From NCBI GenBank assembly GCA_964187785.1, contig OZ076409.1, positions 36,024,001 through 36,088,000 of the forward strand: a stretch of 64,000 nt of DNA. Direction: 5' to 3'. Shown in pieces: positions 1-64,000 of this stretch (within the stretch, counting starts at the first letter, position 1; each line of letters starts with the position of its first letter). This stretch comes from Amphiscolops sp. MND2022. Its lineage: Eukaryota. A program made the translations under genes and the position numbers. Below the pieces are notes generated by a model that was given only the letters and a program-made list of their open reading frames with translations, searched no databases and was not told the origin of the DNA.

Positions 1-3000
1 TCAGCTGGTTTCGGTAGTGCTGATATTAAACTGTTTCGGTTAGATCCTGAAACAGAGCATATCTTTTTGTTTATCATACCCAGAAGGTTTTTGTATATCG
101 TACCCCCCCCGTATATATTCGGTTGCATACATTTTCGGTTTGATCTTCTGACAGATGATTTTTCGGTTTCTAAATATATTTTTTCTTTCTCACCTGTAGG
201 CATTTCACCGTCAGTTTGCAGTTTCAATTCGTCTTCGAGGTTTGTGTTGATCGGCTTGTACCCGTTCCTTTCGGATGTATCCGGAGTTTCCATTTCAAAG
301 TCACTTTCCTCGTCAATTTCGCCTTCTTCACTTTCTGACTCCGATTCGGACTTGCGTGTCCGGCTTTGGATAATTTTCAGTTTTCCATTGAGTATGTAGC
401 GAAGTATTTCGTTCCACTGAATATATTTCCCGTCGACGCCTCGGAGGCAATGTCAATTCTTCGGTGTGATTTTGTCTCCGATTTGCGGTGCCTGTTCTTT
501 CTTCTTTTCGGTCTGAAATACAATTGGTCTCGAAATGTGTTTTCGGTGAATTACTTTTCCACTCACGGTGGTTACGGTATGTTCAGTTCCGCTTACTGCG
601 GTTTGGATTTTCTTTTGAAACTTTCCTTCTAGTGATTTTCTATTGTAGTTTTTTTCTACAAATTGAGAGGGATTTGTAGACCGAATTTTTGTTTTTCGGT
701 TGTTTGTCCACCGCATTTCCCTCGGCTTTAGTCTTTGCCTAGACCAGGTAATTTGTAACATTCCCTTCTTCATCTCTCGATAAATAAATTGGGATTTTTG
801 GCTTTTTCTCAGCTGTAACAATTAGTTCGGTCCAATCAGAGAGGAATGATTTACCATCTTTAACCAGATTGGTTATTTCGGTTCGCGGCTTCCTACCGTG
901 ATGTAATTCGAATTGCGTTAATTTCAATCCGGTGTGTATTGTGAATCGCATTACTTTTAATGCTCTATTTACGCATTCGGTCAGGCATAAATCACCTTCT
1001 GAATTACCCACTATTAAAATCTTCATGGTTTGTATTGCGCGTTCTACTGCTCCCGTACCGGTATGTATTCTTGGTGTGCAGTATTCTATTTCGATGTTTT
1101 TCGATTTACAGAATTTGATGTAATCTTTTGAGATAAATGCTCCCCCTTTATCCGATTTGATCTTTTCCGGTATTCCGTACAAATTAAAGTTTTGTTCTGT
1201 GAAATTAATCACCTCTTTCGCTTCGGATGTTTTGCAAGTTTTTACAGTCGGCCATTTGTTAAATCTGTCTACCGCAATCAGTAGCTAATTCTCTCGGTTC
1301 ATTTTTCTGTTGTGTAATTTTCCAGTGAAATCAATTTGGATTTTTTGTCTCGGTTCAATATGTGTTTTCAATTTTCCGCTCTCGTTTTTCGGTATTTGGT
1401 ATTTTAAATTCTTACCAGATGATAGGCAGTCTATACAATTTTTGACTTTGTCCTCGATGTCTTTGTGAATATTCGGCACCAGAAGATTTTTGCCCCGGCT
1501 ATCATGTTGGTGGTTCCGGCATATCCAAAGTGTAAAGTATCCAATAGCTTTTTTCAGAGCTCGGTTGCTACGATAATTTTGTCATATACAAATGTTAATC
1601 CCCTTTTTGTTGAGATGTTTTCAAATTGTTGTCGGTAGTGTTTCGGCGCCATGCTGCGATCTTCTCTAGTTAGTGCTAGTTTGATCCGGTTTAACTCGGC
1701 GTCCGTTGCCAATTTTGCAATTAGACTTTTCAGGTCCAGCTTTTTAAATTGTTTTTTCGGTAGCTTTCTTTCTTTCCTTCGGTGACTACTCCGATTTTTT
1801 GGTTGAATTGCACGTAGTGCGCTTCTTTCCTTTCCGTGCTGTAATTTTTTAGGTCGACAATTGGTAGATTGTCTCCGCGTATGATTTGGCTCTCTCCTTC
1901 ACTCTCCGGGTCATTTTATTGTTCTTCCGGCGGTTGTTCTTCCATCTAAATGTGGTCCGGTTCTTCTACAGTTTCTTGGAGGGGTCGGTAGCCTCCCCCC
2001 AGCCTGTTTACACGCTGTATCACTTGTCCGTATATTTCGGCAATTTCTTCCCTACTTCTTTTGTTCGGTCGGGACAGTACCCAGATCGTTCGTTGAGCGT
2101 TCTGGTCATAGCGTCTTCTCATTGTGCCGGATCTGGCGATCTCCAATCTTTTCTCAACTAGCCTTCGTGTTTCCGGACTCTTTTCTCTCCTTTCAATAAC
2201 TTGCATGATTTTGGCGGTTGCGCTCCAATGAAAATAGTCACGGTCCATTTCTTCTTCGATTGATGATGTTGGTAATTTCGAGTGATTATGTAATGGTAAA
2301 TTTTCTTGGCGTTTGAATTTTATCGCGTCACTGTTTGGACTGATTTCAGTTGGTTCGTTTGTTTTGTTCACGTGTCGATTCTTCTCAAAGGTTCTATTTG
2401 TTTCTGATTGACTGTTCGATTTACAGTCGTTCGTAACTTTCGTGTTCGGTGTGCGCTGCAATTGGTTCGTGAAAACTCTTCCGTATTTCAGATTCAGTTC
2501 GGCTTGTTTCGTGAGAATGTTTATTACGTGTTGTTCATCATACATATTTTCGGTCATGGCGCCTTCTACCGGATTGCGGCTTAGGAAGTCTGTGAATTTC
2601 AAAATGCTTCCGGTAATATGCTGTATTGAAATATCGAAATGTGCTAGCTGGTCGAACCATCTGGTTAGTCTTGCGATGTTTTGTTTGTTACATCTATTTC
2701 ATTTAATTTGAGGTTCTAATGCTTGGTGGTCGGTGCAAAGGAACACCTTTTTTCCGTATAAACAAAAACGGAAATTTTCTAAACCTCATACAACTGCTAA
2801 AAAATCAAGTTCTCCGGTTGAATAATTTTTTCCGCTGTCGTTGAGAAAACTACTACCAAACGCTATCGGTTTTAATTCTCCCTCTGCTTGTTTCTGCCAT
2901 AATGTTATTCCGAGGCCGGTTCTGCTTGCATCGGTTGTCACGATGTTATCTTTGTCATTGGCGTAATGTGCTAATGCCGGTTCTTTGGTTAGCATTTTCT

Positions 3001-4320
3001 TCATCGTTTCGAAATCATTTTGTTGTTCCGTTTGCCATTTCCATTCTGTATTTTTCTTCAGTAGTTTTCGTAGTTTGTCGGTTCTTTCTGACAGTCTCGG
3101 TAGGAGTTTTGCCAAATAATGTATTGCCCCGAGGAACGATTTTAGTTGTTTCGGGTTTTCCAGGTGTTTCAAATCCAGTATGACTTTACCTTTCTCTTTG
3201 TTCGGTTTTATCCCGTCTTCATCTATTTCGTGTCCAAGCCATTTCATTTTCTTTTGGAAGAACTCGGATTTCTTCTAACTCGCTCTATAACCGGCATTCT
3301 CGAATTTCCTCAATACATCGAACAGTTTCTTTTCGTGATCTTTTCGGTCTCCCCGAGTTACTACTATAATATCGTCTAGCCATGCGGGTGTACAATATTC
3401 CAATGTTCGGTCGATTTTTTCTTGGAAAATTGTGGGTATGTCGGCTAGTCCATAATATCCTTTTTTGAATCGGTAGTTGCGGCTGAAGTTTCCCCCGGTG
3501 ATTGCAAACACACATTGACTGCTTGTTTCTTCTGATTGCATTATTTGACCGTATGCATAGTCAAGGTCTATCTTTGATATCATTAATTTTTTTGATGGGT
3601 CTCTTGTTATCTCTACCGAAATTTCATTCAACAATTCTTCCATGTTCGGCATGTGTGGTTGGATTTTGATGCAGCTGTCATTCAATTTTCGTGTTTCTAA
3701 AACTATTTTTACAGATTTATCGTTCTTTACGGTTAATACTACTGGTGACACAAAACAATCTTCATCTACTTGTTTTACTCTTTCCAAGTGTCCGGATTTC
3801 GTTAGTGTTTCGATTTTTTTTCCAACTGCTTCTTGTAAGTGGAGAGGGAATGGTCTTGCCTTTTGTTTTACCGGATAGTGTCCCGGTTTGAATTGTAAGT
3901 TTATTTCGGCATCTTTTATGGTCGTATTGTTTCTGAACAAGTCCGGGAATTTCTCTACGATCTGTCTCTTTTCTGATTGGCTATTCTCGTCCAATCGGTT
4001 GTTTCCGATTGTTAGTCTGAATTTCTTTAACCAGTCCTTTCCGAGTAGTGGTGTTTTATCATTTCGTTCGGTAATTAGTAATTGCAGCTTTTGTTGGTTG
4101 TTCTCGTATTCAATGTCCACCGGTATTTTCCCTCGGAATTTTACTTCGTTCTTGTTTACATCTTGGTATCGGTGCTTCACTTTTTGAATTTCGGTGCCTT
4201 TCTTTATTGTGTTGTCCGCCGGGTTTATCGATTTTGGTCATCCGGTGTCTATTATAAATTCTTTCTCCGTTCCGTTGATTTTCACCGTCGTTGTTAAATA
4301 TTTGTTTTGTTCACGATTCT
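1..4320 (-). pseudogene. pol: pol of Gypsy A (PR-RT-RNase H-tether-integrase), broken
   Basis: ORF fragments 3275-4180 (RT), 2786-3247 (RT thumb/RNase H), 1946-2602 (tether), 1285-1479 and 739-1212 (integrase). Confidence 0.9.
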
Positions 4321-4322
4321 GT

Positions 4323-5152
4323 TCATTCTTTCAATCCATCAATACTCGATTCTGATTCATCGCTTTCTTCACCAATTGTTGAGTTTCTAGTCTCGGTTAC
4401 GTTCCGTACTTTGCGTTTGTAATTTTCCTTTTGTCTGCATGCCCGTGCAAAGTGGCCTTTCTTTCCGCAGGAATTGCATGTCTGGTCCAGTGCTGGGCAT
4501 TTGTGGGTTTGACTACAGTTTGGTGCATTGCAAAATCTGCATGATCTGTTGTTGTTGAACTTATTTCCCGGTCGTGTGTTGAATTTGTCCATTCTCTGTA
4601 TTGGTTCTTCTTTGATTTCTTTTTCTCGGTTTGATATTATTGCTTCCGGTTTTGTGTTTTTCTTGTTTTTCTTTTCGTATGTGTTCTTTTTGATCATTTC
4701 GATTGCTTTCTTGATCTCGGGTTTCTTTTCTTTCTATAGTTTGTCTCGAAGTTTCTTGTCCGTAATTGCGGTCATAAATTTGGAAATGAGTAATTCTTCT
4801 GCTGTTATGTTTTCGAAGTTGCATTCTTTTTCAATTTCTATCAATCTCCGCCAGAAGTTTTCCGGTGATTCGGATTCAGCTTGTTTAGTCCAGAAGAATT
4901 CTCCCCGATTGTGGTATGTATTTCTCTTCGGTAAGAAGTACTCGTTGAATAACCGGATTAATTCTTTGATTGCGATTTTGTCTGTTTGTGTCCGATTTCT
5001 TCTCTCCGGATTAATTCCGCAATGTCCATTTTATATTTCCGTTTTGTATATTGCCGGAATAGCTCAAGCCATTGTTTCGGTGTGAAGATTTTCTTTCCAT
5101 CTGTTGTTGCTTCGAAGTTCGGCAACTCAAGTTGTGTTGCTTCTTGTGTCAT
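4323..5152 (-). pseudogene. gag: gag of Gypsy A (frameshifted)
   Basis: ORF pieces 4958-5152 and 4323-4697; zinc knuckles CRFCNAPNCSQTHKC and CNSCGKKGHFARAC. Confidence 0.85.
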
Positions 5153-5190
5153 TGTTTCTTTGTTTCGATAAAATCAATGTAAATCAGAGT

Positions 5191-5203
5191 GCTGACTGCG
5201 CCA
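5191..5203 (-). promoter_or_regulatory. Primer-binding site of Gypsy A, tRNA-Ser-like
   Basis: Minus strand reads ...AGAACA|TGGCGCAGTCAGC, similar to the TGGCGCAGTCGG tRNA-Ser PBS of Drosophila 297/17.6. Confidence 0.75.
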
Positions 5204-5492
5204 TGTTCTATTTCTGCTTGGTAAGATAAAAACGATGTTAGTACTGATTTCTGTTTTATGCCAAACTGTACGTTAAATCTAGGTTAGAAACTATGGTTCC
5301 TTAATGAAACTTATCTAGTATACCTATGTATATGAATATGTATAAACAAAAAGAGGAATTTATTTATAGTTCAGTTTATTTATAGTTTAGTTTAAAGAGG
5401 AACATTATAGTTTGTTGGTGAATGTTCTTTTTCAGTTTGATTGGCATTTCAATTAACCGAATAATTCGGACACGGTACTTCACCGTATGACA
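5204..5492 (-). repeat. 5' LTR of Gypsy A (~289 bp)
   Basis: Starts TGTCA and ends AACA on the minus strand, directly followed by the PBS. The partner LTR is outside the window, so the outer boundary is unconfirmed. Confidence 0.65.
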
Positions 5493-6539
5493 GTCATTTC
5501 CAGCTGAAGTTACAAAACCTAAAAAGTCGAAAAATCAAGAAAATTAATACGTTCCATTGATAGGTGAGGCAAAATTTTCATCAGATAAAATTTATCTGCT
5601 TTCAAAAAGAAACCTGCTATTTATGTACAACCAATTGGTTTAAACCATTTTATCGTACAATTTAGGGGAAAAATTTACGAAAAAATTACGAACACTTGAA
5701 GAATTTTTGCGGTCAAATTGCCGGTTGGACAAAACAAGCGTGTATTTTCCGAGATAAAGATCAAGGCAGTGACATTGAATGTTCCTTTGTAATCCCCAAA
5801 TAATGCAACTCTGATAGATAGACTGATGACAGGTCTATCAAAAGCATTAAGTAACAGTCTTACATGATCAGACCCTGAAAAGCAATTACTTGAAGTAAAG
5901 ATATTCTACAGTACACTAGTGTACAGTGTACGACTGAGAATTAATGCATCAACGAAGCATCTTTACACATCAAGTGAATCGATAAAATACGATCGAGTCG
6001 TATCGTAACCGTAGCATCGTTTTAAGTTTCCTCAGTGTGAAATTTCCTGAGTGAAATAATGTAAATTTAAGTGAGCTCTAGCTGCCAGCGAAGGAAAAAC
6101 GAGGCAATGCAATTTCAATTCAAATGAATTTAAATTCCAACTTTAATGAACCTGAAGGAATCAATCGCTTTTACTGAAATTTAAACTGGTACAATTCATT
6201 ATGGAAAACTGGGTTTCTGAAAACAGGACCGAAAGGAGAAATACCTACGTATACGCTATAGCCTACCGTTTTTCCCTATTTTTTGCGTCGCTTAGGAAGC
6301 TTGATGGAATTCGATTGAATCAGGGAAATTTCAATGCAAGGAAATTTTATTCAGGGACTTATAAAACCCTGAACATTTTTTGGCAACCTACAAAAACTTG
6401 TAAACAGTTCAAACAGTTTCAACTATTGTAAGCGTTCAAACTCCGGTTTGGCAGGATGACCTAAAATATTTCCACTGCGAATCGTAGATTGAAACCAGAA
6501 ATATTTCGATCAGGTCCCAACTAAGTACCAGAAATTACC

Positions 6540-8050
6540 GAAAAACAATTTTGCTTGAAAAGATACAGTATAGCTAGGACACTTGATGAACAAACACGGT
6601 ACCAAACGACTAAAGGTAAAATGGCTTGAAAACGAAGTTGAACCCCTTAAAACCATAGATACCTCTAGTCCATCAAGGCGAAGCTCAGAGTGAAACGGAT
6701 GAATTGAGCAAACACCTAAAGAATAAAGTAAAATGTAAACAAGATGACATACGAAACAAACTAGAAAAAACAAGAACGACATCAGTTTATGCCTAAACTA
6801 TCACAATTTTCTATATTCCAGAAAACTTTCATCATCAACGATGCGAGCACTAATGGCTTGTGCATTAGGGGCAAAAACATAATGACAAAACTTGACGACC
6901 GGCAGCAATTGCGAGTGGATTTGTACACGACTTAGAAAGATAACGACATCATAAAGCTTGAAGTTTTAGCGGTCGAAAGTTCATTATAACTTTTAATGTT
7001 TCAATACTTCAGAAAAAAGTAACACTGGACAAAAATAAGCAACTCTACAACCGTTTTTACGGAAAAACACGGCCTATAATGAAAAGATGAGGACCATTCT
7101 CATTTTTGACAATAGAATTTCGCCCAGGTCCATAATATCATTTAACAATGTTTGTGAGCCGTAACTGATTGGAGAACAGGAACCGGAAAATAACTACGGA
7201 GAAGAATGCATCATACACAGCAGAGAAATCTATGAGCGAAATGCCACCAATCGACTAGTCAATAGTCCGATCCGCAAAAGCAGTTGAGCGAACTTATCAG
7301 AGAAGCTCGGATACCACTGTTCGTGAACAAAGCAGGACAAAAATTGTCATCGCTGAAATTTGAAAAATTATATGCGAAGTTTTTTATCTGTTAACAAAAC
7401 CGCGGCGTATCTAGTAATGGAAAGAAACCTGCGGATAAAACCTCGAAAAGTACGGACACGAACGACAAATTGACATCTACAGACAACTAGAGCTCCATAA
7501 AGGAGCAACTAAAGAGGTCAACAGAAGACCGGATAACCGGTGAAAATTGAAGTGGAAGGAGGGGCTAGAGATTTCTAGGCCAATAAACATTACGTATCTT
7601 CCGACCCAACCCAAAGAAGAAGGTTTCCAATGTTTGTTTTGAAAGTGCAAAGGCATATTTAGTATCAGGTAATACGGATCAGTAATACGGATCTGCCTGA
7701 TTACCAGCAAATCAACCAACCGGAGTAAAACGATACCCTAGATTACCCAGACAAGTTCTCGTTCGGTTTAGAGAACTTGATCGATTATTCTGTGAACAGT
7801 ACCAGGATACAGTCAGTGATACAAACAATGAAAAGGATGAGGAAATCTTGCTACTGGATGGCTACTTCGTGAAAGAGAAGTTATTGACCAGGTTCGAGCA
7901 TTTGCTTTGGGATGACCGGATCGTCATTCTGAGGACACCTTTACATACTGTGACACGTCTCCTACACACGGGCCATATTCGGGTTTTCAAAAATTGAACA
8001 GGAGAGATGAACCTTTTTGGCGAGAACTGGTCTGGAAGATTTAAAGAAAA
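6540..8050 (+). pseudogene. Heavily decayed Gypsy pol fragment (RNase H to integrase zinc-finger region)
   Basis: Manual translation gives FIINDASTNGL (~6830, RNase H-like) and EKLLTRFEHLLWDDRIVILRTPLHTVTRLLHTGHI (~7875-7980, integrase HHCC start). Boundaries approximate. Confidence 0.55.
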
Positions 8051-9536
8051 GGCAAAATGTGTAAACAGTGCAAAAAAATCAAAAACACGAAAACGGAAAT
8101 AAAATAATTTAAAACAAAAAGGTAAATTTTTATAATGCAGTTTTTAGCCAACAATTAGAAAAGTACAAAATCTCGGCCTTTTTGTTTTTCTACATAAATT
8201 TCGGGATGATTTCTTTTCATTTTACTGTGCATTTTTGTATCACTTGCAGAGTTCAAAGACTGTACTAAAATCGTTCACCACTTACTGTACGATTCTCTGC
8301 TCGACTCACTGCCATAATGAGGCTAACAATCTTTCGTGTGCACACAAAAGCGCCCCAGTCAAAAGCGCCCAAAAGCAGATTTTGTTGCAGCCTCCCGTGC
8401 GAGATTTTCAAACTACTGATTATCTACCACAAAGACGATCTTCTAGTATCTAGTAATCTTCTAGTATCCACATCTAGCGTTTCCGCCTCAAACTATTTTT
8501 CAGAAGAATTTCTAGTGAACAAAACTAAACATTGTAAGTTCTTCCCAAAAAAGTTTGATGCAAGTTTGATCCAACGTGCATGACGGTGATGTCGAATACG
8601 CTAGCCGGCTCTCGATGCAACGAAAATTCCCGGAATTGTTTTTTTTAAATTGAAGTCCAAAAACGATTTGAGTTGAACAAGTGGAATCCAAGATTTCATC
8701 TGAGATTTTATCCAAGATGTCTGTACAACCCTTGATCTGGAATATATTTTTAGGTTTTAGAAAAGTTACTTAAATCAAGATAATCACACATCTTAGCGTG
8801 ATGTTCGAGCTCTTGGAGAACTGGAAAGTGTTAATGATCCTTGATCGCGCAGACTCATCCTTGGTTCAATCAGTAAAGTCTGAATTTCTTGAAAGATCTT
8901 GGCATCATCAGGTAATTGGCTACCTTTCAGAGAAGCGGTCAGATACACACAATCTTAAATACACACTCTACTCTTGTTTCGAAATTCGAAGTCCTCCTTA
9001 CTGACGGTCTATTAGAAGAATCCTTAGAAAGATATGGTTCAAATAAGTTCTCATTAAAACTTTCTTCTAAATGGTGTGAAATAATTCAAACTAAGTTAGA
9101 CGCAAAGTAGCTGATGATTGAATAAATATATTTAATGATTGGTCTAGTTGAATTGTAGTTCCTGAAAAATATGAAAGTTAGAGACAGTTATTGAATCCTA
9201 ATAAAATTTGCAGTTTTGTTCTTTGATTTAGTGGTTACAAAGTGGTTTAATAGTGGTTTAATACGTTGGGTTCCGGGTTTCATCAGCTGATGTGACTTTT
9301 AAGATCCAGTCTGGAACATAGATGGGGTATGTATGCTGGGCTAAAGATTCATATCGCAAACAACGTAACTGGCCTGATGAGCAGAGCCTAGCCGTTCAGT
9401 GAATAATCTTTGTAATTGGAAGCTTTCAAAATAGCCACAACGCTAAACGGATCTTCGCCAACAGCCACTCTGCAATCAGGCCCAGAGTATCGTTGGACAT
9501 GGCGTCACCTTCAACGTCATGATACCATGGTGTGCA

Positions 9537-11092
9537 TGTAAGGACTGTCGTCTCTAGGTGGTCTAAGGTCAACAGTAGACTGTGAGTCCCTTTTTGTAAT
9601 TTTGTTTTTAAATCCTCTATTCATTTCAGTATTTTCCTGGCTGTTGGGGGACGAGCTTGCCTCAGTGTCTCGGTTCCCTGAGGATGAAATCGAGCTCACA
9701 ATATTCTGAATCTCTGGGATTACTCTCTCAGTTATCGCTGTACTAATAGCCATGTTTATCTGGCTATGCATTAGTGACATCATTGAATCCATTTCTTGCG
9801 AAAGTCTCATGTTGAATTCGCTAGTAAAAACTTCTAGTGTTTCTTGAACACTATCTTGCCTAGGTATTACATTTTCATGTGCATAATGCCCAAATTCATT
9901 TTCGTGAGTTTCATATCTCGAAGATTGAAGGTTGGACTCAATGTCTTAATCATTTCCCACATTTCCAATCCTATCCGAAAGCTCGCGTTCAATAGGATTA
10001 ATGTTTCCATTTCCTACCATTACGTCTGCATTCTCAAAGTCGGACATCATGTCCATTTCCCTTGACTTTCTAGCTTTCGCCTTTTGTTTCCTTGTAGAAG
10101 GCATAAGAGACAATTGCAAGAGGTGAGAGTTAAGTATCTTTAAGCTTGCAAACAAAATAAGATCAATTGACAGGCTGCATCTATTATCAAAATTGTCTCC
10201 CCGGTCCCAGAGTCCCGGGTATATATATGATAAGTTGCATGACTGTCGAAAAAATAACTGTCATGTTCTAAAAATAGATAAATGATAGTCTTAAAATAGC
10301 ATCACCTACATGTGGATTACATGATGTAATGACCTATTGGCCACATCAAAGGCGTTACACCGCCTCATTCGTCCTGAAGGGACAACTGCACTTTTATGAT
10401 GATGAAGGCAACACTGCATGTAATATTCATGTAATAATTGCATATCCAAATCACACTCTCATATACTTTAAGCAGGAGAATTTAGACTTTGGCCAGATTC
10501 AGCCTTTGAGCCAAGAAAAGGGCTTCAAATATAGCACCTTTATTTGTAAGAACGTAATTGTACGAAGCATTATTCTTCAAATTAAGTCCTTTACTATAAT
10601 CATGAAAGCACCAGTTAAATTGGACTCAGTGTCTCATCGCCTTAGCAAGCATATTAGTATTTGAGAATGAACGGCGCGTGGCCATAATGTCCACTAATAA
10701 CAGCGCTGTATTAGAGTGCTCAGTTGAATGGTGAAATGTGATTGGTTGATTTTAGTTTGGACTGCTTGTCCACGGCGACAGAAGAGAAAACACTTTGAAC
10801 ACGTTTCCTCTACCTGTACCCCTTGGTGTCCAATTCACATTACATCTAATTATATTTACATGTTTTAAAACATAACTAACAAGGAATATATCCACTAATT
10901 GTACGTAATTACATGACATAATAATAATGTAAACCAGTAATACAAAACAGTTTTATCCCAAAGTTTTAATTATGAGCCTTGGATTTCTTGGACTTGTTGT
11001 CTCGACTGTTTGCGTTTCCTCAATCTAGTGGAATTGTTCCAGGTAGGGCCCTGCAATAACCATATGCGACCGTGTACCAGTTGCCATCGACA
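9537..11092 (-). repeat. 3' LTR of Gypsy B (1556 bp)
   Basis: Direct repeat of 23627-25196, preceded on the minus strand by the PPT; lacks 16 bp of the terminal palindrome. Confidence 0.95.
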
Positions 11093-11825
11093 CTCCCCCT
11101 GGCATAAGCAAAAATGTGCCAGCAGCCATTCCGTCAAGGAAAGCTCTCTTTCTTCTTTCGGTTTCAGCTAACGTCTCGCCTGGGACCACTGTTTTGTTGA
11201 GATAGTCGTTGACTGCTTCATCCTGTATTTGTTGGACTGGTTTCCCACAAACCACGCAGTCCGAACAGCCCAACAAGCCCGCGTTCCCAGACACTGTCAT
11301 GTCATTGAAGTGATTTGCCACAGTCTCGACTGAAGTTGAGCTCGTCGAGTAAGAACAGCTCGGTATATCTTGTTCACAAGCTGGTCCCCTATCTTCTGGT
11401 GGCGGCGAGATTGGGGTATCAATATTAGGTCGTAGGTCTCTGCAAATATTAATAGGATGATTGGGTCTAATTCGGTCATCCGGTCCAATAGGTCCATTGC
11501 CCATACCCAGGTTGAAAAACTGTTGTGTGAATGTAGGAAAAGGCGGCAAATCTGGTTTAGGCGTCTCGCATCTTGCTTGAGTACCTGTTGTCTCTGCGTT
11601 GGGAATAGCGATGGGTTCGGCCATTTGTCTCTCTATGCATCTCGCCATAATCTCGATGTCCAGCATTTCCTCTTCAGATGAGACGTAGACGTCGTCCACT
11701 GAGTCACCATCGAAGGATTTCATTTCTTCGTCCTCATCGCTTAAAATACATATTATCGCAGGAGCTTCCTCAGATTGAGCAGCGCCCAAGAAGTTCATAG
11801 GGAATGTTTCAGAAAAGTCAGACAT
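11025..11825 (-). CDS. Accessory sense ORF of Gypsy B: acidic protein of unknown function with a CxxCxxC motif; overlaps the PPT and LTR
   Basis: Uninterrupted 266-codon ORF from an ATG; D/E-rich N-terminus, CSDCVVC motif; no obvious signal peptide or TM segment. Confidence 0.7.
   Translation of the reverse strand: MSDFSETFPMNFLGAAQSEEAPAIICILSDEDEEMKSFDGDSVDDVYVSSEEEMLDIEIMARCIERQMAEPIAIPNAETTGTQARCETPKPDLPPFPTFTQQFFNLGMGNGPIGPDDRIRPNHPINICRDLRPNIDTPISPPPEDRGPACEQDIPSCSYSTSSTSVETVANHFNDMTVSGNAGLLGCSDCVVCGKPVQQIQDEAVNDYLNKTVVPGETLAETERRKRAFLDGMAAGTFLLMPGGVSMATGTRSHMVIAGPYLEQFH
11093..11102 (-). promoter_or_regulatory. Polypurine tract of Gypsy B
   Basis: Minus strand reads CCAGGGGGAG|TGTCG immediately before the 3' LTR. 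Confidence 0.8.
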
Positions 11826-11839
11826 GAATCTAGCTTTTA

Positions 11840-12103
11840 TTATTTTTTTGGCAATTTTTGAAAAGAAAAGAACTTTCGTATTTTGGGTTTCGGAGGCAGC
11901 TGACTAAAGCTGTTGAAATCGTATAAATAGCGATCTTCTTCTTCATCGTCTCGTGGGACTTCCACCATATCACGAGTTTTCTTTCCCGGGTTTTCTGTTT
12001 CGTTTCCCGTCTGGTAAATTTTCAATAACAAAATTTTCTTTCTTAAACCTTTCATCAAGCCGCTAAGCCACTTCATATTTGCAATTACTTTGTTGATCAT
12101 CAT
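11840..12103 (-). CDS. Small accessory sense ORF of Gypsy B (87 aa), unknown function
   Basis: ATG-initiated; basic N-terminus and acidic patch DDEEED; ends 14 nt before the ATG of the 266-aa ORF. Confidence 0.4.
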   Translation of the reverse strand: MMINKVIANMKWLSGLMKGLRKKILLLKIYQTGNETENPGKKTRDMVEVPRDDEEEDRYLYDFNSFSQLPPKPKIRKFFSFQKLPKK

Positions 12104-12865
12104 CAGTTATGCTAGCACTTTCAAGTTAGGAGTGTAACTTCAAGTGTTTATTAACACTCATCAGGTACTTGAGAGTTTCAAGTAGGTGAAGATAAGGCAG
12201 ACAGCCACGCCGTCCACCACCAATCTAATCAACCAATAGGAATTCAGCAAAATTCCTTCCAAGATGGAATTGCTTCCCAAGGTCGTAAGTCCATATAAGG
12301 AATAATATAAAATGTCCTTGAAAATAAATAAAATAGTGTTAAAATCATGAAATAATTCTCAAAAATAACAAAGTTTTCGAAATAAATGAAATATTGTAGA
12401 TATTGCTGGCAGACTTTGTCCACATAGTGCTGTAAATTGTAAATAGCAACAAATTTGACACCAAACTGTATAGCCACGAACTCCAATCTTGACATCTTGT
12501 CACATCATCTATTCATCTTTTCAATTCCTTACTTTCAATTCTACCACTTTTAGTCTTCTTTTATCCAGTATTTAATCACCATCGTAGTTATTCATCTCAT
12601 ATTTATTCAATAGTTAGTCGCTGAGTCACTTTTATTTATATATTCTCATCTAATCTTCATCTCGGGACTCAGTGTCCATCTGTCCCCATCTTTGTGGATT
12701 TGTTTGGATCGTTCCTGCTAATCGACATCCAGTCTTCGACCTTGCAATTCCCTTTCCAGTCCCAGTGCGAGGTTCTTTTCTTGAAAACACTGACAATCCT
12801 GGTATCTACAGTGGTTTTGCCTTCTGTCGTGTATAGCAACAACTTGGCTCAAAACATTCTTTATT

Positions 12866-15800
12866 ATGGAGGATTCTAACAGCAGACTTCCCGACAATCG
12901 TGTCCAAACAGGTCAGTAGACTAAAGGTTTCTTTTCAGTTTTGTTCTAAAATTGAACTCTTGAGGTTTGATCAGAACTCTCTTTCGTTCACGTGCTTCCT
13001 GTTCAATAACTCCAGTGTTCACTTGAGTTCAGATTATTCACTTCCGGAAGAAATTTTACCGCGGTAATGGATTCATATTCAGGAAGGTTCCCGCTTGATT
13101 TTATTTCTTTTTGCTTAGACATGACGTCTGAACAACAAACTGAAAATATTGAATTGCCTACTGCCGATCCCAACGTTTCTGCCCAAAGTCTGCCGGAACA
13201 ACGTGCTGACCCATCCCTTGAGGCCAGACCAACAGAGACGGATGTCTTCCCGGAGCTTCGTCCTTTGTCTAATTTATCTTCAAATAGTGGCAATACTGAG
13301 GAGAGCCTTTCCACCTTCGCGGAACAGACCTTACGTAGTCTAGCCCAGATTGATCCCAGTTTGGACGTTACATTTTTGTCGGCCCTGGATAAAACTCCTT
13401 CACAGAAAGAGGCTGAGTCAAATCCACTCAAGGCTTCAGAGTCGGAGGCCCTATCTTCTTCACAGTCTAGAGCAGGGCAAACCAAGGTTGGACAGCAGAA
13501 GAATACCGATTTACTCGATTTAACCTCTTTTGACATCGGAGAAGAGCAGAAGAAGAATTATTTCGAAACAGATGCCAGTGAAGTTGAAGACATTTACGAC
13601 AGCGCGGGCGAAGACGGATTGACTGACAGGCCCACATCCAGCATAGTTGGGTTTGATCTCCAGGCTACATCAGGAGAATCCCCAGAGCTCGAGTGTCCGA
13701 ATACCAACAAGCCGCAAGGGCCTGAGACACACAAGGAACCCTCCCTGCCAGCGGAGTTGTCTGTTATGGGCGGATTGTGCTTCGCAAACATTTTGCTCAG
13801 AGTGCTCCCATTGACCTTCCCCGGGGGCACACTACTGTTGCATTTACCGAACCCCAAATCCATGCCGTGTTAAAAACAATCTCGGATGAAACAGTAAAAT
13901 CATCCCTGCATGCTATGCGGTCATTGGTCTTACCTGCGGTCCACTGAGGAAAAGGACACACTGCTGGGCAACTTAGAAAAGCTCTGATCCGTGGAAGCGT
14001 CCCAGCAAGAGCCATGTTAGCCAGCTCTGAAGGAGAGTCGGACAGCGAGGGATGTACGACCGACGGCTACTCAAGTGGGCATATGGAACAGACGAAGACA
14101 TAGCTGGTACGACCTACAGTCAGGACGTTGAATCTGACGCAAGTTCTTCCGCAGCTCAGACGTGTATTGTGATGAGAAGAGAAGGCGCAGCACCGCGTTC
14201 AGGACAGATCACCGTTCCTAGTCCGGGATACAGTGAAGGTGACTATGAGCCTCTTTGCCAAATGTGTCCCCAAGCCAAACATCAACATTCTGGAGTTGCC
14301 CATCTCGGAAGAGACGAAAGCTACAACCACGCCCCGGCAAGGTAATGAAACCCTCTTACTTTAAAGGAATACAATGGACAAAAGTGTTTGTCAGCGGCCC
14401 ACTCGATCCCGTTCATAACAAACACAAATTTTATTGCCAGATATGTAAAACCAACCTATCTATATATTCGAAAAGTGAACGAGAGATTGTCCGCCACTTC
14501 CGATCTGAAGGCCATCTGCGCAAAAATCAGAGATGGCGCTACGAACATTCGGGTAAACTCGAGAAGATTTCTGGCAATATCATCCATTCGGTCAGGGGGA
14601 GAGACGGGCACGTCCTTACCCCATTCGAGCTAGAGAAGGAGAAACCGTTGTTTGAGTCAGCTCCCCTAGTTTACATTGGCCCTCGATTTCCGTTTTACGA
14701 CGAGTATATGTCAAGTGCAGGGGGCTTAACCAGTTCCGAAGACATCCGGTCCGGTACCCAAATATCCTTGATTGGTCGATTCGTCCCTTATTTTGGTAAC
14801 CTCGCAACTCTGCAAGGACTTTGGACCGAGGTGGGCAATTTCACAAACCATCAGGAGCTATTCGGCGACATTTATTGGAGCTCCACCAAGCTCACGGTAT
14901 GTATTGTGTTTGCTTACCTTCCTTTTAATACCGATTTTGGAGGAATGAAGAAAGGTTTCGTAATAGACCGTCTGTCCCTTGTATTTTTTAAATGCAGAGT
15001 TTTGTTTCAGGCTATTTTCCATCACATTTTCCTGCGTGGAATGGAGGACGTGGCGCAGACAGTTAATGACAGTGGGTTATACTCCCTTGAGGTTGAGCCA
15101 CAGGGGGGCAAGGAAATCACCTCACTTCGTTACTGGAAGTCAGGGTTCCTTGTGAAGCTCCAGCTGTTCCAGTACAGTTTGGCCTCTGATCCTGACCATA
15201 ATCAACTGCTCGTCGTGGCACGACTCTTGTCTCTTCTGTCCACAGCTCCCCAAATCGTTTGTATGTGTGGATGCACTGCTAGCGTCCTCCGGACCGTTGA
15301 AATTTCTTCCTTACTAAAGAAGGGGATTGAATACTCATTCCGTTATCAAGTGACATCTCTTCACAAACTGATGCACAAACGAGAGGGAAGTGTCTTCGGG
15401 CGGATCGACTTTTATTCGCAGCTCAAATACTTACTAGCGTATTTGGCCCACAGTTTGGACGAGCCCTGGATGAGTAAAGCTCCTGAACTCTCTAAGGTTG
15501 GTTTTATGCCTTGGTCCTTAGGGTCGAGTCCTTCATGCACTTTTTATCACGTAGTGTTATTTTGCAGGCTATTAACAATTGTGACCTGCGACTCCTCTCC
15601 TACCTGCCATATATTCGGAGATCATAAGGAACTGGACTGCTTTCTTGGATCACATAACTCTGATTGCACCCAATTACGAAATGGCTGGAGTCAAAAATAA
15701 GGTTGTAAGTCCACTTCATTGACTAATGTGGGTCGTAGTTTGATTTCTACCCCCTAGTGGTCTGCTCATTACTGATGTTTTTATTTCCTTTTAGCCGCAA

Positions 15801-17148
15801 AGTCTTGAGTGGCAGATAATCAGCGACGACTTCTTCTTGCTGAAATTGGAGTTCTACGGGAGAATCGTGTATGATTGTTTAGTATCCTTTGTCTGGTCTT
15901 CATACTTAGGGTCGAGGGATCAGAATAAGTGTCCGGTAAATCCAGAGGACATCGAGAGCAGTTTACCGTTACCGATTTCCACTGTTTAGATAACGCCTGT
16001 TTCGAAAGGAGCCTGGTGGGACACCGAGATTCTGGGTTCTTTACCTTCGGCCAGTGAAACAGCTTTGTGAGAAAACTTTGTTATCTAGCCCTTATCCCAA
16101 AACATCTTCCCAAGGATACAAACTGGAGACCGTTACCCGTTCTTCGAACTGCTGATCTCCGTTAATTGTCTTCTCGAGATTTCCTTACTTGGTTGAGATT
16201 AAAGCAAGACTTGGAAGCTGCTGCAACAGCCAAGGTGAAGCGAGACCACTGTGACCAAGAGGGGCCCATTCCCAACATGACTGCATTAGTTGAAGAAACT
16301 AAAGAGAAATTTGTAGCCAAGGCCAGGAGCTATGTTGTTACCCTCCTAGAGATTTTCCTGGGTCATCTTAGATTAAATGCCAACATCGTATGTGGGATGG
16401 CTTGCTTCGACCCTAAAATCATCTTGTGCCTACCACTCGAGCAAGCCAACTTTTGTTTCACCGCACTCTATCAGAGTTTCAGTCTCCGAGGTTGGCTTGA
16501 GGGTTCACCAGAGAACGACTGTCGAGATGAGTACCTTGACTTCGTTGGGCTTTTCCGACAAGCCTATCACTCCCTGAAAGATTCCCCTAATGGTTTCTCG
16601 GACATGGTCAATTTGCTTTCATCTATGCCTGAACTCCGTAATCGGGCTCCTCTCTACCGCTTTTTCCAATTGAGTTGTATGTGTCTGACTGAGAATACCC
16701 CATTGCTTCCTTCCATTCGCTTCCACGATGTTGACGCTCAAAGGCCAAAGTGTAGTTTGGGGGATGTCCTCTTGCCTGCACAATCCTACCTGGCCCGAGT
16801 TCCTGAGGCTTCATCTGTTTGCATTAAGGATGATTCTCTCAGTAAGTTACGAGAAATAGAGAAGAGTTTAACACAGGCAATGTGGCTGGGGACCCTTGGA
16901 CCCACGTTGATGTGTTCGGAAGGGCTGATTTCTACAAGGTTCTTTGGCAGAAGCACAAGTCCCTCTCACAGAAAACCAAATCGCTGTCTTCCAGTCGTTC
17001 GTCCTGCAGGTCCACTTCACCTGTTACTAGCAAACGTCGAAGGGATTCTCCTGAAAAGGGAAAGCGGAAAGTAGGTTTCAAGTCAACATCACCGCCAATG
17101 GGAGGTTCTGCGGCACATGATCCTGGGCAGACCGCAGCTAAGCCTTAA
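12866..17148 (+). pseudogene. Antisense multi-exon cargo gene of Gypsy B: C2H2/BED-like zinc finger plus hAT-transposase-like body; this copy has stops and frameshifts
   Basis: Predicted exons 12866-12911, 13119-14896, 15011-15496, 15568-15704, 15795-17148. Introns are GT..AG with pyrimidine tracts; introns 1, 2 and 4 join in frame. Motifs: RKRRK, FYCQIC-x16-HFRSEGH, YSLEVE..LRYW, MACFDP, PLYRFFQL. AATAAA at 17317-17322. Confidence 0.8.
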
Positions 17149-17376
17149 ATGTACATAGTATACATTTGTGTTTTATCTGTTTCTTATGTATCTATCATAA
17201 ACTTTGTATGTTATTTATTTCATCTGCCTTTATTTTGTGGTTTTGATTTATGTACCACTGAGTCTTTTGTTGTCGACAGTAAGTTTGTATTAAATTTTCG
17301 CAGTCAGAGTAGTCCCAATAAAAGCGTTATCAATTTTAGTCCATGAGACTTCCGGGACTTTAATTTACATGTTTGA

Positions 17377-20300
17377 CTAGTATTTGTATTCATCAGAAAA
17401 GTTGGGATTGGGGTTAGGTCGAAGATTATATTTCCCTCCTCTAAGACTAGAATTTTTTTCAGTTTTTTCATTTTCCGATATTCTGGGCACGGTAATGTCT
17501 GCGCCTCCATTTGAAGCAATTTCTGTGCTTTCTAAATCATTAGTGACGTCATTTTCGTCTTCTGTCCTCATAGGCGATTCATTCAGAGAGGATGGTACGT
17601 CTCGGCTGGTGGCCGGTCTCGACCTTATTATATTCTCGTTTGCGTCACTTTCATCATTTTTTGTCTCAATTGGCGTTTCGCTCAGCGGGAACGGCGCATC
17701 CTGTGTAGTGGCCGTTCTCGGCTGTATTTCGTTTTCAATGACGTCATTTTCATTCCTTTCGCTGCTGCTGCATTCGTCATTTGTCGTGTTGCTGCATTCA
17801 CCTTCGGTGACGTAATAGTCCACTCCGCCGCTTGCGGCGTCATTCGGTAGGCGCGTGGCCGTGTACGGCCAATCATCTTTTCTCGGCTCAAACAGTTCGT
17901 ATTCAAAGTCCGCTTCCAATGAAATGGTGTATAGATCATCTTGCGGTATTATTATTGATTCGTCGGGCTGTAATTTCTCTTCTTTGTACTTGTTCTCTAG
18001 TGGGACATTTGAAACAAATTTTATGAGTCTGATCCGGTGTAGGATCTGCGTCTTATTTGTATTTAAACGAGGTACTATATAATTGCTGTTCGGTAAAACT
18101 TTTTGGACGATAAAGGGACCAGTCCACCTGAAGTCTCTAAAAAGTATTTTAGAGCCTTGACTGTCGGCTTTCGGCTGAAGAACAAAACAGTAGTCCTTTT
18201 CTTGTAGCGGAGCCGCTTTGGCCTTTCGGTCGTAGTATTCTTTGTATTTTAAATAAGACTGCATAATATTCTTTTTCGTCTGGTTGATGAAGATTTGCGT
18301 CTTCTGCTGCAGTTCTTCTGCAAATTCGGTTGTCGGTAGGATTATTTCTTAATTTATGATCAAGGACATTGTAGGGAATTCGGCCATGAAAAACTTTGCT
18401 AGGCTCACATCCAATACGAGAGTGATAAGTAGTGTTATAGTTGAGCACAGCTAATGGCAAATATTTATGCCATTTGGCGTCGATATTCCCCTGAGGCCAT
18501 CTTCAGATTGGTCTTTAGAGAGGCATGAGACCTTTCAAGTGTGCCAATAGTTTCCGGGTGTTTTGTAGTAGCGCATTTTAATGTTATTCCCAGTATTTCA
18601 GTAATTTTCTCTAAAATCTTTGAGGTAAATGCGGACCCCTTGTCTGTGATGAGGGTTGTCGGCAAGTTTGAATGTTTCGTCTTTATATCAATTATCACCT
18701 TGGCCACATTTGCGGCTGTTGCCTCAATTAGCGGGGTAGGCGAATAAATATCTTGAAAATACATCTATTGCCGTCATCACTGTTTGGTATCCGCCGCTGG
18801 TTGGTAAATTCGGTAACAAGTCAATTTGCATGGCATCTCCTGGGCCAAGGTCCCATTCGGGCAAATTCAATAGTTCCGGAGTAATTGCCGTATTAGGTAC
18901 CCTTTTGTCCTTGGCACATGTTTCACAGCCTTCTACCCATTTTTTGACGTGTTTTGCAATTCCGGGGTAGTAGTATTTTTGGCGAATTTCCTGTAGCATT
19001 TTGGAAATGCCTGGGTGTCGATGTGCCGTGCAATGTATTGCTTGTAATAATTCTTTGAGTAAATGTTTTGGTAATAAGATTTGATGATATTTGACTTGTC
19101 CGGTTTCGTCGTAGTACTGCCGTGTCACTATTTCATCCTTGAGGACTATTCGGTCTATATTGTTCAAATAGTGTTTGTACCGAAAATCCTGTTGAAGGAT
19201 TTCTTCAGAGTATTCTTCTTTTTGAAGTTTCGCCTTCAATTGGGACAAAATCGGGTCTCTAGACTTTTCAAGCTGTTTCTGATTCGTTCTTCGCAATTTT
19301 TGTGTGAAATTAGTGATTTCCTCTACCGTATTTTCTGATATGGCGTCAATTTGAATTACTGTCTCAGGGATCATGAGTCCCTTTTTGGATTGCTGTTTCC
19401 GTTCCCAAATCTGTTGTTCTGTTTCTTTGTCTTCTTCAGTAAAGCAGACTTGTTCTTCTTCGGACACTCCGGCTGATTGGACATTGACCTCAATCGATCT
19501 GGTTTCAACGTCTTCGCGTATTTTCAGGACTAATTTTTCAGTAGGTTCTATTTCCATACGGGACAGGTAGTCCGCCGCTGTGTTGTTTTTGCCTGGAATG
19601 TGAGCTATGATGAAGTTGAATTGAATGACAAAATCACAAGCATTCCAGAGTGGCGGTGGTATTATCTTTGTCTGGAAGAACCTCGTGACTGATTTGTTAT
19701 CTGTGAGGATAATCACGGGTTGAGGTGTTCCCCAGAAAAAATGTCCAAATCCTAGAATGAGTAATATATAGCTAGGAATTCCTTTGCATATATCGACATT
19801 TTGAGCGGAGATGGAGTAAAATTTTTTGATCCGTATGCAATTGGCGCATAGGATTTTTTGACAGAAGTATATTTCTGATTTGGGTCATCTTCGGTCAATA
19901 TGGCGTAACCTGCTGCTGTAAAACTTGCATCAGTCATGAGGACTAGTTGTTTGTTGGGCAGAGGTTGTTTCAACGCTAACTGACTGCATCTATCTACGTC
20001 TCGGTTGATCTCATTAAATTGTTCTTGGTATATAATTTCTGTAATAGTTGAGGAAACCAAGATATCGTTGTAGGGCCTTCTTGAACTTTAGGAATTTCGT
20101 CTTTTCCAAGAAGTTAGTGATTCTTTCTTTTTGGGGTTTTACACCTTCAGGGGTAATTGTTCTTCCAAGGAAGTCGATTTCAGTGGCCCCAAAATGGCAC
20201 TTGTGCATGGACAGTTTCAATCCCGCTTCTCTAACGCATTGGAATGTTGCTCTTAAGTTGGTGATGGGTTGGTTGGCGTCTGTTGCCGCAACGCCAATAT

Positions 20301-22490
20301 CGTCTACGTATTGAGCGCATTGGTCGCCTTTTATAACTCGATCTAGGTATTCCCTCATAAAACTTAAAACTGGAGAAAGCCGACAGGGCTCCACTGAGGC
20401 CCTGAGCTAATCTCATGTATGCAAATGTCCTGCTGGCGAATATAAAAGCCAGCATTTCAATTGATTACTGGTCTGCCATGGGGAGACAAGGGTAAGCTTG
20501 GGAACAGTCGAGTTTGCAAAAAAGTTTTTTGCCGGCCATATGTTGCGCTGCGTCCGTCAAGGTGCTGACTGGGTGGTTGTATTTGACGTAGTCGTCTGAA
20601 ATCAGATTGTTAATTTTCCTCAAATCCACAAACAGTCTCAGTTTTCCATTGGGTTTTTTCTGCGCAAATATTGGACTGGCGTACTTTGAGAATGGTAATG
20701 TCGTTATAATTCCATATTTGTGAAGCAGCGCCAGTTCGACCAAAATGTCCTTTTTGAGGTTGACCGGAGTAGGTAAACTCTGACTGTAAGCAGGCGATTC
20801 GTCCTTTGGGGTCAATTTGACTGTAAATTCCTCATTGACGCGAATGTCAAATCTATGTCGAGCGAAGATATCATGAAATTCTACTAATAGGGTTTCTATT
20901 TGTCTGATCTCATGTTGCTGTAGCATTGAGTCCTTCCAATCAAAATTGCTGAGGAATTTTCGGCGGGATTCTGCATCGTCATGCGGATTGAGTTGTTCTA
21001 AGTTTTGCAAGTTTCGTAATTCCTTGAGAATTCTTTGTTGTATTGGGGTGTGAGTTGTTTCGTCCCCTAGATTTTCAGGCGTTGGAAACCAATATTGTTC
21101 GTAATGGTCGTTATTTCTGTTGGCTTTGATAAGACTACTAATATAGTAACTAGCGTCGTCCTCATTTTCGTTCAATAAATGCCAGGTGGACACTGGGTCT
21201 ATAGGTCTGACATATTTCATCTGTTCAGGGGTCATCACTGAGAAATTTGCGATATGCGTCCCTTTCTTGAGTTTGTAGGGTTGATCGGTGAAATTGTTGA
21301 CGCGTATGCTCATAGCCCCTTCATGTAGTGTGACTATAGCGGCACAAAAGGTTATGTCGCCTTCTTCGTGTAGAAGGTCCCTGGGTTGTAGTATACCCGT
21401 AACTGCGTTTTCTGCATAGATTTGGGATTGGGTATATATGACTACGTGGTCATTTGGTGAAATTAGTGCATCCTCAGGATAGGTTCCCGTACATTTGAGT
21501 ATTTATGGTCAACCGTTTTGAGTTGCATCGAGAAATATGGAAAATTGAGTATACCTTGGCGCATGTCCAGGACGGTATGATTCCTTTGGAGGAACATCAG
21601 TCCAAATATTGGGCTGGACAATTTTTCCATTACTACAACGATTTCATGGAATTCTATGTCTCCCACTTCAAATTTTAGTTCGACTAAACTCTTTGGGGTT
21701 TCGAGATCTCCATTCTCGACCATTATTTGGAAAGATGGAGCAGGACCTTATTTTACTATGGATTGGGGGACCAAGAGGCGTATTTTCCTGAGGTCTGATT
21801 CTGCTATTGCACTAGAGTGGGCCCCAGTGTCGCTTAGGCCATCTAAGGTCAATCCCCCAAAATCCATTGGGAAGTAGTGCATTCGTCGTTTGAATATAAG
21901 TCCAAGGTTCGTTGAAAGGGGAACGTAGGGTGTTTCTCCTTCCTTGGCTACTAAAAGGTGCAAGAAGGCCGTTTCATCTAGGAGGCTAGTAGGGTCCTTG
22001 TGGTCTTCCTGCCGTTGGATTGTTTCCACTTCTGGTGAAGTTGCTTCAAAATTTGGCTGCCAAAGTTCGATGAGGGCCCGAGATATGGTATCGTCCACAA
22101 TGTCCGGGTCATCTTCATCATCAGTTGGAGGATAGTCATCACCTGTAAATTGTAGGTTTTGTTTATCGTATAGTTCATCATCCCAATACGGGTCTTTTCC
22201 ATAGTCGGGGTCTAAGTATTGAGAGTTATAATCTTCGATTAATGGTAAAGGTTGGAATTGGGTCTCAAAGTTTTTAGTGTAGTCCATGTCATAGTATTGG
22301 TCTGGGCGATCTATATGTACTGCTTTGTAAGTTTTGATGTAAGCTTTTTCTATCTGTTGCTGCCAGACAACGGACGGGATGCCATTGGTGTCTTTAACAT
22401 ATTGTCGGAGGTTTATTATTGGAGGATCTGATATGACACATTGTCGTACTGACATATAGTCATGTATCTGGAGTCGTGGCAAAATCAGTT
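17377..22490 (-). pseudogene. pol: pol of Gypsy B (PR, RT, RNase H, integrase with GPY/F motif), frameshifted
   Basis: LSDTGA protease; KLDCSQAY and YVDD RT; MTDASF RNase H; HCTAHRHPG...CETC, IDLL, TDKG, LERSH integrase; WTGPF; acidic C-terminal tail. Confidence 0.95.
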
Positions 22491-24192
22491 TTTTGACTCA
22501 TGCTTTTTGGAAGTGGATTGGCTTGAGGAGGATGTTTCATTGTTGTTATTTGCCTTCTTGTGTTTTTCATCCTCTTTTGAGTCATCGTTATTTTTGTCAT
22601 CATTGCGATTCCTCTTGGGTCGTAGATATGCTCCAGCGCCTTGCCAACATCGCTCTGTCGGGTGACTCTTTTTCCCGCATGTATCACACGGTGGGTATGT
22701 TGGGCGCTGTGGTTTCTTGCCAGTCTTGTCTTCGAATTCTTTTTTCTTTTTCAATTTTGGACAATTTTTGTAAAAATGGCCATTTGCCTTACAGAAGGCG
22801 CATTGTGCATCTTTGTTGGTGTCGATGCCGGTAGATAGTTAGCTGCAGCTACTTGTGGACGCTGAGGCCATTGTGGTGATTGGTAGGTCATCCGATTCCT
22901 CCAGTGCATTGAGTTCGAGCTCTCTTTCAAGATGAGCTACAATTTCTTCATATGTCCCATTCTCTAGACGGGCCACGTTGAGAGATCGCTTCAGCTTTGG
23001 TGGTAATTTGGCATAGAGCAAACTGTCAATCATGCTTTTGGCATTTTAACCAAAGGCTTTCTCGGCACCTTGGTTCAGCTCTTCTAAAAAGTCAGGCAAT
23101 TTCATCGTATTAGGGTCAACAATGAGTCTGTGCCATTTGTGTTTGGCTGTTGCCTGCGATTCTGGTTTTACATATTTGCGTCTAAATATGACCAGGACGT
23201 CTTCAAGTGTTTGACGGTTAGTATTGTTTATGTTCGTGAATGTTTGCAGTGCCCCTTTTTGGAGCAAGGAAAGAAAATGATTAATTTTCATCTGCTCAGT
23301 CATTACAGGTTGCATTTTTATCATTGTATGGAACAAATCTTCAAAGAGTTCAAATTTTTCACTTTTACCATCAAATGTCATGGGGGTGGTTGTAACTGAT
23401 CTAATTGTCATCGAGTGTGGTTTGTTCTGAAGGTTGACTAGCACATCAGCTAATCTATTTATCGGGTCCTGGGGTGTTTGTGGCACCTCAGGCTTTGGGT
23501 CAGGTAGATTAGTGTCCAAAGAGATATTATGGCTTGATTCTTGTCTCTCAAGGTTCGGTTGTGAGTGGATTCATCCAGTCAGGAATTCAGGAATTTGTCG
23601 TTGGGCTTCGGTAGCTCCTGTCACCATGTAAGCACTGTCGTCTCTAGGTGGTCTAAGGTCACCAGTAGACTGTGAGTCCCTTTTTGTATTTTTTTAAAAA
23701 TCCTCTATTCATTTCAAAATTTTCCTGGCTGTTGGGGGACGAACTTGCCTCAGTGTCTCGGTTCCCCGAGGATGAAATTGAGCTCACAATATTCTGAATC
23801 TCTGGGATTACTCTCTCGGTTATCGCTGTACTAATAGCCCTATTTATCTGGCTATGCATTAGTGACATCATTGAATCCATTTCTTGCGAAAGTCTCATGT
23901 TGAATTCGCTAGTAAAAATTTCTAGTGTTTCTTGAACCCTATCTTGCCAAGGTATTACATTTTCATGTGCATAATGCCCAAATTCATTTTCGTGAGTTTC
24001 ATGTCTCGAAGATTGAAGGTTGGACTCAATGTCTTGATCATTTCCCTTATTTCCAATCATATCCGAAACCTTGCGTTCAACAGGATTACTGTTTCCATTT
24101 CCTACCATTACGTCTGCATTCTCAAAGTCGGACATCATGTCCATTTCCCTTGACTTCCTAGCTTTCGCCTTTTGTTTCCTTGTAGAAGGCAT
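22485..24192 (-). pseudogene. gag: gag of Gypsy B, starting inside the 5' LTR
   Basis: ATG of MPSTRKQK at 24192; capsid-like FDGKSEKFELFEDLF; knuckles CAFCKANGHFYKNC (~22765-22805) and CDTCGKKSHPTERC; several frameshifts. Confidence 0.85.
23614..23626 (-). promoter_or_regulatory. Primer-binding site of Gypsy B, tRNA-Leu-like
   Basis: Minus strand reads ...TTACA|TGGTGACAGGAGC, close to the tRNA-Leu PBS TGGTGTCAGGAG. Confidence 0.7.
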
Positions 24193-25196
24193 AAGAGACA
24201 ATTGCAAGGGGTAAGAGTTATTTATCTTTAGGCTTGCAAACAAAATAAGATCAATTGACAGGCTGCATCTATTATCAAAAATGTCTCCCCGGTCCCAGAG
24301 TCCCGGGTATATATATGATAAGTTGCACGACTGTCGAAAAAATAACTGTCATGTTCTAAAAATAGATGAATGTTAGTCTAAAAGTAGCATCACCTACATG
24401 TGGATTACATGATGTAATGACCTATTGGCCACATCAAAGGCGTTACACCGCCTCATTCGTCCTTAAGGGACAACTGCACTTTTATGATGATGAAGGCAAC
24501 ACTGCATGTAATATTCATGTAATAATTGCATATCCAAATCACACTCTCATATACTTTAAGCAGGAGAATTTAGACTTTGGCCAGATTCAGCCTTTGAGCC
24601 AAGAAAAGGGCTTCAAATATAGCACCTTTATTTGTAAGAACGTAATTGTACGTAGCATTATTCTTCAAATTAAGTCCTTTACTATATTCATGAAAGCACC
24701 AGTTAAATTGGACTCAGTCTCTCATCGCCTTAGCAAGCATATTGGTATTTGAGAATGAACGGCGCGTGGCCATAACGTCCACTAATAACAGCGCTGTATT
24801 AGAGTGCTCAGTTGAATGGTGAAATGTGATTGGTTGATTTTAGTTTGGACTGCTTGTCCACGGCGACAGGAGAGAAAACACTTTGAACGCGTTTCCTCTA
24901 CCTGTACGCCTTGGTGTCCAATTCACATTACATCTAATTATATTTACATGTTTTAAAACATAACTAACAAGGAATATATCCACTAATTGTACGTAATTAC
25001 ATGACATAATAATAATGTAAACCAGTAATACAAAACAGTTTTATCGCAAAGTTTTAATTATGAGCCTTGGATTTCTTGGACTTGTTGTCTCGACTGTTTG
25101 CGTTTCCTCAATCTAGTGGAATTGTTCCAGGTAGGGCCCTGCAATAACCATATGCGACCGTGTACCAGTTGCCATCGCAGGCGGCCGCCTGCGACA
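23627..25196 (-). repeat. 5' LTR of Gypsy B (1570 bp)
   Basis: Minus strand TGTCGC...TACA, followed by the PBS; direct repeat of 9537-11092. Confidence 0.95.
24305..24430 (-). promoter_or_regulatory. Candidate LTR promoter (CCAAT and TATA) upstream of the gag ATG
   Basis: Minus strand has GGCCAATAGG (24421-24430), then TATATATA (~24308-24316), about 115 nt before the ATG at 24192; same in the 3' LTR. Confidence 0.5.
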
Positions 25197-25423
25197 GTGC
25201 ATCCTAAATCCTTTGATCTCAAGCAAGACAAAACTCTTTGTGCTATCTTTGGTCGGCATTTTCGGAGTAATACCACGACATTCACAGTGGCTAGTTTTTT
25301 CTCCAGTCGCTCTGATCCGTCCACTTTTACGGAGAACAGATGAGGAAAGTTTATTCATATGGTAAAGACCATTTGACATAGGCAGCACGCTATTTTCGAA
25401 TTGTTGACGTTTTATCCGATGTT

Positions 25424-27629
25424 GGTTACATGTCAAAATCTCCCAAGTTAAAATCTCCGAGGTTAAAATCTCCTAAAATTAGAATAGTAGAAGCTCATCG
25501 GAAAACAACTTGCCAACCTAATTGAAGGGGAAAGCTGTTCGTTCAAAAACAAAGGCTAACCTCGTTAGTTGTGGAGCAAGAGAATAATAGGCGTCCCAAT
25601 AAAACTGAACGCGTATTGAAACATTGATTTAGCGTTGGGATAATACTTGTCAACAGGTCTCAGAATCACTTTCAATTTAAAATATCACACAGTCAATCAT
25701 CAAAAAACTATTATATTGATTTTGCTCAATTCATTATTATGCACTGCCGAACTGTCAACCATCGCAATAGACCTCAATGACCGCCATTGAGTTAGAAACC
25801 TCAATGTGTTCAAATACAGTTTCTTTTAGGGTCAAATGCAGCCTAAACCTCAAGTTACCGAACAAAATGTTTACTCTTTGTCGTTCGATTCTAAATGTTT
25901 GGAATATATACCCGTCGAAAGTGTGAAGATTTTTTAGCTATATATGTTCCTTCATATGCTGCTTAGCATCTCAAAATAAAAGAATTGATTGCCAAACCTA
26001 ACTGCAAACTTTCAAGGTTTCTAACGATAGCTGAACAGTGTATTTGCTAAAAGGGAGCCATCCTTTGGTCCGAATTTGGCATCCCATCACAAGTATTAAC
26101 GCACTGGGATTAAACTGCTTTTTTGGTCACGTAAATACACTTAGACTGTTCCGGGAGGCTGCAAGGAACGTCAGATCGAAGACGTTAAAAAATGAATTGT
26201 GAATTTTTGCATCAAAATAAATGCAAAATAAAAAAGATTCATAGAGAAATGTTTATCAAGGGAAAGATTCATTGTAAATGCGCCATTGCTCTCAGAAAAC
26301 TCACTTTATCGTCGGAGTTGTAGTGTGAGCAAACTTTCTGAACGAGTTTTTTCAGATGTCGATATCTTCTTCATGTTGGATATATTCTGCTCCAGCCAGT
26401 CCTTGTAGGGCATTGAACTTGTGTACTAGGGAGTCTTTTCAAATCTGGCGCAGAAAGGTCCAGCAATTAGGATGAGTTCCTTGGAACAGCGATTGCAAGC
26501 CAAAATGCCAGCCTTCAGTAGCATTGTTTGTTCGTGCCAAACCTTGTTTTTGGAAAGCGTTGATCTCTGCTTTTTCGAAATCGAGCAAAATTCGGGTGGG
26601 TTGGGCGCGAGGTAGTAAGTTTTTTATTGCAGCTAGCATCCGGTCAGATGTTCTCTCTTATTTGTTTGGGAGAAGAATATATACACAGGGTGGATGTTAT
26701 CCATTGATTATTTTATGGATGTTACCAAGTTGGAAGCAAATCTCAAGGCAAAGTTTGAAAGTACCATCTGCTAACCACAAAGTGTCTAATGAATCCATTA
26801 AAGAACGCTTCCCAAAAATGAGAATTCGATCTTTTTCTTCTTCACCAGTGTCGTGAAGAAAGAAGTCTGCGAACTCCCAGGGCACGTCGAAATGTCTTGT
26901 ATTGGGCATCAAATGTTGCGTCTCGAGACTTTTGCAGCGATGTCTGTTGAGCGCTCTTGTAATAAGGTCTTTTTGGGGATGAAAAGCTGCACTGAAATAT
27001 TATCAGTAACATTTGCCAAGCTCGTCGCAATTGCAACATACATTTGCTGTATATAAAACAGTTTCTTTCATGGCACTGACGAGTTTTCTTGCTTCGGATT
27101 CCCCAGGCACGAAACGGCTACAGTGTTCTTGTGGGTTTTTTGTGATCAAATCACCGCAAAAGATACGTGTCGTTCGGGATTTGAACTGCATGTTGTAGCG
27201 GCAAACTCAGTGGATGGTTGTTTTTGTTTGTTGTTTTTCAGTACTTTCATACGCATTGTAGATCAAGGTATCTTTATTTTTGTTGAAGCGACCGATTTCG
27301 AGATTCATTTTGCACACAAATGATTGTCGAAATGGCAAGATTGTTGGTAATTTCGGTATATTCAGACCTTTTGGTGAATCCAGTGGACCATCTTTGATTG
27401 TCAATTACTTCAATCGCGTAAATGAGAACGGCGTGGCCGTTGTTTTAATTACCTTCACTTATTATTAGTCATTTGGGTAAAAATCTTCCAATGACTGTCT
27501 CAGCTATTAATGCTTAATCAAAGTTACTTTCACACTATGAAATTCAATTTAGGAGAAGAAGACCGAGGAGAATTAGGTCTAGGAGATTTTAGCGTAAGAG
27601 ATTTAGGTCCGAGTTTTGACTATATATCC
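25424..27629 (-). mobile_element. MULE/Mutator-like DNA transposon, degraded
   Basis: Transposase motifs WLADGTFK, LLDFEKAEINAF and RTNNATEGWH (26280-27350). Both ends are imperfect inverted arrays of AAAATCTCC starting GG....GTCAAAA. TSD not recognisable. Confidence 0.8.
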
Positions 27630-27719
27630 AAAGTAAAATTCGCTCTACTAAGGCGATGAAGAGGAGGCAGAGGTTGCGCTTAATCAAAACAATGCGCTGC
27701 ATCCGAATTTTTCCAAGAC

Positions 27720-28340
27720 CGGCGTTATGCAGTACTTTTCTAATGTGAATCTTTTTGGAAATATTCCTTCTCGAAGCCCCCCTCCATTTGCACTAGAAAG
27801 GAAACGTTTTGTGAACATGGAGGACTCACTAGGATTTTCTGCACAATGCGGCAAAATTTTTTTTCCTCAATATTGTGTTTTTGGAAGACTTCCGGTTGAG
27901 CGATGCCGTTTCTCAGTTTTAACAATCTGATTATTTTTTGTATCCTGTGGGACTGATGAGAGTTTTTTCAATTATTTGTGCAAGAGATCTACGGCTTTTT
28001 TCCGCACTATGCGACTTTTTTTCGAAACAGTCATTTTTCGGTAAAAGCACACCCAGTTCCCTAATTTGAACTTTTGACATGAAAAGCGCGTTTTGCGAAT
28101 TTAATGGGTCTCGTTTTGATTTTTTTCCGCACTGTATAATTTTTTATAAGAAAAATTCGACTTCTCCAATTTATTGTTGTTTGCATGTGGAGGAAACGTG
28201 CTTATCGAAGATCGCGTATCCTTCGTGTGTTATTCAGCAATGTAAATTTAATTAAATTAGTGTCTTCTTGCAAGATTTAGAACACTTTACTGTTTTGAAC
28301 CTTGAGTTTTGCGCCACCAGTTGCCGTTCCTGAACGTTGT
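27720..28340 (+). mobile_element. Diverged copy of the Helentron-like non-autonomous repeat family
   Basis: Internal motif TTTCCGCACTATGCGACTTTTT; end TTGAGTTTTGCGCCACCAGTTGCCGTTCCTG resembles the family 3' end. Left boundary uncertain. Confidence 0.45.
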
Positions 28341-28349
28341 TTTTCTTCA

Positions 28350-28880
28350 AGGAATACCGAAAAAAACCTCGGGCGATGGCGGAGCATCCAAATTAAAGGA
28401 ATACATCAACTTTTCCGAATCGAGAAATATCGAAAAAGAAGACTGTACGTCGAGAGTACACAAAACTACGAGGCCAGTTCAACGCGCACTACAAAAACCA
28501 AAGAATTTAGTAATAGTCTAGTGAGAAGACAAGCTATCTCCAACAAAATGTCTTTATAGAACATTGAACGTAATGCAATTCACCATATATCAGGGAATAG
28601 TTTTAACGCCGTTTGAATCACATCCCGGCAAAAAAACTAGAACGGAATTAACAGTTTCAGCAGAAGACTGCAAATCTTTTTTTTCTTCAATTGGCTCGAA
28701 CTATCTGGTTCAACGGAAAGACAATCGAAGAAACCCAACAACGTGTCACGGGGGGGCAGATATCCAAGCCTTTGGTAGTGGCCAGAACGAAAGCGGAAAA
28801 CAACCCGCAAAGCAAAATTCTCTTGGTGAATACACGTTTCAGTTTGTTGAAAAACCATAACAGAAAATCTCCAAAAGCGA
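28350..28880 (+). pseudogene. Gypsy integrase fragment related to Gypsy A
   Basis: GIPKKTSGDGGA..EYINFSESRNIE and MQFTIYQGIVLTPFESHPGKKTRTELT align by eye to ORF 739-1212. Confidence 0.75.
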
Positions 28881-28884
28881 GACT

Positions 28885-29650
28885 TCAACGAAAAGTACAA
28901 ACCGCTGTATGTTTCAACAACGCTTTAATGAAATGGAAATAACAGCCCCAAATTCGAATTTGGGGAAATTCTGTCTCAATAGCATTTCTGAAGCCAAGTT
29001 CGTAATCGCAAGCAATTGCCGTAGTAGCTAGTTCCTTGTTTCTCTGGCGAAGTTTTTCTTGCAAACTTTGAAACATTCTTCGATAAATACCCGTTGTTTT
29101 ATTTTTCAAGAGAGCATAGACAACTGGAATTTTTTGTACAATTGATAAAAAAGCTTCGGGGCTTTATTGAATGTTCATCTGAAAGCAATATTGAACTTTC
29201 ACCCAGCAGGTCAATTTGCCATCCACTGGAGAAAATGATGATGCCCCAATGTCGATCACTTATCAACGAAATCCTTTCGTTTTCGAGCGTTTCGGCCCAC
29301 TGACCTGTTATACTAAGTCCCCTGATACTTCTAGGTAACCTTGGTAATTGTAAGTTACGGTGGCGGTACAAGAATTTTTGATTTCATGAAAGTTTGTATT
29401 AAAGGTGTCGAATTTTGCTGAAATACAACATTTTCATAACTTTCGCTAACCAGTTGTAAAAGATTTCGGTTTATTTCAGCAAAAAAATTCCGTTGCGTTT
29501 CGAGACTTTGACTGTATTGTGCAGTTTCGAAATGATTATGTTCCTGGTACATTTGTGAAATTATTTCGGTAAAATCAAATTTACAAATTAAACACGTTCG
29601 ACAATTAGGATTTATTCAACGTTAGTAAACTTTTTTGCGATATTTGCCAT
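28885..29650 (-). pseudogene. Second MULE transposase remnant
   Basis: NKTTGIYRRMF..IACDYELGFRNAIETEFPQIRIWGCYFHF (MULE D and CxxH motifs); upstream LPRLPRS..TLENERI. Confidence 0.85.
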
Positions 29651-30125
29651 TTCTGATGAAAAAAAAGAATTTTGGTACATTAAATTAACATCTTTGCCCT
29701 TTTTAAAGAGTGTAATTGACATTTGGATAACGCAAACTTAAGCCACCGGTTTGTAAAACAAAAGTTGTTGTCTAAATAAACGCGCGAAATCTGTTCTTCG
29801 ATTTTCGCATGACGCGCATTTTATGGTAAATGGAACTAGTTTCAATTTTATGTTATTTGCTCTTATGCTATTTGTGACGTAATCGTTTTTCTCTACCTCT
29901 GATGACATGGTCCGTGGAATGAATCACTTTGCATTTTCGGGCATTCTGGTATGATATCAAAAGACTACAAAGAGAATTTTTAAAATTCAAAACCGAAAGT
30001 TTTGAGTGAAAAGGATTACCTTAATTTCTTTCTCTCTAAACCAGTGAAGTAGTCGGACTTCGTAATCTGCACGATGATTATCACCTTTTTCAAGGTTAAC
30101 TGAGAATCAAATCTGGCTATATGTT

Positions 30126-33100
30126 TGTTGGAGGAGAACTCAAAAATTTAACACGTTTAGAGAAAGAAACTGTGAACTAATGAAGTACGTATGAACAAAG
30201 CTATTCAGCAAATGAATGCTGAAAACTGTTTTACCTTTAGACTTCTGGCAGGTGTCTAATTGAGATTTCTACTTATTGAAATGATATTATTGTCGTTCAC
30301 AATTTCTTCATGCTCTACAACATCCGCCTTTTTAATTGAGAGAGGGTAGTCTCATCATAAGTCAAAATACAATAACTACAATACTGCTCTAATATTGTAT
30401 TGTATTGCATGTTATGAATGTAAGTAAAGTTTGGTAATAATATTAAATTACATCAATGTTAATGTTAAGATTAACGTTACAAACTTATGTGTTGGGCAAT
30501 GTTAAAGTTTCACTCAGTCTAGCAGCTAGAACTGTTAAAAATTTCCAATTCCAGTGTCATTGCCAAGTCCGCTCTATACTCGCATCACATCAATTCCATA
30601 CCGTTTGGTAGGTACGCGTTTAATCTCCAGTACTCGCGTTGGTTGTCTTCCTTCTTCCATTTTTACCTGAACGTTTGCGGTAGATTGTGTGAATTTGCTC
30701 ATTCCCCTTTGCTGGCGGCTTTTCCGCTTTGGGCACATTTTGGTTTTTTGACTCATGACTACGTCCGGCGCTGCTGGAGGAAATGGTAGTTATCTTCGGG
30801 GCTTCATCGTCATTTTATTCGATTGCGTTTTTTATGGGAAGAGAGTTGTGGCAACTTTTTATCTCTTGTTTGTTTTTGGCTTCTTCACCAGTTCTGGTTT
30901 TGAGTCGCTCGATGTCTCCTGTCTCTCTGTTTCTCTTCACATGAGTTTTTTTCTGTTAACACCTATGATATGTTCCGCTTCGAAAAACTTCTTTCATTTG
31001 TGGAGGCTTCCAATAACAAGGTGATGATGTTCGCAGTTTCCTTCGTGATTTTTTGTATCTTCTTTTTGGAGGCGCCTTCCAACTTTGCGCCTGTCGCTCG
31101 CTCCTTCACCAGCAAGGTAATGTCCAGGTCGTCCTCAAAGTCTCAAGACTCAAACTCTAGCTGGGGATCGGTTTCTGGAACATCCGAGAATTTTGTAACT
31201 ACGTTCGATTTCGTCGTATTTGGCTCCTTTCCCACCTGCTTCTCAAATTGTGATTTTCCATCCATTGTTTTGCTTATTCTCGGCGCGTACACAAAATCTG
31301 ATAAACTTGACTTATCCTTGATTTGTACGATCTGTTTAATTGAGCGTAGTTTTTTTTGATTGTCCGTATTAGTCGCTTGAAATTACCAATTCCCCGGTGA
31401 TCGCGTACTGGGCAGATTGTGTGATTTATTCCGAATTGCTCAAAAAATTGCTTAAATGTATTTTTCATGAATACCGTACTTGGATCTGTTCTTTTAGTTT
31501 TGGGGACACAGTAATTTTACAAGTAACGTTTCAAAAATTCAATCACGTTACCCGCCGTTGATCAATGTATACTTATGCATTTGGTCACTTCGAAAAAAGA
31601 TCGATCGGAATTTATCAGTTTTTTCCGTAATTTGCATCTTGGATTGGTCCCGCAGAATCTGGAGCTATTTCGTCGTTGGCTTCATTAGTTTTTAGTGTTT
31701 TTCCTCCTTGGTTCTGTCTCAGTGTACAATACAATTTCTTGGCACAGCCCTGCTTGGTCGATGACCTCTCTCTGAGACTTAGGCCATCATATGTCGCTAA
31801 ACATGCCTAACACGGGATCCCTACCAGGGTGTCCGTGATGGAGTGGATACATGATTACCGGTCGTATTGATTGCGGATTAACAAGCCGGTTGTCCATTTA
31901 TAAAAACTAAACAAAACCTTTTATAAACTGTGACTAACAGCAGTGCGATGATAGTTTCTTACAATTGCCGTAACCCGCTGGAATAATTTGTCTGCTACAT
32001 AATTAGCTGGCAGACGTTTTTCATTTAGCGCTCGAATTGACGGTCTCTGACTCATTCTCACTTTAACTTTACCAACAATCCGCCTGAGTTAAATTGATTC
32101 CCGCGAACTGCCTGACTCCTGCAATCTGATTAGCCTCTTCGATTTCACTTCTTTCACGTGATTGATGCTCGGTTTCTCAGTTTCAATTTCTGCCGTCTTG
32201 CTGTTGTTGCTTGGCTGCGCGTTCCAAATCATTTCTGCATTTATTGTTAGGCTTTCCGAGTCACTTTGGTTTCTAGAGAGATAGTCTGACATGCCAGAGT
32301 TTTTGCTGCGGCAAGGGCGACTTCAAATTCGAATGGTAAATATCTGTTTATTCATCTAGGTATCAAGCTTGAAATTATTTTATCACCTATAATCAGTTTC
32401 AATACTCACATTAAAGCATTGTGATCAGATACCACTTTAAATCGAACTCTATAAACACAATTTTCAAATGTTCAATTGCCCATATTTTTATAGTATAAAT
32501 ATAATCAGTAAAACAAACTAATAACTTTCAAAATATAAAAGTTCTAGTTCGTTATTTGAGTATTTTTTTCAAAATCTGATAAAAATTGTGAAGCAAAACT
32601 GATCGGATTCCAATTTTCATCCGTTTGCAATTGTTGAAGTATTGCTCCGAGGCCTTGTTCTTCTGGCGTCGCAAATATTTCGAATGTCTTTGTTTCTTTC
32701 AAAAAACGAGAGTTCTACAACTTGTTCAATTTTCTTCTTTTTCATACAATATGCTTTCTCGTGTTGTTTTTCCCATTTCCAGTCCGCATCTTTTTTCAGG
32801 ATTGATCTTAGTGGGTAACTGATCACGACTAGATTAGGGATAACTTTGTTGAACTTTTTGACCGCCCATGAAATTGACCACATTTGTTTTATATTGGTCA
32901 GTCTCAATCTATCGCTTATTCGCTGCCCCTTTGTAATTATAGGAAAATCCGATTTTCTGGTAATTTATACCCTAGCCATTCTCTACTGTCTTGTGCATTG
33001 GTACATTTAACCGCTTTCAATTGCAAGTTTGCCTCGTCCAAAACCCACAGGACTTCTTTCACTTTGTTTAACTGTTCAAGCTTTGTTTCTTTAGTTACAA

Positions 33101-35419
33101 TCAATACGTCATTTATATACACATAGAAACTATTTATTTTGGCAAGTGTGATTTGCATCTTTTGGAAATCAGCTGTAAGACTGTAACATCCCGTAGTGGA
33201 GCGATACGTTTCCGTGGATTTTCCCCTCACGATCTGAAAATGGCAATGGTTCTTGGTATTTCATGCAGCGGTACTTGGCCATTTGCTGAGGTCATGTCAA
33301 CCGACGACCACCAGACCTGCCATCTTTTTAATTTAATTTTTCTTCTGTCATATCAAATAAATTATCTAAAATTGGCATTTGGATTTTATTTTTTGATAAC
33401 GATTCGTTTCGGGATCACGCATCGCGGGCTATTGTAACCAACTTGTATTTGGAGTTCAACTCTAAATACAAGTTGGTTACAATAGCCCGCGATGTGTGAT
33501 CCCTAAATGAATCCTTGTAACAAATGAAAAGTTGGAAGATGGGCATATAGAAAAAGTAAGGAAAGTAAAGAAAATCCAAGATGACGTGTTCATTCAGCCG
33601 ACGGTGATAAGTTATCACCGTCGGCTGAATGATCACGTCATCTTGGATTTTCTTTACTTTCCTTACTTTTTCTAAATGCCCATCTTTCAACTTTTTTGAA
33701 TTTCCTCGTCAACTTGGTTTTTCGGTTGAATTGGGGTTCGCCTGCTTTTTTCCTGAGTAATTCATGCGTTCTCTTTCATTTTGATTTATCTTTCGTATTT
33801 CTTCACTCGACATTTCCGGCTGAACAATTTTGGAAAATCCCTGCCTGTTGTTGAATGAATTGCAGGACTAAGTTTTATTCGGGATTAAACTTCAAGTTTA
33901 GCAAAGAGCAATTAGTCCATCACGTCCAATTAGCGACTTTCCTGTATTCGTTGCTTCTAATACGCTTGCCGTTGATACGGTCACGCCAGCCACTTAAAGT
34001 CTCACGAATTGATATCACAGTATTTCCTGGGGTCTCTTGTTGTAGTCAACGTAGTTTTCGTTTTCAATCATCGGTCTGATTAACACTTATCTTCACCAAT
34101 ACTTTTCTGAAAGACTTTTTTGTCTTTATCAATGATCGCCTTGAAATGTTTGTCAGACATATTTCCTTCAATGTGAAAGGGTTTGCTCCCTTTTCCTTCA
34201 ATGTGAAAGGGTTTGCTCCCTTTTCCTTCAATTCGCAGTTCTAATTGTTCTTCGTTATTATCATTGTCATCAGTACCGTCTTCGTTTGGTTCCTCAATGT
34301 AAATTACTCTTCGCATTCGTTGGCCATCATCTCTGACCTTTAGTCGCTGAACCATGTCTTTTCAGCAACGTGGGGACTTCTTGTTGCAACAACTCCCCAG
34401 ATGACCAGCGATCCTACAGTAACTGCATTTGCAATTGGTGGCTCGACAGTTCTTTTTACGCTCCATTGTGAAGATTGCTTTACCGGGTCTGAAGCACTTC
34501 CGTGTTTTTTTCTAATGCATAGCTCTGTTCGCTCTTATTGATTGGCTTCGACAGTTCTGGCATTTGTGAACCATACAATTTTTAGCGCTTCAACCCTCTT
34601 CGATTGCTGTTGCGATTTCTAGGGCTTGCTCGGGTTCTTTAGATCCTGTGCATATGTTCTTTTGCATCTTTTCATTATTCATGTGTAAATTGAACATTTC
34701 TAGTACTATTGTCGTTGTAATGCAACCGAAATCGCAAACGGCTGCTAGTCCGTTAAGACCTTGCCAGAACTGGTGGGGCGTTTCCTCCCGTTGCTGCATT
34801 CTGACGAAAAATGGATGTCAATCTAACGTTTTGTTTCTTTTTTTCAGGAAGCATCCGTTACACATGTTTATTACTTCATCCGCGTTCAAGTCCCGCAGTC
34901 ATGCATGTGGATATTTATCTTTAAATTGTTGTTTGGTTGCTTCGTCCAGGGACAAATACATCACACCCACCACGTTTTGGTAGCATGATCTTCACCCATA
35001 TCCCCAATAAGTGATCGCGCTCTGAGATTCTGCTCAGTACATATCTCGTCAGCTCTGTGATGAAAATCGAATTTTTCGTCTTTATAGCCACATGAAATAA
35101 ATCTAACCACTTGTCCTATTCCATCGTCGGTTTAGCATTTGCATCATTTCAAAAGACGGGAAGTCCCACGAAAAAAGTTCCCCGAGATGTTGAAGAGTTT
35201 GCTGCTGGATGTTTGGATGTTGTCGCTCGCGGGTGCCATGTTGAATGAGAACTCCAGTAAATTAACAAGTTTATAGGATGGACTTGTGAATTAATGAAAG
35301 ACGTATAAACAAGGCAATTTAGCAAAAGAATGGTGTCAACTGTTTCAGCTTTAGATTTCTAGCAGGCATGTCTTCAAATTTTTATTTTGTTGTTAACAAA
35401 TACTTCGTACTCTATCACA
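30126..35419 (-). mobile_element. Old full-length Ty3/Gypsy retrotransposon C
   Basis: Diverged LTRs at 30126-30322 and 35239-35419; 5-bp TSD ATGTT (30121-30125, 35420-35424); PBS-like TGGCACCC; gag (FWQGLNGLAAVCDFG), RT (YINDVLI), RNase H (CDA) and integrase remnants. Confidence 0.88.
33527..33695. repeat. Near-perfect inverted duplication (~84-bp arms, 1-nt spacer) inside the RT region of Gypsy C
   Basis: ...CAGCCGACGGTGATAA-G-TTATCACCGTCGGCTG..., with about 3 mismatches over the arms. Confidence 0.95.
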
Positions 35420-36195
35420 ATGTTTAGCTGAGAGATTGAAGATTTGAGAATCTTTTTCAGCGGAAAGCCTTAAGTTGATGTATTACAGTTCTTTTTCGCT
35501 GTTGCTTTAATACGTTACCGGACCTACTTATTAAAATCAAAGATGAAAATGATAATTAGTTGATGCTGAATTAAATCAACGGGTTCTCAAAGTATCAATA
35601 TTGGCCGAGAAGTTGGAATTACAAGTTACTGAACAAAAAAAATCAAATCTTACAAATGAAGTTACTGATCTTCGAAAAAAGTTTCCGCGCAAGAAAGACA
35701 TATTAGCACTGCTTGTATCATCTTTTATAAATTTATTTCCCAGGCTTTTCCGTCATCTCCAGGCTTGGATGTGGATATGTGCCGGGTACTAAAGCACTAG
35801 TTTGATTTGGGTGATTCGAAGATTTGTCATCCTCTACGGTGGCTCCAGTTTTGAACTCCAAATATTATAAAGTGCATCCAATGTCGTGTTTTGTTCAAAA
35901 GAAAAACGCAGCTGTACTATCAGAAAAACGGAAGGAACCTCCCCATCACTGAAAGACTTCCCCAAGAGGATTTTGGAACAAAAAAGGCAAGTAACGAACA
36001 GAATCTTATATTAACAACCCAAAACTGCGAAGGATTCCAAAGGAAGTCTTTTTGAAAGATTTCAAAAGAATCATATACAGTCAGAAAGTTGATACAACTC
36101 TCAAACGAACACCCAAATTACCATTCGACGAATGATACTAGACGAATTGATGTCAAAAGAAACTTAGCCGAGGTTGATAAGTTGAACCAGAATAT

Positions 36196-36752
36196 AACAA
36201 GCCGGGAACGGCCCAAGTCGGCGCCATATCTAAGGCTCAAAAATAGCAAAAGGACTTCAAAGTGTCAAGTATTGTCTTCTACAGTACCCGCGTGAGGAAA
36301 AATTTAAAAAAATCCGATTTTTTTGATTTTTTTTTCGAAATTTTTTGGTCTCCGGTAAGTCGCAGAGTGCCGAAAAATTGTAAAAGGGGCCCTTTGGGAG
36401 GTTTTGAACATCCATTCTTATGCAAAATAGAAAAAAATGAAGGGTGGACCCCTTGGAGACTTTAAAAAAAATTGCGAAAAAAGTCTCACAAAGCCGAAAA
36501 AAACCTGCACAAAAAAATTTGATCAAGGACGGGACTCGAACCCACGTCTTCCTACTTGGCAGACCTCAAAAAGCTTAATTAACCTCTATGCCAAGTGCCA
36601 GCAGTGATAGTTAGCGTTGCAGTTACCGTTAGTGCAGTGAAGTCAGCTCACCTATTTATAACTCTTTATAAAATCTGTCAGTTCGTTGGTCTTAAAAAAA
36701 AGAAGTCACTACTATAGTCTGCGTTTTTCTTCGAAAAGCGCCGACTAAAAAA
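36196..36752 (-). mobile_element. Helentron-associated non-autonomous element (HINE/DINE-1-like)
   Basis: Minus strand: T-run, subTIR AGTCGGCGC with a nearby inverted copy, interior, subTIR GCGCCGACT, hairpin GCCG-TTCC-CGGC, then TTGTT. Confidence 0.65.
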
Positions 36753-36973
36753 CAAAGAGATTTTCACTCCAACTAAAAAACACTTCAGCTAAAACACTTC
36801 ACGAATTTTGGAAGCTGCAGGTGGCGGTGCACAATTGTGACCTTAAGGCTCATAAATTGACTCTGAACAAACTACAAAATGAAACAAACTAAGGCTGTGC
36901 GAGTATTCGATCTCGACTCGATACTCGAGGTATTACGTAGTACTCGATACTCGAATGGTCCAATTTGTGTACT

Positions 36974-37189
36974 GGGAACCGTTGAATTGGACGACCGCTC
37001 AGTTAGACGACTGTGCAATTGATCGGTTTTGCACGCATTCCATTTTCAGTTCCGCTCACAACTTGTAATGATTACGTAATCGGAGTCTGTCAGCAGAGAT
37101 GAATCAACCAATAATATTTTAGAAACAGCTGATAGTCGTCCAATTGATCAATCGGTTAGTTGAGCGGTGTCGTCCATTGAGCTAGATTC
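36974..37189. mobile_element. MULE-type MITE nested in the hAT
   Basis: 9-bp TSD TTGTGTACT (36965-36973, 37190-37198); imperfect inverted ends containing GGACGAC / GTCGTCC repeats. Confidence 0.7.
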
Positions 37190-37207
37190 TTGTGTACTCG
37201 GCCCGAG

Positions 37208-38039
37208 GTTCTAGTGTTCAAAGAAGAAAGCGTTGCATGCAGAAATTCGAATTATATGTGCATCAACCAGAATAACTGTTATTTTCTATTTTCTCCAGTG
37301 AAACTTCTATTTCCCCAGTAAAAATGGACATAATCTCTTTAAGTATTTATATCCATATAAAATTCGGACCATGTTTATTATCCACCATCGATTATTTCGG
37401 ACCATGTCATCTATCCCCCCAAACTGCGGCGGTGGGGGGATAAGACAGAAGGTTCAAATACCATAATATCGACATGGTTTGCGCTAAAATTTGGTCCAAT
37501 AAAATAATTTAAGCTGTTTTGGACAATAATATAAAAAAATTAGGGCATTTTTTTACCTGAAGTGTCCAAACAGTTGTGGAGACAATCTTTAAGTCCAAGC
37601 ATTCAAATAATATTCTTTTATTAGTGAAAAATTTTTATTCAAGAACAAAATGTGCTTTCGTTTTTTGGGGGGGCGATTTGAAATTCCCAACAAGGTGTAC
37701 CTGGGGGGGGATAGATGACATGGTCCATTTTTTAAAAGAAAAAATTCAAAAATTGTTTCAAACTGGCCTGACTGGAAATCTTCCAAAACAAGAAGTTAGC
37801 TTCCATTGGAATAGTTTTTCGTTTTTAAATTTTTCAATTTTTTTACTCTTGTTATGTTCGAACTAACTGTTTTTGTGGTGAGGGGTTTGAAAGTTGACAT
37901 TAAATCACGCAAGTAATCAGCACAACTTTTCTGAATTTAGAGTCTAGTTTTGAATTCCAACCAATCAGTGATGATTCTGGTTAGTGCACACTACTATTTG
38001 ATTTCTGCATGCAACGCTTTCTGTTTAGTGAACGGACAC
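37208..38039. mobile_element. MITE with ~80-bp imperfect TIRs, containing a further inverted-repeat element
   Basis: AGAAAGCGTTGCATGCAGAAAT mirrored at both ends; flanked by the direct repeat CTCGGCCCGAG; inner IR GGACCATGTCATCTATCCCCCC (~37400) with its inverse at ~37703-37726. Confidence 0.65.
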
Positions 38040-39059
38040 CTCGGCCCGAGTCGAGTAATTAACAACTGCCGTGTACGTGCACTCAATTTGTTTCGTCCAA
38101 TCAAATTGAAGTTGTAAAATGAATTACTGCCTTTTTATTCGTAATTCTTTAAGCATACAATGAAAGATAACACTATTTCAATTGTCTAAACTTGTTATTC
38201 CCTAATCATTCTTTCTTCTTTATTTTTTCAGTTTATACAAATATGTCTTTTTCATGTCAGTATGGCTGTGCGCAGCCCTGTTTGAGACTTTTTTATCAAA
38301 TGCGAAGACAAAACCAATTGCGTGTGCAATATTTGCAAGCAAGTTTTATCTTGTCAAGATGGAAATACAAAAACGCCGATAAATCACCTAAAGAAAGAAC
38401 ACCCTCAAACTCACAAGCTTGTTATTGAAAAGCAAAGCAAACAAAAAGCCGAAAAGACAAAGAGCAGGGAAAGACAGCTCAAAATTACAGCTCTTACACC
38501 TACAGGCTCAAACACAGCATACGATAAAAAGAGTGGCCGACATTTTGCATTGAACGGAGCTGTGACAAAAATGTTATCCATGGACCTGAGACCTATTTTT
38601 TATGGTTGAAGCTTGGCTTCCAACAAAGGGTCTCCCGAAATGGTCAAGAATGGCACTAGAACTGTGGGGCATTATAACAAAAATTCAAAATGTCTTTCTT
38701 TGAGAAAACGAAACGATCTCGTCCTGAGCCCATACAACAAGGTGAAAATTGTGATGATGAATGGGGTTTATACTTACGGGATCCTCCGATTGATCGCCAG
38801 AAAACGCCTCTAACTTGGTGGGGAGAGAAAGCCAACTTATTCCCCAATCTTGCACCAAAAGCGCAGATGTTACTTCCCATTGCGGCTACTGTAGTACCCA
38901 GTGAACGCCATAGGTCAGATGCGGGAAACACAATCACCAATCGGAGAGAGTCAAAGCATCCAGAAACTTTGTGTGAACTTTTGTTTTTGAGAATTGTTTT
39001 GAAAATACATAGTTATAATTATTTTCAAAAAATACTCGTACTCGACTCGATACTCGGCG

Positions 39060-39552
39060 TTTTCGGTCGGCGCTTTTCCATTAAGGGAAAAATGCCCGAC
39101 TATAGCAGTGACTGTTTTTTTTCTTCAGACTACAATCCTCATACTGATCGGTCCACTTTTTAGAAGCAATCCTGAAACCACCTGAGGCCAAGTCCGGCCA
39201 AGGGAGACTTAGTCCAAAGGGTCCCCACTTTCATTTTTTCACTTTTTCAAGGAAACATACAAAACCGAACGTGCCTAAAGGGTCCCCTCTTTGGATTTTT
39301 TTCGGCACTGTGCGACTTTTTTCGAAAAATTTTTAATGTTCCAAAAGGGTCCCCCCTTCGAGTTTTTTCATATTTTGCAACTGAATGTATGTTAATACAT
39401 TTCAAAGGGTCCCCTTTTACATTTTTCGGCACTATGCGACTTTTTTTGAAAGAAAACATTTTTTCAAAAATTACAAGTTTTTTCCAAAAAAAAAAATTTT
39501 GCGCTTTTTGAGCTTCAGATTTGGCGCCGACTTTAGACCTTCTCTCCTTGTT
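39060..39552 (+). mobile_element. HINE-like element nested in the hAT
   Basis: TTTTCGGTCGGCGC..GCCCGACT start; ...GGCGCCGACTTTAGACCTTCTCTCCTTGTT end; AAGGGTCCCCC internal motifs. Confidence 0.6.
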
Positions 39553-39777
39553 AGACTTTATTCGACCCGACTCGACTCGGTCTTGAAGTTTTAGTACTCG
39601 CACAGCCTTAAAACAAACCATGATTATCAAGCACGTTGAAATCTTGTTTTAAATATACAACATTTGCGATGCTCTTAAGAAAAATTGTTAGTTTAATTTG
39701 AAGTGAATGAAGCAAAATTACAGTGCAGTGCAAAAGTAATGAAACACGACATCGTGCGTCTAATTATTAGTAATATA

Positions 39778-40935
39778 TAGGATCTGCAATTTTTGGCGGC
39801 GCCAATTCCCGCCAAATCGCCAATTTCAGACATATTGGCGCCAAATTTAACAATGATTTGTTTGTTTAATCTAAGTGCTATTTTGATAATTTCAGGTTAG
39901 TTTTGTGTTTAAAATGTCAAGTGAACATCGCACATCCCTTGCAACTTTACGAAGTCGAGTTTCCAACCATAATTTTCTTACAATTCTGAAATGTGATGAC
40001 GCTTCCATTCAAGTTTTATGCACCTATTGCGGAAAATCGTTTACAGCAACAAGAACGAATCATGTTGATAGCCATTTATCTGGATCAGCTCATGAGAAAG
40101 CGGTCAGACTCAAGGTAAGAAAACGAAAATTTTTCATAAAATTCTTTTTTTTTACAATCTTAGAAATAAAATGTCAAAATGATCTTAGGTTATCTATCAC
40201 GGTTTGGGGCGGATTTTTGTGGCTTGTTTTAGCGAGCACGTCAACCAACGCTGGAACTGAACCCCGTAGTATCACGTGAGCGGACTGAGGATACTTTTAC
40301 GCGCGATTTTACTTCTGCCTGGATTGGGGCGGGTTTGCCATTAAGTGCCCTGAACTATTCCGGAAAAATCGTCTTCAGCAGCTGCAAAAGCATTGGCCAA
40401 AATGAACGATGGGTGTACAATTACTCGGGTAGGGTTCATTGCAGCTGTCTCATTCTTGACTCAGAAGGTAGTAGCTTCTGAGGCTTCAGATTTTACAGCA
40501 GCAAAAGCTGGGACACAGATTTCAGAAATAACAGCATTTTTGATTGATTTATCCGAAACAGGAAACGAGGTTGCCGTTTATCTATCTACAAAGTGGCAAT
40601 ATCCAATCGAGAAAAACCAGGGACTGATAAAGACTATTGCCCTGTGTAGGGGGGAAGGTGTAGAAGAGCCCTCAGAAATTTCGATTTTTGCATTTGCACC
40701 CTGCACGTCTGTCGAAATTGAACGTTTCTTTTCGGTCGTGAAATCGTTTTTGACCGACCGAAACAATATTCTTGAAGAAACGGTGCTAAAACTATTGTTC
40801 ATTCAATACAATAAAGCAAGATTTGAATAAATTTTCTTTCCGCCAAATATTGTTTTAATTTCGCCATTTTGAGACATTTCCCGCCGAATTTGGCGGCCGA
40901 AAACGGGCAAATCCCGCCACTTTTTGCGGATCGTA
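39778..40935 (+). mobile_element. Internally deleted hAT-superfamily element with a CGGBP1-like transposase remnant
   Basis: TIR TAGGATCTGCAA / TTGCGGATCGTA; 8-bp TSD GTAATATA; N-terminal finger CTYC..HVDSHLSGSAH followed by a GTAAG donor; C-terminal KNQG..FAPCTSVEIERFFS..IQYN. Confidence 0.85.
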
Positions 40936-41479
40936 GTAATATAACTGCAGCTGATGTGTGAAAATAACTTTGCGGGTCACTTGCGCGCTTTCCTATTGGA
41001 TGACCATCAAATCACACAATTTTGCAGCCTAATTGTCTTTTATCGCCAGTTGTATTTTACTTTAACGCCGGATTAATGAAATTAGGGTGAAGCAAAAGTA
41101 TTGAAGCACCCACAAAATCTGCATTCTGTCAATTTCCTAACGCTGGTTACTAGTTTTTGTTTTAATTTAATTAGCTTACTAGTTTCAATTTTATTCTCGT
41201 TATTTTCCCTCCCCTCCAATTGCAATGCCATACACCTCAATTGAGATCCGTAATATCGCAGTGACGATGAAGAAAGAAGGACGGGATACGAAGGATTTCC
41301 CGTCTTTTGGGGAAAAGTGCTGCATTGTAGACGTCATAGTTCTATGGGAACATGGATGGCTGAAATTAATTCTATTGACAAATATGACATGACATTGAGG
41401 GATACAAAGCTATCGAATCTACCCTCGCATAGTCTGTAAAAGATGCCTAGGTGGAACAACATTTAACGTGGAAGATGAG

Positions 41480-43570
41480 TTGATAGTTTAATTCACTCCA
41501 ATTCACCTTTAAAAAAGGTTAGCCTAATATTGACGAAAACACTGTGAAAAACTTCTGTGCTCTTTACAGACAGGAAACAGTTCGATTGTGTAAATTGTTT
41601 TTTTTTAAATCTTTTCGAATACTTTCTCGAATTTTCAAATCATTAAAGTGCGAAATTATTTTATTCGAAGACTTCAACAAGGACACAATGGTTGATGGTT
41701 GGATACTCTGATAGCAAACGATTTAGAGAAACGCGAGGCGATTTGAAAGAACAGGAAAGCCAAAAGTTTTCTTTTCCATGATTCATGAGAATTGGTTGAA
41801 TACGAAACAAACGACAAAAGATTGAATTTCTTCAAAATTGATAATGAAATGCGTTGGCAAACAACTCCAGAACAGAATTTTCATCATTTGCCGAATATTG
41901 ATTCAGTTTCATCAGTTTCATTACTAATCGTGATCTCCTTTTCGAAGAATGGGTCAAGAATCTCACTAAAAAGTGAGCTGTTCATAAAATTACTAAAAAT
42001 ATGGTTCCTGGAATGATCTAGAAGGAAAAGAAAGTAGCTAAAAATCATCTAAAAAAATCATATAGCTCCAATAAATCAGTGTAACATTAAATAGCAGAAA
42101 AAGCAAAGTTTTTCAACAGAGCCTGATGCTATCAATGAATACTTCGCTAAAATATGATTTTCAGTAGCTTCTAATACTTTTCAAAAACTGAAAAAAATGG
42201 AAAAACATTACAAGCATCATACACTGATGCCTTTGGACTGAGAAGAATGTTGAAAAAGTTTTAAAAATAAGAAGAGCAGTGGCCATACTGGCATGTCAAT
42301 AACTTTTGATGTATTGCTTTTCAGTGGGAGTGCCTGGCCTGTATCTTGTTTTGTATGTCGTAAAGGGGAAAAGGTACTGAATTTTCTTTCTATTCTCGAT
42401 CAAAGAATGGAAAAATTACCCAACATATTAATGCAAACGATTTCATGAACGCATTGGTAGAAACAAATATGGAATTGGTCGATAAATTTGCACCCGAAAA
42501 ACGTTTTGAGAATATTAAAAAACATGTCATGGAGACTTGGATAACTAACGAAATCAAAAATGCAATTTTAAAAAGGAAAAATTTGTTCTAAAATTAATTC
42601 AGAATCCTACAGAAACGAATCGCGAAAAAAACAAACTTTCACGTAATAACGTTACCAATATGATCAGAAAAGAAAAGAGAAACGAAAATTTCCAAAAACT
42701 GGGAAGAAATCCAAAATCCAAACAAAACTACAAAACGTTGAAAACGAAGAAAAATCAGGCCGAAAACACAAATATTTTTCCATGACGTTGAAATTTCAAA
42801 TAACTATTTTCTTTCTGTCGGATCACTTCCGTCCAAAAAAAATCAGGAAACATATTCAACTTCCCTATTGAAATGCAACCAAAGATTATGTTCTTTTGCG
42901 AAACCAATGAACCAGAGATTTCCAAGATCTTATGCAAAATGAAAAACAATAAAAGAGCTGGTCATGATGGAATCTCAAACGAAAACTTGAAATGTTGTTC
43001 TCCCATCATTGAAAACTATCTTGAAGTCGAGAACAATGCATAACAGAAAAAATATTCCCCGAATGATTGAAAGTAACAAAGATCTTTCGTTTGTACGAGA
43101 GCAAGTACTTGTTTACATCCGAGTGTTTACAAGCTATTTACGAACGAAGTGGTTTCTGAAGTTTTTAAAGAAGTGAGATCTGATTCACCATTCAAACTAC
43201 TGGATTTTGAGAAACTTCCCAAGTCCAAAACGACAACAAGGTAGAACTCAGAAGGCGTTTTCGCTACAATTGTGTCTCGAACTGTAGTCAAGCAAAAGCG
43301 CTCAGCAAAGTTTTTAATAAAAGCTTATAACTGGTTGACTGAAGTGAACCTCATACCACCTAACTTGATAAATTTGAGCCAGCAGCAACAAAAAATCTAT
43401 AAGTTTCTTGACGACCTATACATCACTGACAATAAAAAATTTTTAGTCTGTATTTTTATGCCTGAAACATTTAATACAGCAAGATGGCATGCAAGTTGGT
43501 GCATCTAATCAATGCAAAAAAGGCACTAGCTCAAAGAGCAATTATGCTCGTCTGATGTCCTAAGTGGATA
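41480..43570 (+). mobile_element. Non-LTR (CR1/L2-like) LINE remnants; probably two partial ORF2 pieces plus a 3' end
   Basis: Manual translation: IILFEDFNKD (endonuclease), LVDKFAPEK..WITNEIKNAILKRKNLF, CKMKNNKRAGHDGISNENLKCCSPII (pre-RT). RT core deleted. Confidence 0.75.
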
Positions 43571-44142
43571 ATTTGTAAAATTGATATTTATTTGTATTTT
43601 TTGTCTCACGCTATCCGGTTAGATTAACTTTTTCTAAGCAGCACTCAAAGTTTATACAGCACACCAAATGCATGCAGCACCCAACAATTTTGGCTCTAGG
43701 TAGCACAAAAAACGCAATTTATTGCGATGTTGGTTTTTTTGTTCGAAGAATGAAGTTTTTCCAAAAATGACCAGTACTCATGCTATTATGAGAAATAACG
43801 AAATTTACATGTATGCGTGAGCAATTCTACAAACGAAATGACAGGCGAAGCTTGCTTTGTAGACCTAAAAAGGACACTGACACCTTAAGTCAAGCGTTTT
43901 TACCGGCAAAAACAATGAACATTGCGGTTCCAGAGGCAAAATTACCAAAATATTGAAAAATGTTTTGCAGACCGTACACAAAATACTATCATTAATTGTA
44001 AGATAACAGAAAAGAATCCCTTGAAACCATGAGTGCCAAAAGGATCTGTCTTTGGACCTTTTTGAGATTATACCGAATGTTGCGTAAAACAGGTGTGATA
44101 TGATACGTCCTTCTGCCTGGATTGAATTGAACAGTTATTGCC

Positions 44143-44714
44143 AACAAGCCGGGAGCGGCCAAAGTCGGCGCTATATCTAAGGCTCAAAATTGTAAAAGGT
44201 GGGGACCTTTTGGGCTTTGTGAAACTCCAGTTGGTTGCAAAATATCAAAAAAATAAAAGGACATTTGGAGATTTTTAAAAAAAACCGAAAAAAAATTACA
44301 ATGAGACTTTTGAACAGTGTCACAGTGCTGAAAAATGTAAAAGGGGGACCCTTTGTGTTTTTGGTCATCCATTGTGTTGCAAAATATCGAAACAAACGAC
44401 TTTTGGATGTCTTTTGGATTTCTACTAAAGAGGATTCCTTTGGTGGAATCCAAAGACTTCAAAAAAAGTCGCATCGTGCCGAAAAAAATCCGAGTTAAAA
44501 ACAACAAGGTGGGGATCCTATGTTTTCGAGGTTCTGGACGTCGATGTTTTTGTTTCGGACGAGGTTCTGGCGTTTCCAGTATGTTTTGGACGTCCGTAGT
44601 TCAAGTTGATGATGTTGAACAAATGAACAAAAACATGGACCGATCGCGTTGAACTGACGAAAAAAACTAGCCACTGTAAGAGCCTTGCATTTTCTTCGAA
44701 AACGCAGACTAAAA
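44143..44714 (-). mobile_element. HINE-like element
   Basis: AACAAGCCGGGAGCGGCCAAAGTCGGCGCTATATCTAAGGCTC at one end, ...AAACGCAGACTAAAA at the other; interior similar to 62574-63017. Confidence 0.65.
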
Positions 44715-45394
44715 GAAACGCTAAGCCTAATGGGCACTTGCATGGTCCAAACCATGAAACAAAACGAATGAAAATGTTTGAACTATTTTTATACAAATTT
44801 CGATTTCTTATATTTTGTTTATAGTTTTATCCAAAAATTTTAACTTTTCTGTTCTGTTCCATCCAGAGTAGGAACCAAGCACGTGATTAAATGTTGCCGG
44901 GCCGAGCCGGGCGAGCTTATAGCCGGGCTTTTTTGAGCTTAAGTTTTTTCTGGTCGGGTATAGTAATTCGGAAAATAAATCGAAAATTCATATATTAAAC
45001 TGGACTATATAATTCCTGCAAATTTCTTTTATTTGCTCGCTGTAGATTTAGACGCACGGTAATTACATATACAAACTCTCACAAAACTGTCTGATGTTGA
45101 ATTTTTAAATCCTGTCGTAAAAAATGGGGTTTTTGAATTCTCATGATGCTTATACTTGATTATCTTTTAGAATTTACTTTCGGGTATCAAATTTGTTTTC
45201 GGTCAGTTTCGTCAGGTCGGATCCAAATCTGGTTCCATCATTTCGTTTTGAATGATGCGTGACATTTTCGCTCAAATAATTTCTTGTTTTACAGTGGCGC
45301 ATTTTAGAAGAAAATTTGTCCGCATTTAGAGTTTCGAGTTTGACGAAATAGTGGAACGTATTCGAATGATCCACGTTTTTGCAGACTTTTTTCA

Positions 45395-45465
45395 CGCAAT
45401 TTGGTCTTGTGGATGAGGTGTCTACTTCGCCAGCAAGAAGTCGTGGGTTCAAATCGCACACAAGT
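45395..45465 (+). other. tRNA-derived (SINE-head-like) sequence
   Basis: A-box-like TGGTCTTGTGG and B-box-like GGTTCAAATC at tRNA spacing; no convincing cloverleaf. Confidence 0.4.
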
Positions 45466-46239
45466 TTTTTTTTCAAAGTTGTAACACTAGATGAGACAGA
45501 AAAGTCCTATTTTTGGGTTTTGTTAGAATATTTCGTTTTTTTTTCCGGGGAAAAATTGTGCCATCATTTTTAGGTTTTATTCTTTTGAGTTGGACAACGG
45601 CGTTTTTCGAGCTTGAAGCCACCCTAAGAATATTTGAAATACTTGGAGCCTTGTGAGTTTCAAGCAATTCGCTGATGTTCGGTTTCGCCATTTTAATTTT
45701 TGAAAAAAAAACATCAAGTTGCTCATTAAGTGTTACAACGAAAAACTGAAAATATACTAGGAAGCAGCAACTTGAACGAGTGCACAGTTCATTCATTCTC
45801 CCGAAGAGTCGAACATGCTTTTCGAAAATCTCAGCACATAAAATAGGCAAATGTTTCTAAAGAAAGTTTCGGCAAAATACTTCCTAATTTCAAGATTTCG
45901 CACCATGCAATACTACAAAGTGCTTTTTAGCTAACAAATATGATTCATGTCTGTAAAGCATAAGCAAATGCAATCAATTCTTCTCAATGAGACTGCCAAT
46001 GTTCATTGGAGAACTGGAGAAACTTGTCGCCATTTAAGAGGCCGAAAATGAAAGAGTCTAATTAAATTTAATAACTCCTTTTATTACTCAATTTGTATGC
46101 CCCAAAATTACTTTTGGTGTCATTAAATTTTATGGAAGGAGCTCTAACGTTTGAATATAAAATTAAACTACGGCAAGACTTAGAAAAACGGTAACGTCCT
46201 TTTTTGAACTTCTGCCTCCTCCGTAGTAAAACGTAACAT

Positions 46240-46754
46240 AGTTCGGATATATCGTCAAAAGTTCGGATATAGCACTTTACTCTATGTTACGTCAAAAATT
46301 CGGATACTATTGAAAAAGAATTATTGGTGGATATCTATTGAGATAACTAAATTTCAGACAAAAAAATGAGAATTTTGAACAGTCTCACAGTGCCGAAAAA
46401 TCTAGATGGGGACCCTTTGGATTTTTTTAACATCCATTCTGTTGCAAAATGTCAACAAAAATTAAAGGGGCACCCTTTGAAAACATTTTAAAATTTTCCG
46501 GAAAAAATCTCACAAGGCCAAAAAAGGGGAAAGTCTCAGAGTTCCGAAAAAAATTGACAGGGGGACCCTTCTGCTCTGGAATGGTTTTGTATTTTTTGTT
46601 ACAGGCTTTGGATGCGTTCAAAATCAATAACTAGGTACTTGTGGTAAAATTGCGCAAAGTGCACAAAAAGTGAACCATTCAGAGTGAGGCCGACAAAAAA
46701 ACTAGTCACTATAACAGTCGCGCTTTTTTCCTTAAAGGGAAATGCGCTGACTAA
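46240..46754 (-). mobile_element. HINE-like element, variant interior
   Basis: End GTCACTATAACAGTCGCGC..GCGCTGACTAA; internal CACAGTGCCGAAAA and GGGGACCCTT motifs shared with the family; left boundary uncertain. Confidence 0.5.
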
Positions 46755-48415
46755 GAACAGGTCTGAGTGTTGTAATTACTTTTTCAATTACTCAAGTTTT
46801 TTACTTGAGTTTTTCAATTACTCAATGCCTTAGTTTTTAGTCACTTACATTATTATTCTGCTATTTTATTGACTGGTTTAAGTGAAAATTTGATTACAAC
46901 TCTCGAAAAACAGTCGAATTGGGGAATTAAAGACTGTTTCAATAGATCTAAATTTGACCATTGACCAGATCTCAAAATTCGACATGAAAATCATCCTGTT
47001 CGATATTTTTTAGATTACAAATGCCTTTCATACCTATGGAAACATAAGAATAGCCTAATTCCAGCTTTTAAATGGAAACTACACTTGCCGACTGCTAAAA
47101 CAAAGATAAATGAAAGAACACAAATTGAAGACTCAGACATGACAATAAGGTCTGAATTTCTACGCAAATGTTTCTTCACTTTACTGAGAAAAATGATAAA
47201 AGAGAAAATTTCATACGAAAACATGAAAAAAAGAATCAAATTTAACTTTTCGAAAAACTTTTCAAACCCACGTTTTAGTTTTTCTGTTACGGAAAAACGT
47301 TTCGTGAGTCTTACTGGTGACCTCTTTGGTTACTTCTTGGTTCTGGTGAGAGATTTCTCAATAGCTGTGGAAAAGAATAACATTTTTTCAATTTTTAAAG
47401 AGCTTGAAGGACCACCTTTAGGGTTTTTCGGCATTTTCAGACAAAGTGCAAATTGAGGAGAAGAATTTGTTTTCTGAAAATATCAGTGTGCCCAAAAACC
47501 CAAAAAGAAACCCTTCATGTTTACAAAACCTTTCCAGGCAGAACACCTTTTGAAAAATATAAGAGGGTACGCTTTGACAAAATCAGAATATCGAAAAGAG
47601 GCTCCTCCGGGCATACTATTATTTCTGTTTTAATCTTTCATTAATAATAGAATCATATCTGGAATAACAATACACTCCTGTTTATTCATTATTTAGCGCA
47701 CAATTAACCACTGTACCAGTTTATACCACCTATAAATCTCGGCAAGTACAACTACTAAGCGTAGACGAAGTTTCGCATTCGCATTTGAATGCAGGCGAAG
47801 CTCTAGGCGAACGAATAATTAACACTCATTCGCTTCATCTCAATAACTCGGCGTACGAAAGCATTATTACGAACATTCGCTCTTTTCACCTCAATGACGT
47901 CAGCGTATGAAGGCATAATTACCACGCGCTCGTTCCATCGCATGAGAATTGAATTGTCGTCGGCAGCTTGAGAAATTTAATTCTCAAGCTTATAGTCACT
48001 GCTGAACAAATCTGAATTATTTCAGTATCACGACAAGAATTTTACTGAAAAAATATTGATATCTTGAGATTTCATTAATATTCCTACTATCGCAGAAAAA
48101 ATAGAATCTCACAGTGCCAAAAAAAAACGTTTTGTGTTAAAGAAAAAACTGTTGTCGAGTTTTGTGGGATGGGTATCCAACCAGGTCAATTTTTGGCACC
48201 GACTGAAGGAAACTTTCAATATAGTGCCCCTTTGCATAGTTAAAACAGTTTACTCTGTTCGAATCTTAGGCGGTGCATGGCTAGTTGATTTTTTCGAATC
48301 AGATTAATTCATCAATTCACGCCTGAAAAACTCAAATTGTCACAAGGCACAATTAATTTCTCTGTTAAATCTAATGTGCAACTTTCAATTGGCAATCAAT
48401 GTAGAAAACGGAAAA

Positions 48416-51400
48416 GGTCGACATCTATGTTAAGTGGATCTCAATTTCAGCGCAAACCTAATATTGTCCAGTATACCCATCATTGACTAATCACATTCAA
48501 AACTTTTGAGCTACCTAAAGTGTACATGAAAAAACAATCACTAATCCGTAATCTTGAATCTATACCCAATTTTAGTACATGTACCGAAATTATTTCAGTG
48601 GAGATTGTCGATTTTTTTCTCACGAGTAAATATTAAGGGCCTCAAAGTTTGACAGTGAAATCAGTGGACATCAATGAACAGAAAGACAAATAAAAACTTA
48701 CCAAACTTGTTTTTAATTTAAGCAAAAATCAAAAACTAGGTTCGCAAACAAAACAATATATAGATAGGTATTAAAAGCTAACTTCCGCAATATTTATCAT
48801 GGAAATTTCAAACAAACACGAATGTAAACTAGAATAATTTCAAATTCAAAGAAACTTCAATCAACGGAATTTTTATTTATTATCAATAGTTCAAGAGGGC
48901 GGAAAAGGGTTTGGGCAGAAGAATGGAACGTTCCAATCATTAATATCAATTAGGGGGTTCATTCTTTATTCACAGGACTTTACAGCAGCGTATTCAAATT
49001 TAACTGAAATTTGAGTTTTTTCAATATTTGAGGCTCAAGTTCAGCGTTTTTGGAATTAAAGGATATCCAAAAAACAATCTCCCGAATTTATCGATTTGTC
49101 GTGATTGAGAATTTGTTTGAAATCAGAAAAAATGTACTCTATATTGTGTCTATGAACAATGCAACACATGTATTAAGATAGGTCATAACAATTGTCTTTA
49201 GAAATCTGATGATTTTGATTTGAAATCGAAAAATTATTTCAATCAAATTATATCGGCATCCTCAGGAGATTTTGCAGCAAATAATTGACCAAAACATTTT
49301 CCTAGCTGACAACTTTTCATTTTCTTGGCAGTTTTCAAAATATTTGGATTTGAAATTCTCAATTTTACACAATGGAGTTGCTCTGTTTTAGAACGCTGTA
49401 GAGGTGTACATGTCAAGGTGTAGAAGCCAAATTTCAACCTGATGAGTTTGCTCAGTAGATGACAAGAAGCTAGCAAATATTTCGATGGTAAAATTTTGTG
49501 AAGCATTTTTGTGAAAGTTTGTGGGGAGTTTGAGTCGAATTGGTTTTAACTCTGACATCCTAATACATGAGCAGTACCATCCTTTTATGCGACATGGAAG
49601 TTATTTTAAATCACAGTACTGTATACGTATATAGAGATACAAAACTTCCTTGCAATCACTTCTTAAGATAAAAAGATGTTTGAAGGTTTTCGGTGTTTTC
49701 TCTCTACAGAGACTATCTGAATGCAACTCTGAAAGGTCTCAGTCCACCGGTTTCAATAAAATTGAGTGTTTTCCGAGGTAATCAGTAAGTGAAATAACCC
49801 CAACCAATTCTTTAATGGACAAAACTCAAATGGATAATACTCGAAAATTTTTTGTCAGATGGAAAAAAGGTTTCAAAGGTAAAAGGAGTCAAAGCACTAA
49901 GCACAAAAGCATAGCAAATATCTCAGACACACAAGAGTTCAACTCAGAGTCCCTTAAGCTGAACTTTCAATGACTTTGAAAGCAATGGACGTCCGATCTC
50001 CAAGAAAAGAACTGTCACGCTTTCGGCACACTTTGTTTCATCTCAATTGCAAAATTTATGTTTGTGTGCATTTTTTTCAACGGATGCTTTTAAAGTGCAC
50101 TTCTAAAAAATTGAGTGATGGATTTATGAAAACCCATTGAACACGTGCTCGTCAAATGCCTCATGGGCTCTGTGGATTGTAAGATTAGGCGTTCTCTGAG
50201 GTACAGGATAAGCTGTGCAGTTTGTGATTCGCACATATAAGATGGTGATCAAAGACAAAGCGATTTATTACTGTCCTTAGTGCGTTGCTCGCAGATTTTC
50301 CATATCGCAAAGTTTGAAAAGCTACTCCAAAAACAAAGCACTTATAAAGGGTAGAGTTCATTATTTTTTAACAATGTCCGAGGAGCAGCACCCTCAACAA
50401 ATTTTGGGACATATCAGGCTTTAAAAAACGTTTTGTGCGCACTTTAATTTGACAAAAAAAGAGCAGCAACAACCAGCTGAACTCCGTAGTAGCAATGATT
50501 TAATTTTCTGAATTATCTTAGCCCGTTGAGCCTCAATAGAACAAATTACCATTGGAGCCTAACGTCTTGGAAAAAAAGATTAAAAAAGTCGCTCAAAATT
50601 CATCAGTGTTCAAACATGGTTCAAAAGTCCAGTCTAATAATTTTGAAACAATTGTGAACAAGAGGCACTACAATACTTTTTGTATATTACTTATTGTGCC
50701 TTCGTCGGGAAGAAAATCAAACACCCCAGTCTCTCAAATTTGACAGAGAAAAAGTATCGAACAATTTCAGACTAAAATCTTTTTAAATCTGAAAACTAAT
50801 TCATGCATGTATGCATTTAGAGTTCCACAGTGGCATTTTGTAAAGAAGATTTCTTGTCTTCGTCATGGAAATTTCTAGTATGTAATTCTGAGATAACCTT
50901 GTTAATTGTGTGATAGCCCATTTTTATCGTTGTATAAAGTTATTCAAAAGGTGTTAGAAAATGTTGCTCAACTTGGAAACATACAAAAATCGACACTTGT
51001 CAGATCGTGCTACCTTTTTTCTGGGAACACAAAAAATCATACGAATTTGGATTTAACGTCCAGAAGTCGGAGTCAGCGCGTTTTTATTCGCTATATACGA
51101 TATATCAGGACGTGGCATTAAAATTGTTTATTGATCATCATTAGAGTCATCAATCTTATTGATATTCGAATTATTATCCATATCGTTTCTAGGAATTCTC
51201 AATTTAAAAAAAGCAAACTTCAAAAAAAGCTGGAATTCGAACTTCGCTTTTCCTTGGAAGCTGATTCGGACATAACGTCAACAATTAGGACAAACTGCAT
51301 TTCTTGTTAAAAACCGTAATTTCAAGCAGCTGTTTTTCAGTTCCATTCAAAAAGATACAAAAGTTTCAAATACCAGAGATATAGGAAACGACGCTGTTAA

Positions 51401-51802
51401 GATGCCAACTTCCATCCAAGGAGGGTCTAATTGGTGAAAAATCCAAGAAAAAGATTAAAAGGCTTTTTTCCTTGAGGGAAAAGGCGCCCACTAAAAAAAA
51501 CGACGTGCAATGCTATTTCTTTATTGAAAACATAAATAAAGCGAGAGTGGACACTTTGATAAAACATTGTTTTTCGAAAAAAGGCTGAGTAACCAAAAAA
51601 ACCTAAAATATTGCACCTTGTGGCCTCGTGTACCTTTGCAAAACCTCTCCTTCGAGGCAAGAATTATTTAAACCATTTTTGAAACAATAACCGCGCTAAA
51701 ACTGTAATTTTCAGAAAATCAAAAAATAATGAAGCATCAAAAACATTTGTTTTTTTTTCACACAGATAGATCCAGGATATCGTTGATAAACATACGTCTT
51801 CC
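48416..51802. repeat. Copy A of an unclassified ~3.4-kb interspersed element
   Basis: High-identity direct repeat of 54799-58364 with the same left end GGTCGACATCTATGTT and nearly the same right end. Confidence 0.9.
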
Positions 51803-54798
51803 TGTGAAAATAACTGTAGAGAGTCTAGAATACTGAACTTAATTGCTGAGAAAACAGAAGTGTGAAAATAGTTATATTACGCAATAATAACAACCTGCCA
51901 AACTTAGCCAAAGTGGCAAATTATCATCAGCTGCCATAACATCAGATTATTATCCGTACTAATTCACAGTTGTTACCGAATTCTCTTCTTTCACTATAAG
52001 TTCAATATCGTCAACGTGGCGCTGCGATCTACTGATGATGAATCTTCTAATTCACCTGTACCACGCCTGAACTACTTTTGGCAAGAGGCCGAGAAAAACC
52101 CTCTTTCGACTGGGAGCAGTGGCAGCAATTATTCGAAGTTGCAGTACTGGCTCGCCACTCAATTTCTGTAACCGAAATCACCAGACGAACAAAACCCTCG
52201 TGTTCCAGCACTGATGGGAAACCTGGAAGAAAATGCGGCTGCAAGAAAGATAGTACGCCTACTTTACATTTCTCTTGGCAAAAATGGCAGAAAAATGATC
52301 ATGGACAAATTCCCTCAAATTAACATCCGGCTTCTTCAATTACCCCAATTCTTGCAACACTGTAATGAGTGCTTCCAAACGCGAAGAAATAAAACTATGG
52401 ATAGACATACCTTTTTGTCAAGAAAGCAGAAGCCGAACGAATCCCTTCACCAGTTTTGGAATGCTTTAAACGGATTGGCGGCTAGATGTCGTTTTCGCAA
52501 TCAGACAGAAGGTCTAGTCCATGACATTTTCGTTCTCAACATGTCAAATAAATTGGTTCAAGAAAAGCTCTGCACAGAGCAAACGATACTCTAGCAGAGG
52601 CTCTCCAATTCGCAATTGCTTTTGAAGATGGGCTAAAGAGACAGAAGACATATGGATACATTGGACAAGAGCCCAAGCTAAAAGAAAAATCAGTCTGTGC
52701 AACCAGCGGAAGTAGCTTCAATACAAGAGAGTGTTGGAGATGTGGCGCTGGAAATTTTACAATGGAACTTCTAAAGTTCTGCAAGTGCCAAATGCGATGT
52801 GTAATTACTGCGGCAGAAAAGGACATTTGGAGAAAGTCTGTAATCAGAAGAAAGACAAATTTCAACAAAATGGCAAACTCAAAGCAAAGGGCAGCAGTGA
52901 GCAAACAAACCGCCGTGTACAATTAGTCGATCAGGAGGATGAAGACGATGGAAATATAATGGTTCTAAATGTAGAAGGAGACGAAAACACGAAACCATAT
53001 TACATGGAAGGATTCATCAACGGAAACAAATTCAAAACAGTGATCGAATCAGGATCACCTGTCACAATTTTTGCGCTAGATGAAGTGAAGCAGATCATGA
53101 AGAGAGAAACCTTTCCCGTGCGCGAGATGATAGAAGGCGAGAAGTATGTGGATTTTAATGGAAAACCATTAAATCTACTGGGATATGTGTTCTGCGAACT
53201 ACAAGTGGGCAATCAGTACATTAAGTAAGAAGGCGAGAATTCTAATTGCCAAAAAGGGAACAAAGTCCATTATCGGTCGCGAGTGGCTCTCTACGTTGAG
53301 ATACAGATTTACGCCAGTGAATGTAGGTGAGTTAGAAGTAAATTCAGTAGAAAAAGACGAGGAGCTAGGTGCGGAATCAAAGCAACTAAGTAACGAATTT
53401 CCAGATTTGTTCAAAAGAAACGGAAGAATGAAAAATTACCAAGTAAAAATCAATCTGAAATCAGACGCAAATGTTTCTCAGCAAAAAAGAAGGCGATTTC
53501 CAAAACAATTACAAAATGCGGTAGATGCGGAAATAAAACGATTACTGAAAGACGGTCATATCGAGAAATTAAACGAAATCAAAGACGATGACTTTATACA
53601 ACCAACGGTAATAACGGTAAAGAAAGACCGTTCAGTGAAAATTGCATTAGACGTTACAGCGTTAAACCAAGCGATTGATTAAGATAAATACCAAATGCCA
53701 AATCTAGATAATTTTCTGGAAATGGTAGCAGAAGAACTTGATAATGAGAATAGAGAGGCATGGTACTCGTCTGTAGATATGACCTATGCATAAGGTCAAA
53801 TTCCTTTACACTCATTAACAGCAAAACACAGCAATTTTCAAATTATTGGAGGCGAATCCACTGGAACAAATAGATTTGTAACAAGTTTTTACGGTCTGAC
53901 GGTAAGACCGTCTTTCCGACAGAATTTCAAAAAGTAATGGATTTACTATTAGCTAAATCCAGAGAAGTATCTAATTTTATTGACGACATTTTAATAGTAA
54001 CCAAGGGAACCAAGAGCGAACATTTAGATAAATTGCGGGAAATAATTAAAGTGATGAATGAAGCGAAATTACAATTAAAGGCGGGAAAATGCAAATTTGC
54101 AAAACAAGAAAGAGAGTGGTTGGGGTTCAAACTGACAAGCTCAGGCATTTCTCCAATTAACACAAAGGTAAGAGGGATTGCCGATAAACTCAGACCAGCC
54201 AATTCGAAAGAATTGAGCTCATTTTTAGGCGCGGTAAATCAATTTAACAGATTAGTTGCAGACTTAGCTACTATTTGTTTTCCCTTCAGATCAATTTTGA
54301 AAAGAGACGCAGGAATGGAATGGGAACGAAGAGCAGGAATCGGCGTTTAAAAACGTAAATGAAGAAGTGAAAAATGTTGCGGAATTGACACATTTCAAAA
54401 CAAAAAACCACTGCGAATAATCTGCGATGCGAGTAAACAAGAGCTAGGAGCGGTCCTCCAACAAAAGGAAGACATGGGCTGGAAGCCAACTTCGTTCGCA
54501 TCAAGGTTTTTTTACGGAACTTGAAGCGAAGTACTCATTTAACGAATTAGAATTACTTGCAGTAGTTAGGGCAATTGAACATTTTAAAAATTACGTCTAC
54601 GGTGAAAAGTTCGGTGTAGTGTCAGACCACAAAGCCTTACAGAGTGTACTGAAAGCGAATAAAGGAAACAAAACTTTCTCAAGCAGGCTAACCAGGTGGG
54701 TAGACAGACTACTTCCCTTTGATTTTTCAGTAATACACGCACCGGGTAGAACGATAGGATTAGCCGATTTTTTTTCACGACACCCTTTCGAATATTGG
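51803..54798 (+). mobile_element. Ty3/Gypsy element D, 5' part (LTR, PBS, gag, PR, RT, RNase H), truncated by repeat copy B
   Basis: PBS TGGCGCTGCGA at 52017; gag FWNALNGLAARC, knuckle CNYCGRKGHLEKVC; VIESGS protease; FIDD RT; ICDAS RNase H; ends at GLADFFSRHP. Confidence 0.9.
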
Positions 54799-57700
54799 GG
54801 TCGACATCTATGTTTAGTGGATCTCAATTTCAGCGCAAACCAAATATTGTCCAGTATGCCCATCATTGACTAATCACATTCAAAACTTTTGAGCTACCTA
54901 AAGTGTACATGAAAAAACAATCACTAATCCGTAATCTTGAATCTATACCCATTTTTAGTACATGTACCGAAAATATTTCAGTGGAGATTGTCGATTTTCT
55001 TCTCACGAGTAAATATTAAGTGCCTCAAAGTTTGACAGTGAAATCAGCTGACCTCAATGAACCAAAAGACAAACAAAAACTTACCAAACTTGTTTGTAAT
55101 TTAAGTGAAAATCAAAAACTAGGTTCGCAAACAAAACATTATATAGATAGGTATTAAAAGCTAACTTCCGCAATATTTATCATGGAATTTTCAAACAAAC
55201 ACGAATGTAAACTAGATTAATTTCAAATTCCAAGAAAATTCAATCAACTGAATTTTTATTTATTATCAAAAGTTCAAGAGGGCGGAAAAGGGTTTGGACA
55301 GAAGAATGGAACGTTCCAATCATTAATATCAATTAGGGGGTTCATTCTTTTATCACAGGCCTTTGCAGCAGCGTATTAAAGTTTAGCAACTCTATCACTC
55401 AAAGCGGCAAAATTCAAAACCAATTAACTCGCAAACTGTCACAAACACATAAAACTCATCTAGACACGTTTCTTAAAATTTTATCTACTTTACGAAAACG
55501 TTTGTTTGAAACTTCTACGACCTATTTTGAGAAAATTGATAATTGCAAACTTAAACTTTAACTGAAATTTTAGTTTTTTCAATATTTGAGGCTCAAGTTC
55601 GGCGTTTTTGGAATTAAAAGATATCCAAAAAACAATCTCCCTAATTTATCGATTTGTCGCGATTGAGAATTTGTTTGAAATCAGAAAAAATGTACTCTAT
55701 TTAGTGTCTATGAACAATGCAACACATGTATTAAGATAGGCCATAAAAATTGTCTTTAGAAACCTGATGATTTTGATTTGAAATCGAAAAATTATTTCAA
55801 TCAAATTATATCGGCATCCTCAGGAGATTTTGCAGCAAATAATTGACCAAAAATTTTCCTAGCTGACAACTTTTCATTTTCTTGGCAGTTTTCAAAATAT
55901 TTGGATTTGAATTTCTCAATTTTGAACAATGGAGTTGCTCTGTTTTAGAACGCTGTAGAGGTGTACATTTCAAGGTGTAGTAGCCAAATTTCAACCTGAT
56001 GAGTTTGCGCAGTAGATGACAAGAAGCTAGCAAATATTTCGATGGTAAAATTTTGTGAAGCATTTTTGTGAAAATTTGTGGCGAGTTTGAGTCGAATTGG
56101 TTTTAACTCTGACATCCTAATACATGAGCAGTACCATCCTTTTATGCGACATGAAGGTTATTTTAAATCACAGTACTGTATACGTATATACAGATATAAA
56201 ACTTCCTTGCAATTACTTCCTAAGATAAAGAGATGTTTGAAGGTTTTCGGTGTTTTCGCTCTACAGAGACTAGCTAAATGCAACTCTGAAAGGTCTCAGG
56301 CCACCGGTTTCAATAAAATTGAGTGTTTCCCGAGGTAATCAGTGAATGCAATAGCGCCAACCAATTCTTTAATGGACAAAACTCGAATGGATAATACTCG
56401 AAAATTTTTTGTCAGATGGAAAAAAGGTTTCAAAGATAAAAAGAGTCAAAGCACTAAGCACAAAAGCATAGCAAAAATTGGATAATCTTAGACACACAAG
56501 TGTTCAACTCAGAGTCCCTTAAGCTGAACTTTCAATGACTTTGAAAGCAATGGACGTCCGATCTCCAAGAAAAGAACTGTCACGCTTTCGGCACACTTTG
56601 TTTCATCTCAATTGCAAAATTTATGTTTGTGTGCATTTTTTTCAACGGATGCTTGTAAAGTGCACTTCTAAAAATTTTGAGTGATGGAATTTTGAAAACC
56701 CATTGAACACGTGCTCGTCAAATGCCTCATGGGCTCTGTGGATTGTAAGATTAGGCGTTCTCTGAGGTACAGGATAAGCTGTGCAGTTTGTGATTCGCAC
56801 ATATAAGATGGTGATCAAAGACAAAGCGATTTATTACTGTCCTTAGTGCGTTGCTCGCAGATTTTCCACATCGTAAAGTTTAAAAAGCTACTCCAAAAAC
56901 AAAGCACTTATAAAGGGTAGAGTTTATTATTTTTTATTTTATAACAATGTCCGAGGAACAGCGTGAACAAATTTTGGGACTTATCAGGCTTTAAAAAACG
57001 TTTTGTGCGCACTTTAATTTGACAAAAAGAGCATCAACAACCAGCTGAACTCCGTAGTAGCAATGATTCAATTTTTTTGAATTATCTTAGTCCGTTGAGC
57101 CTCAATGGAACAGTTCAATTACCATTGGAGCCTAACGTCTTGGAAAAAAAAGATACAAAAATTCGCTCAAAATTCATCAGGGTTCAAACATGGTTCAAAA
57201 GTCCAGTTTAATAATTTTGAAGCAATTGTGAACAAGAGGCACTGCAATATATTTGTATATTATTTATTGCGCCTTCGGGAAGAAAATCAAACACCCCCAG
57301 TCTGCCAAATTTGACAGAGAAAAAGTATCGAACAATTTCAGACTAAAATCTTTTTAAATCTGAAAACTAATTCATGCATGTATGCATTTAGAGTTCCACA
57401 GTGGCATTTTGTAAAGAAGTTTTCTTGTCTTCGTCATGGAAATTTCTAGTATGTAATTCTGAGATAACCTTGTTAATTGTGTGATAGCCCATTTTTATCG
57501 TTGTATAAAGTTATTCAAAAGATGTTAGAAAATGTTGTTCAACTTGGAAACGTACAAAAATCGACACTTGTCAGATCTTGCTACCTTTTTTCTGGGAACA
57601 CAAAAAATCATACGAATTTGGATTTAACGTCCAGAAGTCGGAGTCAGCGCGTTTTTTTTCGCTATATACGATATATCAGGACGTGGCATTAAAATTGTTT

Positions 57701-58364
57701 AATGATCATCATTAGAGTCATCAATCTTATTGATATTCGAATTATTATCCATATCGTTTCTAGGAATTCTCAATTTGAAAAAAGCAAACTTCAAAAAAAG
57801 CTGGAATTCGAACTTCGCTTTTCCTTGGAAGCTGATTCGGACATAACGTCAACAATTAGGACAAACTGCATTTCTTGTTAATAACCGTAATTTCAAGAAG
57901 CTGTTTTTCAGTTCCATTCAAAAGGATACAAAAGTTTCAAATACCAGAGATGTAGGAAACGACGCTGTTAAGATGCCAACTTCCATCCAAGGAGGGACTA
58001 ATTGGTGAAAAATCCAAGGAAAAGACTAATGGGCTTTTTTCCTTAAGGGAAAAGGCGCCCACTAAAAAAACGACGTGCAATGCAATTTCTTTATTGAAAA
58101 CATAAATAAAGCGAGAGTGGACACTTTGATGAAATATTTTTCGAAAAAAGGCTGAGTAACCAAAAAATCCTAAAATATTGCACCTTGTGACCTCGTGTAC
58201 CTTTGCAAAACTCTCCTTCGAGGCAAGAATTATTGAAACCATTTTTGAAACAATAACCGCGCTAAAACTGTAATTTTCAGAAAAACAAAAAATAATGAAG
58301 CATCAAATACATTTGTTTTTTTTTCACACAGATAGATCCAGGATATCGTTGGTAAACATATACC
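54799..58364. repeat. Copy B of the unclassified element (~3.6 kb)
   Basis: Direct repeat of 48416-51802, with an extra ~180 bp (~55375-55555) absent from copy A. Confidence 0.9.
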
Positions 58365-58969
58365 AACGAGGTGTCATAAACGAGGTGTCACATTCAGCGA
58401 GGAAGGAAAAGTTCACTACCAGATTTCACACCGATTCCAGAGATCAGCACAAAGAGGTACCTCAAATAGGCTGAAAAAGAGTCATGCCCCATAAAAGCCA
58501 CAGCAAAGTGGGAGCGGGATGAGAAGCCACCAGAAGCCGCTAAAAGATCATCAGAAAGAATTCGCGTACCAACAAAAAGATACGGAATCGATCTCATCCA
58601 AGAGAATAAAGAACCCGAAGATTAAAACAAAAACGATTGATAAACATTACCTTTACTGTAACGTAAACTGTACTACCAGTTTTATTTGAGTTTAATTTTA
58701 GTAAAACATTGTTGAAAAAACTGAGGATTGATAATTGTACAAATTCTCCCAAAACGGGGAATGTGGTAGAGATCACTGAAGTGTCATTTGTAAATATGTA
58801 CCAACAACCTGTTAAAAGTCTAGCTCTAGATTACCATGCTAGCATCAGTTTGCCACATGAGCCTTAAGAAAGAAACACGTTAACAGAAAACACTTCGATT
58901 CAACATTCTACGTAATACATTCTTCATCCTCTCATTCTTTTATATTTCTATTCGAGTTCCACGTCAACA
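58365..58969 (+). mobile_element. Gypsy 3' remnant: pol C-terminus, PPT and LTR
   Basis: RIRVPTKRYGID (cf. KRVPTKRYGID in Gypsy C); AAAACGGGGAA PPT followed by a TG...CAACA LTR at 58762-58969. Confidence 0.7.
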
Positions 58970-60709
58970 AGCACATAGCCTGTTACGGCCTCAAACTTTC
59001 CGTTGAAAGAGTGCGTAAGACCACAATACATAAATGGCTCAAAATTTTCCATTTCTGCATAGGCAAGCAGTGAAATTGTCTTATAGGTCCAGAATAGCAG
59101 TTTTTAAGGATTGAAACTCTTTTATAAGTGAATTCAACTTGAAATGTCCTTGTATCTGTCTTTAGTTTCGAGATATAAGGCTCGAAATAAGGAGTTCATA
59201 GATTTTTCAAAAATTTGTTCACGTTTTTGATAATAACTTCATTTCGCTAACAGGTAGCCCATGGTGATCTCAGAAACCTGAATTTCGAAATTGTAGATGC
59301 AACGGCTGTTGACTAATCGCTTCCAAGGTAAAGGCAGATTTCGCTGCACTTTTTCGATGGCCGGAAAAGATGTAAAAAAGCTACCTTTTCATGGCAGCAC
59401 GACAACAGTCTTGGCTTCGCTTTGCTACTCAAGCTGAAATCTTATGCTGAGACTTACACAACACATTAAATGAGAATGTTAAATTTGCTAAGATCAAGTT
59501 ACTATATTCCAAAGTCGATTGCAATTTGTGTAGTTAAACTGAAATTGTAGTTAAATTGCAGAATCCAAATAATCACAAAATTAATTGGCACTTAAAAATG
59601 AAAATGTTTCATACTCGTTGTGTTTGTAATATGCAGTATAAAATGGAATTGATACATTCGAAATATGGAATGAATAATCTATGATGATCAAATGGTATCA
59701 TGTAATTTGTTGACAAAAAATCAATCTAGACTGATTTCCGAATAACGAAGTGGTGAAAATATCGCGTTGGTTTCAAAAACTGCACAAATGATGCAAAAGA
59801 TGTGAAAAACTAGCACTTCACACATGGTTCCATTTTGTCCATGTTCGACCAGATTTCATTTTGTTCCCTTGGTCGAACTGAAAGTTGATCTTTCAACATT
59901 ACTCGAGTTGGTATGCAACAAGATTCCGCACAAATTAACAACAATCAAAATATTTCAAGTCTGCACTAATAGAGGAAGTGAAGGAGTTGAGGCTTATTGC
60001 AGGAATTATCTGAGAACATGAAATAAAAGGAACAATTGACGTGCACTTTTTGGAAAAAAATGACGGATTACATGATAAAAACGATTGGCTAAAAAAGTCC
60101 ATTTTCGCAGAAAAAGCAAAAAGCACTGAACAAAAAAACGAGAAAAATTGAAGATACCTTAAATCACATATTGTGATTTTTGAGATTGTTTGACAAGCAT
60201 AAGCATGAAATTTTGCTTCCAAAGTAATACGAGTCCATTGAGTAAATTTGTGCGGTTGCTTGTATTCAGCATTCATATTTCTCTGGGTAGGGGAAAAGTG
60301 AGGAAGTTTACGATGAATTCAGCTTGCAGCCCAATTTTGAGGAAAAAGTTACTCGCAATGCAAATCTCAAGAACGGAGTGGTTCAATTCATTTTGTCGCA
60401 AACAAATGTAAGACTGACGAATGAATGCACTCAACATTATGAACTTCATTTTGAAGCTTTTCAGAGCAGGATAGTATTTGGAACATTTGAAACCCGCTTA
60501 TCGACGTCCGATGCAAAACAATTGCCTACCCCAAAATCAAGACATTTCACCCCATATTATTTCGATTGCTGCAATCTCAGAAGCTCCAAACTGTTATTTC
60601 ATGGCACCAGTTGCGCCCAAAGGGCCTAATAGGAGAACTTAGACTCATAGGCCACTCGGGATGAGTGAGAGTTTGTTGTATAAGCAGTTCTGATTGATTG
60701 GTTAGTTAG

Positions 60710-60901
60710 TTAGTCACAGTCCTCGTCATCGTCCACCTCACCGGCGTCAGAGTCGTTCATGCGCTCGGTGATGAAATTGGCGTTCTCGGACATGAGGGCA
60801 GTCGTCTCCTCGCAGGTGAGCCTCTTTTTGGCAGCCTCGTAATCGCCTGTCTCCAGGTCATTCTGCATGACCCCCTCTAGCAGAAATGACTTGTACGTTT
60901 T
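60710..60901 (-). CDS. CADPS: CAPS/unc-31 (calcium-dependent secretion activator), last exon
   Basis: AG|KTYKSFLLEGVMQNDLETGDYEAAKKRLTCEETTALMSE..MNDSDAGEVDDDEDCD*; matches the CAPS C-terminus KTYRDFRLQGV..RLTVEEATA plus acidic tail as I recall it. Confidence 0.92.
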   Translation of the reverse strand, partial: KTYKSFLLEGVMQNDLETGDYEAAKKRLTCEETTALMSENANFITERMNDSDAGEVDDDEDCD

Positions 60902-61535
60902 CTAGAAAACACAAAACCACATCAATAAGAACCACATCCATGCATTTGATCATATCACTTGATCGTATCTTGCTTATTAACGATGGAGCTTCGCAGTTTT
61001 CACGATCAATAAGTTTCAGCCAAAATGAGGTAAAGAAATTTCAACAGACAAACAGACGTCATCAGGAGTAGGGGAAAATCAGGTTACAATTACAGCTAAT
61101 TGATTGCAGAAAATGCCATTAAATGCATTAGTTTATTGCAATAAGGTACCAAAACATTTTATAAGATTGCTAAGATTTTAAAAAATCAATTCTTATTAAC
61201 TTTGGACCTATTTTAGGACCTCTGGAACTGAAAGAAAAGATTTAATTTCGCTTAATGCAATTTTGAAAAGCTAATCAGTTCATTAAATGGAGAGAGAATA
61301 ATTATCCTGAGGCAGGAAATATTGCCTTTAAAAATTGCAGGAAACAGGCTGATTTATTCAGCTGGTTATTTTTTTTACACAGAATTCTTAATTATCAGAG
61401 GCATTTTGCAGTCAAGTTTGATAGCATACTCTGTCAAGAACAGAAAACGTATCGTAAACCTTGTATTAATCACTTTTATCTCAAAGGGTGTGAATTAACA
61501 AAGCTGGTCACAATTTTTGGGCGGACGTGAGTAAC

Positions 61536-61640
61536 CTTGAGAATGGTGGACAGAGTGACCAATTGGAAGATGTGTAGTTGTTGTGAGGCCCGCTCACAGA
61601 GCCATGTGCTCATCATCTTCATCAACTTCTGATACCACAA
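61536..61640 (-). CDS. CADPS: CAPS/unc-31 exon
   Basis: AG|LWYQKLMKMMSTWLCERASQQLHIFQLVTLSTILK|GT, phase 0; cf. CAPS WY..TWLTDR..QLHIYQL. Confidence 0.92.
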
Positions 61641-62014
61641 CTGAAAAAAAATACAATCTCTTATTTCACCTTGGCCGTAAAATGCAATCTCTGCAATTAG
61701 TATGCCATGGCAAGGAAGCAGAATGAAATCTACTATTCATCTTCCATCCATTCATTCATCCTGAAATGTACAGTATGGACCAAAATGACAAGCAGTGTAA
61801 TACTGCTTCAATAAAAAACTTTTCATCTCCAGTGGGTGGGAGTTCACTATTTTCAATATATTGAAAGAAGGTTATAATAGCAGCCCTGTTTTCTGCACAG
61901 TTATATCTTTTCTTCAGCTGTCCTCAAGACTTGAGACTTTATATTAAAAATACATATATTTTTCAAGAACCAATCATTGATGAGTGAGAGGTCAAAGACA
62001 TGTACACTACTCAC

Positions 62015-62137
62015 AATGAAGACTTCCAGCACATAATCCTCATCGATGAGCAGTTCGTGCAGTTTCTGCTGGTTCTTCCTCACGAATGTCATGTAAGGTC
62101 TAGCCAGGTCTTGGCCGGAAACTTGCGTCTTTTGGGC
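62015..62137 (-). CDS. CADPS: CAPS/unc-31 exon
   Basis: AG|AQKTQVSGQDLARPYMTFVRKNQQKLHELLIDEDYVLEVFI|GTGAGT, phase 0; cf. CAPS GMDLADAYVTFVR. Confidence 0.9.
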
Positions 62138-62573
62138 CTGAAGAAAGCCTCCTCGTTAATGGTAAATATCAAATATATAATCCTCGAGGCAACTAATATG
62201 GCTGACAACCCGTAACATATGCCATTCATAACAACGAAATAATAACTTGGAAACGTCAGAACTCCGCTTAGGGCTCAAAAAGCTAGGACAGGAGGCGGGA
62301 CTTTGTGAAAGTCTGTAAAAATAAATCATTCAGAGTGGACTGGGACTGTTTGATCTGGAGAAAAAAATAGTCAATTTAGTCGCTGTATTGGTCGGGCACA
62401 ATTCTTACAAGATGTTTAAAAATCTTCTAAATAATGAAGTCTTGTTGCATCAACCTTTAGAATTATTAGAATTAAACGAATTGCTACTCATTCTTGTCAC
62501 TTGAAGTTTCTGCTTTGGAATTTAAATTCTCTTTGGAAACTTAGACAACAGAAAATTGAAATAGAAATCTTTA

Positions 62574-63017
62574 AACAAGCCTTTCATATCTAAGGCTCAA
62601 AATTGTAAAAGGGGGGGACCCCAAAAAAATTTTTTAAAATGTGATTTTTGAACAGTGTCACAGTGCCGAAAAATGTAAAAGGGGGGACCCTTTGGGATTT
62701 TTTGAGATCCATTGTGTTGCAAAATATCGAAACAAATGAAGGGGGACCCTTTGGTGCAATCCAAAAAATTTCAAAAAAAGGTCGCATAGTGCCGAAAAAA
62801 AGTGGGGCTAAGGTGGGATCCTTAGTGTCTTTTCAAGGTTCTGGGCGTGTTTTGTATTTTCTTTTCGTTTTGGACGCGCTTCTGAGGTTCGAGTGTTTTG
62901 AACCTCAATAGTTCAAGTTGTTGAACAAATGAACAAAAAAGTGGACCTTACGCGAGTAAAAAAAACTACCCACTGTAAGAGTCGGGCACATTTTCTACTA
63001 AAATGCGCCGACTAAAA
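62574..63017 (-). mobile_element. HINE-like element in a CAPS intron; a second family terminus follows at ~63130-63178
   Basis: AACAAGC..ATATCTAAGGCTC end (hairpin and subTIR deleted) and AGTCGGGC..GCGCCGACTAAAA end. Confidence 0.6.
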
Positions 63018-63230
63018 CTCAAAGGTACCCGCTGTCCCTTTTTGGTTCTCTTTTGATCTTAGGCGAAAATTAGAACATTTATAGAACTATTTTGCTCAGT
63101 ACGAGGGGATTGAAAAAAAAAACGACGAAGAGCCACGATAATAGTCGGTCTACATTTCATATAGCGCCGACTAAAAAATTCAAGCTTTTAGATTTATTTT
63201 CTTCAAATGAAACTCTTGGGTTGCACTAAC

Positions 63231-63287
63231 TTGAGTTTCTTGACCAGGTTTAGCAACAGGTTTGGAGAATGCAGGTAGGGTGAACTT
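63231..63287 (-). CDS. CADPS: Putative small in-frame CAPS exon (19 aa)
   Basis: TTTCAG|KFTLPAFSKPVAKPGQETQ|GTTAGT; 57 nt, phase 0 on both sides. Confidence 0.6.
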
Positions 63288-63375
63288 CTGAAACAGTGAA
63301 GGTGATTTGCCCCATGTAGCATATCAAGATGATGATAAATAGGGTCCTGGTAGTGATAAATTAGAGAAAACTCAC

Positions 63376-63474
63376 CGATTTGATGTTGGTTGTGAATGTG
63401 AACACTGAAGAAAGTACATTCGTTTCGTCGTAGCGAGCCAGTGACGAAAGGGTGCTCTCAAAAACTGCATCGAG
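63376..63474 (-). CDS. CADPS: CAPS/unc-31 exon; the gene continues beyond the right edge
   Basis: AG|LDAVFESTLSSLARYDETNVLSSVFTFTTNIKS|GTGAG; cf. CAPS [20 protein letters not shown]. Confidence 0.92.
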
Positions 63475-64000
63475 CTGAAGACACAGAAATTACGTCACTT
63501 TCAAATTTATTTGCATTACAAAAAATCCTCATTTTCACATATACCACCCACCTACTTCCCTATTTCAATTCTATTTGATTCACTTAATTTGAGAAGTTTT
63601 TAAAACATTTACAAAAAATCAGCCGTTCAGGGCTCATTAAAAATCGGCAACTGCAATGCAAAACTTTTGAAGACCAAAAAGTATATATATCGTTTCTAAA
63701 TAACTTGATACGGATAAAATCCCATTTTAAAGAGTTTGGAAAAACACGCGATGCCCTATTGCCAACGAAACCCAAAATTTCTCGTCTAGCTAAGAAATAG
63801 CTTCGAGATCGCCTCGTCGAAAAACAATTCTTTTGTTTCAATAAAATACTGCGCAAAAAATATTCAAAACGTTTTAAAATAAACCAGTCTCAGCAACTGG
63901 AGGAAATGAAAATGTTCCATGTGAGGATGACGTACCCCTGTGCGAATGATTCAACGAGCAAACTGTCTTAATTACTGACGACTTGTTTTAAAAGGTCTAT

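Follow-up and report, generated by a model that had tools for sequence, protein, structure and literature searches.

A five-exon gene predicted on the opposite strand of a Ty3/Gypsy retrotransposon family in an animal genome

The retrotransposon copy and its genes

The stretch of 64,000 nucleotides analysed here (the window), from Amphiscolops sp. MND2022, contains a decayed copy of a Ty3/Gypsy LTR retrotransposon in an animal genome (Table 1). The animal nature of the host is borne out by 43 matches to nuclear-receptor zinc fingers against 0 to WRKY. In agreement with the earlier note on this DNA, the whole segment is one element with paired LTRs and a GTGCA TSD on both sides. Global alignment of the two LTRs, each about 1.57 kb long, gave 1514 matches, 53 mismatches and 8 gap columns (96.6% identity), and blastn aligned 9535-11089 with 23625-25177 at 96.9%. 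The LTR termini are TG..CA, with the 5-bp TSD outside them. The inner border of the 3' LTR lies near 11094 (up to 11108 by alignment), adjoining a purine tract, and the final ~15-19 nt are unlike between the two LTRs; LTRs, TSD, primer-binding site and PPT are all present. The pol domains follow the order RT, RNase H, integrase in Pfam, the last with zinc-binding and core domains, while gag-like and dUTPase-like matches in gag-pol are both weak. The pol frame stops at 17377 on the minus strand.

Table 1. Features of the retrotransposon copy and of its opposite-strand gene, in positions of the window
Feature	Position	Strand	Remarks
Left TSD GTGCA	9532-9536		same pentamer abuts the outer edge of each LTR
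Whole Gypsy element	9537-25196	-	15.7 kb; sense strand is the minus strand
3' LTR	9537-11094	-	blastn and global alignment against 5' LTR
ORFx	11025-11903	-	extra sense ORF, 292 aa here; extends into 3' LTR
Conserved non-coding block	12101-12578		between ORFx and antisense gene
Candidate 5' intron	12912-13118	+	donor CAG/GTCAGT invariant 4/4; pyrimidine tract and TAG acceptor invariant 6/6
Exon 1 (predicted)	13067-14896	+	610 codons in intact copies; 3 frameshifts and 1 stop here
Intron 1 (predicted)	14897-15010	+	114 nt, GTATGT..CAG, phase 0; GT..CAG in 10/10 copies
Exon 2 (predicted)	15011-15496	+	162 codons; predicted RNase H-like beta-sheet core
Intron 2 (predicted)	15497-15567	+	71 nt, GTTGGT..CAG, phase 0; kept in 9/10 copies
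Exon 3 (predicted)	15568-15701	+	45 codons in intact copies; one frameshift here
Intron 3 (predicted)	15702-15794	+	93 nt; GT at 15702 in 9/10, TTTTAG acceptor in 9/10 copies
Exon 4 (predicted)	15795-15876	+	27 codons + 1 nt; peptide conserved in young family
Intron 4 (predicted)	15877-15989	+	113 nt, phase 1; GT in 10/10, AG in 9/10 copies
Exon 5 (predicted)	15990-17148	+	385 codons + stop TAA in intact copies; 1 frameshift, 1-2 stops here
Candidate poly(A) signals of antisense gene	17289-17322	+	predicted; ATTAAA at 17289, AATAAA at 17317
Decayed gag-pol	17377-23570	-	Pfam matches; 7 HSPs in changing frames against an intact relative
Primer-binding site	23609-23626	-	begins TGG; immediately inside 5' LTR; read from sequence
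5' LTR	23627-25196	-	contains conserved ORF 23659-24348 (-)
Right TSD GTGCA	25197-25201		same pentamer as left

Besides gag-pol, the lineage carries two more conserved sense ORFs, ORFx and the ORF within the LTR, judging from a second, distant and young family of the element (~48% protein identity in exon 5). ORFx, for which no Pfam family was matched, has a counterpart of 372 aa at the equivalent position of that family (43% identity, E 1e-63), and the ORF within the LTR has one in that family's LTR (61% identity, E 2e-70). The non-coding block next to ORFx shares 81% DNA identity over 495 nt with the young family, in which coding DNA is mostly unalignable, and matched no Rfam family; it may act as an internal or divergent promoter or as a cis element.

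Between pol and the left (3') LTR sits a plus-strand gene, with its ATG at 13067, its stop at 17148 and a span of ~4.1 kb. Five coding exons are predicted, which would encode ~1,230 aa in intact copies. This copy of the gene carries 5 frameshifts and 2-3 stops in ~3.7 kb, a density similar to that of the RT-to-IN part of pol (6 frame changes and 2 stops in ~3.4 kb), as had been noted before.

Exon-intron structure and selection on the exons

The conserved blocks of the antisense gene are best read as a real spliced gene with four predicted and conserved GT-AG introns in the coding region. The exon boundaries are retained in copies from 100% down to 49% identity, and GT/AG is retained in 9-10 of 10 copies. 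In the young family intron lengths vary and phases are equal: intron 1 has 85 nt (GTAAGT..TAG), intron 2 has 68 nt (GTAAGG..TAG), and intron 4 has 150 nt with an identical junction codon. The set of four introns listed in the earlier note needs revision. Introns 1 and 2 were placed exactly; intron 3 had the right acceptor, but its donor lies 3 nt upstream of the proposed 15705, where GT is found in 2/10 copies as opposed to 9/10 at 15702; and intron 4 had been overlooked. As to the remaining one, at 12912-13118, its splice signals are indeed conserved, but its removal would delete the ATG together with 18 codons of a coding-looking start region, in which 9 of the 11 differences between families fall at third codon positions. 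It would be, at best, an alternative 5' intron. At the other end of the gene, the proximity of the AATAAA to the pol stop was borne out, with 55 nt measured between them; the candidate poly(A) signals are present in 3/10 window-clade copies, and the young family has an AATAAA at the corresponding place.

Other copies hold the exon frames open over comparable lengths. Exon 1 is open at 676 aa and 635 aa in other natural copies (85 homologous ORFs), and exon 5 at 397 aa and 394 aa (67 homologues, and 723 representative clusters at E<=0.001). Exon 2 was matched over its length from 100% to 49% identity among 150 places scored out of 6179 candidates, and most of these 150 cover residues 1-162, some being shorter or broken. 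The frame of exon 3, which aligns with 45 homologous residues in the young family, is open and flanked by acceptor and donor in 7/10 copies.

Alternatively, the blocks could be separate ORFs, coding for instance for proteins of 610 aa and 385 aa, with the short blocks being due to chance or representing regulatory DNA. The junctions are predicted from DNA, public ORF sets call exon 1 and exon 5 as distinct proteins, a homologue of at least 1184 aa was not found, and several donors are weak (GTTGGT, GTTGGA, GTTTAG). The public sets, however, apparently hold single-frame calls that are unable to join exons. Furthermore, exons 2, 3 and 4, each lacking a start codon, still show codon-like conservation, end precisely at a GT and start after a pyrimidine tract and AG. 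The phases agree in two families though the introns differ in length and are stop-rich, and intron 3, found in the window clade, is missing from the young family, where KNK/PQS is contiguous and the reading frame is kept. We therefore consider separate ORFs very improbable.

Codon-position divergence points to strong purifying selection on the exons of the spliced gene. In exons 1, 2, 4 and 5, third-position divergence amounts to 0.25-0.35 versus 0.01-0.17 at positions 1 and 2, the values for the first, second and third positions being 0.155, 0.171 and 0.285 in exon 1 and 0.028, 0.012 and 0.263 in exon 4. The comparison of copies suggested earlier gave a median dN/dS of 0.075 for exon 2, with all 19 usable pairs below 0.5 (19 of 210 pairs had 0.05<dS<1.5). 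In exon 5, 37 columns are invariant among 25 sequences with identities down to 40%.

Position in the family and possible origin of the gene

The position of the gene argues that it belongs to the retrotransposon family as an integral accessory gene, and against a nested insertion. In the flank check, which covered 10 window-clade copies out of >1,400 candidate places, the order LTR-spacer-gene-pol-LTR was found in all 10 (69-94% identical; 10-kb flanks), so that these copies carry the gene between the same pol and LTR. The order is identical in the young family, where pol is an open frame of 1125 aa towards which the antisense gene converges; with 65 of 155 pol matches used, the 3' end of pol lies 242-243 nt away on the opposite strand for 48 of the first 60 places with exon 5. 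Three further mosaic lineages have exon 2 as far from pol or LTR as expected. Taken with the joint decay of gene and pol and the absence of TIRs, this upholds the reading of the earlier note on this point.

Nested insertions are common, and the region in question is tolerated by LTR elements; genuine hAT fragments also lie at 38678-39163 and 40354-40830 of the window, so the segment might be a DNA transposon nested in a single Gypsy copy, a passenger and not a component of the family. This is contradicted by the fixed place and orientation of the gene across copies of diverged subfamilies, the second family and the mosaic lineages, and by purifying selection between lineages. Nor are there TIRs above chance, as had been seen earlier: exact inverted matches between the flanks on either side of the gene extend to 10 nt at most, a length reached in 45% of 200 shuffles, and neither an inverted repeat of at least 40 nt nor an 8-bp TSD was found around it. 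We give nesting practically no credence.

Exon 1 encodes an acidic, Ser-rich N-terminal half, an NLS-like basic stretch of the KRRK type and a CCHH zinc finger; the CCHH and KRRK motifs were read from the sequence, and Pfam gave only weak C2H2 matches for the finger. Exon 5 encodes a helical region followed by a Ser/Arg/Lys-rich tail. Two structure models were built, both of low confidence (mean pLDDT 51 and 57). The AF2 model of the zinc finger, the exon-1 tail and exon 2 (mean 57, with 66-82 over the sheet) has the topology b1-b2-b3-a-b4-a-b5-a in exon 2, and the top Foldseek rows were nearly all RNase H-like, including MMLV RT RNase H (E 4e-3), the HIV integrase core, RuvC and UvrC. An RNase H-like fold of exon 2 is thus weakly supported, as a generic match. 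The usual positions of the catalytic Asp hold not Asp but the invariant E27/E29 in b1 and S86-G87-C88 right behind b4. No Pfam, PDB or hhalign relationship supplies a known function.

The gene may ultimately go back to a DDE transposase (hAT, for example), to an integrase-like domain or to a host gene. Transposases of the hAT type have a CCHH zinc finger (BED-like order), an RNase H-like sheet and a long all-helical region, and the predicted protein shows the same order, as in the hAT transposase Hermes; ZBED and GTF2IRD2-like proteins, which we take to be hAT-derived host genes, would be comparable cases. In a language-model atlas, 24 of the 30 clusters nearest to exon 5 carry PF05699 Dimer_Tnp_hAT on some members, with scores of 0.91-0.93, but these neighbours share only 148-151 features with exon 5, where true family members typically share 170. 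This neighbourhood is the sole hAT-specific lead, and the capture from a hAT transposon proposed in the earlier note failed every sequence test. The exons gave no Pfam match to zf-BED, hAT RNase H-like or Dimer_Tnp_hAT up to E 10, and hAT matches were likewise missing in 25 + 22 distant family members (47 homologues). In hhalign, three family profiles reached a probability of 0.15-0.25% against a 697-aa ORF of this genome that encodes a genuine hAT transposase and 0.05% against a hAT C-terminus within the window. Hermes was not recovered in PDB profile searches and stood at rank 32 in the fold search, sharing that place with unrelated rows (ASKHA, ribosomal, integrase); no hAT insertion domain was matched in the exon-5 model, and the catalytic Asp, TIRs and 8-bp TSD are missing. 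Since genuine hATs are plentiful in this genome (at least 150 scored places, every one above the Pfam cut-off) and readily detected, these failures are not due to insensitivity to local hATs. A hAT source, which would make the element a class I/class II chimera, is therefore a tentative possibility, on the doubtful side. The RNase H-like domain could also stem from a retroelement integrase or RNase H, through a pol piece duplicated, inverted and degenerated, or from a transduced host gene. Retroviral integrase cores and RT RNase H domains head the structural matches, and the lone hhalign alignment of exon 2 with the element's own pol, though non-significant (probability 0.09%), pairs it with b3-a1, which is the equivalent part of the integrase core in terms of structure. 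On the other hand, the finger is CCHH-ordered, unlike the HHCC finger of integrases, the long helical C-terminal region differs from the integrase C-terminal domain, and rve of Pfam had no match in the gene. Such a source seems rather unlikely.

Proposed role and comparison with known antisense genes

The reading that we regard as probable is that of a complex Ty3/Gypsy element stably carrying a five-exon opposite-strand gene for a putative nuclear accessory factor. Sense introns are normally lost in retrotransposition, while antisense introns are not seen by the spliceosome and persist. In the genomic RNA of this element the GT-AG introns would read CT..AC, remain unspliced and be copied into each new insertion; the introns would thus survive because the gene is antisense, an argument already made in the earlier note and consistent with four conserved introns. 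Transcription would start inside the element, at a promoter in the conserved stretch that precedes the ATG (~12.1-13.07 kb), polyadenylation would take place in the ~230-nt gap ahead of the converging pol stop, and splicing would give an mRNA for the ~1,230-aa protein. This protein would comprise a disordered acidic N-terminal half, the NLS-like stretch, the conserved CCHH finger, the probable RNase H-like domain, the helical region and a Ser/Arg-rich basic tail, and may be a catalytically inactive, nuclear, nucleic-acid-binding factor acting in trans for the element, possibly by regulating its transcription or silencing, or by tethering or targeting it. We infer this function by likening it to that of the antisense proteins of plant Retand/Grande and of some retroviruses.

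The architecture had been thought to be undescribed, but plants (Tat/Retand/Grande/RIRE2) and fungi (Boty brtn) have documented antisense genes in the interval from pol to the 3' LTR. Zhao et al. (2011, Virology) reportedly describe brtn as an extra antisense gene that Boty-like Ty3/Gypsy elements carry in Botrytis cinerea. Boty-like elements are fungal chromoviruses, and their antisense proteins are small and cysteine-rich. Like the present gene, brtn, which also figures in PMC8365987, is an antisense accessory gene placed between the pol and the 3' LTR of its Gypsy element.

As presented in PMC11963269 and PMC7264820, the plant Ty3/Gypsy Tat lineage (Retand, maize Grande gene23, rice RIRE2) carries antisense ORFs between pol and the 3' LTR in all or most of its copies, and a nuclear or DNA-binding, regulatory nature is assumed for the encoded protein. 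The place between pol and the 3' LTR, the antisense orientation and the presence across a lineage are shared with our element, while the animal host, the far larger gene and its four introns are not; the word 'intron' is absent from the main texts of both sources. The Retand ORF bears Transposase_28 (PF04195), a domain otherwise linked to DNA transposons (PMC11963269, PMC7264820); neither it nor another Pfam domain was matched in the antisense gene here, and tandem-repeat arrays were not seen in the element. Retroviral antisense genes (HTLV HBZ and similar) are, in the account of PMC10186651, protein-coding genes on the minus strand with proposed or shown regulatory roles. They resemble our case as protein genes on the opposite strand of a reverse-transcribing element, but are small and driven by the 3' LTR, whereas the gene described here is internal to ORFx and LTR, probably has its own predicted promoter, and has no known relationship to them. 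In the literature searched, we found no animal example of such an antisense gene between pol and the 3' LTR. The architecture is thus known in plants and fungi, and it is the animal host, the size of ~1,230 aa and the four introns that set the present case apart.

The host retrotransposon and its sense-strand reading frames

The 15,660-bp element at window positions 9537-25196, whose sense strand is the minus strand, is an LTR retrotransposon of Ty3/Gypsy type. When the window was compared with itself by blastn, 9535-11089 paired with 23625-25177 at 96.9%, while global alignment of the two LTRs (9537-11108 versus 23627-25196) gave 1514 matches, 53 mismatches and 8 gap columns, or 96.6% identity. 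Both LTRs begin with TGTAAG and the right copy finishes with GCGACA, which makes TG..CA termini, and a 5-bp target-site duplication (TSD), GTGCA, abuts both outer ends (9532-9536 and 25197-25201). On the minus strand, the 5′ LTR is directly abutted by a PBS beginning with TGG, and a polypurine run, AGGGGGAG, lies just ahead of the 3′ LTR. Minus-strand ORF pieces of pol match the Pfam families Integrase_H2C2, rve and RVT_1. Although in pieces, the pol domains of the window copy are the same set as those of an intact relative, where Pfam places RVT_1 at 21-186, RT_RNaseH at 278-376, Integrase_H2C2 at 574-629 and rve at 650-745, followed by Integrase_p58_C. The 15.7-kb Gypsy element with paired LTRs and a GTGCA duplication, as described in the earlier note, is therefore confirmed by LTR identity, termini, PBS, purine run and the reverse transcriptase, RNase H and integrase domains. 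Two weak matches were also found in pol: dUTPase, upstream of RT at 20465-21502 (-), with 23.2 bits at a cut-off of 22, and DUF1759, presumably a Bel/Pao-associated family, with 24.5 bits, under its cut-off of 25.4. The inner LTR ends are unlike, as the 5′ LTR has about 15 nt of palindromic CAGGCGGCCGCCTG-type sequence and the 3′ LTR is without it (11090-11108 versus 25178-25196).

The element sense strand holds two further reading frames, observed both in the window and in a distant family of the same genome, represented here by place L031. ORFx (window 11025-11903 (-), L031 5043-6158 (+)) lies downstream of the antisense gene and extends into the 3′ LTR. It is 43% identical between the two families (E 1e-63), has no Pfam family, and carries an acidic stretch and a Cys-x2-Cys-x2-Cys motif. 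The other ORF, of about 180-230 aa, is located in the LTR itself (23659-24348 (-) in the 5′ LTR; the counterpart in the 3′ LTR, 9517-10260 (-), has a stop). It starts with a basic MPSTRKQKAKARK stretch, includes a helical heptad-like part and is 61% identical (E 2e-70) to that of the distant family, the LTR DNA of the two aligning in patches only. A protein encoded by an LTR would be unusual. Elsewhere in the window, a further LTR-element fragment with rve and RT_RNaseH_2 is present at 739-4237 (-), two fragments with genuine hAT dimerisation domains at 38678-39163 and 40354-40830 (+), and a 3.4-kb segment duplicated at about 95% at 48416-51794 and 54799-58360, with an RT piece in between (53874-54350).

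Placement, structure and conservation of the antisense gene

Genome searches were run on the 1.07-Gb assembly, where the window occupies G000:C1:36024001-36088000. The nuclear-receptor zinc finger PF00105 matches this genome at 43 places and the plant WRKY domain at none; as nuclear receptors occur in animals only, the host is taken to be an animal. The segment 12866-17148, which covers the antisense gene, gave 56 matches (37 scored of 1476 candidates), about twenty of them full length, with 69-94% identity. In all ten copies for which flanks of 10 kb on each side were checked, the segment sits between the pol 3′ end and the spacer plus LTR, in the order and orientation of the window. Most subfamilies have LTRs that share only 75-85% identity with those of the window, yet the placement of the gene is unchanged. 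A distant relative of the last exon, P0115, is present in the same genome and is 48% identical to the last-exon frame P0002; its search gave 107 matches (106 scored of 7698 candidates), mostly 94-99% identical to one another and with open frames. At L031 and the adjoining L032, the whole gene stands tail to tail with an open 1125-aa pol frame, and the pol 3′ end is found 242-243 nt off, on the opposite strand, in at least 48 of 60 exon-5 places of this family, a lower bound for which the 60 places listed first were compared with 65 of the 155 pol-end matches. Likewise, at three mosaic places an exon 2 only 55-64% identical to that of the window lies at the expected distance, as worked out by hand, from pol or LTR sequences 87-92% identical to the window's. 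The longest inverted repeat flanking the segment has 10 nt, a length reached in 45% of shuffles, and none of 40 nt or more was found.

The earlier note had read the gene as an integral part of the element, without a TIR pair around it, and the copy counts and the chance-level inverted match bear this out. A simple nested insertion is ruled out by the same placement in ten of ten copies, in the distant family and in the mosaics, and by the lack of a flanking inverted repeat beyond chance. In addition, the cargo and pol of the window copy decayed together: there are 5 frameshifts and 2-3 stops in about 3.7 kb of the cargo, and 6 frame changes and 2 stops in about 3.4 kb of the RT-IN part of pol, in agreement with the similar densities remarked on before.

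The mosaic elements are located at G000:C8:53346188-53352191, C2:68182633-68192430 and C9:29350508-29359660, the similarity to the window lying in LTR/spacer or pol and the divergence in the exon-2 protein. Lineages apparently recombine by swapping 3′ halves, and trees of cargo and RT should therefore conflict in places. Four antisense-gene copies on the same strand, spaced by 11.5-15 kb, were also observed within 45 kb at G000:C11:10229265-10274298, which suggests a tandem array of elements, perhaps with shared LTRs.

The exon-intron structure was derived from the comparison of the window with the distant family, since close copies are too alike for a conservation profile to separate exons from introns, while the coding DNA of the two families hardly aligns, so that conserved signals stand out. 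The resulting features are listed in the table.

Features of the window element and of its antisense gene, compared with the distant family
Feature	Window position	Strand	Size and sequence	Distant family	Intron phase
Antisense gene	13067-17148	+
pol	17377-23570	-
3′ LTR	9537-11094	-
Exon 1	from ATG 13067	+	610 codons, ends ...KLT	610 codons
Intron 1	14897-15010	+	114 nt, GTATGT..CAG	85 nt, GTAAGT..TAG	0
Exon 2		+	162 codons	162 codons
Intron 2	15497-15567	+	71 nt	68 nt	0
Exon 3		+	45 codons	45 codons
Intron 3	15702-15794	+	93 nt	absent, KNK then PQS read straight through	0
Exon 4	15795-15876	+		present
Intron 4	15877-15989	+	113 nt	150 nt	1, identical junction codon
Exon 5	15990-17148	+	ends with TAA	present

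Among the ten window-clade copies, GT..AG is kept in all for intron 1 and in nine for intron 2; the donor and the acceptor of intron 3 are each present in nine, and for intron 4 the donor is present in all ten and the acceptor in nine. Two of the introns proposed in the earlier note, the first and second of the table, stand as proposed, but its donor at 15705 does not, as GT occurs there in just two of ten copies and at 15702 in nine. An intact protein of about 1,230 residues is expected. Intron 3 was gained or lost within this retrotransposon-borne antisense gene, L031 being without it at about 1470-1630 of the minus strand, with the frame intact. A palindrome of the TGTACA..TGTACA type, directly past the antisense stop (17149-17175), is kept in both families, and its fold is no better than that of shuffles (z -0.6).

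The intron that the earlier note placed at 12912-13118 is a more complex case. Its signals are invariant, with the donor CAG|GTCAGT in four of four sequences, the distant family included, and the pyrimidine tract and TAG acceptor, two bases ahead of an ATG, in six of six. However, splicing it would delete the ATG at 13067 and 18 codons, which look translated because 9 of their 11 between-family differences fall at third positions (hand count, binomial chance about 0.001). Possibly 12912-13118 is an alternative 5′ intron, the use of which would yield a second N-terminus.

Conservation follows the reading frame of the exons. Divergence at codon positions 1/2/3 among copies L001-L003 and L005-L010 was calculated for exons 1, 2, 4 and 5, exon 3 being left out as it has one frameshift in the window. 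It amounts to 0.155/0.171/0.285 in exon 1, 0.124/0.057/0.354 in exon 2, 0.028/0.012/0.263 in exon 4 and 0.097/0.119/0.246 in exon 5, and to 0.20-0.33 in the introns. For exon 2, dN/dS was below 0.5 in all 19 usable pairs, with a median of 0.075; these come from 21 of 22 sequences (L052 left out) and are the 19 of 210 pairs with 0.05<dS<1.5, the rest being saturated, too close or not computable. Exon 5 retains 37 invariant columns in 25 sequences down to 40% identity.

Exon 1 has 85 homologous ORFs and exon 5 has 67; none of them carries a name or a Pfam domain. The 50%-representative library gave 723 clusters at E≤0.001. A search in the length range of 1184-3380 aa returned no homologues, which is weak evidence. 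Candidate places of the superfamily reach 6179 for exon 2 and 15327 for the pol end; most of the 150 exon-2 places listed cover residues 1-162, some being shorter or with stops, and their identity lies between 49% and 100%. The distant family appears to be very young: most matches of exon 5 and of the pol end share 94-100% identity with the query, and many of its pol frames stay open across 1,720 aa.

The encoded protein and its origin

Protein features were read from the natural frames of existing copies, without a consensus or repaired frame. The N-terminal part of about 430 residues is acidic, Ser-rich and little conserved, and is followed by a KRRK-type basic stretch, a strongly conserved C-x2-C-x16-H-x5-H motif, a helical stretch and exon 2, while exon 5 is predicted to be all-helical and finishes with a Ser/Arg/Lys-rich tail. 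In the zinc-finger region Pfam gave weak matches, of C2H2 type only (E 0.001-0.1) and none to zf-BED; nothing beyond these was found at E up to 10 in the window ORFs, the intact exon ORFs, 25 exon-5 homologues, 19 more distant ones and exon 2. Searches of PDB sequences with the exon frames P0001 and P0002 and the family profiles A1, A2 and A3 yielded nothing meaningful, Taq polymerase, the best PDB row at E 0.03, being treated as chance, and a lookup of the zinc finger and exon-1 tail in a language-model cluster atlas gave no usable match.

The folded sequence was the window's own frame 14300-15496, which runs from the zinc finger and the exon-1 tail through intron 1, left in as in-frame sequence, to exon 2, with an alignment of 74 rows. 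The model has a mean pLDDT of 57, with 66-82 across the sheet, and exon 2 is modelled as β1-β2-β3-α-β4-α-β5-α. Nearly all top Foldseek rows are RNase H-like (MMLV RT RNase H with E 4e-3, HIV-1 integrase core, RuvC, UvrC and an IS transposase), none reaching E 0.001. Exon 2 has invariant Glu27/Glu29 in β1 and an invariant Ser-Gly-Cys just past β4, which we take to be the sites of the first two aspartates in DDE enzymes. According to this model, exon 2 is probably a catalytically dead RNase H-like domain.

In regard to the origin of the gene, its capture from a hAT-type DNA transposon, as claimed earlier, agrees with the domain order and with the atlas neighbourhood of exon 5, in which 24 of the 30 nearest clusters have Dimer_Tnp_hAT on part of their members (scores of 0.91-0.93, with a low shared-feature count). 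On the other hand, the hAT dimerisation domain PF05699 was detected in 0 of 25 and 0 of 19 exon-5 homologues, and no related Pfam match appeared at E≤10 in P0002, P0115, P0118 and P0125, all frames from exons of the gene. Comparison by hhalign of profile A1 with a hAT C-terminus from the window, and of A1, A2 and A3 with a genuine 697-aa hAT transposase frame from the same genome, gave probabilities of 0.05-0.25%, the values that bear on the dimerisation domain being 0.05-0.23%, and neither the PDB sequence searches nor the exon-5 fold search produced a match. The segment is also without TIRs or an 8-bp TSD, its longest inverted match being at the level of shuffled sequence. At the same time, genuine hAT sequences are plentiful and readily found here, the PF05699 model scoring at least 150 places in the genome. 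The Pfam, hhalign, PDB and exon-5 fold searches thus lend the claimed capture no support, the domain order and the atlas alone favouring it.

An integrase-like or host origin is about as likely as a hAT one. Comparison of the exon-2 profile A2 with the element's own pol by hhalign gave a probability below 1%, a non-significant hint of integrase likeness. It is a tentative and somewhat doubtful possibility that a large and still young animal Ty3/Gypsy radiation permanently recruited an RNase H-like (transposase/integrase-fold) zinc-finger protein as an antisense multi-intron gene beside two further accessory ORFs. On this reading the retrotransposon would count as "complex" and as a genuine class I/class II chimera, with introns strand-shielded and gained or lost between lineages.

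Putative expression, significance and comparison with known antisense genes

The position of the gene, its exon-intron signals, the selection on it and its co-inheritance with the element are shown. Introns on the antisense strand go unrecognised in sense genomic RNA and are for that reason kept through reverse transcription. Transcription could start from an internal promoter ahead of the ATG, in conserved sequence that comprises two non-coding blocks between ORFx and the gene (12101-12578 and 12905-13066). These blocks match the distant family at 79-81% identity, a level of conservation above that of most of the element's coding DNA; the invariant CAG|GTCAGT lies in the second, and Rfam found no family in 9400-25300. 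Candidate poly(A) signals for the antisense gene, with partial conservation, are located at 17289 and 17317. The protein itself would be nuclear and nucleic-acid-binding and would act in trans for the element.

Documented antisense accessory genes of LTR retrotransposons come from plants and a single fungal element, without a settled function. The present case is useful as it has an animal host, an unusually large gene with four introns and very clean selection, with dN/dS of about 0.08 over many lineages. The same genome offers many near-identical copies with open reading frames, and thus a system for testing the role of such genes, whether as an element-encoded regulator, a targeting factor or a counter-silencing factor. 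Furthermore, one genome shows antisense orientation preserving introns through reverse transcription, and the intron difference between lineages bears on intron gain and loss in retroelement-borne genes. Should the RNase H-like domain prove transposase-derived, class I and class II parts would here be stably fused. There is also a risk for annotation of animal assemblies, where exons of this kind will probably be taken for orphan host genes or lost to repeat masking.

In the literature consulted, plant Tat-lineage Gypsy elements such as Grande, RIRE2 and Retand are known to carry antisense ORFs in the interval from pol to the 3′ LTR; those of Retand encode Transposase_28 in 97% of clusters, a regulatory, nuclear role is suspected, and the word "intron" appears in neither source (PMC11963269, PMC7264820). 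A fungal case is brtn of Boty, cited there as well as in PMC8365987. The architecture is therefore not new, and the earlier note, which knew of no described family with it, is superseded on this point by these plant and fungal precedents. Its observation was largely right and its view of integration right, while the claims of origin and uniqueness were wrong or unproven. Neither an animal LTR retrotransposon with an antisense spliced gene nor any antisense gene combining a product of about 1,230 aa with four introns and an RNase H-like fold came up in the literature search, which had Repbase reports and subscription journals outside its range. Unlike in Retand, no match to PF04195 (TRP28) was obtained in Pfam scans of the window ORFs, exons and homologues, so this is the same kind of arrangement as the plant type and not the same gene family. 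As in Retand, Grande, RIRE2 and brtn, the gene lies between pol and the 3′ LTR, antisense to gag-pol, and, like in those systems, it belongs to all or most copies of a lineage rather than to one copy, here in 10/10 flank-checked copies, at least 48/60 copies of the young family and three mosaics.
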